Virus record (IMG/VR): IMGVR_UViG_3300044674_002114
Location: 1 to 45,074 of that record
DNA from: a virus
Lineage: Duplodnaviria > Caudoviricetes
Length of the DNA stretch: 45,074 nt
Strand: one strand, 5' to 3'
In this document: positions 1 to 45,074 of the stretch, piece by piece
How positions within the stretch are numbered: the stretch's first letter is position 1
How the letters are laid out: the number at the start of each line of letters is the position of its first letter
Program-made: the position numbers and the translations under genes
The notes under the pieces: generated by a model
Databases searched by the model: none
The model's input: only the letters and a program-made list of their open reading frames with translations
Told to the model about the DNA's origin: nothing

Positions 1-141
1 GCGATACCACTACGGCTCTTGACTCGGTAAACTCTTACGACTCGACTAATGCCAACCTTAGAATAGGAAGGGCATACAGGTACTATGCCAGCGCTGTTTA
101 TGATGGAAGCCAAGAAGCGCCAGTTGCCCTCCTAATGGAGG
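1..141. repeat. Terminal direct repeat, left copy (circular assembly overlap)
   Basis: 1-141 matches 44934-45074 except G15 versus A44948; one ORF reads across the junction. Confidence 0.95.
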
Positions 142-1778
142 TGCGCCTTTCCAAGGATAGCATACAACTTAAAAGCAGAAAGGCGTTCGAGGGCGAGTAC
201 AATGCAAATTATGTCCGCATAGCCAACGAGACTACGAATCAGGACAAGTTGTACATCATGGGCGACCGCCCAGCGTATAACAGCGGATCACAAGACTTTA
301 CGTCATCTGCTTGGAGAACAGCCACGGGGGGAGGCACGGCAAGCCTCAACGCAAGAACACCTGCCGAGGGCATCGAGGAGTTTGGCTTCTTTCTCAAGGT
401 TCGCCTGCTAGACGATAGTGGCTCTTCGTTGCCTACCCTGAATCGCAGGGTCACAGGCGTCAAGATATACCGATCAGAAGTATTCACGGACGAATCTGGC
501 AAGGCTCAGGAGTCCGAGCCAGCATTTATAAACTTCTACAACCTGTACAACGAATCTGGCGTTACGACTTGGTTTCAAGAGCAGCCAACAGTCGGCAGCT
601 CAGTTTCTTTCGCAGAAGATGGCGACTACATATATCTGTGGGTGCTAGACAGCTTGCCGGGTACGTACACCTTTGAGCAGAACACCGGGTACGCTGCCAC
701 TCTGGATAACATGAACATCCACTGGGCCACGTCCTGCATATCTAACGCCTACCACATCATTGGCAACTGCTGGTCAGAGGAGCTAGAGGATGTGGACACT
801 TGGCTGTTTAGGTCTAAGCCGTTTAGGTACAACACCTTTGACTGGAGCCGAGAGTATCTGGTCCTGCCAAGCAAGCCAACCGCTTTGGTGTCGTACGGAG
901 GCCGTGTATATGCGTTCTCTGCTAGCAGGGTGTATGTAATTGATCCCATTGCCTTTGATATAGAGGAGACGTGGGAAGGCGTTGGCTGCGATTCTGAGAA
1001 AAGTATTGTCTCTACGGAGTCGGGATTGTTCTGGGCGAGCAGGACGGGCATCTATCAGTTTGTAGCTAACGAGGTAATGCCTATTGGCTTGGCCATCAAC
1101 AGGTTATACAAGCCTCCGAAGCACAACGAGCAGGGAGAAGGAAAGAAGGAAGACGTTGGATGGCTAAACCACCACACGTCGTATACCCCTGTTTGTGCAT
1201 ACTCGCCTATTCAGAACAGCCTAATTGTTTACTACAGATACCGCAGAGCCAAAGATGGAAACCCCGTAACGGCTGGCCTTATGTATCATGTTCCAACCGG
1301 AAGATGGGTTCCGTTCACACTGCTTGGAAACTTCCATATAACAAGCGCCCACACCAACTCACTGGGCGACGTGATGTATGCTAGGGATTTGGGCGGCGGT
1401 CTCTTTTACAGAGCGTTTACAAAGACGGATGACTACCGCAGGTGGAGGTTCGTCTCTAGGCAGTATGGCGAGAAGGGGGCTGTTCACAAGTATTACCATG
1501 CCTATGTCAGCACAAGCGACATCAATAACGTAAGCGGACAACCGCCTGCGGTAATCTTTTACAACAACGACTCCGCTTACAATGACGGAATCTTAGCACC
1601 GGCAACCACATCGCTGGACGACAACGCATATCTGCACAAATATGAGCTGACAGAGAATGGCAATCAGTCATGGAACGAGTCTAGGACATTTGCTATAGAG
1701 CTGAGCGACTCCGTGGGCACAAGTGGAATTGACTGCAGTGACGTTACGATTATCAGACGACGAATCAATCCTAGATAA
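3..1778 (+). CDS. 3' part of a 786-aa virion tail protein (tail nozzle / P22 gp10-like stabilisation protein) that starts at 44351
   Basis: In frame with the ORF starting at 44351 (239 aa + 547 aa); beta-propeller-like stretch PTALVSYGGRVYAFS..GCDSEKSIVSTESGLFWAS; lies ahead of the ejection genes. Confidence 0.6.
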   Translation, partial: DTTTALDSVNSYDSTNANLRIGRAYRYYASAVYDGSQEAPVALLMEVRLSKDSIQLKSRKAFEGEYNANYVRIANETTNQDKLYIMGDRPAYNSGSQDFTSSAWRTATGGGTASLNARTPAEGIEEFGFFLKVRLLDDSGSSLPTLNRRVTGVKIYRSEVFTDESGKAQESEPAFINFYNLYNESGVTTWFQEQPTVGSSVSFAEDGDYIYLWVLDSLPGTYTFEQNTGYAATLDNMNIHWATSCISNAYHIIGNCWSEELEDVDTWLFRSKPFRYNTFDWSREYLVLPSKPTALVSYGGRVYAFSASRVYVIDPIAFDIEETWEGVGCDSEKSIVSTESGLFWASRTGIYQFVANEVMPIGLAINRLYKPPKHNEQGEGKKEDVGWLNHHTSYTPVCAYSPIQNSLIVYYRYRRAKDGNPVTAGLMYHVPTGRWVPFTLLGNFHITSAHTNSLGDVMYARDLGGGLFYRAFTKTDDYRRWRFVSRQYGEKGAVHKYYHAYVSTSDINNVSGQPPAVIFYNNDSAYNDGILAPATTSLDDNAYLHKYELTENGNQSWNESRTFAIELSDSVGTSGIDCSDVTIIRRRINPR

Positions 1779-4417
1779 TGGCAAAAGGATCTGCACCAGT
1801 ATCTCGTCTTTCCAAGGAGTACAATCCCAACACTCTGAAGAAGGAGCTTGACCGCATTAGCCGTGCGGTTAATCGCATCTCTGCGAAGAACGAGGACATT
1901 GACAATCGCATCTCTCGTGAGATCGTAGCCGTGCGCAAAAGTGTTGACATTGCAACACAGTTTTCTGATGTGCAGTATTTCACGGAGTGGTACGAGGAGG
2001 AGTCCCTTGGCAAGAAGTATGCTGTTGCTAAGCTCGCCTTTGTGTCCGGATGGGGCAAGGTTGCTGATGTCCAGTATCGACACGCCGAATACGGCAACAC
2101 CCCCGAGACAGAGACTTGGACTGGGCTGCTCACCAGTCCCACGTCTATTGAATGGGTAGAGGACGATGGCACTGGGGAGATAAACTACCCTCAGGGGGGA
2201 TACTATCGCTTCCGGGCAGAGATACCTAAGTATGTATCACGAGAACGAAAAGCAGGATTTCAGGTCCATATTAGAGCCGTTGATGCTGGTGGGTATGCGC
2301 TAGTACAAGAAAGCAACGTATTCGATGTGGACAGGCTTCCGGACGTAATGTCCATGTCGTTGCGCGTTGGCGAGTACGATGGGGCCAACTGGAATGTATA
2401 TGCTACGGGCCAGTGTGACCTAGACAGCTTGTCTGTTGGGCTTAGTGTGCGATCTAGCATAGGCACGACAGGCGCTATTGCCGTAAACAACACGCCAACC
2501 ATCACCCTTAATTTTACCACGCTGTCATACGACCTGTACATTGGCGACGTAGTAAGTATAGGGGCATATTCTTTTGTAATATCCCAAGACGTATCTGCTG
2601 GATCTGGGGTCACTGTGACTGCAGACGCCTCTGGCCCGAGCGATGCGATAGCTTCCGGCACCCCCGCGTATGCCCATTGGAGCTCTGACGAGGACAACCT
2701 GTCGAGCCTTGGCTTTAGTGACTACCAGCAGGATCTTACCGCCAGCAACAAAAACTTTGATGTTTTAATTGGGCAGTATGCTCCGGGTGTCCCTGTTTTT
2801 GCCATTGCCGCAGCATTTAATGAGCTGTCACTGGCTGGCGACTCAAGCGACAAGCTGTATCAGCGTGCAACAATCACAACGCCACAGCCAGAGTATACGT
2901 TTGACGCAGCTGTAGAGATCAACGATGGGGACATTACTGCGAACATGCTTGCTAGCGCATCGCAGAGGGCGTCGGTAAAGATAGACTTGGCCCACAAGGG
3001 CTTTACTACTGCGCTAGAGGACATCCTTACGTACAGCGGCACGATCACATGGGGAGACGGAACGGAGTACACCCTCTCCTCAGGCGACATTCCCAACGGC
3101 ACGCCACCAGTGCCAACAACGCCACAGACGCTATACTATATATTCCATGATCCAGACTCCTCTACGGATAACGACTCGTCTATACACACGGTATCCGATC
3201 CGGAGACAGACCTGCAGATAACCTCCGATGAGAACCTTGCCGGTGATATATCTGGAAGAAGGATTCTTGTAGGCGTTTATTCTGTAGGTACAGAGAACGG
3301 GGAGGCAGCATATTTTGTGTCGAACACAAAGGTGTCGATCACAGCCCCATTTATTTACGCCGCCAAGCTGTCTGCCCTGAGCGCAGACATGGGCACGCTT
3401 ACGGCTGGGAATATAGCCATAACGGCGACTGTGGAGTGGGGGGCCGTTGCTGGCACGGCTGATGCGCCAGAAGACAACGCAACTTTGGGGGCTAGCTGGA
3501 CTGGAAACCTAGCCGACATCCCAGTACGATTTGATACGGGTAATGCCCCAGCAGCATCCGGTCTTTATGCTTCGCCGGATTACTTTGGCTTTTACGACTC
3601 CTCTACCGCCTCGTGGAAGACGTACATGGATTCCTCTGGCAATTTTGCCTTGTCGGGATCTGGAACTGACTTTATGAGCTGGAACTCGGCAGCATCAACC
3701 CTCTCAATACAGGGCCAGATGACGCTTACGGCTGGGTCGTCTGTTGATTTCGACGACGTGACCGGCACAAACAAGCCGGAAGACGGGGCTACTTTTGGCG
3801 CGGATTGGAATGGGGAGATTAGCAATCTTCCAAGCGCGGCATCTAACATAGCGGACTCGGATAGCCCGGCGTCAAGTGGCTTGTATTTAGCCCCAAGCTA
3901 CTTAGGGTTCTGGGACGCCGCATCCTCAACATGGAAGGCGTACATAGATAGCTCCGGAAACTTTGGGCTTGCTGGCGATGCCAACAATAGTGTTACGTGG
4001 AACGGCACGAACTTCAGCGTCTCAACGACAGGCACGTTCACGCACAAGAATGTATCAACCGGCAAAACGGCTACCCTTATAAACGGGATATTTAACTGCG
4101 GGGGCCCCGCTACTGCCTTTTATGACGGAAGCTCTGCCACAATAAATTTCTCTGGGAGCAGTACTGCCTTTCTGGACGGGAGCTTCCTTCATATAACCGG
4201 AGGATCTGCTGACATTCGGCTTGGGAATATCTTGACGCCTCCATTTGTTCTTAATGCTAGCTCTATAACAAGGACTGGCGACTTCACAATATCAGCCACT
4301 ACTGACATTAACCTGTCTGCTGGCGGCAACATAAACTTGGGATCCCTTCCAACCTCATCCACTGGGCTATCTGCGGGCGATTTGTGGAACGACGCAGGCA
4401 CAGTCAAGATAGTCTAG
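1778..4417 (+). CDS. Tail spike/fibre-like virion protein, 879 aa
   Basis: N-terminal coiled coil, Ser/Thr/Gly beta-rich body, AAKLSALSADMGTLTAG motif, two ~80-aa internal repeats (PED.AT.GA.W..SGLY..P.Y.GF.D....WK.Y.DSSGNF), C-terminal LPTS..GDLWNDAGTVKIV; TAATG overlap with the upstream gene. Confidence 0.6.
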   Translation: MAKGSAPVSRLSKEYNPNTLKKELDRISRAVNRISAKNEDIDNRISREIVAVRKSVDIATQFSDVQYFTEWYEEESLGKKYAVAKLAFVSGWGKVADVQYRHAEYGNTPETETWTGLLTSPTSIEWVEDDGTGEINYPQGGYYRFRAEIPKYVSRERKAGFQVHIRAVDAGGYALVQESNVFDVDRLPDVMSMSLRVGEYDGANWNVYATGQCDLDSLSVGLSVRSSIGTTGAIAVNNTPTITLNFTTLSYDLYIGDVVSIGAYSFVISQDVSAGSGVTVTADASGPSDAIASGTPAYAHWSSDEDNLSSLGFSDYQQDLTASNKNFDVLIGQYAPGVPVFAIAAAFNELSLAGDSSDKLYQRATITTPQPEYTFDAAVEINDGDITANMLASASQRASVKIDLAHKGFTTALEDILTYSGTITWGDGTEYTLSSGDIPNGTPPVPTTPQTLYYIFHDPDSSTDNDSSIHTVSDPETDLQITSDENLAGDISGRRILVGVYSVGTENGEAAYFVSNTKVSITAPFIYAAKLSALSADMGTLTAGNIAITATVEWGAVAGTADAPEDNATLGASWTGNLADIPVRFDTGNAPAASGLYASPDYFGFYDSSTASWKTYMDSSGNFALSGSGTDFMSWNSAASTLSIQGQMTLTAGSSVDFDDVTGTNKPEDGATFGADWNGEISNLPSAASNIADSDSPASSGLYLAPSYLGFWDAASSTWKAYIDSSGNFGLAGDANNSVTWNGTNFSVSTTGTFTHKNVSTGKTATLINGIFNCGGPATAFYDGSSATINFSGSSTAFLDGSFLHITGGSADIRLGNILTPPFVLNASSITRTGDFTISATTDINLSAGGNINLGSLPTSSTGLSAGDLWNDAGTVKIV

Positions 4418-4443
4418 CATGCTTGTTAGGTGTCCGCATAACC

Positions 4444-4458
4444 CGTAAATTGCTAGCA
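4444..4458 (+). promoter_or_regulatory. Putative late promoter/operator motif CGTAAAT-TGCTAGCA
   Basis: Intergenic, 18 nt before ATG 4477; similar motifs at 42573 and 44318. Confidence 0.35.
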
Positions 4459-4476
4459 AACTAAAACCCTAGAGCT

Positions 4477-5262
4477 ATGCCATTCGGAATAGGCCGTTTT
4501 CTCAGCAGAAACGCAGGAACCATTGGAACAATCGCCGGATATGCGGTTGGCGGGCCCATTGGCGGCATGATCGGAGGTGCTGCCGGTAGTGCTTTTAGGG
4601 GCACTCGCCCCCAGCAGGGAGGCGGCGGGGGCATGGCTCCCATGTCGTCTGCTCCCATCTACGACACCACTGCCGGAACAGGGCTTGGGTCTCTTTTGAC
4701 CCAGACGGTTGGCTTGGTAAACGAGCAGAGAAATCGGAACACCTTACAGGAGGCGTATCGGGGCGCTCAGGCTGGCGCTCTTGGCCCAGCCGCATACATC
4801 CAGAGCGCAGTCCAGCAGGGCGCAGGCCGCGCAGCGGCACGGCTTGGCATGGAGGGGGCAGAGCGTGAGGCGCAGCAGATTTCTTCTAGGGCCCTACAGG
4901 GGCAGGTGGGATTAGAGCAGCAGAGAGCCCAGACGCTCCTTGGGCTGACGGGTGCTCAGGCTGGTCTCGTCGGGCAGCAGATTCAGGCCCAGCAGTTTGG
5001 CTACCAGCAGCGTCTAGCGGAGCGCCAGCAGCAGGCCAGTGAATACCAGTTTGGCCAGCAAATGGCAATGGCAGAACGCGAGCAAAGTGCGGCAAACCTA
5101 GACGCCCTGTTGGGTCTTGGTGCTACATTGCTTACCTCTCCAACAGAAGGCACTGCCCTTAGCAATGTTATGAGCAGGGGCAGGGGGCGAATCAGTAATC
5201 TTTTTGGCCGTTTTCGCGGGGGAAATCAGACCAGCGTTACGGCAACAATGGGCATGGGATAA
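4477..5262 (+). CDS. Putative internal virion / DNA ejection (pilot) protein
   Basis: Gly-zipper N-terminus (GGPIGGMIGGAAG), Gln/Ala-rich helical body, first gene of a podovirus-type ejection block. Confidence 0.55.
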   Translation: MPFGIGRFLSRNAGTIGTIAGYAVGGPIGGMIGGAAGSAFRGTRPQQGGGGGMAPMSSAPIYDTTAGTGLGSLLTQTVGLVNEQRNRNTLQEAYRGAQAGALGPAAYIQSAVQQGAGRAAARLGMEGAEREAQQISSRALQGQVGLEQQRAQTLLGLTGAQAGLVGQQIQAQQFGYQQRLAERQQQASEYQFGQQMAMAEREQSAANLDALLGLGATLLTSPTEGTALSNVMSRGRGRISNLFGRFRGGNQTSVTATMGMG

Positions 5263-5265
5263 AAA

Positions 5266-5940
5266 ATGGCATACCAGTATAGATTTGTAGACGTCTTGGC
5301 CCGTGGCCTTGAGAACGCTGCCAACCGTGCGGAGCGTGCTGAGGCTGCCCGTGTGCAGCAGGAGCAGTTTAAGACTGAGATGGGACAGCGGAAAAAAGAG
5401 GCGAGCGCTCTAGACAAAATCCGTCAAAGAGAAGCTGACCTTGCACAAGAAAGGCTTGATCTTGACAAGATCAAGACCGAGTCGCAGGCATGGAGAGATG
5501 AGGCTCAGTATCAGCTTGATCTTGAAAGGCTTGAGGTCCAGAAAGAGGGCCTAGAGGTTCAGAAAGAGGCGGCTAAGGCTAGGGGCGAGGTTGCCGTCGA
5601 GCGACCCACTGTTGAAGCTAGGTTTTTGCCACCAGAAGTAAGGGAAAGACTTCAGCTTGCGGACAATGAGCTAATCGACATTGCGCTTCTGCCGACCTAT
5701 AACACGCTTGTCAAAGGCATGGACCTTGGTGAGGGTGGCACAAACATGTATGAGTTTCTTCCTGAGCAAGACCTTCTTGTATCTGGAACGGGGTGGAAGA
5801 GGATTCTAAATGACAGGAATACATCCGCTAAGGATAGGCTGGTCGCGCAGGAGCAGCTCGTGCTGATTCAAAGAGTCCTAGGCAAAGACGTGGCGATACC
5901 AGAACCCGAAAAATCAACCCGAAGCGCTACTGGGTTGTAA
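5266..5940 (+). CDS. Putative internal virion / ejection protein
   Basis: Charged coiled coil; lies between the pilot-like gene and the large cargo genes. Confidence 0.45.
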   Translation: MAYQYRFVDVLARGLENAANRAERAEAARVQQEQFKTEMGQRKKEASALDKIRQREADLAQERLDLDKIKTESQAWRDEAQYQLDLERLEVQKEGLEVQKEAAKARGEVAVERPTVEARFLPPEVRERLQLADNELIDIALLPTYNTLVKGMDLGEGGTNMYEFLPEQDLLVSGTGWKRILNDRNTSAKDRLVAQEQLVLIQRVLGKDVAIPEPEKSTRSATGL

Positions 5941-5978
5941 CCCAATCCACAGACAACAAGCACCTCTGACCATAAGCG

Positions 5979-8900
5979 ATGGAGCCACGCAGTAGCCCAT
6001 ACGAAGAAATCGGGATGGCCTCTGCTAGCCCAGACTTCCTTCAGTACGCCAGTCAGCCCGGCGTTACTCGTCCTCAGATGTATGAGTACCTGAAGACGAC
6101 GCGGCCAGACACGGTTGCCGCTGCAGAAAACGAGCTGAAGCGAAGTCTGGAGGAGGATGACGACACTGGCTTTCTGTCCAGCCTTGGTAATTTTATTAGC
6201 ACGTCTACCAAGATAGGCGGCCTAGCAGCCGTTACTATGGGGCAGCTAGTGACAGGCTTGGGCGCGGCTGTCGAGCAGGGTTTATTTGGTCCCCCAGAAG
6301 GGGATGACGCATATCGCCCGATGCAGAACAAGCTGTTGCTCCTTCGGATGGCGCAGCAATACTTATCTGCAGATGAGGAGATAGCCAGAGGCAATGCTAG
6401 CATCGAGGCTCGCAAGCAGAAGAGAAAGCAAGAGAGGGAGGATGCGGGCTACGAGGCCGAGTACATGCCCATGGTAGATCCCCTGACGGGCGTGACCATT
6501 GTGCCGGAGGCTTCTGAGTTTGTTGCAGACGTTGCCACGGATGTTGCCGACTACGTATCTGCGGCTACAGAAACTATTATCGACGACCCCGCTGGCGGTG
6601 CAGCCTCTGTTGGTTCGCTTGCCGCCCAAACGCTGCCTACCGTAGCAGCTTCCATGGCTGCCTATGCGACAGCTGGGCCTGCTGGCGGCCTTGTGGCTGG
6701 CTCGTTGATGGAGATAGGCGGCCAGTTTTCAGATGCACTGGTAGACCAAGAGACTGGCGGCATCCGAGAGTTGACGGGAAGAGATGCGGCCTTGGCTATC
6801 TCTACCGGAACCCTTGCTGGTATGGTCGAAATGATTGGTGCTAGAGGTGCGGTAAAGGCCATTGGCTCTCTTGCCGATAGCGCGGCACTATCCTCTGGCA
6901 TGAAGAAGGCGTTTAAGCGCGAGCTTATTAACGACGTTATGCAGATTGCCAAGTCTGGCGGCACGGAAGGTGTCACCGAGGCAATCCAGACCGTTATAAC
7001 AAACATCGGGGCAAAGTACGGGTGGGATCCAGACAGGGTTTACACCGAGGGTGTTGGGGAGTCTTTCGTCGCCGGTCTTATTGCCTCCGGAGCAACGGTT
7101 ACAGCCGGAAAAGGAATCTCGTCTGTCGGCAACAGGCTGTCTCCAAGCACTGCGGACATCAGGGATGGTCGCCAGCAGCTGCCCACGCCTGCCGCAGACC
7201 CCGCAATGGTGCAGCAGATACAGGAGGCTGCTACACAGCTTGACAACAATCAGCTTATCGAGGTTGTAGAGGCCGCAGAAGAGGGTGACATTCGGGGCGA
7301 CATCGCCGCACAGGAGCTGGCCAATAGAGAAGATATTGTTAATGCGGATCCAGAAGGGGCTGCATTGGAGTATGAGCAACTAAGCACACAAAAAAAGGTT
7401 ATCAAAGATGGAGCCGAAGCAGCAGCAGAGCCAGCCGCAGAGCCAGCCGCAACCCCAGAAGCAGCAGGAGAGCCAGCCGCAGAAGAGGCAGCTCCCGCCA
7501 TTCAAGTTCGACAGGGAGGGGTGGGAGAAGGAGAAGCAGAAAATGTCGGAGGCACAGTTGAGGATGGTGGAAGCCTTCAACTTGTAAGGAGGGGTGATGA
7601 GACATCTGCGGTAAAGACAGATTATAGCATCACGCCGCAGGGCTTGGGGACAAGGAGGGTTCTCGAGCTGTCTGAAGAAGAGGGGCCAGCCTACTTCAGG
7701 TCGTCCATGGTTTCCGCGCTAGAGGCCAACCCCTATCGCGTAGCTGTTGACGTATACGATGACTACTCTGGCATTAAGGTTTTTGTTAGTGAAGACTCTC
7801 AGGCTGGCGTGGCCGTAAAGCCTGACGGAGACATTGTATCGGTCTTTTCTTCTGGCGCAAGCAACAAAGGCTTTGTTGAATATGGACTTAATGCGGCTGT
7901 AGCGAATGGGGGCACGCACCTAGACGCATACGACACTGTGCTGCCGATTCTGTATGGCATGTCTGGATTCAGAGCCGTTGCTAGGGTTCCCTTTAATGAC
8001 GAATACGCACCTCCGGGGTGGGACTATGACCTGTTTGGGGAATACAATGGCGGTCGCCCAGATGTAGTGTTTATGGTTTACGACCCAGAAAACGCATCTC
8101 CATACAAGGCGGGAGACGGCGTTATGGTTGAGTCGTATGAACAGGGTCAGGCGCTGCAGAGGCAAGAGGTAGACAAGATTCAGGGCCAGTATGCCCCACC
8201 CGGCCCAACGGCATCCGTGTCTGCTAGAGTTAGGTACGCTGACGTGTACCAGAAGATGGCCGCCAAGTCGGATGAGGAAATAGTTTCTGCTGGTAGCGAC
8301 CCGCAGGCGTCCCCGGTAGTTGTAGCGGCAGCCTTCAACCATGCGGTATCTAGGGGTCTAGACGCTCAGGTTCAGCGCCCGCCTATATATATGCCCACCC
8401 GCCAATTCGCCCCAGACGCAGAGATGTCGCAGATTAGCGATGTCGATCTGGTGGACATGGCAGACAGGATGGGTATTCCGGATGCGGCAAACCAGAACCC
8501 AATTATACTTCGGGGCAAGATGTCTGATGCCCTCTACTCCGGATCTGTTGTAGACACTATTCCAGCCGGGGCCACGATGGATCAGTCGCTGGATCACGTC
8601 GCGGTTCACAGCCAGAACAGGTATGAAGTGCTAGATGCTATGGTTATTGCCAGAGAGCAGGGCACTCAGTCAGAAATATATCAGAAGCTGTCTAGCAGAT
8701 ACACGGAACTCACCGGCAAAGCTCCGTCATCTATGGAGCAGCGCCAGTGGGACCGCGTTCGCAATAGCACGCTGTATCAAAATGCACAGCTCAGTGAAGA
8801 CCTTCCGGCAATAGCGTCTACATTCCTGTCGAGAACAGGCGTGGACATGAGCCAAGCTACCTATGCCGAGCTAGAAGCGATGGCAGACGATGTTATGCTT

Positions 8901-9263
8901 ATGGGTCTGGGCCAAACGACATCATTCCCAGAGGCCGTTTCTTATCTTTCCGAGCAGGATATAACAACCTCCGACAGAATTAGGCTGTCCAATGAAATAC
9001 GAAAACAAGCAGACGAGCTCTTCGACCGGCAAGCAGGCCAAGGCGCGTTCGCACCTCAGCAGGCCCCGAGTGTCTTCGGAGCTGCGCTCCCTGCTCCGGC
9101 AAGCAGTGCAGGGGCAACAGCAGAAACCCAAGTAATAGCCGCGCTTGGCGCAGAGGCAACAACGAGACGCGATAACGGTGTGGGCTACTCCTCTTTTAGG
9201 TCTATGTTTGCGGAGGCGAAGCAGCTTGCCGCAAGATTGGCAAACTCTAGCACATGTAAATAA
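5979..9263 (+). CDS. Large ejection/polyvalent protein with a central GNAT-like domain
   Basis: Gly/Ala-rich membrane-like segment with EGGTEGVTE-type motif (SGGTEGVTEAIQ), EPAA linker repeats, domain GDIVSVF..GGTHLDAYD.LP.LY..GF..VARVPFNDEYAP.GWDY..PDVVFM. Confidence 0.6.
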   Translation: MEPRSSPYEEIGMASASPDFLQYASQPGVTRPQMYEYLKTTRPDTVAAAENELKRSLEEDDDTGFLSSLGNFISTSTKIGGLAAVTMGQLVTGLGAAVEQGLFGPPEGDDAYRPMQNKLLLLRMAQQYLSADEEIARGNASIEARKQKRKQEREDAGYEAEYMPMVDPLTGVTIVPEASEFVADVATDVADYVSAATETIIDDPAGGAASVGSLAAQTLPTVAASMAAYATAGPAGGLVAGSLMEIGGQFSDALVDQETGGIRELTGRDAALAISTGTLAGMVEMIGARGAVKAIGSLADSAALSSGMKKAFKRELINDVMQIAKSGGTEGVTEAIQTVITNIGAKYGWDPDRVYTEGVGESFVAGLIASGATVTAGKGISSVGNRLSPSTADIRDGRQQLPTPAADPAMVQQIQEAATQLDNNQLIEVVEAAEEGDIRGDIAAQELANREDIVNADPEGAALEYEQLSTQKKVIKDGAEAAAEPAAEPAATPEAAGEPAAEEAAPAIQVRQGGVGEGEAENVGGTVEDGGSLQLVRRGDETSAVKTDYSITPQGLGTRRVLELSEEEGPAYFRSSMVSALEANPYRVAVDVYDDYSGIKVFVSEDSQAGVAVKPDGDIVSVFSSGASNKGFVEYGLNAAVANGGTHLDAYDTVLPILYGMSGFRAVARVPFNDEYAPPGWDYDLFGEYNGGRPDVVFMVYDPENASPYKAGDGVMVESYEQGQALQRQEVDKIQGQYAPPGPTASVSARVRYADVYQKMAAKSDEEIVSAGSDPQASPVVVAAAFNHAVSRGLDAQVQRPPIYMPTRQFAPDAEMSQISDVDLVDMADRMGIPDAANQNPIILRGKMSDALYSGSVVDTIPAGATMDQSLDHVAVHSQNRYEVLDAMVIAREQGTQSEIYQKLSSRYTELTGKAPSSMEQRQWDRVRNSTLYQNAQLSEDLPAIASTFLSRTGVDMSQATYAELEAMADDVMLMGLGQTTSFPEAVSYLSEQDITTSDRIRLSNEIRKQADELFDRQAGQGAFAPQQAPSVFGAALPAPASSAGATAETQVIAALGAEATTRRDNGVGYSSFRSMFAEAKQLAARLANSSTCK
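7416..7487 (+). repeat. Intragenic GAGCCAGCCGCA repeats (EPAA linker)
   Basis: Three copies of gagccagccgca encoding EAAAEPAAEPAATPEAAGEPAAEE. Confidence 0.8.
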
Positions 9264-12200
9264 TGCCAGCAACGTGTAGCACTAAAAAAACGTGGCGGCA
9301 GCGCCTAAAGAAACTTGGGTGGGACTTCGTTTTGCCCGGAGGGTCACTTGCCCGCAGGTCCAAGGAGGCCTACGCTATTTCCGTTATGGCGAGGGGTCGG
9401 AAAATGAGCACTATGGTTCGCATCAAGCTGGCGCTGGCCAAGCTAGATGCGTCCTTTGCAGAGTCTAACGGCGGCTATGACAAAGTGACCCCGCAGCAAC
9501 GGGACGCGCTAAATAGGTTTTTGGGTGGGGAGCAGGAGGCACTTCTCGATCTTCCTGAGTCGGTGCAAAAGCAGGCAACGAATCTGCGCGGCATGGTGGA
9601 CAGCCTGACTATTAAACTAATCGAGCAGGGGCAGATTGACGAAAAACTTGTTGCTGTATTTCAGGAAAATACGGGCGTATACCTGACGCGAGCGTTCCGT
9701 GCCCATGCAGAGAGTGACTGGGCTCAGATCGTAAAGGATGCAGAGGCCGCTGGCGACACCGAGGTTGTCAGCGCTATGAATCAGCTTCGATCTGTGGAAA
9801 AGCGCAGGCTGGTAACAATCGAGGCTAGACGTGCGGCAGAAAAGGAGTACAAGGAGAAGTATGGCGTACAGGTTGTAACCATACCAATGAAGAAGGGGTC
9901 CAAGTGGAAGGCCATATTCAGGAAGCATAGGGCCGCAATGGAAAAGGCCATAGACCCCTATGGGCAGAGTGTAAACGAGAGAGTAGATGCTTTCCTTGGT
10001 GTATATAGCGGAGACCCTAAGAGCAAAAAGGCTAATGCGCTAAAGCGCGATCTCGGCATACTCAATAGAAGAAAAACCCTGAAGGACTGGGAGCGGTTTC
10101 TTCTTGGAGAATACGATTCGCCCGAAGCTAGATGGGTAAACACCATTGTCAAGCAGTCTGATTTGCTTCTGGTTACAGACTTGCTCTTGACCATGAAGGA
10201 AACGCTGGGTCCGGATGTTCTCATGTCTCCAGAAAGGGCGTTGTCCGAGTCAATGGAAAACCCGGTTTTGATTTCAAAAAAAGACAACCCGGCATTTGCG
10301 CCGCTTGACGGGTACCGCATAGATGCAGAAATCTATGACATGCTTAGGTATCACTTCGGGGCAAATGAGGATATGGGTGCGCTGCACAAGATCGCCCTCA
10401 AGTCAAACGCTGTTGTGAAGTTTGGCTTGCTCGTGCTTTCGGTCCCAACTCAAATAAGAAACTTGCTCAGCGCCGTGTTATTCCCCGTGTCAAACGGGCA
10501 TGTGCCGAGGGGATTTGCTAAAGCCACCAGAGTGTCGGCTCAGGCTGGATTCAAGGATCTGACCAAATCTAGAAGCAAGCTCAAAAATGCCATTGGGTCT
10601 GACAAGGAGTTTTGGTTGACAGCCAAGCCGGATGATGTGATTGTGTTTGGAGGCATCGAAACAACGGTAGAGAATGCTCTAACGGGTCTCGCAGAAAGGG
10701 GCGTTCTGAATGAAAGCGCTCGTGCTGGCGACGACCTTGGCAGGTTGCTAGCAATAACTGAGGAGAGCGAGATCAGAAAGCTATACGAAACATCCTCTGG
10801 TCTTGATGGCAAAGGTGTTGCCGGGAAAGTTGTCTCTGCCGCCAAGTCAACCGGTGAGAAGGCTTCGTCTGTCTATCAGGGTTCTGACAACATATTCAAG
10901 ATCATGTCAGCCGATCTCGAAATGCGGTCCCTCGCCAAGCAATACCCAGACAAGGCTGGCGACATTGAGTGGCTCATGGATCAGGCCGCCCCTATAGTCA
11001 GAAAAACAACACCCACGTATTCCGAGGTTTCTCCCGGTATAAGGAAGTGGGGTGTGCTTAACCCGCTTCTGGCAGCCTTCCCGTCATTTTCCTTTGAGGC
11101 GATAAGAAATGGGATCGAGATAGCAAGGCAGGCATTCAAGGAGGTAACAGAGGGCAAGGCGCAAAATAATCCTGCGCGAATTAGGCGCGGGGCGGCTCGG
11201 TTTAGCGGGTTACTTCTTGTGACCTCAAACTCTGTAGCGCTGCAAACGACGAAGGCTGTCCTTTGGCTTTCTGCGCTAAGCCGTTTCAGTGGAGACGATG
11301 AGCCGCCGGAGCGGATGTGGGACGAGTGGGAGTACAACAGCGCCCTTCGCAGGCTTGGCCCTGACTACTACAAGAACTCAGACCTTGTGGTGCTTGGCAG
11401 AAACCCAAATAACAGGGACGAAATCCTATATACAAACACCAGCTTCTTTAACATCCACAGCATTCAGACCGACGCTATAAAAAACCTCGCTAGAACTGCG
11501 TTCGGAAGAGACTGGGAGCAGAATACAAGGGAGTACACGCCAGATGACTACGCCAGAGACGTCGTTGGCGCAATGTATGAGAGCATATATGGCCTTATAT
11601 CCCCATTTGTGTCCAAGGAAGTGGCTATCCCGGCCATTCTTGAGGCCTTCAGCAACTCTAATGGTCGCGGTGGCACTCTCTACAACGAAGACGTTGACAG
11701 CGCTGCCGAGATTGTAGAGAAGCGGCTGGACCACATATTCTCTAGCACCCTCCCCACCACCATTAAGCAGATCAGAAGAATGGTGGAGGCCAACAAGAAG
11801 GACGACGAGGCACAGTTTGAGAGGGAGATGTCCGCGCTCTTTGGATTCAGGATCTCCAAGCTCAACCGGTCTTTTGCTGGCAAGGGGGCGTACAACAGGT
11901 ATCAGAATATCCGCGCCTCAGCCACCTCAGAACTGAAGAGATACCTAACAGAGGAGGCGGGGTTAGAAGAGGAGGATATTGTCAATAAAATCCAAGAGAC
12001 AAACCGGGAGTACCTCCGGGCACAGATGGAGCTGGATCAGGACGTGCTAGCAATATCCTATCTATTTGACTACGGGGACGTGGGTCAGACCTTGGAATAC
12101 ATGATAGATGACAAGATCATATCCTCCAAGATGGCACAAACCGTTGAGGATGGGTACTTCAAGGGTGTAGACACGCGATCCTTGCTGAAGGACACTGACG

Positions 12201-12325
12201 ACATACGCGCTAGAGACCTTGGATACCTAGGTATATATCTTCGAAACAAAGAGATCTTCCAGTCCCTAGACTTTGAGACCGAGATCGAAACGCCACCGGA
12301 GTATATGGCTACATTTCCTGACTAA
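9263..12325 (+). CDS. Large internal virion / ejection protein, 1020 aa
   Basis: Helical; motifs YLTRAF, SVPTQIRNL, DNIFK, P.Y, FPSF..E..RN resemble C-terminal regions of large podovirus cargo proteins; last gene before a terminator. Confidence 0.55.
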   Translation: MPATCSTKKTWRQRLKKLGWDFVLPGGSLARRSKEAYAISVMARGRKMSTMVRIKLALAKLDASFAESNGGYDKVTPQQRDALNRFLGGEQEALLDLPESVQKQATNLRGMVDSLTIKLIEQGQIDEKLVAVFQENTGVYLTRAFRAHAESDWAQIVKDAEAAGDTEVVSAMNQLRSVEKRRLVTIEARRAAEKEYKEKYGVQVVTIPMKKGSKWKAIFRKHRAAMEKAIDPYGQSVNERVDAFLGVYSGDPKSKKANALKRDLGILNRRKTLKDWERFLLGEYDSPEARWVNTIVKQSDLLLVTDLLLTMKETLGPDVLMSPERALSESMENPVLISKKDNPAFAPLDGYRIDAEIYDMLRYHFGANEDMGALHKIALKSNAVVKFGLLVLSVPTQIRNLLSAVLFPVSNGHVPRGFAKATRVSAQAGFKDLTKSRSKLKNAIGSDKEFWLTAKPDDVIVFGGIETTVENALTGLAERGVLNESARAGDDLGRLLAITEESEIRKLYETSSGLDGKGVAGKVVSAAKSTGEKASSVYQGSDNIFKIMSADLEMRSLAKQYPDKAGDIEWLMDQAAPIVRKTTPTYSEVSPGIRKWGVLNPLLAAFPSFSFEAIRNGIEIARQAFKEVTEGKAQNNPARIRRGAARFSGLLLVTSNSVALQTTKAVLWLSALSRFSGDDEPPERMWDEWEYNSALRRLGPDYYKNSDLVVLGRNPNNRDEILYTNTSFFNIHSIQTDAIKNLARTAFGRDWEQNTREYTPDDYARDVVGAMYESIYGLISPFVSKEVAIPAILEAFSNSNGRGGTLYNEDVDSAAEIVEKRLDHIFSSTLPTTIKQIRRMVEANKKDDEAQFEREMSALFGFRISKLNRSFAGKGAYNRYQNIRASATSELKRYLTEEAGLEEEDIVNKIQETNREYLRAQMELDQDVLAISYLFDYGDVGQTLEYMIDDKIISSKMAQTVEDGYFKGVDTRSLLKDTDDIRARDLGYLGIYLRNKEIFQSLDFETEIETPPEYMATFPD

Positions 12326-12332
12326 AAGAAAG

Positions 12333-12376
12333 AAGGGGGACGAGGTACACACACAACCTCGCCCCCCTTTTCCTTT
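12333..12376 (+). terminator. Intrinsic terminator, possibly bidirectional
   Basis: aaggggg-a-cgaggt / acctcg-c-ccccctt stem, ACACACACA loop, T-rich tail and A-rich 5' flank. Confidence 0.75.
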
Positions 12377-12540
12377 CACCTTGGAGGATTGTGAGTCCGT
12401 CTCATAGCTCTTGCTGGTCCTAGGATTCACCCAGCTCACACATACGGAAAGCTCACTATTGCAGCCTACAGCAGCATACCAAACATGTTCCCTGTCACTG
12501 TTTGCTCGACAGCGATTGTGAACAAAAACCTACATAGCTT

Positions 12541-13407
12541 ATGTGGACCGTAGATAGGCTTGGACCCGATGCGCACGAGATTAGATTTGAAGCCGCCTAC
12601 ACCAATTCCGAATGGGAGCAGTGGCTTCTGATAACAGGAGACCGCCACTGGGACAACAGGCACTCTGACTGGGATCTGCAAAAGAGACACCTTGAGCTAG
12701 CAAAAGAGAGGAACGCACCCGTCATAGATGTCGGCGACTTCTTCTGCCTGATGCAGGGAAAGTATGACCGGCGCAAGTCATCGGATGCACTGCGCTCTAT
12801 CCACCGTGGGGAAGAGTATTTCGACGATGTGCCGAACACGGCGGTAGACTTCTTTAAGCCGTATGCCCACCAGCTGGCAGTCATTGGTCATGGCAACCAC
12901 GAGACGTCTATTATCAAGCACCACCAAACAGATGTTCTAGCACGCTTTGCCTACACCCTAAACAAAGAGGCTGGTAGCAATGTGCAGGTGGGTGGATACG
13001 GAGGATACATCAAGCTCAGGTTCGTGGACGAAACAAACAGCAACCGAAAGTCGCTATGGCTTCGGTATCACCATGGGCATGGAGGAGGAGGAAGGGTCAC
13101 TCGTGGAACCCTTATCTCACAGCGCAACGCAGAGATATACGGCGATGCTGACATTGTTGTGACTGGTCACATACACGAGCGCTGGCGCATGGAGATTGTC
13201 CGCGAGAAGATAACGGACTACGGAAAGGTTGTTCTCAAGCCGCAGATCCACCTGTGTACATCAACATACAAGCAGGAGTACAACTTGTCGGGTGGATTCC
13301 ACTATGAACGCGGAGCACCACCAAAGCCTCTCGGCGGTTGGTGGGTCCGGTTCACGTGGGACAGGGCGTCACAGCATGTAGTCTTCCAAACGATGGAGAC
13401 GCTCTGA
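12541..13407 (+). CDS. Calcineurin-like metallophosphoesterase
   Basis: All five motifs present: GDRH, VGDFF, GNHE, HHGHG, GHIHE. Confidence 0.85.
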   Translation: MWTVDRLGPDAHEIRFEAAYTNSEWEQWLLITGDRHWDNRHSDWDLQKRHLELAKERNAPVIDVGDFFCLMQGKYDRRKSSDALRSIHRGEEYFDDVPNTAVDFFKPYAHQLAVIGHGNHETSIIKHHQTDVLARFAYTLNKEAGSNVQVGGYGGYIKLRFVDETNSNRKSLWLRYHHGHGGGGRVTRGTLISQRNAEIYGDADIVVTGHIHERWRMEIVREKITDYGKVVLKPQIHLCTSTYKQEYNLSGGFHYERGAPPKPLGGWWVRFTWDRASQHVVFQTMETL

Positions 13408-13417
13408 GGCAGTAAGG

Positions 13418-13471
13418 TGCATTTGCCATTTGCCAACCCTAAGGAATTGGCAATTGGCAATTGTAGTTTTT
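13418..13471. terminator. Hairpin terminator between the convergent arms
   Basis: ttgcca-t-ttgccaa / ttggcaa-t-tggcaa inverted repeat followed by gttttt. Confidence 0.6.
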
Positions 13472-13477
13472 GTGGTG

Positions 13478-14023
13478 CTACCGCAAAACTACGTACTCCT
13501 GAGGCTCTCCAAATCTCGCAAAGTCGCATGGTAGCCCATCTTGCAGAGCCTGAGCGATGGCTGTTTTGTCCGGTTTTCGGGTGATTCTGCTGAACTCGTC
13601 AGGAACCAATGACTCGTCCTCGATGATGACCGGAGCCTTCGCCTTTCTTACAGACATGCTCACCTTGTTGGGTGTCTCTGCCTTCTGCATGCCAAGTGCC
13701 TTCATCGATTGGATGATTCTAGACTTGAGAGTATCGACAACCCGGCGCTTGGTGTTGGCTCTCGACCTCATGGTATCCATCTTGGTCCGCAGGTATGACG
13801 CCTTGGCGTCGTAGGCTTCCGCGTCCAGCTCCATCTGTGCTATCACGATGGCGTAAGCATCCAACTTGGCAAGCAGGTCATCCTCGGCTTGGCTCAGCTC
13901 GTCCAGCAGGAACTCAGCACGCTCATCTATCTCACCAGCCGTCTCCTCAAGCAGAGCCTCGAGCTGGTGCATGACGTCCAGCTGGTTGGAGGTAAGGTCA
14001 AACAGGTTCTGTGTCTTTTCCAT
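13478..14023 (-). CDS. Siphovirus Gp157 family protein
   Basis: Coiled-coil N-terminus (NLFDLT..AKLDAYA), C-terminal SVRK..V.I.DE..VPDEF..PDKTAI..AL..G. Confidence 0.8.
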   Translation of the reverse strand: MEKTQNLFDLTSNQLDVMHQLEALLEETAGEIDERAEFLLDELSQAEDDLLAKLDAYAIVIAQMELDAEAYDAKASYLRTKMDTMRSRANTKRRVVDTLKSRIIQSMKALGMQKAETPNKVSMSVRKAKAPVIIEDESLVPDEFSRITRKPDKTAIAQALQDGLPCDFARFGEPQEYVVLR

Positions 14024-14420
14024 TGTCTTCGTGTGTTTTGTCGTAGTGTTCTATTGCCTGTCGCATGTGCGACGTTATCGCGGAGTGCGCCTCCTCGAAT
14101 GAGTAACACACCTCGGTCCTGTACCCAGCATCTTCGAGTCTAGCAAGCCACTCCTTCTGATTCTTGCTCGGTCGGTTGGGCTTGATCTTCATCTCGATAA
14201 ACAGTCCAGCGTGTCGCTCGGTCGGAGCCGCGCAGAAGATGTCCGGCACACCTCTCCGGACACCCTCTGCCTTCAGCTTCCTTGCTACGGATACATGCCT
14301 GTGCCCACCGTTGGGTATGGCAAAGATGTTGTTCCATAGCATGTGTGCACCGGCACACTGCTCTAGCCATTTAAACAGGATGACCTGCTCGTGATGCTCT
14401 AGGTCTTGTCGCTTAGCCAC
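13998..14420 (-). CDS. VRR-NUC domain nuclease
   Basis: EH.EQ, FAIPNGG.R, GVRRGVPD, FIEMK, Q.EW..L..GY motifs. Confidence 0.9.
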   Translation of the reverse strand: MAKRQDLEHHEQVILFKWLEQCAGAHMLWNNIFAIPNGGHRHVSVARKLKAEGVRRGVPDIFCAAPTERHAGLFIEMKIKPNRPSKNQKEWLARLEDAGYRTEVCYSFEEAHSAITSHMRQAIEHYDKTHEDNGKDTEPV

Positions 14421-14838
14421 GGTTCAGTCTTGCGTTGATGAGATCTGCCGCGTCCATCATGTCGTATCCACGGCTTTTCAGAATGTCTACTGACGCCTTG
14501 ATATTCTTGAGCACCTCCCTTTCGTGGTGAGCTCCACTTGCGCTAGGCATAAGCGCTATGCTAAGGTATCCATCAATGGTTCTAGCGGCATGTATAACTG
14601 TCGTGTGGTCTCTTCCACCGAAGCTCTTGCCAATATCAGCTAGGGACAAGTGCCTCAGGCAGACACATATCCACATGGCGATATGCCTAGCCGTGACGAC
14701 TGCCTGAAACCTCCTCTTGCCCACGATCTCATCCTGCGGTATTCCGCATACACCGGCGACAACAAACTTGACCTCTTCCGGGGTCGGTATGTTTTTGCCA
14801 GCGCCGATGGCTTCGTCTATCATTTGATTGGTAATCAC
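14413..14838 (-). CDS. Stand-alone DnaA domain IV (Bac_DnaA_C) DNA-binding protein
   Basis: GKRR..VVTARHIAM..SLADIGKSFGGRDHTTVIHA DnaA signature with no AAA+ domain; GTG start preceded by AAGGAGG. Confidence 0.9.
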   Translation of the reverse strand: MITNQMIDEAIGAGKNIPTPEEVKFVVAGVCGIPQDEIVGKRRFQAVVTARHIAMWICVCLRHLSLADIGKSFGGRDHTTVIHAARTIDGYLSIALMPSASGAHHEREVLKNIKASVDILKSRGYDMMDAADLINARLNRG

Positions 14839-15065
14839 TTAGAAACCTCCTTTGTCTTCGATGTGGACAGGGAGCCAAACACGTGCTGGATTATTGCCTC
14901 CAGCTCTGCCAGTGCGATCATGCACTCGGAGGATGTCTCGTCGTCAATGTCGCCAGCATACTTCGATACTACCTTGTGGATGGCACTGTGTGCATGGTTG
15001 ATGGCGCGGACTGTTGTTTTGATCTCGCCGTCTCTGAGGGTCATAGTTTTTGCAATGTGTGTCAT
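14835..15065 (-). CDS. Hypothetical protein
   Basis: ORF tiles the operon; CA-rich leader; GTGA overlap downstream. Confidence 0.7.
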   Translation of the reverse strand: MTHIAKTMTLRDGEIKTTVRAINHAHSAIHKVVSKYAGDIDDETSSECMIALAELEAIIQHVFGSLSTSKTKEVSK

Positions 15066-15074
15066 GGGTGTGTG

Positions 15075-15533
15075 TTATATGGTTTGCAGGTACTGCTTTC
15101 GGATCCTCTTAACGAGCAGCCACTTTGGCATCTCGTACTCGTGAAACTTGGACTTGCCGTACAGGTGTGTGTGAATGTCGCGCACGTGATCCTTTCTAGC
15201 TATGATCAGGGGCATCGAATCCATGTCGACAGCCTCCTGAAAGTGCTCGGGCAGATCGTGCAATGGGTCCACCTTCATCACCACCAGCTCCCAAGCGCTT
15301 TTGGGCAAACCGTAGTAGGTATCGAACCTCTTGTCGGCATTGCTCCATGGGTAGAAGATCCTGTCAGAGTTGAGATGGTTGCGCTGTATGCCTACCGTTC
15401 TGCGCTTGGCAAACAACTGCTCCCACTCAGCTAGGTTCTTTCCCGTTGCCAGCTTGCACGCCTTAGCCCGAAAGCCCCTGAGCGCCTCTGCTATGCCAAC
15501 GGTCTTTTGTGATCTCCATGCGTTTGCCATCAT
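15075..15533 (-). CDS. Hypothetical protein
   Basis: ORF tiles the operon and overlaps the stop of the SSAP gene. Confidence 0.7.
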   Translation of the reverse strand: MMANAWRSQKTVGIAEALRGFRAKACKLATGKNLAEWEQLFAKRRTVGIQRNHLNSDRIFYPWSNADKRFDTYYGLPKSAWELVVMKVDPLHDLPEHFQEAVDMDSMPLIIARKDHVRDIHTHLYGKSKFHEYEMPKWLLVKRIRKQYLQTI

Positions 15534-16090
15534 TCATCACCTATCAGAGCCTTTAGCCGGTCGATAAAAGCACTGACCTCTTTGCCAGTGCGATTTCCAT
15601 CGAGATACGCCATGCCGTCACGGCGTTGCTCGGCGGACAGCTTCGGGTTCTTCAGCAGGGATTTGGCAAAGCCTACCTGCTTCTCGCTAGCACCGGACGT
15701 GTAGCCGCCTCCCGATTGCTTGGGGCTAGAGGACTGCTGGTGTATGGCGTTGGCTACCTCGTCTGCAGAGGCGTACTCGGTCCCGGCAAGACCCACCGCC
15801 GCCAGTGCGCGTCCGATACTGCTAGTCTCCGACACCTCCATTGCGCTCGTGCGGTTGATCTGACTGGCTGACCGCTTTTCCTCTGCGTAACCAGTCCCGA
15901 CCACCATGCCTGATGGGTTGACCACCTCGGCTCTCATAATAACCGTGTCCTCGTCATGGTGGACAAGCGATGTCACGATGCCCCAGCCATCCTTGATGGT
16001 GTACTCGTTGCGAAACTCAGCAACCCGAAGGGCTACCGTCTTGTACTCCTTGCCGTGAATGTTCACGACGCCTGTGTCTTTTCTTGCCAT
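15530..16090 (-). CDS. Single-strand annealing protein (Rad52/Sak-like)
   Basis: GKEY..V..R...FR, TG.AEE, INRTSA.E..ETS.IGRALA..G, C-terminal ASEKQ motif; near Gp157 and VRR-NUC. Confidence 0.6.
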   Translation of the reverse strand: MARKDTGVVNIHGKEYKTVALRVAEFRNEYTIKDGWGIVTSLVHHDEDTVIMRAEVVNPSGMVVGTGYAEEKRSASQINRTSAMEVSETSSIGRALAAVGLAGTEYASADEVANAIHQQSSSPKQSGGGYTSGASEKQVGFAKSLLKNPKLSAEQRRDGMAYLDGNRTGKEVSAFIDRLKALIGDE

Positions 16091-16106
16091 TGTACTGCGT
16101 GTTTTG

Positions 16107-16126
16107 TGCCGCCTTACGGGGCGGCA
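16107..16126 (-). promoter_or_regulatory. CCGUAA-loop hairpin, copy 6
   Basis: tgccgcc CCGTAA ggcggca on the - strand, 16 nt before ATG 16090. Confidence 0.8.
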
Positions 16127-16135
16127 GATTGATGC

Positions 16136-16840
16136 CTATGCGAAGCGCAGGTTTACCTTGTCGCTGGTGTAGAAGTTGTAGATCGTTTCGATCAGATCCT
16201 TGTACTGGTCAGACGAAGTGCAGTCGTGCATCTTAGCACGCTGGCGCTCGAGCTTTGAGCGGAACCTGTCGTAGTCGAATTGTGGTAGATCCAGTAGGTC
16301 CATCATGGCGAACACAAAGGCTCGTCGGCGCACACCGGGGTACAGATCCTCAAGACCTACGATCTTCTCGGCATAGTCCATTGCCTTGGCGCCGTCTACC
16401 ACCGTGAACTCTCCGTTCCTGAAGTCATCAAACTTCCTTCCCTTGTAGGAGCCGGACAAGAGCCTCATGCACTCATTGTGACCGAGCCTGAAGCTATTCT
16501 TAAAAGCCCGGTAAAACAGATAGTGCTCGTTGCCCATCTCGCAGTAGCCTTCGAGGTAGTCGTTAGTGGTCCACCTCTTCAGGTTTGCATTTAGTTGCTG
16601 GACATCAGATAAACCGTATCCCTTGCATACCACGTAGTGCACCGGCAGACCGAGCTCCTTGGCGCACGCGAGACGGTGCTGGCCATCGATTACCTCGTAA
16701 TTCTCGTTTACCGTGATGACCGTGAAGCGGTAGTTTTCCCGCATGGACTCCATCAGCCTTGCTTTGTGTGACTGGTTGATGGACCGGTTTCCGGTGAGCT
16801 GCTTGAACTGGTTGTAGTTGGTTGTTGTGCGAATCTTCAT
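16136..16840 (-). CDS. ParB/Srx N-terminal-like domain protein
   Basis: GNR.IN..H...L..SM, ITVN, VIDGQHRL.A motifs; start moved to MKIRTT after a CA-rich leader. Confidence 0.75.
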   Translation of the reverse strand: MKIRTTTNYNQFKQLTGNRSINQSHKARLMESMRENYRFTVITVNENYEVIDGQHRLACAKELGLPVHYVVCKGYGLSDVQQLNANLKRWTTNDYLEGYCEMGNEHYLFYRAFKNSFRLGHNECMRLLSGSYKGRKFDDFRNGEFTVVDGAKAMDYAEKIVGLEDLYPGVRRRAFVFAMMDLLDLPQFDYDRFRSKLERQRAKMHDCTSSDQYKDLIETIYNFYTSDKVNLRFA

Positions 16841-16910
16841 TGTTCTGTGTGTTGTGTTGTGTGTGTATGGTGTGTTAGTAATGGGTTGGCGGGTCTGTGT
16901 ACAACGATGG

Positions 16911-18116
16911 CTAGGCATCGGTTCCCCCTATTTCGATCATCAGGCTTTTTAGCCTGTTCCACTTGAGCGGATCAGCCCGATGCAAGCTGTCTGACAGCGC
17001 GCACAAGGACCATTCGAATAGGTTAAATGCTATGCAAGCATCCTTGAGCATGTCTGTTATTCCGACCACAGATTCAGCATCGCCCCCGTCAAGTGCATCA
17101 GCTACCTCCTCAAGCATCGGCATCAAAAGCCCAGCCGCCTCTGTGTAGCTGGCTGTCATCATCAGGGGCACGAAATCAGAAATCAAGCCACCAAAGCCAG
17201 CGGTGCGGTGGAATACGCCAGCGACAAACGACATTCCAGCCATCTTATCACATGGTGACGCCTTGATTGGCGACCCGGCTGAATCTAGCATGCTTTGATA
17301 CGGTCTTTTCTGTAGCCTGTCGATAAGGTATCCAGCTAGATTCATGGGGTAATACATAGCGGCGTGCTCTCCTAAGAACTGACCCTGTGACGCCAACCCC
17401 ATTGAATCTAGGTCTTCTATGCCCTTCCCCTCGTCTAGGTAGTCCCTGACTATCAGCATGCCATCGTCATCCTCGGCAATCTCCATGCAGTATGTAGCCA
17501 TGTAAAACGCGGACGAGCCAAGCCTGTGATCTTCATGTGGGTCGATGGGGCAGGCGACCTCGTTGACAATGGCGTCAATGGAAACAGTCTCGCCGCTCGG
17601 CAGGGCTCTTTCCATCTTGTCCGACCCGGCTGACATGAAGGAAAGTAGCCTCCACTCGTCTCCCCCCATGTCCTCCAGTGTAATCTTGGTCAGTTGCCCA
17701 ATCGTTCCTGCGTCGGGATGAGATATGTGCAAGAACCCGTGCCCATCCTCCTCGGATATAACACCTTCTTGCACCTGCGGAGCACCGGAAACGGTGCATA
17801 GCTCTACCTCCCCATCAACTGGTCCCGGTCTCCATAGAATTGCCTCGATCATAGGGGGAAAAATGTGCTCCGGATCTATCTCTAGCGGAATATCATCAGA
17901 GCCGCAAGCCTCGATGAGCGCCTCCGACACCCTCTTTGATCGCGTAATGCACTCGGTCATGACGTGCGCGGCAATGGTTGCATGCGCGTTCTCCGTGGCG
18001 TCCAGCGCCTGAAAGATCCATGGCTTGGTGTCTCTTGTTTCCCGGCTGAATGACACCGTGGTCTCTGTCATGATCTCACGACCATTGACCTCTATGCCTA
18101 TAACATCGCGTTTCAT
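16911..18116 (-). CDS. Hypothetical acidic protein, 401 aa
   Basis: Start reassigned to MKRDVIG (AGGAGG SD, ATGA overlap); no family recognised. Confidence 0.7.
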   Translation of the reverse strand: MKRDVIGIEVNGREIMTETTVSFSRETRDTKPWIFQALDATENAHATIAAHVMTECITRSKRVSEALIEACGSDDIPLEIDPEHIFPPMIEAILWRPGPVDGEVELCTVSGAPQVQEGVISEEDGHGFLHISHPDAGTIGQLTKITLEDMGGDEWRLLSFMSAGSDKMERALPSGETVSIDAIVNEVACPIDPHEDHRLGSSAFYMATYCMEIAEDDDGMLIVRDYLDEGKGIEDLDSMGLASQGQFLGEHAAMYYPMNLAGYLIDRLQKRPYQSMLDSAGSPIKASPCDKMAGMSFVAGVFHRTAGFGGLISDFVPLMMTASYTEAAGLLMPMLEEVADALDGGDAESVVGITDMLKDACIAFNLFEWSLCALSDSLHRADPLKWNRLKSLMIEIGGTDA

Positions 18117-18628
18117 ATTGCCTCCTGTGTTGTTGTGTACTGGTGTGTGTTTGCTGTGCCGACACTGATGCCAGCCTTTGCGTCGCATGCTAGCATCATA
18201 ATCATAGGGAACATGGCACTGCACATGATCGAGATGGCTTCTGCCCACCCCTCCCTAGAGCCCCCGGCTGGGTGATCCATGCTGTACAGGGTCTCTGACA
18301 ACTTTTCTGCTTCTGTGTACATGCACGAGGGGCAGTCTCGCATCGAGCTCGTGTGCTCATACAGATCTCCGTCGCTAGGCGCAACGGCATCGTAGATCCG
18401 TGATATGATAAGCGCACGCTCTGCCTCGCTTGCCCCGGCTCCCTTTAGCACGTCTGCAAGCACGAGCTTGGCGCATGCCAGCGTCATGCTGTAGCACTCC
18501 TCCTGATTGCGGAGGTATGTGGACACGTTGCCCGATCCGGATCGCTCCGATATGCCAGCCGACTGCTCGGGCGTCACATAGACGTGCTTGCGCGCCAGCT
18601 TTGATGTTGTTGTTGCTGTGAACTCCAT
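18113..18628 (-). CDS. Hypothetical protein with a possible N-terminal ribbon-helix-helix
   Basis: RKHVYVTPEQ..I....G..NVSTYLR pattern; one CxxC; GGAGG SD. Confidence 0.5.
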   Translation of the reverse strand: MEFTATTTSKLARKHVYVTPEQSAGISERSGSGNVSTYLRNQEECYSMTLACAKLVLADVLKGAGASEAERALIISRIYDAVAPSDGDLYEHTSSMRDCPSCMYTEAEKLSETLYSMDHPAGGSREGWAEAISIMCSAMFPMIMMLACDAKAGISVGTANTHQYTTTQEAI

Positions 18629-19084
18629 TTATAAATCCTCCACGGCGGTTAACTCGCCGACATGTGTAACTTTGAACTCGTGATATTTGTCAGTCAGGTA
18701 TCTGACGGCAGACCTAAGGACTTCCTTGTGGTACATCCCCGGTATGAGCTCGACAGTTGTTCCTGCTTCGGATGGATCAACGAATTGCAGAACCTCATCG
18801 TCCTCTTCCCCTTTGTGGTGATGTATCACGCCCCAGTACACCACGCGCACTGCCCATGTGTCCGACGTAGTGCTACAGGACTTGCACAGACCGTACCCGT
18901 CTAGCTCCTCGTCAGCCTCGCACCCTATGCAGTGGTATTCCCGTATGCACTCCCAGCATGCGCCAAACGTGAGCTCCTCGTGGGCAAACTCGAGCTCACA
19001 GTGCTTGCACTCGATACCCCGGAACTCCGGCGGGGACAGCGGACCCACTCCGTGCGCCGTGTATCCAACTTCCATGTCATTCAT
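18629..19084 (-). CDS. Cys-rich double zinc-ribbon protein
   Basis: CKHC, CWEC, CIGC, CKSC; AAGGAGG SD. Confidence 0.65.
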   Translation of the reverse strand: MNDMEVGYTAHGVGPLSPPEFRGIECKHCELEFAHEELTFGACWECIREYHCIGCEADEELDGYGLCKSCSTTSDTWAVRVVYWGVIHHHKGEEDDEVLQFVDPSEAGTTVELIPGMYHKEVLRSAVRYLTDKYHEFKVTHVGELTAVEDL

Positions 19085-19230
19085 TTGCGTATCCTCCTTC
19101 GGATTGATTGTGTGATGCGATGCTTGAGCAGTGCCAGCTTGAGCTTGGCTAGCCTGATGACCTGCTTCTGCTTGTCCGTAGTGGCTGGACCGTCGTGGTA
19201 AGCCTCACGCTCGAACCAGTCTAGCTTCAT
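19081..19230 (-). CDS. Small hypothetical protein (MKLDWF...)
   Basis: ATGA overlaps at both ends; GGAGG SD. Confidence 0.6.
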   Translation of the reverse strand: MKLDWFEREAYHDGPATTDKQKQVIRLAKLKLALLKHRITQSIRRRIRK

Positions 19231-19550
19231 GGCTGTGCCTCCATGCTTGGGTTTAGTTGCCACATGTACTCGGGGCGTCCATGCCTGCCGCGACGCTTAT
19301 GGTCCGTCTTGACCAGCACCCCACGCTTGGTGAGGTTCGTGATAGCACGCCTGATGCTGGTGATAGGCCACTCCCCCTCTATCAGCTTCTCCACCTGCCA
19401 TGGACCGATAGCCCGGTCAGGGTGGGACCTGTAAAGAGACTCTATTGCCTCCTCCTGTGATATAGCACGCTCCCGGTGCTCCTTCAGGTCTTCTCCGGTC
19501 TCGTTTGTGGTGTTGTAAAATACGTCTCGAAGTCCGTTAATAAGTCCCAT
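19227..19550 (-). CDS. Winged-helix DNA-binding protein
   Basis: WPITSIRRAITNLTKRGVLVKT..GR.GRPE..W helix-wing pattern. Confidence 0.65.
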   Translation of the reverse strand: MGLINGLRDVFYNTTNETGEDLKEHRERAISQEEAIESLYRSHPDRAIGPWQVEKLIEGEWPITSIRRAITNLTKRGVLVKTDHKRRGRHGRPEYMWQLNPSMEAQP

Positions 19551-19574
19551 GGTAGTGTGTTGGTTGGTTGTGGA

Positions 19575-19853
19575 TTAGTTGAACCGATAGCTCTGCTGGT
19601 CATCCATGTGAGCCACGTAAAACTCTTCGTACTGGAACAGGCGGTACTTGATACGTGCCAGCTCCAGCACGTCTTCGGCTTCCCACTCGTCTGCATATTG
19701 TCGCAAGTCCTCGCGGGTCACGTCGAACGGGCTGATGTAGTCAGCCTCGGCAAGGCGTGCTATCGTGGCGGCTATCTTGTGCTTGCCAATGTCGGCGTTG
19801 CTGTAGAAGTCCGACTCGGACGGGGTTGGGTACAGTGTTTTGAAGTCTAGCAT
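19575..19853 (-). CDS. Hypothetical early protein
   Basis: Start reassigned to MLDFK after the leader AAAACACACACGACC. Confidence 0.7.
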   Translation of the reverse strand: MLDFKTLYPTPSESDFYSNADIGKHKIAATIARLAEADYISPFDVTREDLRQYADEWEAEDVLELARIKYRLFQYEEFYVAHMDDQQSYRFN

Positions 19854-19942
19854 GGTCGTGTGTGTTTTTGTTCTGTATTCCTGAATGTGGTATACAATCG
19901 TGTTTGTAGTGCAGGCGGCTTCGCGTTCGTAGCGTAGGCGGT

Positions 19943-20146
19943 TTATGGTATTCTTGCCATGTACTTGCAGTGGTCGCAGATCACGGGGTAGTTGTCCGTC
20001 AACCTGCCGCATGAGCAGTAGTCATTGTCAGGGTCTAGCGCTGGATCGTCGCACCCCTCTTCTTCCTGCTCCTCTGTCTTTCTCGGTTTCGGGAAGGCAT
20101 CAGCGATAGCCCTCAGGTACTGCACGTCTTTATCTATCGGTCTCAT
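19943..20146 (-). CDS. Small Zn-binding hypothetical protein
   Basis: Start MRPIDK directly after the 45-nt repeat leader; CSCG..CDHC. Confidence 0.65.
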   Translation of the reverse strand: MRPIDKDVQYLRAIADAFPKPRKTEEQEEEGCDDPALDPDNDYCSCGRLTDNYPVICDHCKYMARIP

Positions 20147-20188
20147 TGTCTTGGTAGGGTTGTGCCACCTTACGGGGTGGCTGGTGTG
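20144..20188 (-). repeat. 45-nt perfect direct repeat, copy A (contains CCGUAA hairpin 20164-20181, leader and ATG)
   Basis: Identical to 20424-20468. Confidence 0.95.
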
Positions 20189-20189
20189 C

Positions 20190-20426
20190 TTATTGTCCAA
20201 GGGTGACGAGTTGGTGGTCCCATATCCGACCACCCGTGTAATCGTCGGCGTTGGCATCGCCGACGTAGTCACGGCAACCATAGAACCACAGGGATCCGTG
20301 CCGTTTTTCAAGGTCTGCCCACCATGCGTCGAACTCGCGCCGCTCCTGAGCGTCAAGGTCATCATAGTCATCATTCTTGATGGCGAACGCCAAGTAGGTA
20401 GGTAGAATCAGATTAATCTGTGCCAT
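20190..20426 (-). CDS. Small acidic hypothetical early protein
   Basis: Bounded exactly by the two 45-nt repeats. Confidence 0.75.
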   Translation of the reverse strand: MAQINLILPTYLAFAIKNDDYDDLDAQERREFDAWWADLEKRHGSLWFYGCRDYVGDANADDYTGGRIWDHQLVTLGQ

Positions 20427-20468
20427 TGTCTTGGTAGGGTTGTGCCACCTTACGGGGTGGCTGGTGTG
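20424..20468 (-). repeat. 45-nt perfect direct repeat, copy B (contains CCGUAA hairpin 20444-20461)
   Basis: Identical to 20144-20188. Confidence 0.95.
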
Positions 20469-20471
20469 TGT

Positions 20472-20798
20472 CTAGTATTCGTCGGGCAGGAGCAGGGTGG
20501 TGACGCTTCGGTCGCGCTCCGTGATGATCCAAAACTTCTCGCCCTTCCAGTGATACGCGGACAGGATGCGGGATCCGTTTTCGACGGACCAGTCATTGGT
20601 GCGCTGGTCTTCCTCGTCTAGGTCTCCCCAATGCCCCGTGACGTGCATGAATACGTAGGGCATCACGTTGTCCAGCCCGATGGCATCGATGACGCCCGGC
20701 GTGGCTACGAGGTTGCCCAGTCCGAACCGTGGCGATAGTGATCCGTCAGAGATGTTGCCAACTTCAGGTACGGGGGTGGTGTATGGTGTGTGTTCCAT
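20472..20798 (-). CDS. Conserved plasmid/ICE-related small protein of unknown function
   Basis: F.LG..VATPG..H..G.WGDL..ED...N....G.RILSAY...WIITE.DRS.TT.LLP.EY pattern. Confidence 0.7.
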   Translation of the reverse strand: MEHTPYTTPVPEVGNISDGSLSPRFGLGNLVATPGVIDAIGLDNVMPYVFMHVTGHWGDLDEEDQRTNDWSVENGSRILSAYHWKGEKFWIITERDRSVTTLLLPDEY

Positions 20799-20815
20799 GG
20801 TCGTGTGTGTTTTGT

Positions 20816-20833
20816 GCCGCGTTACGGCGCGGC
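20816..20833 (-). promoter_or_regulatory. CCGUAA-loop hairpin, copy 3
   Basis: gccgcg CCGTAA cgcggc, 17 nt before ATG 20798. Confidence 0.8.
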
Positions 20834-20843
20834 TGGTGTGTGT

Positions 20844-21044
20844 TTATCGGTTGTCACCCTGTCGGCGCAGGGAGGTCTCAATCTGAGTCAGCGCCTCCCC
20901 CTCAAGGGGCGTGATCTCATACTCCTCCTGAAGCCTGAGCCTCATCTCTCGAAATATGTAGCGAAACTGCTCATCTGAGGCGGTCCATACGGCTTCGTAG
21001 ATAGACAGCATGTCGACGGGATCGATGTTGTGCGTGGTTTCCAT
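20844..21044 (-). CDS. Small hypothetical early protein
   Basis: Preceded by AAAACACACACGACC. Confidence 0.7.
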   Translation of the reverse strand: METTHNIDPVDMLSIYEAVWTASDEQFRYIFREMRLRLQEEYEITPLEGEALTQIETSLRRQGDNR

Positions 21045-21106
21045 GGTCGTGTGTGTTTTGTGGTGTGTGTAGGTGTGTTACGAGGTGTGAATCGGTTGGT
21101 TCCCGG

Positions 21107-21289
21107 CTATTTGCCGTACCCTCTGCGCTTGTTGTACCTGCGCTCCCAAAAGGTCACGGGGTCTTCGTCCTTCTCCCAGTCGAACCACCAAGCGTATTCG
21201 CTTTCGCGGTTGATCTCGGGCTTCTCTGATGGTATCGCTTGATCGGCTGGCGCAAGCGCCCCGGTCTTGGTTCTGCGTAGTGTCTGCAT
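21107..21289 (-). CDS. Small hypothetical early protein
   Basis: MQTLRR start 4 nt after the upstream stop. Confidence 0.55.
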   Translation of the reverse strand: MQTLRRTKTGALAPADQAIPSEKPEINRESEYAWWFDWEKDEDPVTFWERRYNKRRGYGK

Positions 21290-21293
21290 TGGT

Positions 21294-21395
21294 CTATCCG
21301 ATGATGGTTCTGATGATGAAGTAGGCTGTGCCAAGCGTGAGCCCGGCGAGGCATACGCGGTCTAGCACGCGGCATATTTTGTCGATAGGTGCCAT
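21294..21395 (-). CDS. 33-aa putative membrane peptide
   Basis: MAPIDKICRVLDRVCLAGLTLGTAYFIIRTIIG after the leader AAACACACACGACC; first ORF 3' of the ribozyme. Confidence 0.6.
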   Translation of the reverse strand: MAPIDKICRVLDRVCLAGLTLGTAYFIIRTIIG

Positions 21396-21437
21396 GGTCG
21401 TGTGTGTTTGTGTGTTTGTCTGCGGGTTCGGGTGTCG

Positions 21438-21491
21438 AGCCTCGTCAGCGCTGGCGATACCAGCGGACGGTCTTACGGGACCGTTTCGGCT
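21438..21491 (-). ncRNA. Type II hammerhead self-cleaving ribozyme
   Basis: AGCC-GAAA-CGGUC(CCGUAA)GACC-GUC^-CGCUGG(UAUCG)CCAGCG-CUGACGA-GGCU: all core nucleotides and three Watson-Crick stems; cleavage predicted between 21466 and 21465. Confidence 0.92.
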
Positions 21492-21499
21492 TGGTTGGT

Positions 21500-22381
21500 T
21501 TAGGCGTAGAAGTCCGCGAGGTCGGCATGCCCGACCGTGCCCAGCATGGTGAGCATGTGCTCCTTGACGCTGTTGTGTTGGCTGTCCCGGTCGATGGACC
21601 CGATGACGGCGTTGGCGTCTAGCACATTGGCGAGCTCGCCTAGGTCCCAGTTGACCTTGCCGTAGCCGGGCGTCAGCTTTTCGAGGGTTGTCTTGCCGCC
21701 CGAGAGCTCGTGCACCATTGCCTCGTCCACGCGGAACATGCCACGGCGAAACCAGCTTGGGCAGACCAGCGTCTTGATGAAGCGCTCCACGTCGAGGGGC
21801 TCGTCGGCACGCTTGATCGGCACAACCGAGTTGAGGTACTTCTTGCCGGTCGGCTTGACGAACGTGTCGTGATAGCTCGAGTAAGCAACCAGTAGCTCGA
21901 CGCGGTAGCCGTTGGACTCGAGCAGGTCGACCGTGCATGCTAGAGCCACGCCGTAGCGGACCATGCTGTCCGTGCTGGTCCATCCAGCCACGGCACCACC
22001 GGCGAGGATGGTGATAATGTTGCCGGTGCCCTCGATCTCCTCGAGGCGGTAGTCTAGCATGTTCTCGGGCTCACCGTCCACGTAGCGACCCATGTCGACC
22101 ACGGACCCGCACACGTCGAAGGCGGCTTCGAAGGACTCGACCACGGGCGCATTGATCGGCACGCCGCTGTCGCGTCTAGCGTCTGCGAATTGCTTGCGAC
22201 CGTCTGCCCATCCGGTGGTCATGAGCTCGACGTGGTGGTCCCAGTCGCGGGAGAAGGCGAAGCCCTCGCTGTTGTCCTTGGATGAATCCCAAGGAGCCTT
22301 GCTGTTCGTGCCGTAGGACACGGCGTCCTCGATGCTGTCGAAGATGAAGGTGTTGCTGGTGGCTGTCTTGATGCGTTTCAT
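21500..22381 (-). CDS. MoxR partner, degenerate VWA-like protein
   Basis: DVCGS.VDMGRY..GEPE.M and L...VDLLE..GYRVEL pattern; immediately downstream of the AAA gene. Confidence 0.55.
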   Translation of the reverse strand: MKRIKTATSNTFIFDSIEDAVSYGTNSKAPWDSSKDNSEGFAFSRDWDHHVELMTTGWADGRKQFADARRDSGVPINAPVVESFEAAFDVCGSVVDMGRYVDGEPENMLDYRLEEIEGTGNIITILAGGAVAGWTSTDSMVRYGVALACTVDLLESNGYRVELLVAYSSYHDTFVKPTGKKYLNSVVPIKRADEPLDVERFIKTLVCPSWFRRGMFRVDEAMVHELSGGKTTLEKLTPGYGKVNWDLGELANVLDANAVIGSIDRDSQHNSVKEHMLTMLGTVGHADLADFYA

Positions 22382-22398
22382 GGCAATGTGTGTTTGGG

Positions 22399-22418
22399 GC
22401 TGGCGTTACGGCGCCTGC
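22399..22418 (-). promoter_or_regulatory. CCGUAA-loop hairpin, copy 1
   Basis: gc-a-ggcg CCGTAA cgcc-a-gc, 17 nt before ATG 22381. Confidence 0.7.
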
Positions 22419-22428
22419 GGGTGTGTGA

Positions 22429-23577
22429 TTAGAGGGATGCTTTGAGGCTGGCGCGCTCGTCAGCTCCGAGGGCTGACAGGAGCACGAGGTCCAGCGCCTC
22501 ATCCTTGCTGAAGCCAGCGGCGAGAGCACGGGCTCCACGGATCTTGGCACGAGTGCCGATGGTGACGCGCAGACCGGTCTCGACGGCGCGGTCGCGTAGC
22601 TTGTCGATGGTCTCGATCCAGTCGGTGGCATCCTCCGTGCTGGCACCCTGCGCCAGTGTGAGCTCACGCTCGAAGTCGAGGTCGTACGACCAGTCGATCC
22701 AAAACATGCGGTCCAGCGTGCTGGCATCCTGCTGGCGTCCACCCACGTACTCGCGGGATGCGCCGCGTCCGGTGGTGTTCATGGCAACCACGACCCGGAA
22801 GTCGGGGTGCTTCTCGACCTTGCCGTGAGGGAACTCGACCACGGTGGTGTCGGAGTCGAGGATGCCGTTCATCTGCTTCGAGACGCCGGGGTGGCAGGTG
22901 TCGTACTCGTCCAGCAGGAGCACGTGCCCCTCCGTGATAGCACGCGCCACGGTGTCTTTGCGATGCTGACCGTTGGCATCGACGAAGCCGAAGATGTCGG
23001 ACGCGCTGGTCTGCGCACCCACCGAGATGGCAGTGAACGCCTGACCGTACGCCTTGGCGGCGGCACGGGCGGCTGACGTCTTTCCGGACCCGGCTGGACC
23101 GACGAGCGCCACTGTGCCAAGGGCGAGAGCCTTGACCAGCTTGTCGAAGTGCGGGTGCTGGCGTCCCACGTCCACGGTCGGACGGTCGGGGATGACCACC
23201 TCGACGGTGCGTGCTGGCATGCTGGCGAGCTGTTCCTGCACGATGGACACCACGGCGTCCCGGTCGATGCTGGCAGGTTGCTGACCCATGAGCCCACGGA
23301 GCCCGGCGAAGAGCAGGTCGGCAGGGTCGGACCCTAGGGGCTGGACGCCCGGTGCTGGCACGGTGTTGCCGTGGTTGAGACCGCTGACCAGCGCATCGAT
23401 CATTGCGTCCTTGCGTGCACTGGCAACCCACGTGGTGCCGTCAGGGTGGTCGGCGAAGTTGATGCGGCATGCCTCTCGCAGTGCGTTGGCTGACCGGTTC
23501 TGTAGGACGGTGCGCAGGGCGTTCTCGTCGTAGCTACCGGCTTCGTACTTGCGGATGATGGAGATGATGGGGTTCAT
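22429..23577 (-). CDS. MoxR/CbbQ/CobS-like AAA+ ATPase (AAA_5)
   Basis: Walker A GPAGSGKT, Walker B LLLDEYD, HPDFRVV.AMNT.G, D.STLDR arginine finger. Confidence 0.9.
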   Translation of the reverse strand: MNPIISIIRKYEAGSYDENALRTVLQNRSANALREACRINFADHPDGTTWVASARKDAMIDALVSGLNHGNTVPAPGVQPLGSDPADLLFAGLRGLMGQQPASIDRDAVVSIVQEQLASMPARTVEVVIPDRPTVDVGRQHPHFDKLVKALALGTVALVGPAGSGKTSAARAAAKAYGQAFTAISVGAQTSASDIFGFVDANGQHRKDTVARAITEGHVLLLDEYDTCHPGVSKQMNGILDSDTTVVEFPHGKVEKHPDFRVVVAMNTTGRGASREYVGGRQQDASTLDRMFWIDWSYDLDFERELTLAQGASTEDATDWIETIDKLRDRAVETGLRVTIGTRAKIRGARALAAGFSKDEALDLVLLSALGADERASLKASL

Positions 23578-23638
23578 GTGTGTATCCTCTAGGTGTGTTT
23601 GTGTGTGTGTGCCGGGGTGTGTCCCGTTGGCTGGTCTA

Positions 23639-23668
23639 ACAATACGGCGCTAGAGCAACACGTGTCAA
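23639..23668 (-). promoter_or_regulatory. Sigma70-type early promoter
   Basis: TTGACA (23668-23663), 18-nt spacer, TATTGT (23644-23639); about 60 nt upstream of the first early gene. Confidence 0.65.
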
Positions 23669-24101
23669 GCATGCTAGCAAACTTTTTTTTGATTGCCTAC
23701 CAAAATCGCCCTCCACGCCCCCTACAAGCCCGAAAAAAAAATCTAGCACCACCCTGCTTCAGCATGCCTGCATGCCATGGTCTATTGCCTTTCGCTGACA
23801 CCTAGTGAGACCCGGTGGCACAGGTACCTTCTGTGCGTATGTTCCGTGCTGTCTCGTGTATGCCTAGGCGTTGGACTGCCTTGCGGTGTGATCCATAGGC
23901 GATCTTCCCGTACCTGCTGGCACTACTGGCGCGGCTAGGCGGTGGCGTGCTAGCACGAGCGGCACTGCTGGCTGGAGGGCTGCCCTTCGCGCACACTTTT
24001 GCGCACATTTTAAACGTGTCTTGACCCCCCATAGAACCCGAATTAGGGGGGTCGGGTCACATTTTACTATACCCACTCCTGATGTCGCGCTTTATTTTGG
24101 G

Positions 24102-24398
24102 TTATCCACAGCGAGATGTGCTTTTCTGTGGATTTCTCAACGGGAATCAGCTTGAAGGCTGGCTTAGGCGCCTTCTCTATAAGCCCAGAAACAAAAAAAA
24201 TATATATATATTCTCTGGGCGTGGTGCAGGAATGGCTGGTCGGCCAAGGATGCAAGATCAGGGGCGTCGCTCGCTACACTTCGTTCCGCTTGGCGCCGCT
24301 TGCCAGACAAAAGCGTCTTCAAATATTGATGAGTTGGGCTTTTGTTTCATATTTTTTGATATGACTTATGCACAAAATGAATCCACACCTGTTGATAA
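24102..24398. other. Putative oriC-like replication origin (DnaA-box cluster and AT-rich tract)
   Basis: TTATCCACA 24102-24110, TTATGCACA 24366-24374, TTATCAACA (-) 24390-24398, weaker boxes at 24127-24135 and 24379-24387; AT tract 24189-24212. Confidence 0.6.
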
Positions 24399-24402
24399 CC
24401 CT

Positions 24403-24573
24403 ATGACGTACGTATATCAGAGAGAGGATGGTACTAGATTCGAGGTTGAGCAGAGTATGAAGGATAAGCCTCTGAAGAAATGCCCTGAGACGGGTCAGAA
24501 GTGCCGAAGAGTCATCACTGGTGGCTACGCCACGCTGTTTATGGGCAATGGCTGGCCTGATCTGAACAACTAG
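24403..24573 (+). CDS. FmdB-like zinc-ribbon protein (degenerate)
   Basis: MTYVY..FEV.QSM.D.PL..CP......R.I......F.G.GW pattern; the 24082 start in the ORF track crosses the origin-like region and is unlikely. Confidence 0.7.
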   Translation: MTYVYQREDGTRFEVEQSMKDKPLKKCPETGQKCRRVITGGYATLFMGNGWPDLNN

Positions 24574-24576
24574 GCT

Positions 24577-24789
24577 ATGTCGCAGATACTAATAGAGCTA
24601 AAGGACGGCCCTAGGGCTGGCGATACCATCAAGATCAACAACATCTGGGAGTATCCTGAGACGATTAAAGTGCCGTACAGGGACGCTGCTGGCGTCATGT
24701 CGTTTATAGAGTACCAGAAACATGCTGTCGAGCGGGACGTTTTGCGCAAGAAGAGCCATAAATGGGTCTATAAGCAGCAAAAAGGGTGA
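24577..24789 (+). CDS. Hypothetical protein
   Basis: Tiles the operon; L.DGPR.G motif. Confidence 0.65.
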   Translation: MSQILIELKDGPRAGDTIKINNIWEYPETIKVPYRDAAGVMSFIEYQKHAVERDVLRKKSHKWVYKQQKG

Positions 24790-24792
24790 TTT

Positions 24793-25017
24793 ATGACACA
24801 TATTGAGCAAGTGGGCAAGATTCTAGAGGGCGCTAGCCAAAAAGAACGCCTACAGGTAGCCACGTGGATCGTTTTGTCCTGTTTGGATCACACGCAGGAA
24901 GGAATGACGGAGGCTGACTCCTATCTTGACGTTGTGACGCGGCATTGCGGCGACATCCTGTCCGCAGCTCGCGGAAAACTGATGCGATACGGCAACAACG
25001 GCTACCCCAACAAGTGA
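24793..25017 (+). CDS. Hypothetical protein
   Basis: Tiles the operon. Confidence 0.65.
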   Translation: MTHIEQVGKILEGASQKERLQVATWIVLSCLDHTQEGMTEADSYLDVVTRHCGDILSAARGKLMRYGNNGYPNK

Positions 25018-25019
25018 TT

Positions 25020-25082
25020 ATGGCCGACACCATTGTCCAGCGACTAAGAACACCACTTTTTGACGGGTCAGCGATAGAATAA
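25020..25082 (+). pseudogene. Diverged duplicate of the first 21 codons of the 25093 gene (20-aa mini-ORF)
   Basis: MADTIVQRLRTPLFDGSAIE* versus MADTIVRRLRTPPFDGSAIEY; 7 differences in 63 nt. Confidence 0.85.
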
Positions 25083-25092
25083 GCAAGTTATT

Positions 25093-25989
25093 ATGGCCGA
25101 CACTATCGTCCGGCGACTGAGAACACCTCCTTTTGACGGGTCAGCGATAGAATATGCTGTCTACCAGCAGCATGAGGCGGATCGCTTGGGCATAACATAT
25201 CACGACGACTACCGAGCGGCAGAGCCGGGAGAATGGATTCTTACTGCCGACGGATGGGTAGGGGAGCTACTTATTAGGAAAGAGTCGATGACACATCGGC
25301 CAAGCAGGGGCATGCTGGTCGACCTGACCTTTTCCTTTGCCAAAGACCGCTTCGTAGTAAAGGCAGATAGCATAGAGCATGGCAGGGAGGTGCTAGAGAA
25401 GGAGGGTCACTGGGGCGATCACATCAAGAACACGCTCAGGGATAAGCTAGAGTACCTGCCCTACAAGTATCTGGGCCACGGGTACCACTCGCCAACGCCC
25501 ATGTCGTGGGTAGATGATATATTAAGGCGTACAAGGGGCAAGGTCGCCATACAGATGTTTGCCGACAGGCTCATATCTAGTGACTTCAAGCTCAGAGAAG
25601 AAGACTTTCACGATATAGGTAAGGTTTTGGAGCCAAACGCAAAAGTTCCAGCAGCAAAAGCCAAACTTGTCTACAAGCAGCCCAAGGTCAAAGAAGAGGT
25701 CATCAAGAAGACCAGTGAGTACCTACATGAGCGCGGGATGGATATGGGCTTTGTGCTAGACGTATACAAAGACGCCATCACGGTTGCCGAAAACACTGGC
25801 AACGCCAAGAACATGATAGACGCCGCAGACCGCATCAGAGAGGTCATAACGACCGAAGAGAAGAGCGGAGGCGTCGAGGCCAACTGGGAGCTCTTGGAAG
25901 CACCAGCGGCGGAGGAGCCCAAGTTCCTGCCGGAGCGGCTCGAAGTAGCCGAAGAGCCCGACGAGCACGCAGAAGATGGTGATAACTAA
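25093..25989 (+). CDS. Putative terminase small subunit
   Basis: Coupled (TAATG) to the large terminase gene; helical C-terminal half; called on synteny only. Confidence 0.45.
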   Translation: MADTIVRRLRTPPFDGSAIEYAVYQQHEADRLGITYHDDYRAAEPGEWILTADGWVGELLIRKESMTHRPSRGMLVDLTFSFAKDRFVVKADSIEHGREVLEKEGHWGDHIKNTLRDKLEYLPYKYLGHGYHSPTPMSWVDDILRRTRGKVAIQMFADRLISSDFKLREEDFHDIGKVLEPNAKVPAAKAKLVYKQPKVKEEVIKKTSEYLHERGMDMGFVLDVYKDAITVAENTGNAKNMIDAADRIREVITTEEKSGGVEANWELLEAPAAEEPKFLPERLEVAEEPDEHAEDGDN

Positions 25990-27638
25990 TGGCTATGCCC
26001 CCGGTCGTAGGTAGTATCATATCCTTTGGCAGGGCCATACTGCCAGAGATGTTCACGGCAAAGACGCCGCCGATGCACTACGCCATCGAGGAGGCGCTCC
26101 TAGACCCGTTCAAGGAGAATATCAGCATCGTTGCCCCACGAGCCAGCGGAAAAAGCTCCGTAGCCGTGGAACTAAACGCGCTGCACCACCTGTTTTGCTA
26201 TGACAGATACCTCTACGAGATGGGACACGTCGACACCGGGGACATCACACCCCGATATGTCGTCATCATCAGCAAAACCCAACGAGAAGCCAAGGCTCGA
26301 CTCAATACCATCAAGCGAGTCCTCGGCCACGATGGATCTTATTCATCAAACTTTCGAAAAGTCTTCGGAAACTGGGGCGAAGATACCGCTTCTGTGTGGC
26401 AGGAAGACTTTATCCAGCTTAAAAACGGCTCTGCCGTCCGTGCTATCGGCATGCGCCAGCCCGGAAGGGGAATGAAAGCTGGTACGCAGCGTCCAACATT
26501 GTCTATTGTGGATGACGGCGAGGACGAAGAGAACACCAGAACGCCAGAAGCGCTGGAAAAAAACCTTCGCTGGCTAGAGCAGGTGGTGGTTCCGGCCATG
26601 ACGAGGACCGGATTTAGCAAGGTTGTGGTGATTGGGACGCCGATCAACACCGATTGTATGGTCGTAAAGCTGTTCGAGACGCCCGGGTGGCACTCCATGT
26701 GGTTCAAGAACCAGCCAGACCAGAAGCGGTCACTGTGGTGGAGTGAAGCGGAAAATGAGTGGCACTACTATAAAGACGTGCTGTGGCCAGATATTGAGCC
26801 AGCTGACAAGCTCCTGAGCCGAAAAGAGAAGCTAGAGGCCATGGGTCTCTTGTCATCCTTCTATAGGGAGTATTGTTGTGAGATCGTAGGGGACGAGGAC
26901 CAGATCTTCCTGCCAGAGTACGAGATGTATTACGAGGGTGAGTTGCGCTTCGATGAGTCAGAGCAGCCCTACATGCGCATTACAAAGCGATCATCACGCG
27001 GAAGCCAGACGCTAAGGGATCTAGACAAGCCACAGGAGTTTCCTGTTTCGGTAATTATGGCCGTCGACCCCGCTGCGTCGCAGAACGTCAGGGCTGACAA
27101 GACCGCAATAGCGGCTATAGCTGTCGACAAGTTCGACAACATGTACGTGTTACCCTATGTGCACGAAAGACTTATGCCGCACCAGATCATTGAGAAAATT
27201 GTCGGGCAGAACAAGATCTACAAGCCAGCACGTCTGGTGGTCGAGACAAGTGCGGCGTTTGGCTTCGTAACGGACTACTTGTGGAAGGATCACCGCATCC
27301 GTGCCATGACGGACAAACCAACACAAGCCAAGAAGGGAGAGGGTAGTCGACTCGAGGCGATGCAGCCGCTTATGAAGCAGGGTCGCGTCTGGATGATGAA
27401 GGACATGTCGGATCTAGCAGAGCAGTTCCGCATGTACCCAAGAGGCAAGGATGACCTTATTGACGCCCTAGAAAAAGCTATCCGATACCGCGTCAAGCCG
27501 CGACATAGTGAAATCGTTTACAACTATGTCGGATTTGACATAAACGCTGACCCATACGACCGTAGAAGCGCGTATGACAAAAGTAAGCATGGCAGCTACA
27601 ATGCTGGCAAGAAGGGGTTTGATCCTATGCTAGCATAA
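25989..27638 (+). CDS. terL: Terminase large subunit
   Basis: Walker A APRASGKS, Walker B IVDDGED, IGTP coupling motif, FYREY, nuclease motifs VDPAAS and DDLIDAL. Confidence 0.93.
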   Translation: MAMPPVVGSIISFGRAILPEMFTAKTPPMHYAIEEALLDPFKENISIVAPRASGKSSVAVELNALHHLFCYDRYLYEMGHVDTGDITPRYVVIISKTQREAKARLNTIKRVLGHDGSYSSNFRKVFGNWGEDTASVWQEDFIQLKNGSAVRAIGMRQPGRGMKAGTQRPTLSIVDDGEDEENTRTPEALEKNLRWLEQVVVPAMTRTGFSKVVVIGTPINTDCMVVKLFETPGWHSMWFKNQPDQKRSLWWSEAENEWHYYKDVLWPDIEPADKLLSRKEKLEAMGLLSSFYREYCCEIVGDEDQIFLPEYEMYYEGELRFDESEQPYMRITKRSSRGSQTLRDLDKPQEFPVSVIMAVDPAASQNVRADKTAIAAIAVDKFDNMYVLPYVHERLMPHQIIEKIVGQNKIYKPARLVVETSAAFGFVTDYLWKDHRIRAMTDKPTQAKKGEGSRLEAMQPLMKQGRVWMMKDMSDLAEQFRMYPRGKDDLIDALEKAIRYRVKPRHSEIVYNYVGFDINADPYDRRSAYDKSKHGSYNAGKKGFDPMLA

Positions 27639-27669
27639 GCCTTAGTTTACAGTATACAATCAGGGGCCT

Positions 27670-29982
27670 ATGTCATTTCCAGATATTGAGACAATCACGT
27701 CCGTAGAGACGAAGAGACCTCACCCGCAATCCGTCTTTGCGGACCATAGTGATATTGTAGTCGGAGCCAGCGACCGGAGCGAAGCCGAGGTCAACCAGCA
27801 GCTATACGAGTATGGCCGCGAAATGGCTCAGGACTGGATGGACAACATGGCCGTCGAGGGCGAAAGCCTGTATGCTGGCAACCACTGGACCGAGGAGCAG
27901 CGCAGCGCACTGCTAGCACGCGGCCAGATGCCAACAACGATCCAAGCTACGTTCCAGCTGACGGAACAGGCTGTGGACATGCTTACGGCAAACAACCCAG
28001 CTTTCCGTGCTACACCCGTAGAGGATAGCGACGTAGCGCTGGCAGCCGCATGGTCCGACTTGTTCTCGCACATGTGGTATCAGTCCCAAGGACAGCTTCA
28101 CATGAAGCAAATTGTACGGGACTCGTACGTACAAGGTCGCGGCGTAGCCTTCGTATATATCGATCCAAACAAGGACTCCGGCCGTGGAGAGGTTGTTTGG
28201 CGTGCCCTAGAGCCAAAAAGCGTATTTCCTGACCCCGAGTGCACCCACCCACTGTGGGACGACGCTGCTTGGGTCATCGTACGTACGCCAATGACGTACT
28301 ACCAGCTGCGCCAGATTGACGAGGAAGCGGCTGACCGACTAAAGGAAAAAAACACCGGGCGCATCCACGGCGACGAAGAGCCATGGGTTCGCACCCGCAG
28401 ACCGTCCCAGACAGGCGAAATCGGCCTTTCCGGCGACGCACCAGACGCTTATGCACGCGACAAGTACGAGGTGCTAGAGCGTTACGAGAAAATCAAAGTG
28501 CCGTATGTACGATTGTACAACCCTACCACAGGCACAGACAAAGTATTCCCGCTAGAAGAGATGGAAGCAGAGCTGGCGATGCCAGCCGTTATCATCGAGC
28601 AGCCCGGACAAGCCGTTACGATTACTACCGATCTGACGGAAATTGCGGGCCTTATGCAGGTTTACGAGCAGATTGGTCCCGAGCATCACCAGATGCAGGA
28701 TCCAGAGACGGGAGAGACCTATCAGATGCCCGGCCCACCCCACGAGGGCGCTGTACCGGGGTCTCACGTAATCCTTACGCCTACGTCTGTGGGCGTTCTT
28801 ATTGACATGGAGCTGCTCCCCGCTCCTGTCAACTATTACGAAACCCGTATTCGCCTCGTTATGTCTTGTGGCGACGAGATGATTACGGACCCCGTGGTAC
28901 TCCCGATCTCAAACTTCCCGGTTGTTCCGCTGCCAGCGTCCCACAACCGCACCCCGTTCCCAATGTCCGACGTTATGCGCGTTCGTGACATGCAGGACGT
29001 CATCAACAAGAGCCTTTCGCTCATCCTAGCCCACGCCGCTAACAGCACCAACATGAAGGTGTTCTACCCGGACGGCTCACTGATCGACGCAGACGACCTC
29101 GAGCAGCGCTGGGGCAAGGCTGGAACAGCGTTTATCCCCTACGACTCCGCATACGGAGGAGGCGGTGGAGCGCCCGGTGGTATTGTTATCGCATCGCCGC
29201 CGCCGCTGCCAAACGCCTTGTACGCCAACATGGACCGCGCATACCAGATCATGGAGCGCACCCTTGGCTTGTACTCGTTCCAAGAAGGAAACATTGCTGC
29301 TAGCCCACGCACGTATCGCGGCACGCTAGCAATCGACGAGATGGGCCAGCGCCGCATCAAAGGCAAGATGGACATGGTGTACTCTACACTGACCCGCATT
29401 GGCGAGGTTATGCGCGATTACGCCCAGTTCCACTACACTCAGGAGAAGGTTCTTCGTCTCGAAGCGCCATCCGGAGATATAACGACTACCATTATAAACT
29501 ACGACCGACCCGACGAGCTGGCTGGCAAGCTGAACGACATTGCATCCGGTCGTATCGACATTCGCATCCTTGGCGGCTCTACGCTGCCGAACAACCGCTG
29601 GGCCAAGCTGCAGGTGGATATGGAGATGTATTCCGCTGGAATCATCGACGACATCGCAGTTCTCAAGCACAGTGAGTTCCCGGATGCCAACCAGATTCTT
29701 GAGCGCAAGAGCATCTACTCGCAGCTACAGGGTGCTTTGCAGCAGTATCAAGATCAGATCAAAGGGCTTGAAGGAGACCTTCAGACGTGGCAGCGCGAGG
29801 CGCAGCATGCCAAGCAGAAAGCCGAGCTGGAGAAGTTCAAGGGCAAGCTCAATGACCTTCTTGGGTCCATCAAGGTTGATGCAGACAAGTTCAACTATGT
29901 GATGCGCGAGAAGCGCAAGCAGGAGCAGCAAATGCGGCAACAGATGGTATCGCAGCAGCAACAGCAACAACTTGAACAATAA
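27670..29982 (+). CDS. Portal protein (P22-like)
   Basis: Y.G.HWT......L..RGQ, VFPDP, FPVVP, V..V.D.QD.INK motifs and a C-terminal coiled-coil barrel; follows terL. Confidence 0.88.
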   Translation: MSFPDIETITSVETKRPHPQSVFADHSDIVVGASDRSEAEVNQQLYEYGREMAQDWMDNMAVEGESLYAGNHWTEEQRSALLARGQMPTTIQATFQLTEQAVDMLTANNPAFRATPVEDSDVALAAAWSDLFSHMWYQSQGQLHMKQIVRDSYVQGRGVAFVYIDPNKDSGRGEVVWRALEPKSVFPDPECTHPLWDDAAWVIVRTPMTYYQLRQIDEEAADRLKEKNTGRIHGDEEPWVRTRRPSQTGEIGLSGDAPDAYARDKYEVLERYEKIKVPYVRLYNPTTGTDKVFPLEEMEAELAMPAVIIEQPGQAVTITTDLTEIAGLMQVYEQIGPEHHQMQDPETGETYQMPGPPHEGAVPGSHVILTPTSVGVLIDMELLPAPVNYYETRIRLVMSCGDEMITDPVVLPISNFPVVPLPASHNRTPFPMSDVMRVRDMQDVINKSLSLILAHAANSTNMKVFYPDGSLIDADDLEQRWGKAGTAFIPYDSAYGGGGGAPGGIVIASPPPLPNALYANMDRAYQIMERTLGLYSFQEGNIAASPRTYRGTLAIDEMGQRRIKGKMDMVYSTLTRIGEVMRDYAQFHYTQEKVLRLEAPSGDITTTIINYDRPDELAGKLNDIASGRIDIRILGGSTLPNNRWAKLQVDMEMYSAGIIDDIAVLKHSEFPDANQILERKSIYSQLQGALQQYQDQIKGLEGDLQTWQREAQHAKQKAELEKFKGKLNDLLGSIKVDADKFNYVMREKRKQEQQMRQQMVSQQQQQQLEQ

Positions 29983-29988
29983 GGCACC

Positions 29989-30402
29989 ATGGCAAGCAGA
30001 ATTGATTACTCCGTAAGTGTAAGCCCCATCTACCTATACACAGGGGGGGAAGGCGCAGACGTTCACAGCATTGCCTCTGACTTTGGTAAGTCTTTTAGCG
30101 GTAGTGCGTCAGTAGCCTCTCCAACGTATACAAATGGTACTACGGGTACTACCACGCTTTCTGGTAGTGCAACCATTGCTACCACCCCTGCTAGCTGTAA
30201 GGGTATCTTTATTAAAAATACTGGCTTAGACACGAACAACGCGGCAACAACAGCAACTGTTACTGTTAGCGTTGGCGGCACTGACATCGCAGTCGTTGAG
30301 GCTGGCGGTGCGTTTTTCCTGCCATCACCCGTGTCTAGCACAGCATTTACCGGAGCCCCGTCATCTGGCACGGTAAAAGTAGAGTATGCGACCTTTGACT
30401 AG
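29989..30402 (+). CDS. Small beta-rich virion protein
   Basis: Thr/Ser/Gly rich, IFIKNTG motif, inside the head module. Confidence 0.45.
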   Translation: MASRIDYSVSVSPIYLYTGGEGADVHSIASDFGKSFSGSASVASPTYTNGTTGTTTLSGSATIATTPASCKGIFIKNTGLDTNNAATTATVTVSVGGTDIAVVEAGGAFFLPSPVSSTAFTGAPSSGTVKVEYATFD

Positions 30403-30440
30403 GGCGCTATAAAGCAGCAAAAACAACAAAAAGCAGCAAT

Positions 30441-31433
30441 ATGGCTATCGACCCGTTTAGCGACAATCCCCCAGAGGAAAACACTGGGAACCCAAATCCT
30501 ATCGATTTTATGGCTAACCAGCAAGCTCAGGCGCGGCAGGCTGGTGTCCACACTGAAACTGCAAATGCCGGGGCTCCTGAGGGACAACCCGATGGCTCGC
30601 AGTCGGCGGTTGAGCAGCAGAGTGTTGCTGCCACTACTGATGCTCAGCCGTCGTTTAATCTTCCCGAGGGCCTTGACGTTCAGGCTATTCCTGAGCACAT
30701 GGACGCCGAAACGGCGTACAACATGGCTCGTTACTGGCAGAGCGAGGCGTCCAAGGCTGCTAACGAACTCAAGTCAGCAAAGCAGCAGGGCGCACCACAG
30801 GCAGACGTAGCCGAGCTGGCTAGGCAGCTTCAGCAGGCCCAACAACAGCAGCAGGCAGTTGCCCAATCGACGACGCCTCAGGTCCAACAAGCGCCAGAGG
30901 CTGCGCCGGAACCGCCTGTTGTTCCGCAGATACCCGACGAGCCGTATGGCGACGAGTGGGATGACTATATCAAGGATGTGCACGCATACAATCAGGAGCT
31001 AGCAGAATACCAGACTAAGCTCCAGACCCACATGCAGCAAAACCTTGAGCAGAAAATCAAGGGCATCGAAGAATACACCAACAGCATGCGCGAGCAGCAA
31101 GAGATGCGCGAGGCTGTCACGGAGGTAAGTGCTAGATTCGGAATGAATCAGCAGGATGCCGAAAAATTTGTTCGTGACTTGGCTTCTGGCCAGCTTTTCC
31201 AAGATGTGGATTTGCTAGCAAAAGCCTATATTATGAACAACAACTCTTCAGCTACTAGCGTGCCAGACTCCGGATTGGATAATCTGCGCTCACAAGTTGC
31301 TGAGAGGAACGCGCAAGCGCAGCAGCAGCGGTTGCCAATGACACCTGCGGCACAAGGTGTGCCACAGGGACAAGTCTCAAAACCGGGACTGTTTACTGCA
31401 ACGTCCTCAAAAGCTCTTGACCCTTGGGGTTAA
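30441..31433 (+). CDS. Capsid scaffolding protein
   Basis: Acidic Gln/Pro-rich coiled coil with RYWQSEA.K, directly before the capsid gene. Confidence 0.7.
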   Translation: MAIDPFSDNPPEENTGNPNPIDFMANQQAQARQAGVHTETANAGAPEGQPDGSQSAVEQQSVAATTDAQPSFNLPEGLDVQAIPEHMDAETAYNMARYWQSEASKAANELKSAKQQGAPQADVAELARQLQQAQQQQQAVAQSTTPQVQQAPEAAPEPPVVPQIPDEPYGDEWDDYIKDVHAYNQELAEYQTKLQTHMQQNLEQKIKGIEEYTNSMREQQEMREAVTEVSARFGMNQQDAEKFVRDLASGQLFQDVDLLAKAYIMNNNSSATSVPDSGLDNLRSQVAERNAQAQQQRLPMTPAAQGVPQGQVSKPGLFTATSSKALDPWG

Positions 31434-31460
31434 GCGAGGACAAAATCATAGGATAAGAAC

Positions 31461-32804
31461 ATGTCTAAGAACTTCTCGTTCTCCGGCGTCCTCTGGACTG
31501 ACCGGACTGTGTTTTATCCGGAGCCGCAGCAGTATGCACAGCTCTACCCGTCTAGCACGCCGTTCCTCTCTGCAGCAATGGCACGTCTAGATGGTAGCGC
31601 TCCTACGCTGCCTTCTCCGGACTACAAGTTTTTCGAGCACCGTGCAGGATGGCGCTATCAGTTCTTCGATCTGAACGACGCTACTCCTCCGGCGTGGGCA
31701 AGCAATGGTGAGCCCAACGACACGCTTGACACTAATGTTACCCTCGACAACGCTACCGGCATTGTTGTGGATAGCTCGCTTATTGGATCTGTCTTCGAAG
31801 TATTTGCTTCTGACCTGACGACCTACAAAGGAACCGTTTTTGTTACGGCTGTTACCTCGGCTACGGAAATCACCGTCAAGTCGATGGGTAACCCTGCTAA
31901 CGCTAACGAGTACGTCTCGGCTCTTGCTGACGACGACCGTTTCTACATGGTAGGTAAAGCGTTTGGCGAAGAAACAACGGCTCCCGAAGCTGCTAACGAC
32001 GAGCTCGAAGTCGTGTACAACTCCTGCTTCCTTTCCCGCACCTCTGTAGAGATCGGTAAAACGTTGCAGCAGGCCGCACTTCGTGGCGAAACGGACGAGC
32101 TTGCTCGCCTTCGCACGCTCCGTGGCAACGACCACAAGATGAACATCGCTCGCGCCCTCTACTTCATGAACCGCCCCGGCGGTATCGGTGGAACGGCTCA
32201 CGGTGCTGGTGGTGGCACGGACTCGACGTTTGTTAATCACGTAACCGATGCCGGATCGAAGTCCGTACGCACGACGATGGGTCTCTTCCCAGCCATGCGT
32301 CGCTACGGTCGCACGAGCGGCAGCCAGCAGAACTACTGGGACCAGTCGAAAGCCAGCTTCACGTACAATACGTGGGTTGACATGACTGAGAAAATCTTCC
32401 AGTACGATGATGGCGAAATGAAAGAAGCCTATTGCGGCCCCGGTGCCCTCTCGCACTTCGCCAAAATCGGCTCCAGCGGTTTCGTTACGGCAGACGGCAC
32501 GAAAGAGCCTCTGAAGATCTCCGAAACGCGGACCAGCGCTATCGGCTTGAACTACAAAATTGTAGACACGCCGCACGGTGCTATCCGTCTGATCGCAGAT
32601 CCTCTGCTCCGTGGTACTCCGTACAACGACTCCATCCTTATCACGACGCCTTCGAACGTCTCTCTTGTTCGGTACGAGCCTAGCCAGTACCACACGAACA
32701 TCAAGACCGAGAACAACCCTCGTGTCATCAAGGATGAGTTCGTCGACTTCCTCGGCCTGAAACTCACGCTGATGGAATCGCACGCGCTGATTAACCTGAC
32801 CTAA
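31461..32804 (+). CDS. Major capsid protein
   Basis: P..TPFL, YKFFEHR, G.AF.E...P, HK..I.RAL, RTTMGL, TPHG, DE....GL...L.E.H pattern; strong codon bias; position after the scaffold gene. Confidence 0.85.
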   Translation: MSKNFSFSGVLWTDRTVFYPEPQQYAQLYPSSTPFLSAAMARLDGSAPTLPSPDYKFFEHRAGWRYQFFDLNDATPPAWASNGEPNDTLDTNVTLDNATGIVVDSSLIGSVFEVFASDLTTYKGTVFVTAVTSATEITVKSMGNPANANEYVSALADDDRFYMVGKAFGEETTAPEAANDELEVVYNSCFLSRTSVEIGKTLQQAALRGETDELARLRTLRGNDHKMNIARALYFMNRPGGIGGTAHGAGGGTDSTFVNHVTDAGSKSVRTTMGLFPAMRRYGRTSGSQQNYWDQSKASFTYNTWVDMTEKIFQYDDGEMKEAYCGPGALSHFAKIGSSGFVTADGTKEPLKISETRTSAIGLNYKIVDTPHGAIRLIADPLLRGTPYNDSILITTPSNVSLVRYEPSQYHTNIKTENNPRVIKDEFVDFLGLKLTLMESHALINLT

Positions 32805-32811
32805 TCAGGAT

Positions 32812-32864
32812 CGTAGACCGGGTGCAGGTCTGGAGCCAGTCTCCGGGCCTGCCCCGCGCCTACG
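32812..32864 (+). terminator. Long imperfect hairpin after the capsid gene (terminator or stabiliser)
   Basis: cgtag..cggg..gcaggtctggag / ctccgggcctgc..cccg..ctacg followed by gtgtgttt. Confidence 0.5.
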
Positions 32865-32896
32865 GTGTGTTTAACACCAATTAAACAAAGTGGCCA

Positions 32897-35551
32897 GTGG
32901 CAACAGTACAGCAAAGGGTAGAGCACTATATCGGCCTCAGCTTGGCCGCCTATAGTGATGAGCTTGCTCAGGTGCTCGATGACAGCGTGAAAGAAGTCAT
33001 CGGGCTTTTGCCATTGGATTCGCTTACTACGCTTTGGGAGGAGCTGACCGACAGCGGCAGCGGCGTTGATACCTCCAACAAGTTTATTGTAGAGGTTCGC
33101 AAGAATCTGTACCGTGCGCAGCAGATCAGTCCGAGCATGAGGACAACGGATGCTGCCAGCTCAACGCAACCCCTCTACTACTCTTGGCAGGGAAGCACCT
33201 ATGTTATCCCAAGCGGTGGCACTGTTCTGGTTGTCACGCCGCCAAGCATTGACCCGAGCGATACAACCGTGGCCAATGTGCCAGACTCGCTCATGCAGCT
33301 GTTTGTGCTGCGCACAGCGTTCAATATGCTTGCTGTGCTGGCAGCCAAGGAAAAAGAGGGCATAGATGTCGCCGTAACCTTGCCGACGGCTCCTACCGCC
33401 CCTGTTGCGCCAGCTATTGCATATACTTCTGCTTCCGAGTCAGATCCGTCCACTGTATCTATTGCAGCGCTCCCGGACGCCCCTGTGTACACGGAAGCTA
33501 CGCTAAACACTAGGCCGACAGCCCCGACGGTTGGCACGCTAGACCTTAGCAGTGTTTCTGTTCCTACTGCTCCGGATGCACCGACAGTTTCCTACACTGA
33601 TGCTGTTGCTGCCACCATTTCCGATACGACAGTAGCAGAACTGCCGTCCTTGCCAACTTATGGTATCTCGGCATTTGGGGGATCCCTGACGCTTCCGACT
33701 CTTCCCTCTCTGGACCTTACCACGGAGGCAGATGGAGTAACAGTCTTGGACCCTCCATCTGCTCCTAGCGCCCCATCTATTGCCCACATTAGTGCAAGCG
33801 CATCTAGTGTCGTTGCAAATACGCTTTCGGATCTTGGCACGGCCCCAACGTATAGCAAGCCCGTTTTTGGTGGGTCTTTGTCTATTCCAACGTTGCCAAC
33901 TCTGGATCTGGAGACAGAAATTGATGGAAGCACGCTGAAGTCGGTTCCGGCTGCACCGGCTGCACCTAGCTTTTCGTATGTAAACGCTACAAGCGCAACC
34001 ACCGCAGCTACAACTGTTGCCTCGTTAGGATCTGCCCCGACATACGTCAAGTCATCTGATCCTCTGGATCTTACGGAATACACCTCGTATGAGACTAACG
34101 AGGATCCGGAAATGATGCAGTCGATTCTGGCTCGTCTCAACACGGAGCTTTCCGAGCGCCAGACGGACATTCAGGACGAGACTGCTGACTTTCAGCGCCA
34201 GCTTGCAGAGTATCAGCAAGATGCCCAGCACAAGATTGAGCAGGCCCGCACAACGCTTCAGGAGGCCTTGGCAGATGCTAGGTCTTCTACGGATGTAGAT
34301 GTCCAGAACCAGCTGCGAGCATTTGAGGCGCAAGTACAAGAGTACCAGTCGGAGCTTTCCCGCTATCAGACTCAATTATCGGCGTACACGAGCGACACGC
34401 AGGCGCAGCTTGAGGAGTATCAGGCTGCCTTCCAAAACGCATTTTCAACATGGCGTGAGCAGCAGGCTCTGTACCTGCAGCAATATGCTCAGGATGTACA
34501 GAATGAGGCAAACGAGTTCCAGAAGGAGCTTGCTATCTACCAGCAGGATGCACAGCACAAGATTGAGCAGGTCAGGACAACGCTTCAGGAATCCCTGCAG
34601 GATGCACGTTTGTCGACAGATGTTGACGTTCAGAACAGGGCTCGTGAGCTAGAGGCTGCAATAGCTGATTTTCAGGCTGACGTGTCCGTGTTCCAGTCAG
34701 GGCTGCAGCGCTACGAGGCAGAGATTGCTCGTCAAGTGCAAACCTTCCAGCTAGAATATCAGAAATCCTTCGAGTCATGGCAGCAGCAGCAGGCTCTGTA
34801 CATGCAGAAATATCAGGCCGACATTGCTCAGAGCGGAGATTCTTTCCGTGGAGCCATGGAAGACCACCAGCTTGAGGTGCAGCGCATACTAGAGCAGTCT
34901 AGAATCGACGCAGACAAACTTGCTAGGCAGGCCCAGCTCGACACTGATACCTCTATCCAGAACGAGGCTAGGAATGCGGAGATCGCGCTTAGAAACTATG
35001 CAGAGTCGTTGAGCCTGTTTTCGCTCAAGACGCAGCTGTACACAGCCGAGATTGAAGCCAAGATACAGGAGTACGTAGCGGATCTAGATCGATCAATTCG
35101 TTTGTTTGAGGTTGAGATTTCTGGAGACGTCCAGAGATACCAAGCAGAGACGCAGAACGCTCAGGCTGTTTTCCAGAAGAACCTGTCGATCTATCAGGCC
35201 GCGCTTGAGAGAAACAACCTTCAGGCCCAGATCGCACGACAAGAGCAGCAGCAAATAGCCGCTCAGGCAACGGACGTTGATGTCGCCAACAAGGCTAGGG
35301 ATCTTGAGTCGCAAATAGCAGACTACCAAGCAGAGCTGGGTAGATACAGCAACCAGATTCAGGCTTATGCCCAGCAGGTTGCTGCGGTCATCCAGAAGCA
35401 AGGCGGCGACACGTCTGCCACCCGTGCAAAGGTTAGCCTTAAGGATGACGAGCGCCAGCGTCTTTCTAGGCAATACGAGGTTGCCCTACGCGCTTACAGA
35501 AAACAATACACCCACCGCCGTCCCATGACCGCATGGGCTCACGACTACTAG
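32897..35551 (+). CDS. Putative head-tail adaptor with Pro-rich and coiled-coil repeat extensions, 884 aa
   Basis: GTG start; adaptor position after the capsid gene; four Pro-rich units then four ~109-aa helical repeats. Confidence 0.5.
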   Translation: MATVQQRVEHYIGLSLAAYSDELAQVLDDSVKEVIGLLPLDSLTTLWEELTDSGSGVDTSNKFIVEVRKNLYRAQQISPSMRTTDAASSTQPLYYSWQGSTYVIPSGGTVLVVTPPSIDPSDTTVANVPDSLMQLFVLRTAFNMLAVLAAKEKEGIDVAVTLPTAPTAPVAPAIAYTSASESDPSTVSIAALPDAPVYTEATLNTRPTAPTVGTLDLSSVSVPTAPDAPTVSYTDAVAATISDTTVAELPSLPTYGISAFGGSLTLPTLPSLDLTTEADGVTVLDPPSAPSAPSIAHISASASSVVANTLSDLGTAPTYSKPVFGGSLSIPTLPTLDLETEIDGSTLKSVPAAPAAPSFSYVNATSATTAATTVASLGSAPTYVKSSDPLDLTEYTSYETNEDPEMMQSILARLNTELSERQTDIQDETADFQRQLAEYQQDAQHKIEQARTTLQEALADARSSTDVDVQNQLRAFEAQVQEYQSELSRYQTQLSAYTSDTQAQLEEYQAAFQNAFSTWREQQALYLQQYAQDVQNEANEFQKELAIYQQDAQHKIEQVRTTLQESLQDARLSTDVDVQNRARELEAAIADFQADVSVFQSGLQRYEAEIARQVQTFQLEYQKSFESWQQQQALYMQKYQADIAQSGDSFRGAMEDHQLEVQRILEQSRIDADKLARQAQLDTDTSIQNEARNAEIALRNYAESLSLFSLKTQLYTAEIEAKIQEYVADLDRSIRLFEVEISGDVQRYQAETQNAQAVFQKNLSIYQAALERNNLQAQIARQEQQQIAAQATDVDVANKARDLESQIADYQAELGRYSNQIQAYAQQVAAVIQKQGGDTSATRAKVSLKDDERQRLSRQYEVALRAYRKQYTHRRPMTAWAHDY

Positions 35552-35560
35552 GATAAAACC

Positions 35561-35866
35561 ATGGCAGAACTACACTTGAACCGTCTGACCGAAAAAGAGG
35601 CGCTCAACCTTATGGTTGGGGGCATTGGATTCAAGCGGCTTACTGCTGGCACTTATGTTGCTGGCACGACAGCCGGTCACGAAGACGTCACCGAGTACGT
35701 GCTCATCAAGGCCAAGAACGCTAACGCTACCTACGGAACTGGTTGCGTTGCTGCTATTGGCGATGCCCCTGCTAACGCAGACGTTATTACTCAGGACGAA
35801 GTAGACGCCCAGCGCCTCACGACCCTCGTGGTGGCAAGCGGTGTTGTCTACGCCTACTACGTATAA
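35561..35866 (+). CDS. Small virion protein
   Basis: Beta-rich, ends SG.V.AY; within the structural operon. Confidence 0.5.
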   Translation: MAELHLNRLTEKEALNLMVGGIGFKRLTAGTYVAGTTAGHEDVTEYVLIKAKNANATYGTGCVAAIGDAPANADVITQDEVDAQRLTTLVVASGVVYAYYV

Positions 35867-35868
35867 GC

Positions 35869-36180
35869 TTGAAGACAATAAGCGAAAAAGCACTCCTTGA
35901 CCTGAACTTTACTCCGGTCGTAGACACAACGTCAACCACCATCGGCGCATACGTGACGCCGGAGGCTGGTGGCTCGTCTACGCTTTTGGGTACAGTGACC
36001 GGAGGGGCAGCTGATACAGAGTACACGATTACCTGTGACTTCGACGGGCTGACCGTAGATACGGTTTACCACCTAGAGGTAATTGCTGACGTGGCTGGTA
36101 CTAACCCTATCGTGCTACTGCCAGACGATAATTCAGGGCGACCCATAAGAATCAAAGTAGCAAACATGCAGGCGTTCTAA
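35869..36180 (+). CDS. Small Ig-like virion protein
   Basis: TTG start; beta-strand pattern; TAATG overlap downstream. Confidence 0.5.
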   Translation: MKTISEKALLDLNFTPVVDTTSTTIGAYVTPEAGGSSTLLGTVTGGAADTEYTITCDFDGLTVDTVYHLEVIADVAGTNPIVLLPDDNSGRPIRIKVANMQAF

Positions 36181-36386
36181 TGGCCGTAATGGTTTCAGAC
36201 TACAACTGGGACGCCAGTGGGACATCCGATTGGTATTGGGATCCTACTGGCGTTTCTGATTATAACTGGGGCGCCAGCGGGGTGTCCGAATGGTATTTCC
36301 AAGAGTCTGATGCTATACAATTTCTCCCATCGGATGCCAGTGATTTCGTAACTTCTAATGGGTTCAGACTATACGTACTTAGCTAA
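36180..36386 (+). CDS. Small Trp/Asp repeat protein
   Basis: 10-aa period SDYNWDASGT/SDWYWDPTGV/SDYNWGASGV/SEWY; coupled at both ends. Confidence 0.6.
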   Translation: MAVMVSDYNWDASGTSDWYWDPTGVSDYNWGASGVSEWYFQESDAIQFLPSDASDFVTSNGFRLYVLS

Positions 36387-38743
36387 TGCCAGCATTTGTA
36401 AGCCAACATACCTCAGCCGAGATAGATGGCGCGATTAGCGCAATCATCGGGGATACCGCGTCCCCGAACGGGACCACCATTGTCACGTCTATTAGTGGCT
36501 CCGAGTATGTGGCGCTATGGGACGCTGGTACGCCAAAGACAATCACATACGCCAACTTTGTAGCGGACATCGCTCTGGAGTCTGGCTTGCTAGAGGGAGT
36601 AGATGATCGCGTCGCAGCGCTCCTTACAGAGGGAAACAACATAACCCTCACGTATGATGACGGCGCAAACACGCTAACTGTTTCTGTAGATGCTATCGAC
36701 GATACTGTCGTTGGCGGCGTTACTCCTGCTGCTGGTACGTTTACCACGCTCACAGGCGACACCGTTAACGCGGACATTCTACAATACGACACCGCGGCAG
36801 CGCTAGAGGTAGATGCTGCCGGAGAGGTTACGTGGGACGTTGATGCCGAGACGCTGATGCTTGGCCTTAATGCTGACACGCATATCCACATTGGTCAGGA
36901 TACTGTATACCACGTACTGAACCAGACCGGATCCGATATTGCCAAAGGCAAAACGGTGTATGCAACCGGCACTGTTGGGTCTAGCGGAAAGATTACTATT
37001 GCGCCATTTACTGCTGACGGCACGTACGACAGCAAGTACTTTATGGGCGTCACGTCGGACGCTATTGCCAATGGCGACACGGGGTTTGTAACCCACTTTG
37101 GCAAGGTCCGCAAGATCAACACCAACGCCTTCAACGAGGGCGACATCCTGTATGCCGACCCCTCTACGGCTGGCGGCCTGACGACAACGCGGCCTTCTGC
37201 TGGAAACAACATTATTACCGTTGCCATTGTTGTGACCAAGAGCGCAACAGTGGGCGAGATCTTTGTTCGCCCGACATTTGAGGGAACGCTGGAGAACAAG
37301 GAAGATGTCACCTTTACCTCTGTTGCCTCTGGCGAAGTCATCAAGTACGACGGATCCAAGTGGATCAACAATACGCTGTTTGAGGCTGGCATTCAGGAGT
37401 ACGACGCTGGGCTTACCTCTATCGCCGGTCTCCCCACGATTGCCGACAAGATGCTGTACACCACGGCAACGGACACGTGGGCCACAACTACAGTCACATC
37501 GTTTGCACGTACGATCCTTGACGACCCTGACGCTGCTACTGTTCGCGCCACGATTGACGTAGATCAGGCTGGCACAGACAACTCTACTGACGTTACGCTG
37601 TCAGGCAGCTACGACTACCTGACGCTTACCGGGCAGGACATTGCGCTAGGTCAGATTGACCTTACCACTGACGTTACGGGTGCGCTACCGGCGGCAAATA
37701 TCGGCAGCCACACGCACGATACCGCAGACGTTACGACTGGCACATTTGCTGATGCGCGTATCGCAGAAACAAACGTAACCCAGCATGAAGCAGCGCTGTC
37801 TATTGCTAGCAGCCAGATTAGCGACAAGGCGCTAGCAAACGGCGTGGCTAGCCTTGACGGATCCGGCAAGGTTCCGTCGGCACAGCTACCAGCTCTGGCT
37901 CTCACTGACGTTTTTGTAGTCGCCAGCCAGTCCGCACAGCTTGCCCTTACTGCTCAGGAGGGAGACCTCGTTATCCGTACGGACGAAAGCAAGACGTACG
38001 TGCATAACGGCGGCACGGCTGGCACAATGGCCGACTACACGGAGCTGCAGTTTCCTGATGCCGTAACGTCTGTCAATAGCCTTACCGGAACCGTTGTTCT
38101 CGACACGGATGACGTCAGCGAGGGCAGTACCAATCTGTACTACACCGACGTTCGCGCTGACGCTCGCATCTCTGCTGCTGTGCTAGACGACCTGTCCGAC
38201 GTAACGGAAACCAGCATCACCACGGGGGACGTTCTGCGGTGGAGTGGCACAGAGTGGGTGAACTACGCTGACAGCAACTACGCTGCCGCGTCGCATACGC
38301 ACACGTCATCCGATGTCACCGACTTTGCCGAGTCTGTTGACGACCAAGTTGCCACGCTTCTTGTTGGCGGTACTAACGTGTCTCTCTCATACGACGACGG
38401 CGCGGGTACGCTGACAATCAACTCGTCAGCCGCAGCTGGTCCCCTTAATGACGTGTCTGACGTTACGATCACGTCTGCTAGCACAGGGGATCTGCTTAGG
38501 TATAATGGCTCGGCTTGGGTAAATTATGCCGACAGCGCGTACGCAGCAGCATCACATACGCACACCGTATCAAACATTACAGATTTCGGAGAGGGCGTTG
38601 ACGATCAGGTTGCTACGCTGCTAACGGCTGGCACGAACATGACGCTCACTTATGACGACGGCGCGGGTACGCTGACGCTGGACGCAGCAGGCGGCGGCGG
38701 CGGCTTTAATCCAGTAGCAAACGCTCTTTTCGCAGGATACTAG
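36386..38743 (+). CDS. Tail fibre protein
   Basis: Mosaic of fibre motifs: IGG.TP.AG.FTTL-type (VGGVTPAAGTFTTL), ANGVASLDGSGKVP..QLP, VTSVNS.TG.VVL, LDDLSDV..GD.L.W/Y.G..W.N, three VDD.VA.LL..G.N..L.YDDGA.TLT repeats. Confidence 0.8.
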   Translation: MPAFVSQHTSAEIDGAISAIIGDTASPNGTTIVTSISGSEYVALWDAGTPKTITYANFVADIALESGLLEGVDDRVAALLTEGNNITLTYDDGANTLTVSVDAIDDTVVGGVTPAAGTFTTLTGDTVNADILQYDTAAALEVDAAGEVTWDVDAETLMLGLNADTHIHIGQDTVYHVLNQTGSDIAKGKTVYATGTVGSSGKITIAPFTADGTYDSKYFMGVTSDAIANGDTGFVTHFGKVRKINTNAFNEGDILYADPSTAGGLTTTRPSAGNNIITVAIVVTKSATVGEIFVRPTFEGTLENKEDVTFTSVASGEVIKYDGSKWINNTLFEAGIQEYDAGLTSIAGLPTIADKMLYTTATDTWATTTVTSFARTILDDPDAATVRATIDVDQAGTDNSTDVTLSGSYDYLTLTGQDIALGQIDLTTDVTGALPAANIGSHTHDTADVTTGTFADARIAETNVTQHEAALSIASSQISDKALANGVASLDGSGKVPSAQLPALALTDVFVVASQSAQLALTAQEGDLVIRTDESKTYVHNGGTAGTMADYTELQFPDAVTSVNSLTGTVVLDTDDVSEGSTNLYYTDVRADARISAAVLDDLSDVTETSITTGDVLRWSGTEWVNYADSNYAAASHTHTSSDVTDFAESVDDQVATLLVGGTNVSLSYDDGAGTLTINSSAAAGPLNDVSDVTITSASTGDLLRYNGSAWVNYADSAYAAASHTHTVSNITDFGEGVDDQVATLLTAGTNMTLTYDDGAGTLTLDAAGGGGGFNPVANALFAGY

Positions 38744-38744
38744 C

Positions 38745-41285
38745 ATGGCACAGGAGTTTACACGAGAAAAACTTAGCGTAGCAGACGCATTTGGCAACCC
38801 AGTATACATTGGGAGCACCAAAACCACTATTCATACTGTGCCAGCGAACTCACAGGATACAATTACTTTGTACCTGAAGTTCGGCCGCGTGTCGCGCTGT
38901 GAGGTTACGCTGTTTCGTAGCGATGGAACAAACGACTACGAGCTTCCAGAAAGGTATATGGGATCTAGTGGCTCCATTGTACCAGTAGAGATCAAGAATG
39001 TGCAAGCCGGAAACACAATCAAGGCTCAGCTTTCTGGTGGATCACCAAATACTGTTATCTATGTAACGTCTGGAGAGCGAACAAACGACCATGTTCAAAC
39101 GATTTCTCGCAATTCAACGTATGAGATTGCTATTTATGACAGCAAGTTTCAGACTGGTACTCCAAAGTATTTAACGGTAGATGATTTTAACTGGGGTACA
39201 TACACCGCTCCTACCGATTTTCGGTATCTAAGGGCCTTCAAGTATTTTCCTGACACTGGGCATCTTGCCATGTGCATTAGCACTAGCACTGGTGATGGCT
39301 GGTGGGTACATGACATTTATGAGAACAAAGTAGTTTTTTATAGCTCGTCATACCAGGATGGAACTTCGCAGTACGGCAATGTCTGGATAGGAGACAAGTA
39401 CGTTGCTGCTACTAACAACCCGATATATGTAATTGACTTTACTGATCGCGTAAACCCAACTATTACATCAACCAGCGTTAGTCAAGTTGGAAACTACTGC
39501 TACGGCATGGTCAAGGTGTCAAGCACTGTATTTGTTACGCTTTCAAGCGATGCTTCGTACCCAATTTCCACATGGATTCTAAATGCTGATAACACTGTAA
39601 CTTATGTTGCAACAGGCAGTAGCCCCCAGTATGCCTATCAGGTTTATGCAGCAGATACATTTGCTGATGGCAACTTCTACTTGGCTCACTTCTCCTATAC
39701 TACAAGTTACTACGGAGGCTTGAAGCAAATAGACACATCTACTGGGGCCATAACAAATATTAGCACATCAATATCAAGCCCATTTGATTCCAGATCCACC
39801 TACAAGGTTGTTGCCTGTCCAGAGCGTAATGAGTTTTGGATGTTTAGAGGCAACGCGAGCTACGACATTGGAAAGATCACAACCGCTGGAGTTATCACAA
39901 ACTACGCCAATACGCGAGATATTGTTGATAATGTTCAGCAAGGCCGCTGTTTTTATAATGCAGCAGATGATCTTATCTACGTGATGAACAACGACGATAA
40001 GTGGTATGGCTGGGATCCAGACACACAGGCATGGACAAGAGACTCATTAATTTTTACTGATAGCAGCTGGCAGGGGTATGACCCAAACTCATTGGGAACA
40101 TTGAATAATGGGACCAATGATATGCTTTTTGGTGCTAAAGGCACTTTGCTTGTTTGGAGAAACCTTGACACTAATGCTGAGGGCACAGTAGGCACATCTA
40201 CGTCTGGTGGGTGGGTTACAGAAAAGCACACGGGAAGCTCAAGGGCTTATGTTGCTGGTCAAAATGGCTATATAAGCGTAGTTGATATGACTGGAACACC
40301 AAGCTTAGAGCAGAGCTTTAATGCTGCTGCATACGGAAGTTTTTCAAATTACTGTTTTCAGCTTTACGTAGATGGTAATGTTTTGTATTACAGTGATTAT
40401 AACTCAAATATTTTCAAGGCAACAATCAACGCAACTAACGGGCAGCTCACCTATGACAGCAAGCCACTTACCGTTGGATCTACATCGTATAGGGAGCATA
40501 CGTGGGCAATAGATGAAACGCTTGGGTATCATCATATTTTTTATAGCAACCAAGGTATTCGGCGTTATGACCTTTCAACTGGAAACTTTGATGCTACGTA
40601 CAGTCTTGCTGATCTTGGAATAGAATCTGGGATTTCAGATTATAGTTCAGGCGGAACTTTTTTTGATGGCGACAGCACAACATCTGGTAATTTTACAGCG
40701 CAGTACGATAAGGCAAATAATTATGCTTACGTAGGCTTCCGTTATTATAACGGGTCTACATGGCAAACTGGAGTGATGAAACTTGACCTTTCTCAAATAG
40801 GCGTTTCAACATCCAGTACATTTGTCGGCTTTGCCTCTGTTGTTAATACTTCTTCCTATGGATACTTGTCTAGCCTAGAATCAGATGGATATATAATGTT
40901 TGGCCTTACAGATGGGCAATCTGGGATAGTCAACACAGCCACAATGACATCAGAATCAGTAACCCCATCTTATGCAACAGGTAGTGTAAGGGGCAGACAC
41001 TATTCTTCAATCGCAAGTGCTTTGTACTTTACAAATAGCAGTAATTATTTAGAGGGTCAAAAATACAATGCCCCAGCAGGAGAAATGCCAGTAGCAAGCG
41101 ATTTTCAGGTTTTGACCAGATCTGGTTATAACAGCAGCAGTGAGGCAATTATGGGCTCGCTTGGATCGCACACTCCTTCTGACGAAGACTATAGCGATTC
41201 AACAGCTGCCCAAAGGGCTGCGCTGGATATTGAAAAAGGCAATGGTGCTACTGGACACGTTAACCGCGTAACCACAACGGCATAA
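38745..41285 (+). CDS. Putative receptor-binding protein (beta-propeller-like), AT-rich
   Basis: Tyr/Ser/Thr/Gly rich with repeating strand patterns; visibly lower GC than its flanks; follows the fibre gene. Confidence 0.6.
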   Translation: MAQEFTREKLSVADAFGNPVYIGSTKTTIHTVPANSQDTITLYLKFGRVSRCEVTLFRSDGTNDYELPERYMGSSGSIVPVEIKNVQAGNTIKAQLSGGSPNTVIYVTSGERTNDHVQTISRNSTYEIAIYDSKFQTGTPKYLTVDDFNWGTYTAPTDFRYLRAFKYFPDTGHLAMCISTSTGDGWWVHDIYENKVVFYSSSYQDGTSQYGNVWIGDKYVAATNNPIYVIDFTDRVNPTITSTSVSQVGNYCYGMVKVSSTVFVTLSSDASYPISTWILNADNTVTYVATGSSPQYAYQVYAADTFADGNFYLAHFSYTTSYYGGLKQIDTSTGAITNISTSISSPFDSRSTYKVVACPERNEFWMFRGNASYDIGKITTAGVITNYANTRDIVDNVQQGRCFYNAADDLIYVMNNDDKWYGWDPDTQAWTRDSLIFTDSSWQGYDPNSLGTLNNGTNDMLFGAKGTLLVWRNLDTNAEGTVGTSTSGGWVTEKHTGSSRAYVAGQNGYISVVDMTGTPSLEQSFNAAAYGSFSNYCFQLYVDGNVLYYSDYNSNIFKATINATNGQLTYDSKPLTVGSTSYREHTWAIDETLGYHHIFYSNQGIRRYDLSTGNFDATYSLADLGIESGISDYSSGGTFFDGDSTTSGNFTAQYDKANNYAYVGFRYYNGSTWQTGVMKLDLSQIGVSTSSTFVGFASVVNTSSYGYLSSLESDGYIMFGLTDGQSGIVNTATMTSESVTPSYATGSVRGRHYSSIASALYFTNSSNYLEGQKYNAPAGEMPVASDFQVLTRSGYNSSSEAIMGSLGSHTPSDEDYSDSTAAQRAALDIEKGNGATGHVNRVTTTA

Positions 41286-41287
41286 CA

Positions 41288-41686
41288 ATGGCTACAAATA
41301 AATTCAAAGGCGCATACGGCGAAGAGATTATTGAGTGGACGGGTAATACTGGTTCAAGCACCTCTACAACGCATAGGAGCTCCATTTTTACATTTCGCCC
41401 GGGCACCCATATTCACTGGATCTGGGATGGACCAGACTCCATCTCTAGCTCAAGCACCCAGTTTGATCTTGAGTGGTCAATGGATGGTGAAACGTGGATT
41501 GGATCATATACACTCCAGTCGCACTCTACCGCCGTTAATAGCGATGGGGTCATTGATCCGCACTCAACATCCGGTGTTTCTAACGGCGTTTTTTATCGCA
41601 TGTCATATACGCTAAATGCTGCAGAGGGAACTTCGTACCCATTCAAGGCAATGCTGATTGTGCCTAACCCAAACTTTAACCAATAG
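41288..41686 (+). CDS. Hypothetical tail-associated protein
   Basis: LEWS.DG..W beta-sandwich motif; same AT-rich block. Confidence 0.55.
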   Translation: MATNKFKGAYGEEIIEWTGNTGSSTSTTHRSSIFTFRPGTHIHWIWDGPDSISSSSTQFDLEWSMDGETWIGSYTLQSHSTAVNSDGVIDPHSTSGVSNGVFYRMSYTLNAAEGTSYPFKAMLIVPNPNFNQ

Positions 41687-41694
41687 AGAGATCC

Positions 41695-42069
41695 ATGGCT
41701 ATTAAGTGGTCAGTAGAGTCCATGACGCGGGAGCAGTCCACTGGTGGTGTCGTCACCGTTGTGTGGAAGGCTGTCGACGAAGACAGCGCAATTCAAACGC
41801 CGATTGGCATTGACATGCCAGCAACCATTGGAGGTAAGTGTGACTTTGCCCCGGACCCGGCTGCATCTGGATTCATCCCGTTTGACGATCTACTGGAGTC
41901 GGACGTGCTGGCATGGGTATACGGCGAGGTGGACAAAGACGAGATGGAGCGCCAGCTTGCTGTCATGATCGAGATTGACCGCCGTAAGCGAGAGGTCTAT
42001 ATCGACGGAACCCCGTGGGACGCAGCCCCTGTCGATCCAGCAGACCCGGTAGATCCAGCGACTACGTAA
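41695..42069 (+). CDS. Putative tail fibre assembly/associated protein
   Basis: W....M.R...G.V..V.W, FIPFDDL.E..VL.WV, G.PW pattern that commonly follows fibre genes. Confidence 0.6.
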   Translation: MAIKWSVESMTREQSTGGVVTVVWKAVDEDSAIQTPIGIDMPATIGGKCDFAPDPAASGFIPFDDLLESDVLAWVYGEVDKDEMERQLAVMIEIDRRKREVYIDGTPWDAAPVDPADPVDPATT

Positions 42070-42206
42070 TGCCAATACGCAAAACAGCAAAGGGGTGGAT
42101 GTGGGGCAGCAAGGGCCCCTTTCCTACCAAGAAAAAAGCAGAGGAAGTAGCCAAGGCCGCCTACTCATCAGGATACAAACGAGCCAGCAGCAGCAAAAGG
42201 AAATGA
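42069..42206 (+). CDS. Small basic protein, 45 aa
   Basis: MPIRKTAKGWMWGSKGPFPTKKKA...; coupled at both ends. Confidence 0.75.
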   Translation: MPIRKTAKGWMWGSKGPFPTKKKAEEVAKAAYSSGYKRASSSKRK

Positions 42207-42565
42207 AAGTTCCATATATCCTCGTATTCAACGCACAGGGAGTGCTAGAGAAGATTTACAAGACGTCAACCGTCGGAAAGGTCAAGTACGCCATCAAGCG
42301 CAACATCAGGAAGATGAGCGAGTGCATCGAAGACATTCGAGAGTGGCTTCAGGCTGATGCGCAAGACAATGGTTGGGATATAAATGGAAGCCTGCCGACG
42401 AACGACCCCGGCTTCCGCGAGCGATTTGAGAAGTTCCTCAAGGAGGAAACATACGAGATGGATCCCCACCTTATTCCCGAGCGATACACAGAGACGTTTG
42501 ATGGTATCACCGGGGAGGAAGAATCTTTCATTGGGTGGCTCATTTCTCCTGATGACAACAACTAA
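42203..42565 (+). CDS. Hypothetical protein
   Basis: Start MKVPY at an ATGA overlap. Confidence 0.65.
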   Translation: MKVPYILVFNAQGVLEKIYKTSTVGKVKYAIKRNIRKMSECIEDIREWLQADAQDNGWDINGSLPTNDPGFRERFEKFLKEETYEMDPHLIPERYTETFDGITGEEESFIGWLISPDDNN

Positions 42566-42572
42566 CACGTTT

Positions 42573-42589
42573 GGTATATTGTGCTAGCA
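42573..42589 (+). promoter_or_regulatory. Putative late promoter/operator motif GGTATATTG-TGCTAGCA
   Basis: Intergenic; similar to the motifs at 4444 and 44318. Confidence 0.35.
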
Positions 42590-42592
42590 CCA

Positions 42593-42883
42593 ATGCCAAC
42601 AAGCGCAAAGATGATTGACGCTCTCGAACAAACAGCAGACACGGTAAAGGCGGGAAGAGCTATCCTGATTGGCATTGCCGGGCTTATCGCCATTGGCTTT
42701 GCCTTGTCTGGGTTTCAGAATCTACCCGAGCGGGTAACAGCCCTAGAGGCGGCAGACATCCGCATGCAGGAGAGCGTTGGTGCTATAGAGGACAAGATGG
42801 CCTCGCTGGAGAGAGAGATACGCATGATGACGTGTCTGCAGGTAGCGGAGATGGAAGACCAGCCCTACCAGCAATGCCTATAA
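42593..42883 (+). CDS. Single-TM coiled-coil protein (lysis accessory?)
   Basis: AILIGIAGLIAIGFALSGF hydrophobic helix then a coiled coil; start uncertain (42593 or 42611). Confidence 0.55.
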   Translation: MPTSAKMIDALEQTADTVKAGRAILIGIAGLIAIGFALSGFQNLPERVTALEAADIRMQESVGAIEDKMASLEREIRMMTCLQVAEMEDQPYQQCL

Positions 42884-42886
42884 GCC

Positions 42887-43171
42887 ATGCCTAGCGCCAG
42901 CAAAGTAAAGAGAACGCCAAGCGGCAAGCTGCAGTATGCAGGGGAGACCTTCTCTGGTTTCAATAAGCCCAAGCGCACGCCGGGGGCCAGCAAGAAGTTT
43001 GCAGTCCTAGCCAAGAAAGGAGATCAGGTCAAGCTGGTTCGCTTTGGTGATCCGAACATGACCATCAAGAAGAGCGACCCTGCTAGGCGCAAAAGCTTTC
43101 GCGCTAGACACCGCTGCCACACAGCCAAGGACAAGTTTACCGCACGGTACTGGTCCTGCAAGATGTGGTGA
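42887..43171 (+). CDS. Small basic protein, 94 aa
   Basis: GE.F.G.NKPKRTP..KK..VL..KLVRFGD..RRKSFRARH.C..ARYWSC..W, a type seen in aquatic phages. Confidence 0.8.
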   Translation: MPSASKVKRTPSGKLQYAGETFSGFNKPKRTPGASKKFAVLAKKGDQVKLVRFGDPNMTIKKSDPARRKSFRARHRCHTAKDKFTARYWSCKMW

Positions 43172-43172
43172 T

Positions 43173-43454
43173 ATGGACATCAAGAAAATCACTCCGTTGA
43201 AACCGGAACAGCTTCCGACCAACGGCATCAAGCCACCAACGACGCTGCCAACAGCGAATCAACAAATGGTAAAAACACTACTCAATCGCCTCAAAGAGGC
43301 ATCTACATGGGCCGGTCTTGCCATCATTGCCCAGTTCCTTCCAATCGGGGTAGAAGAGCTTCAGGTTGTATGGGAGGCCGTCACGGCGCTGGCTGCAGTA
43401 GCAGCTATGTTTATCCCAGAGGGTAAGCCCCAGACCGAAGACAACAACGGATAA
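43173..43454 (+). CDS. Putative holin
   Basis: RLKEASTWAGL followed by two short hydrophobic helices; upstream of the endolysin; alternative start at 43266. Confidence 0.6.
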   Translation: MDIKKITPLKPEQLPTNGIKPPTTLPTANQQMVKTLLNRLKEASTWAGLAIIAQFLPIGVEELQVVWEAVTALAAVAAMFIPEGKPQTEDNNG

Positions 43455-43460
43455 CCAAAT

Positions 43461-43499
43461 GCCCGGTCAGCCGCCTTGGTTGGCCGGGCGTTGTTTTAT
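43461..43499 (+). terminator. Intrinsic terminator
   Basis: gcccggtcagcc / ggttggccgggc stem followed by gttgtttt. Confidence 0.7.
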
Positions 43500-43513
43500 G
43501 CAGGTAAACGAAT

Positions 43514-43609
43514 ATGCCACAGGTAGGAAAAAAGAAATACGCATACACCAAGGCTGGAAAGGCTGCCGCTAAGAAGGCCATGGCCGCTAAAAAGAAAAAG
43601 AAAAAGTAA
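43514..43609 (+). CDS. 31-aa Lys/Ala-rich peptide (absent from the ORF track)
   Basis: MPQVGKKKYAYTKAGKAAAKKAMAAKKKKKK; TAATG overlap. Confidence 0.75.
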   Translation: MPQVGKKKYAYTKAGKAAAKKAMAAKKKKKK

Positions 43610-43764
43610 TGCCAGCAAAGAAGGGACTGTACGCCAACATCCACGCCAAGCGCAAGCGCATCAAGGCTGGCAGCGGGGAGAAGATGCGCAAGCCCGGTAG
43701 CAAGGGTGCGCCTACGGCTGCAGCATTTAAGAAGGCCAAGAAGACAGCCAAGAAGCGCAAATGA
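43609..43764 (+). CDS. 51-aa Lys-rich peptide (absent from the ORF track)
   Basis: MPAKKGLYANIHAKRKRIKAGSGEKMRKPGSKGAPTAAAFKKAKKTAKKRK; coupled at both ends. Confidence 0.8.
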   Translation: MPAKKGLYANIHAKRKRIKAGSGEKMRKPGSKGAPTAAAFKKAKKTAKKRK

Positions 43765-44303
43765 CCGACGCGGTATTCTCGTATGTTCTGGCTCATACGC
43801 TGGAGAGCGAGGGCCTGTTTAGTGACGACGCTGCCGACAGCGGCGGCGCAACCATGTATGGTATCACCAAGGCCGTTGCCGAGAAGAACGGATACCACGG
43901 CGACATGAGCCAGCTGCCTCTCGAAAAGGCCAAGGAGATATACTATAAAGAGTATTGGGTTAAGCCCAACTTCCACCGAGTAGCCGACCTAGACGAAGAA
44001 CTAGCCAAGGAGCTGTTTGACACAGGGGTCAATGTTGGGGCCGCGCTGGCGTCTAAGTGGCTACAAAGATCCCTGTCCGTCCTGAACAATCAGGGCAAGT
44101 ATTACGACGACCTCGTGCCAGACGGCCGTATTGGCCCCAAGACGCTCGAAGCGCTTTCGGCATACCTGCACCTCAGGTATGACTCGGTTGTCCTTGTGAA
44201 GGCAATAGACAGCCTTCAGGGGCATCACTACATAACACTAGCAGAGAAGCGAGAAAAGGACGAACGATTTGTGTATGGCTGGCTGAATAGGCGTGTGCGA
44301 TAG
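43761..44303 (+). CDS. Endolysin, glycoside hydrolase family 108 with a peptidoglycan-binding domain
   Basis: EG...D..D.GG.T.YGIT, IY..EYW, FDTGVN.G, LQ, DG.IGP.T, F..GWL.RR. Confidence 0.92.
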   Translation: MTDAVFSYVLAHTLESEGLFSDDAADSGGATMYGITKAVAEKNGYHGDMSQLPLEKAKEIYYKEYWVKPNFHRVADLDEELAKELFDTGVNVGAALASKWLQRSLSVLNNQGKYYDDLVPDGRIGPKTLEALSAYLHLRYDSVVLVKAIDSLQGHHYITLAEKREKDERFVYGWLNRRVR

Positions 44304-44317
44304 TTGGGTCTATATTT

Positions 44318-44334
44318 CGTAACTTATGCTAGCA
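44318..44334 (+). promoter_or_regulatory. Putative late promoter/operator motif CGTAACTTA-TGCTAGCA
   Basis: Intergenic, 16 nt before ATG 44351. Confidence 0.35.
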
Positions 44335-44350
44335 CGAAACCAGCTAGCCC

Positions 44351-45074
44351 ATGCCTAAGGAAAGAGTACACATTAAGCGCTTCGACGGCGTTATTGGCGT
44401 AACTGACGCCCACGACCTTCCTGAGGGCGCAGCGTATTACGCAGAGAACCTAGACATCGTAACGCAGGACGCCAGCTTTGTGGGCCTGCTCAACGACGAT
44501 AATTATACCGGCGATCATGCTGGCGGGGCAGAAGTGGAGCTGTTCGAGGACGGCAATACAGGGGTATCCTACAGCGCAACTAGTGGCGACCTCAAGATCA
44601 TTTCGTTTGACCACGCCAACAAGATTGTTACAGCTGAGCTGACCAGTAACCAAGCGAATGGCAAGACCCCCGCCATGGCTTCGTCCGGTCAGGCCATACA
44701 CGTCGGGATGGGCGGGACTAGCTCGTCAGACGATAAGCCGCTTTGGGCTGGCAAGGTGTACACTGGGCAAGCTGACATATCCGGTGGCAACTCTAACAAA
44801 AGCATAGCGTCCGGTGACTATCTGGTAGAAGATGCGACTATTACAAGCGATGCTTTTGGGTGGTGCATTAGTGATGCCGGGACAATAACTGACCGCGTAT
44901 TCATTGGCCTCCCGCCAGCAAGCGATACCACCAGCGATACCACTACGACTCTTGACTCGGTAAACTCTTACGACTCGACTAATGCCAACCTTAGAATAGG
45001 AAGGGCATACAGGTACTATGCCAGCGCTGTTTATGATGGAAGCCAAGAAGCGCCAGTTGCCCTCCTAATGGAGG
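44351..45074 (+). CDS. 5' part of the 786-aa tail protein that continues across the junction to 1778
   Basis: Open frame MPKERVHIKRFDGVIGVTDAHDLPEGAAYYAENLD... reaching ...VALLME in frame with ORF 135-1778. Confidence 0.85.
   Translation, partial: MPKERVHIKRFDGVIGVTDAHDLPEGAAYYAENLDIVTQDASFVGLLNDDNYTGDHAGGAEVELFEDGNTGVSYSATSGDLKIISFDHANKIVTAELTSNQANGKTPAMASSGQAIHVGMGGTSSSDDKPLWAGKVYTGQADISGGNSNKSIASGDYLVEDATITSDAFGWCISDAGTITDRVFIGLPPASDTTSDTTTTLDSVNSYDSTNANLRIGRAYRYYASAVYDGSQEAPVALLME
44934..45074. repeat. Terminal direct repeat, right copy
   Basis: Matches 1-141 with one mismatch. Confidence 0.95.

What the first reader, a model, noticed from the sequence alone, without database searches (positions are those of the whole stretch)
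16107..22418. Six covarying hairpins with an invariant CCGUAA loop, one built into the ribozyme: a candidate new cis-acting system
Seen: on the - strand CCGTAA is closed by perfect stems at 22402-22415 (ggcg/cgcc), 21467-21484 (acggtc/gaccgt), 20816-20833 (gccgcg/cgcggc), 20444-20461 and 20164-20181 (gccacc/ggtggc) and 16107-16126 (tgccgcc/ggcggca). That is five different stems with one loop. All are intergenic, and by eye they are the only TTACGG sites in the early arm. Five lie 16-20 nt before an ATG; none has a U-tail. The sixth is stem III of the hammerhead, where loop sequence is not needed for catalysis, so the loop seems to be under separate selection. Inference: a loop-recognising factor acts at each cistron boundary. 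Options are a boxB-like antitermination site, a processing or stabilising signal coupled to self-cleavage, or a DNA hairpin, since the stems have no G-U pairs.
Basis: partly seen in the sequence, partly recalled or inferred. Interest (0 to 1): 0.85.

Follow-up and report, generated by a model that had tools for sequence, protein, structure and literature searches.

The report
Phage leader hairpins with swappable loop
An uncultured bacteriophage carries six small hairpins with the same six-base loop between its early genes, five just before a start codon and one inside a self-cleaving RNA; they likely mark and protect single-gene pieces of one long message, and since relatives swap the loop for ordinary stable loops it is probably a structural cap, not a required protein-binding tag.

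Summary
The six hairpins are real and beyond chance. Five sit 16-20 nt before an AUG. The sixth (21467-21484) is stem III of a type II hammerhead. They mark 6 of 20 early-gene junctions, not every one.

In relatives the loop (consensus CYGUAA) is better conserved than the stem, and the spacing to AUG peaks at 17 nt. But the loop is replaceable: 5 of 10 distinct hammerheads in the clade carry cUUCGg instead, the loop also caps U-tailed terminators, and one close relative has no copy. Unrelated phages carry the same ACC-GCCGC…GCGGC-ACAA leader with other loops. A near-identical strain differs by whole gene-plus-hairpin and gene-plus-ribozyme modules bounded by leader repeats. I found no boxA, convincing N-like protein or virion RNA polymerase motif.

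Best reading: a portable junction cassette whose RNA hairpin likely punctuates and protects the early message beside the initiating ribosome (0.45). A loop-reading host factor remains open (0.25). Function is untested, and no RNA holder was listed. This scan noted similar leader hairpins, with other loops, in other phages.

The parts
22402..22415 (-). Leader hairpin, 4-bp core stem, CCGUAA loop, 20 nt before the ATG of the DUF7192 gene
   Evidence: same in G001
21433..21491 (-). Type II hammerhead motif; predicted cleavage 3' of the GUC triplet, between 21466 and 21465
   Evidence: 33.6 bits, E 0.0038, gathering 37; orthologues score 53-62 bits; activity not tested
21467..21484 (-). Hammerhead stem III capped by CCGUAA; cUUCGg or CUGUAA in relatives
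20816..20833 (-). Leader hairpin closed by G-C, 17 nt before ATG 20798; absent in G001 together with gene 20844-21044
20444..20461 (-). Leader hairpin, 17 nt before ATG 20426
20164..20181 (-). Leader hairpin, 17 nt before ATG 20146; the G001 orthologue keeps the loop and has a C-A mismatch in the stem
16107..16126 (-). Leader hairpin, 7 bp, 16 nt before ATG 16090
21033..21059 (-). A/C-rich start-region direct repeat, upstream boundary of the 246-nt gene-plus-hairpin indel
   Evidence: family D2
20787..20813 (-). A/C-rich start-region direct repeat, downstream boundary of the 246-nt indel
   Evidence: family D2
23639..23668 (-). Sigma-70-like promoter match (TTGACA-18-TATTGT) heading the early arm; inferred
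   Evidence: 10 of 12; total matches at chance level, 8 against 7.6; a similar sequence at the same place in G001
13478..23577 (-). Early arm, 21 co-oriented genes (AAA ATPase, DUF7192, small unknowns, putative HTH, ParB-like, DnaA-C HTH, VRR-NUC, Gp157); one long transcript is inferred
13420..13463 (-). Long hairpin at the end of the arm between convergent genes, with a different loop; relatives have a CCGUAA-capped U-tailed terminator at the end of their arm

Best explanation
The hairpins are copies of a portable gene-junction cassette (stop codon, A/C-rich stretch, GC hairpin, ACAA, start region, AUG) that likely works as RNA, with the hairpin predicted to sit just outside the initiating ribosome and to protect and separate single-gene pieces of the long early message. 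Shown by sequence: the cassette, its covarying stem, the spacing of about 17 nt, its sharing of the same slot with hammerheads, and gain or loss of whole gene-plus-cassette modules between leader repeats. Inferred: one long transcript, cleavage by the hammerhead (and probably host nucleases), and end protection or insulation by the hairpin. The CYGUAA loop is a clade-preferred cap that looks selected, but it is interchangeable with cUUCGg, cUUAGg and GNRA loops. It is therefore more likely a compact structural loop than an obligatory binding site.
For: Spacing to ATG is 15-18 nt in 29 of 37 cassettes with an assignable ATG (43 rows, 6 without), although the spacer sequences differ. In 38 cassettes 96.5% of cells pair and 4 of 6 pairs change on both sides. 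Loop swaps: 5 of 10 distinct clade hammerheads carry cUUCGg; G006 uses CCGUAA once and cUUAGg twice in the same cassette; G002 has GNRA-capped mini-hairpins 20 nt before AUG (read). The loop also caps U-tailed terminators. The same stem base and flanks occur with other loops in unrelated contigs: a 5' [A/C]CC flank that was not in the pattern appears in 13 of 56 and 20 of 100 hits against 5.9% background. Module indels. Hammerheads flanking single phage genes are proposed to process long transcripts (PMC3088659, section 6).
Against: The loop is more conserved than the stem within the clade (27 of 33 loop-free hits; one loop change against several stem changes) and recurs on unrelated stems (L496, L510, G004), which a purely passive cap does not predict. 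It is not a common cap elsewhere: stem III has it in 1 of 141 phage hammerheads, and the U-tailed pattern matched 4 of 151 genomes (one true hexaloop hairpin) against 25 of 151 for CUUCGG (one phylum, host unknown). Wobble pairs do not single out the sense strand (3 U-G against 4 C-A). Predicted insulation of the start region is small (0.01-0.10 in unpaired probability). G003 has an intact arm without any copy. The covarying rows reflect only a few independent events.
Confidence: 0.45

Rival explanations
1. The CYGUAA loop is read by a factor, more likely host-encoded than phage-encoded, that binds about 17 nt upstream of the AUG and promotes translation or shields the RNA. Hammerhead and terminator copies would be optional extra sites.
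For: Five of six loop positions are unchanged across different stems and closing pairs. The C-to-U change at position 2 occurs in two stem contexts. The same type of 18-mer precedes ATG in G006 and complete G007, which share no protein with the window (0 hits for 47 query translations). The loop is rare as a generic cap. Hexaloops can be protein sites (phi21 boxB; PMC12550061 passages).
Against: The loop is replaced by cUUCGg or cUUAGg in equivalent slots. The wider family keeps stem and flanks and varies the loop. G003 has no site. No candidate factor was identified.
Confidence: 0.25
2. The cassettes matter mainly as DNA repeats that let early genes be gained and lost by recombination. The hairpin would be inherited punctuation with little effect on RNA.
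For: Two precise module indels between the window and G001. Four copies form one repeat family. G003 lacks them. PeSL precedent (PMC2839356 passages).
Against: The 246-nt indel is bounded by the A/C-rich start repeat, not by the hairpin. Fixed spacing to AUG and compensatory stem changes imply function of the folded form.
Confidence: 0.12
3. A boxB-like antitermination site bound by a phage N-like protein.
For: Small GC hairpin with a conserved loop and C-rich, G-poor flanks in an early operon. One 49-aa protein (19081-19230) has 5 Arg in 12 residues.
Against: No boxA-like match (2 mismatches allowed) on the - strand near any hairpin. Sites are repeated deep in the operon. The loop caps the arm-end terminator in relatives. 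The Arg-rich protein has no hit in the hairpin-bearing relatives tested other than near-identical G001.
Confidence: 0.08
4. A DNA element: an extruded hairpin promoter for a virion RNA polymerase, or a palindromic operator for the early HTH protein.
For: Stems in the window are purely Watson-Crick. Protein 5979-9263 has a weak PHROG hit to a virion RNA polymerase family (E 9e-10). Wobble pairs show no strand bias. An HTH-like gene (19227-19550) is shared by many relatives.
Against: The hit covers profile positions 62-530 of 3406. No complete set of polymerase motifs is present in any long protein, and there is no informative Atlas or PDB match. One copy is an integral ribozyme stem. G003 and G004 keep the HTH gene without leader hairpins, and G007 has the hairpin without the gene.
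Confidence: 0.06

Closest known systems
Type II hammerheads flanking single genes in phage and prophage operons (Perreault et al. 2011, PMC3088659; Rfam RF02276)
   Same: 21433-21491 fits this family; intergenic, upstream of a start codon, with potential loop I to 3' tail pairing.
   Different: The five free hairpins have no catalytic core. In relatives they replace or follow the ribozyme.
PeSL cassettes of T4-type phages (PMC2839356, PMC4122927)
   Same: Repeated stop-to-start cassette with a stem-loop among small variable genes; genes are gained and lost at the repeats.
   Different: No promoter match inside the cassettes and no U-tail. The loop is conserved and the spacing to AUG is fixed.
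SAS and ESAS of cluster K mycobacteriophages (PMC3203893)
   Same: Repeats tied to start codons, with an inverted repeat upstream; function unknown.
   Different: ESAS has 17-bp arms with a variable spacer plus a 13-bp SAS. Here the arms are 4-7 bp, the loop is conserved and the start region varies.
Lambdoid nut boxB, including the phi21 CUAACC hexaloop (PMC12550061 passages)
   Same: Short GC hairpin with a conserved loop in an early transcript.
   Different: Different loop, no boxA, many copies, also found on terminators, no conserved N-like protein found.

Membership tests
Type II hammerhead (21433-21491) | CUGANGA and GAAA core, NUH site, stems I and III looped, stem II open | tested here: met
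Type II hammerhead (21433-21491) | Rfam RF02276 gathering score | tested here: inconclusive
   33.6 bits against 37; orthologues 53.1-62.5
Type II hammerhead (21433-21491) | Self-cleavage | not testable with these tools
   needs an in vitro assay or mapped RNA ends
nut/boxB antitermination | boxA next to the hairpin (consensus recalled) | tested here: not met
   no - strand match within 60 nt of any of the six
nut/boxB antitermination | Cognate N-like arginine-rich protein that travels with the sites | tested here: inconclusive
   no family hit; one Arg-rich 49-mer that is not shared; small proteins can escape tblastn
nut/boxB antitermination | Terminator read-through | not testable with these tools
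   needs a reporter
PeSL cassette | Repeated stop-to-start cassette with stem-loop; gene indels at the repeats | tested here: met
PeSL cassette | Sigma-70 promoter within each cassette | tested here: not met
   no promoter match at any of the six junctions
PeSL cassette | Terminator activity and mini-circles | not testable with these tools
   no U-tail in the window copies; activity untested
SAS/ESAS | Repeat at a fixed position before start codons | tested here: met
SAS/ESAS | 13-bp SAS, and 17-bp inverted repeats with a variable spacer | tested here: not met
   alignment A3 against PMC3203893 passages
N4-type DNA hairpin promoter | Encoded virion RNA polymerase (motifs recalled) | tested here: inconclusive
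   searches give no support; no structure prediction was run
Intrinsic terminator | U-tract after the stem | tested here: not met
   met for the arm-end copies of G002, G005 and L293
Any Rfam family (free hairpins) | Covariance-model match | tested here: not met
   E up to 1, whole window; 17 loci, gathering scores

The most novel reading that the evidence does not exclude
The hairpins are the local form of an uncatalogued leader element, ACC-GCCGC-loop-GCGGC-ACAA placed about 17 nt before the AUG, that is shared by phages of unrelated lineages and read by a conserved host component at the upstream edge of the initiating ribosome. CYGUAA is a specific recognition loop that this clade also grafted onto its ribozymes and terminators, which would couple cleavage, stability and translation.
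Probability: 0.2. Interest if true: 0.72.

Novelty: new variant of a known kind. Interest (0 to 1): 0.45.

Why it matters
What hammerheads do in phage operons is an open question (PMC6765202 passage). Here ribozyme, free hairpin and both together alternate in one slot among close relatives, with natural loop swaps (CCGUAA, CUGUAA, cUUCGg). That gives a ready-made comparison for testing whether phage operon punctuation needs cleavage, a stem, or a particular loop. The wider ACC-GCCGC…GCGGC-ACAA leader matches no Rfam family and could be a new alignment worth curating. If the loop is only a cap, the finding is a tidy further case of cassette punctuation in phage early regions.

Tried and rejected
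RNA evidence: no RNA holder listed. One run of unknown kind, contigs only, was laid; its joints at the repeats have short sides and are not used.

Sense-strand RNA argued from G-U pairs: my first count was biased. The mismatch-tolerant recount gave 3 U-G against 4 C-A, so I dropped the argument.

Antisense UUACGG (UNCG-type) as the selected loop: the same 18-mer is read that way with a T-run in some unrelated loci (L360, L359, L252). In this clade the antisense copies lack U-tails, and the CUGUAA variant would break UNCG. Not excluded, low.

Trans-acting antisense partner: no strong intergenic hairpin presenting UUACRG apart from the reverse strands of the cassettes.

H-type pseudoknot of loop GUAA with spacer UUAY: possible in 8 of 27 spacers without GAGA and 0 of 11 with it. 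There is no covariation, and none of the window's own spacers has the 4-bp match. Not general.

Hairpin as promoter -10: only one stem type gives TAnnnT, and there is no -35.

Generic stable cap: not seen at UUCG frequency in 151 genomes of one phylum. Folding tables give the loop no bonus, which is not a test.

Host: unresolved. No isolate matches the capsid protein, and the 4 GTDB matches to the 22-mer are about what chance gives by my estimate.

Literature searches with no result. One search (CCGUAA plus hairpin loop) listed 8 papers, none about a phage element by title or abstract; I did not read them.
Full report
Setting. The window is a nearly complete virus record (98% estimated) of a tailed phage with a P22-like portal, SU10-type capsid protein, terminase and GH108 endolysin. 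No isolate matches its capsid protein and the host is unknown. The finding lies in a minus-strand arm of 21 co-oriented genes (13478-23577). A sigma-70-like match heads the arm (such matches are at chance level overall). That the arm is one early transcript is inferred.

Observation. Confirmed. Six of 24 CCGTAA sites have 4-7 Watson-Crick pairs, and the other 18 have at most one. No hexaloop class exceeded three such hairpins in 100 simulations. The ribozyme copy is 21467-21484, inside an Rfam Hammerhead_II match (33.6 bits, gathering 37) whose orthologues score 53-62 bits. No other Rfam match reached E 1. The motif marks 6 of 20 junctions, and 6 of 10 with gaps of 20 nt or more. Four copies belong to one 53-nt repeat family, so the stems are relatives rather than five inventions. 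A covariance model found no further copy in the window.

Stem. In 38 distinct cassettes, chosen with a pattern that required CYGUAA, 96.5% of cells pair and 4 of 6 pairs change on both sides; 0 of 500 shuffles reached the pairing or covariation score. These changes trace to a few events and the rows are related, so this is support, not a probability. That the element acts as RNA rests on its being a ribozyme stem and a terminator stem in some copies, and on its spacing to AUG.

Loop, evidence for selection. With the loop left free, 26 of 33 distinct hits in related loci had CCGUAA and one had CUGUAA. The other six had six different loops, two of them in a more distant phage. CUGUAA also caps a hammerhead stem III (L386). 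With the stem left mostly free, 15 of 33 viral hits paired at 5 or 6 of 6 positions: 12 from this clade and three others, one with a new fully compensated stem. Further stems carry the loop in G008 and G004. G006 and the complete G007 carry the cassette 15-17 nt before an ATG, yet gave no tblastn hit to 47 window translations. The loop is uncommon elsewhere. It caps stem III in 1 of 141 distinct phage hammerheads from a scan of 6 of 64 parts of the collection. A U-tailed pattern matched 4 of 151 genomes of one bacterial phylum (one true hexaloop hairpin), against 25 of 151 for CUUCGG and 3 of 151 for UUACGG.

Loop, evidence that it is replaceable. Of 10 distinct hammerheads in the clade, 4 have CCGUAA, 1 CUGUAA and 5 cUUCGg; L011 and L067 differ in stem III while stem I is identical. 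G006 uses CCGUAA in one cassette and cUUAGg in two. G002 also has GNRA-capped mini-hairpins 20 nt before AUG (read by eye). G002, G005 and L293 put CCGUAA on a U-tailed terminator at the end of the arm, while the window has a different loop there. G003 keeps the core early genes and has no copy and no hammerhead in its arm.

Wider family. With stem base and ACAA fixed and the loop free, viral and metagenomic scans returned leaders with many other loops (the metagenome scan covered 32 of 64 parts). An [A/C]CC 5' flank that was not in the pattern occurred in 13 of 56 and 20 of 100 non-CYGUAA hits, against 5.9% background. Some rows are related, so the nominal P values (2e-5, 1e-6) are too small, and most of the remaining hits are probably chance. 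Of 31 downstream proteins, 11 had a PHROG match, mostly of unknown function. Rfam had no match on these elements in 17 loci. Across phages the constant parts are the stem base, flanks and position; the loop is specific to a clade.

Position. The distance from stem to ATG was 15-18 nt in 29 of 37 cassettes with an assignable ATG (mode 17; 6 of 43 rows had none), across spacers with and without a purine-rich tract. From recalled knowledge, this is about the upstream edge of the initiating ribosome's footprint, so the hairpin would not block initiation. Predicted opening of the start region over shuffled hairpins was small: the native sequence beat 20, 19, 12, 17 and 12 of 20 shuffles at the five sites.

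Modules. Near-identical G001 lacks a 246-nt block made of gene 20844-21044 and hairpin 20816-20833, bounded by the start-region repeat. It has an extra gene plus a cUUCGg hammerhead between two leader repeats ahead of the AAA gene. In L011, L014, L018, L067 and G002 a hammerhead is followed directly by a CCGUAA hairpin. Ribozyme and hairpin thus share one slot at the end of a gene module.

Rivals tested. No boxA-like match lies near any hairpin (consensus recalled). One 49-aa protein is Arg-rich but is not shared beyond G001. The virion-polymerase hit covers only positions 62-530 of a 3406-position profile, and motif, Atlas, PDB and homologue searches add nothing; I did not predict a structure. 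The HTH-like gene does not track with the hairpins. No antisense loop partner was found.

Mechanism. Most likely the cassette punctuates a long early transcript. The hammerhead would cut it, and the hairpins would protect the ends and keep neighbouring start regions apart, while the repeated leaders let genes move as units (0.45). The sequence facts are shown; transcription, cleavage and protection are inferred. The loop looks selected yet is exchangeable with classic stable loops, which fits a structural cap slightly better than a required binding site. A host factor reading the loop is the main rival (0.25).

Literature seen. PMC3088659: passages, section 6 and part 1 of section 11. PMC6765202, PMC2839356, PMC12550061, PMC6061696 and PMC3203893: passages. 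PMC4122927: part 1 of 3. No supplements were read. Searches found no description of this element, but the library lacks most subscription papers. Earlier AI notes of this scan describe comparable leader hairpins with other loops in other phages. They are leads, not support, and none was on this DNA.

Verdict. A real, conserved, uncatalogued leader-hairpin cassette of a known kind. The claim of an invariant loop that defines a new system is weakened but not closed. Interest 0.45.

Noticed in passing
window 25011-25156: Two tandem 73-nt direct repeats (89% identical) overlapping the start of the 298-aa ORF at 25093, ahead of the terminase gene.
   Followed up: no
window 1-141 and 44934-45074: The first bases recur near the end at an offset of 44933, which suggests a terminal repeat or circular overlap although the record is classed as linear.
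   Followed up: partly
window 23610-23630 (-): The leader of the first early gene folds weakly into a GCC...GGC-closed hairpin with another loop; it is conserved in G001.
   Followed up: partly
L085-L218: Type II hammerheads closed by GCC/GGC are very common in viral contigs (about 1300 stretches estimated); one contig (L111-L113) holds at least eight within 4 kb.
   Followed up: partly
L483:7100-7190 (G001): A 42-nt insertion duplicates the end of the upstream gene just before the hairpin.
   Followed up: no
L491:13968-14011 (G005): A leader-type hairpin lies in tandem with the arm-end terminator and shares its core, which suggests the terminator arose from a leader hairpin.
   Followed up: partly
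L221, L226, L227, L236 group: An unrelated phage group has the same 18-mer in the opposite orientation to its genes, right after a stop codon, with a T-run on the CCGTAA strand.
   Followed up: partly
L371, L374, L384, L394, L400, L412, L461: One lineage places an identical leader with a GCCGC-closed, UAGACU-type loop before different genes.
   Followed up: no
window 21500-23577 (-): An AAA ATPase plus DUF7192 gene pair heads the early arm; distant AAA relatives occur in actinophages and staphylococcal phages.
   Followed up: no

Follow-up and report, generated by a model that had tools for sequence, protein, structure and literature searches.

A short-loop type II hammerhead ribozyme between early phage genes, with a tail predicted to pair over its core

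In phage T7, RNase III sites between the early genes cut the early polycistronic RNA and leave structured ends. Ribozymes located between phage genes, and the idea that they process mRNA, have already been published. The type II hammerheads of bacteria and prophages (Rfam RF02276) occur between varied phage genes, with several copies per genome, and were proposed to act in mRNA processing (Perreault et al. 2011, PMC3088659). Tandem type II hammerheads from prophages are active in cleavage both in vitro and within E. coli (PMC3088659), and three type II hammerheads from D. vulgaris cleave in vivo (PMC8782182). Cleavage by a hammerhead leaves a 2',3'-cyclic phosphate on the upstream end and a 5'-OH on the downstream end (PMC8782182). 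The role of bacterial and phage self-cleaving ribozymes has been called an open question (PMC6765202, PMC6155905).

We analyzed the whole of a 45,074-base phage contig (the window), whose genes include a P22-like portal, an SU10-type capsid protein and a large terminase with best matches among cultured phages of only ~25%. A gene run on the - strand extends from a sigma-70-like site near 23668 down to 13478. The promoter candidate that heads this early run (23639..23668, - strand) has 10 of 12 consensus matches and is the best of 6 sites, but it is weak on its own because 4.4 sites are expected by chance in the region. No terminator-like sites were found on the - strand from the promoter candidate to 17205. 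The first gene of the run codes for an AAA_5 ATPase (phrog_249, 22429..23577, - strand), and a DUF7192 gene (phrog_1909, 21500..22381, - strand; PF23822, E 1.9e-32) lies downstream of it. The DUF7192 protein had no significant match when the PDB was searched by sequence. Its structural model (pLDDT 92) shows a VWA-like fold, and NorD VWA domains are the best PDB fold matches (E 1.5e-5, TM only 0.26); the label "VWA-like", given in an earlier sequence-only reading of this DNA, is thus a fair one. The run continues with a 33-aa hydrophobic ORF (21294..21395, - strand) and a 66-aa ORF (20844..21044, - strand) that sits between repeated leaders. It also holds a gene for a stand-alone DnaA C-terminal helix-turn-helix (14413-14838, - strand), and a metallophosphoesterase-like gene on the + strand (12541-13407) faces its end.

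Directly downstream of the DUF7192 gene, the - strand (the mRNA sense) carries a type II hammerhead at 21438..21491. Its letters read as described earlier, with a perfect core and three stems. On this strand, a 4-bp open stem II pairs 21491-21488 with 21441-21438, and GAAA (21487-21484) precedes a 5-bp stem III hairpin with a CCGUAA loop (21483-21468). The GUC triplet at 21468-21466 provides the NUH element (U16.1 = 21467, C17 = 21466). A 6-bp stem I (21465-21460 with 21454-21449) is closed by the 5-nt loop I (21455..21459), and CUGACGA (21448-21442) supplies the CUGANGA core. All core elements of the hammerhead class are therefore present. Loops close stems I and III and leave stem II open, which is the type II permutation as defined in PMC3088659. 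The hammerhead consensus places the predicted scissile bond after C17, between 21466 and 21465, so that cleavage would leave a 5'-OH at 21465, as had been claimed. The upstream stop ends at 21500 and the motif starts at 21491, which agrees with the 8-nt spacing given in the earlier reading. An A/C-rich leader (21396..21419, - strand), unstructured as judged from its sequence and the fold of the 3' product, separates the element from the 33-aa gene. We saw no Shine-Dalgarno sequence in this leader.

We compared the motif to Rfam, a check that had been proposed. At an E limit of 1, the Hammerhead_II family RF02276 was the only Rfam family to match anywhere in the genome, yet its score of 33.6 bits (E 0.0038) falls below the gathering cut-off of 37. 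Consequently, Rfam at gathering scores gave no match across the window, and under the wider limit no other Rfam ribozyme turned up in the genome. A loose descriptor for type II hammerheads hit the real genome a single time and, taken together, 300 third-order Markov genomes a single time as well. When we built a model from 59 members, it found only 21438..21491, with a next best score of 12.9 bits, and we identified no second hammerhead in the genome. Stems in these 59 aligned members are compensated, with 99.4% of positions paired and 0 of 500 shuffles reaching this value, although the members had been chosen for pairing. Compensatory stem I and stem III variants are also present in close relatives, and the core is perfect in the window copy and in relatives. 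The nearest relative, L001, shows 0 of 83 differences to the window over 21420-21502. By comparison, 28 of 196 bases differ in the coding DNA on the upstream side, 6 of 24 in the leader that follows immediately downstream and 17 of 246 in the genes after it. Likeness to relatives begins at 21492 and ends at 21410-21425, and the element thus extends past the earlier limits of 21433..21491. The identity of this element as a hammerhead is real.

The window copy shares its core, its permutation and its location between varied phage genes with the RF02276 hammerheads, as well as the presence of several copies per genome in relatives. Unlike them, it lacks a loop I-tail pseudoknot of at least 4 bp, has fixed stem and loop sizes and scores below the family cut-off. 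Because it misses both the cut-off and the pseudoknot, we did not place it under the RF02276 consensus, though it is type II by core and permutation.

We gathered type II hammerheads by scanning viral, metagenome and genome collections for sequence patterns. Two of the scans that fed the sequence set covered 15 of 64 parts, so the subclass counts given here are samples from among the matches listed. From 53 metagenome matches we kept only those that passed a stem filter and discarded the remainder as chance. Among the matches listed, 165 unique sequences included 49 with a 17-nt stem I hairpin like that of the window and 110 with a longer one. The window copy belongs to the first group, a short-loop subclass with a fixed 6-bp stem I, a 5-nt loop and a 4-bp stem II. 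Enlarging this subclass gave at least 158 unique sequences, which thinning reduced to 44 representatives. When we sampled 20 loci, 4 of their 20 matches reached the RF02276 cut-off; long-loop sister copies score 61-62 bits. For one narrow pattern, we estimated ~520 viral stretches from the matches listed. The scan of genome collections placed the short-loop subclass in several phyla and found no prophage of the window's phage family. Searching cultured-phage DNA with 21400-21510 gave no match. Among the close relatives of the window copy, stem III comes in two types (with a CCGUAA or a UUCG loop), as does the stem I/tail part, and all four combinations were seen. Hammerhead arrays among small genes were also seen, with at least 8 pattern matches in L150 (1077-7039) and 9 descriptor matches each in L094 (2147-6417) and L104 (5740-8668). 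It may be that Perreault's type II alignment already holds the short-loop subclass (PMC3088659).

We examined how loop I might be anchored. The sequence-only reading had proposed a pseudoknot between loop I and the 3' tail. This proposal is unsupported: the UCG/CGA complementarity exists as sequence only, and the loop varies in close relatives (UAUCG, UAACG, UAGCG) while the tail stays CGA. At most 3 bp can form in the window copy, of which 2 are conserved in relatives. In the short-loop class, the best loop-tail helix averages 1.96 bp compared to 1.85 bp after shuffling, a value reached by 267 of 2000 shuffles (n=49, matches listed). The larger set of listed matches (n=158) gave a slight excess (1.96 vs 1.86, 16 of 500 shuffles), which vanished in the 44 thinned representatives of these matches (1.91 vs 1.86, 166 of 500 shuffles). 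The long-loop class (n=110, matches listed) has a mean best helix of 4.4 bp compared to 2.81 bp, with 0 of 2000 shuffles reaching it. At the level of sequence statistics, the long-loop class is clearly a class with a pseudoknot.

A different contact is predicted for the short-loop class. Position 1.7 of loop I and the base directly 5' of stem II form a reverse-Hoogsteen pair in the structures of type I and III hammerheads, where the second base is named L2.4 (PMC2632901, PMC11875169). The corresponding window bases are U21459 (U1.7), in a loop that fits the UNmYN motif of PMC2632901, and A21492, which lies beyond the earlier limits of the motif and is exactly where the likeness of relatives starts. 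Among the matches listed, this pair of positions is U/A in 147 of 158 short-loop sequences, A/U in 7 and other in 4. In the 92 newly added sequences among these matches, for which the search pattern fixed neither base, it is U/A in 90. The 7 swapped sequences stem from 4 loci (L111, L124, L163 and L205), where the U before stem II and the next two bases make a UAG triplet. A double U/A swap partly restored the activity of a viroid hammerhead (PMC2632901). The natural swap has other readings, since other positions shift too in the 8 sequences with A1.7. We predict from these counts that U21459 and A21492 form a reverse-Hoogsteen tertiary pair. The window copy thus shows an unpaired U1.7 and an A 5' of the stem II strand, as in the UNmYN-RNnA loop motif of type I and III hammerheads (PMC2632901, PMC6155905, PMC11875169), and in the subclass the U/A swap is found in nature. 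It lacks the purine that this motif places opposite the A at the loop 2 base and has C21437 instead. A purine is present at this position in 117 of 149 U1.7 members (matches listed), and C:A oppositions are found in natural hammerheads (PMC2632901). Fig. S5 of Perreault et al. already tallies the UNmYN-RNnA motif for type II ribozymes (PMC3088659), so the contact is no novelty there. Since stem II is open in the subclass, the docking A would be supplied by the spacer on the upstream side, in many cases by the stop codon, unlike in type I and III hammerheads.

The second distinguishing feature of the window copy is its tail. The - strand sequence at 21420..21448 is predicted to form an anti-core hairpin (-9.5 kcal/mol) in which the tail pairs onto CUGACGA and the 3' strand of stem II. 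In folding predictions this hairpin excludes the active fold. Predicted stem II pairing is 0.18-0.36 for transcripts with 3' ends at 21437-21428, ~0.1 at 21424 and 0 from 21420 onward. The same hairpin is predicted in both copies of L001, where identity to the window ends just beyond it, and in L005, L043 and L064. It folds weakly in the first copy of L013 and in one L172 copy. Across the subclass, 54 of 158 sequences have a U(C/U)AG motif within 30 nt of the core; the counts are 21 of 155 for the region further downstream and 14 of 158 for the one upstream (matches listed). In 48 of the 54, the base before this motif can form a Watson-Crick pair with core position 7 (33 C-G, 15 U-A). After thinning, 23 carriers remain, with 11 C-G, 7 U-A and 5 other combinations (Fisher p 3e-5).

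We also scored the tails by folding. A core-tail hairpin of -4 kcal/mol or lower that includes position 7 as a paired base is predicted for 97 of 150 short-class sequences among the matches listed, compared to ~40 with shuffled tails; the pairs are 52 C-G, 41 U-A and 4 U-G. The same criterion gave 36 of 105 in the long class, compared to 28 with shuffled tails (matches listed). In the thinned short class, 22 of 44 sequences qualified (matches listed), compared to a shuffled mean of 12.1 and a maximum of 19 in 100 shuffles, and displaced tails gave 13 of 43. The count of 22 of 44 means that half of the members are without an anti-core hairpin. We regard the anti-core signal as real in these sequence comparisons, from which relatedness was only roughly removed, and as covering about half of the subclass. 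One sister lineage shows a two-sided change, with CGAGG/CCUCG in L002 and UGAGG/CCUCA in L071, L072 and L172. The lineage of the window itself conserves the hairpin, with wobble changes and no two-sided change. An expected tie between the tail and a stronger stem II appeared as a trend only (63 of 94 vs 25 of 49, p 0.07, not significant). A hammerhead on the opposite strand was considered as the source of the core complement and rejected, because by eye the reverse strand has no CUGANGA. The available portions of the 2011 type II account (PMC3088659) hold no description of a core-pairing tail. Our search of openly accessible literature, which included PMC10085705, likewise found none.

We asked which genes accompany these ribozymes. 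Among the matches listed, 98 of 119 hammerheads start no more than 20 nt from a stop codon that closes a sense ORF, compared to 15 of 115 in an antisense control, in a set whose search patterns favor stop-like bases. A stop codon ends 2-6 nt before GAAA in 116 of 157 short-class members (matches listed), and 97 of these 116 stops close an ORF of at least 30 aa or one open to the locus edge, compared to 1687 of 16550 (10%) in the control. The stop lies 12 nt from GAAA in the window copy. The element is thus intergenic, in mRNA sense and right after a stop, with neighbors that vary among relatives, as expected for punctuation. The slot after DUF7192 holds a short hammerhead in the window, L001, L043 and L064 and a long hammerhead in L014. 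In the cultured Tunturiibacter phage Tunturi_4 (PP885687.1), the slot after the DUF7192 stop of an AAA-DUF7192 pair holds a twister-P5 ribozyme (RF02684) of unrelated fold (54.9 bits, above cut-off). The Tunturi_4 genome (L350) contains three twister-P5 sites above the cut-off (2825-2882, 3748-3809 and 5983-6040) that are unannotated in the record, two of them flanking the DUF7192 gene. The words "ribozyme" and "twister" are absent from the main text of the isolation paper (PMC11924767). At 2 of 3 distant DUF7192 loci that we checked (L351, L352), no Rfam ribozyme follows the gene.

Comparison to relatives revealed gene exchange at these spacers. L001 contains an extra 82-aa gene and a second hammerhead upstream of its AAA gene (3462-3764), both absent from the window. 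This unit is flanked by direct repeats that are two copies of a leader present once in the window, and the stop codon of the 82-aa gene forms the first bases of the second hammerhead. The 66-aa gene is missing in L001 and directly follows a hammerhead in L019, and the 33-aa ORF is absent at the ribozyme junction in L043 and L064. Genes are gained and lost at these spacers. Near-identical ribozymes follow unrelated genes in sister phages, which removes the basis for tying the role of the ribozyme to the message of the AAA gene and its partner. We therefore read the ribozyme as generic punctuation moving along with gene cassettes and not as an AAA-VWA device. Beside the early cassette region of L013, a partial tmRNA match (1375-1454, - strand; 42.2 bits, cut-off 47) perhaps marks a host integration site.

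The CCGUAA loop of stem III recurs in five start-associated hairpins on the - strand of the window, whose stems differ yet remain paired. A 4-bp hairpin (22402..22415) precedes the DUF7192 start. Hairpins of 6 bp lie at 20816..20833, 20444..20461 and 20164..20181, the last two identical in sequence, and one of 6-7 bp lies at 16108..16125. The loop ends 23-24 nt before the ATG in these five (23 nt for the copies at 20816, 20444 and 16108) and 21-27 nt before it in most copies family-wide. Of 188 six-pair hairpins in the genome, 5 have a CCGUAA loop, and any other loop occurs in at most 2. The free hairpins have no Rfam match. We rejected CCGUAA as a required part of the ribozyme because sister copies carry UUCG and only 7 of 165 stem III loops are CCGUAA (matches listed), all but one of these 7 in the window's phage family. 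A decayed CCGUAA hairpin (21065-21095, - strand) before the 66-aa gene keeps loop-like bases without a stem, also in L001. In L068 and L071, CCGUAA loops cap hairpins that resemble terminators, and a CUGUAA variant is present both in a ribozyme of L013 and in a free hairpin of L073. In L003, L019, L068 and L073, a conserved non-coding stretch of ~45 nt with a weak stem lies between the CCGUAA hairpin and the next start. The SAS/ESAS repeats of cluster K mycobacteriophages also occupy a set place before varied starts (PMC3203893). SAS is a sequence motif, and its authors judge the ESAS unlikely to be RNA hairpins (PMC3203893), whereas the CCGUAA hairpins have covarying stems and a recurring loop. 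By eye, the 13-bp Shine-Dalgarno-like consensus and the 17-bp inverted repeats of SAS/ESAS are absent from the window's spacers.

From the sequence, its conservation and covariation, and the swapping of neighbors, we infer cleavage, the tertiary pair, refolding and any effect on stability or translation. Our preferred reading, to which we assign a probability of about 0.58, is that the ribozyme cuts after C21466, that docking relies on U21459-A21492 and not on a pseudoknot, and that the tail refolds over the core after the cut, which separates the pieces and prevents rejoining. Cutting of the polycistronic early RNA, as claimed before, is probable given the intact core and stems and the type II relatives that have been tested. 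In this model, the hammerhead would cut the long early transcript into an upstream product ending in the stem III hairpin and a cyclic phosphate, and a downstream product that opens with a 5'-OH and a stack of two hairpins located 24 nt ahead of the next AUG. Both new ends are predicted to be hairpin-capped, and the cut would differ from that at T7 RNase III sites in being self-made, with no host nuclease, and in leaving 5'-OH and cyclic phosphate ends. Whether a 5'-OH end stabilizes or destabilizes a message depends on the host nucleases, RNase E versus RNase J. The 4-bp stem II and the U-A pair would bridge the two products, and we infer that the pieces would otherwise stay joined and ready for ligation. 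Pairing of the tail over the core would release the products and block re-ligation, making the cut one-way. Tertiary contacts strongly favor ligation in hammerheads (PMC6155905). For the pseudoknot class, the contact is internal to the 3' product and tails that pair with the core show no enrichment, in keeping with the release idea.

The tail could also act before the cut. Acting as an attenuator, it would permit cleavage only if the ribozyme folds before ~18 more bases are transcribed and would set the fraction that is cut, possibly governed by how fast the polymerase moves or by ribosomes at the stop close by. The predicted loss of stem II pairing as the transcript reaches 21420 and the closeness of most short-class stops to GAAA are consistent with such control, though the stop of the window copy is at a greater distance. 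Once the tail is made, the active fold lies 6.5 kcal/mol above the ensemble in the window copy, a high value for a subclass with a 90th percentile of 5.7, and the tail could therefore block cutting rather than follow it. These ViennaRNA energies leave out core and Mg contacts. Members without a UCAG tail still have a median gap of 2.2 kcal/mol, which suggests that the folding model understates the active fold and weakens the argument from the gap. The perfect core in the window copy and its relatives also speaks against an attenuator, and we consider this reading unlikely. The energies have a practical consequence. The transcript 21500-21420 that had been proposed for a cleavage test spans the whole predicted inhibitory hairpin and could give a false negative.

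Other readings give the tail or the ribozyme a different part. The sequence-only reading saw a pseudoknotted hammerhead that parts the AAA-VWA message from the small genes and alters their relative stability. UCG and CGA are able to pair, and a ribozyme follows DUF7192 in 4 related loci and in Tunturi_4. The third loop position nevertheless varies against a fixed tail, the subclass has no clear loop-tail signal, the same CGA pairs inside the tail hairpin and the upstream genes vary freely, all of which makes this version improbable. The mapping of gene gains and losses to repeats, together with the mosaic of stem III and stem I/tail types in the family's ribozymes, would suit spacers that serve mainly as DNA recombination points for cassettes, with the ribozyme as a tolerated passenger of little effect on expression. 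Against this stand compensatory stems and a fixed core, which are RNA-level constraints, and an unrelated ribozyme class that occupies the same slot; we hold this to be quite improbable. A tail unrelated to catalysis, which masks the SD-like GAGG in the core or is another start-associated hairpin, seems very improbable. The distance from the end of the hairpin to the next ATG does have a median of 24 nt (n=84), similar to that of the CCGUAA hairpins, and several tails place CCUC opposite GAGG. Its commonest form, however, pairs with CUGAN and covaries with position 7, and the enrichment is found only in the pseudoknot-free class.

Apart from its tail, the window's single ribozyme is unremarkable for a setting that was described in 2011. 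The short-loop subclass mostly falls under the Rfam cut-off, so phage ribozymes are undercounted. Tunturi_4 and its host form a cultured pair in which ribozymes occupy this gene slot. We tentatively suggest, as a possibility that we do not favor strongly, that these ribozymes represent a widespread, under-annotated and pseudoknot-free type II subclass with a built-in off state, in which a core-covarying tail takes the ribozyme apart once it has cut or races it while the RNA is being transcribed. The stop codon would often provide the docking A, and termination and tail folding would together set the cutting of cassettes. A tail that covaries with the core would show selection on the events around the cut, such as one-way release or partial cleavage, and not on cutting alone.
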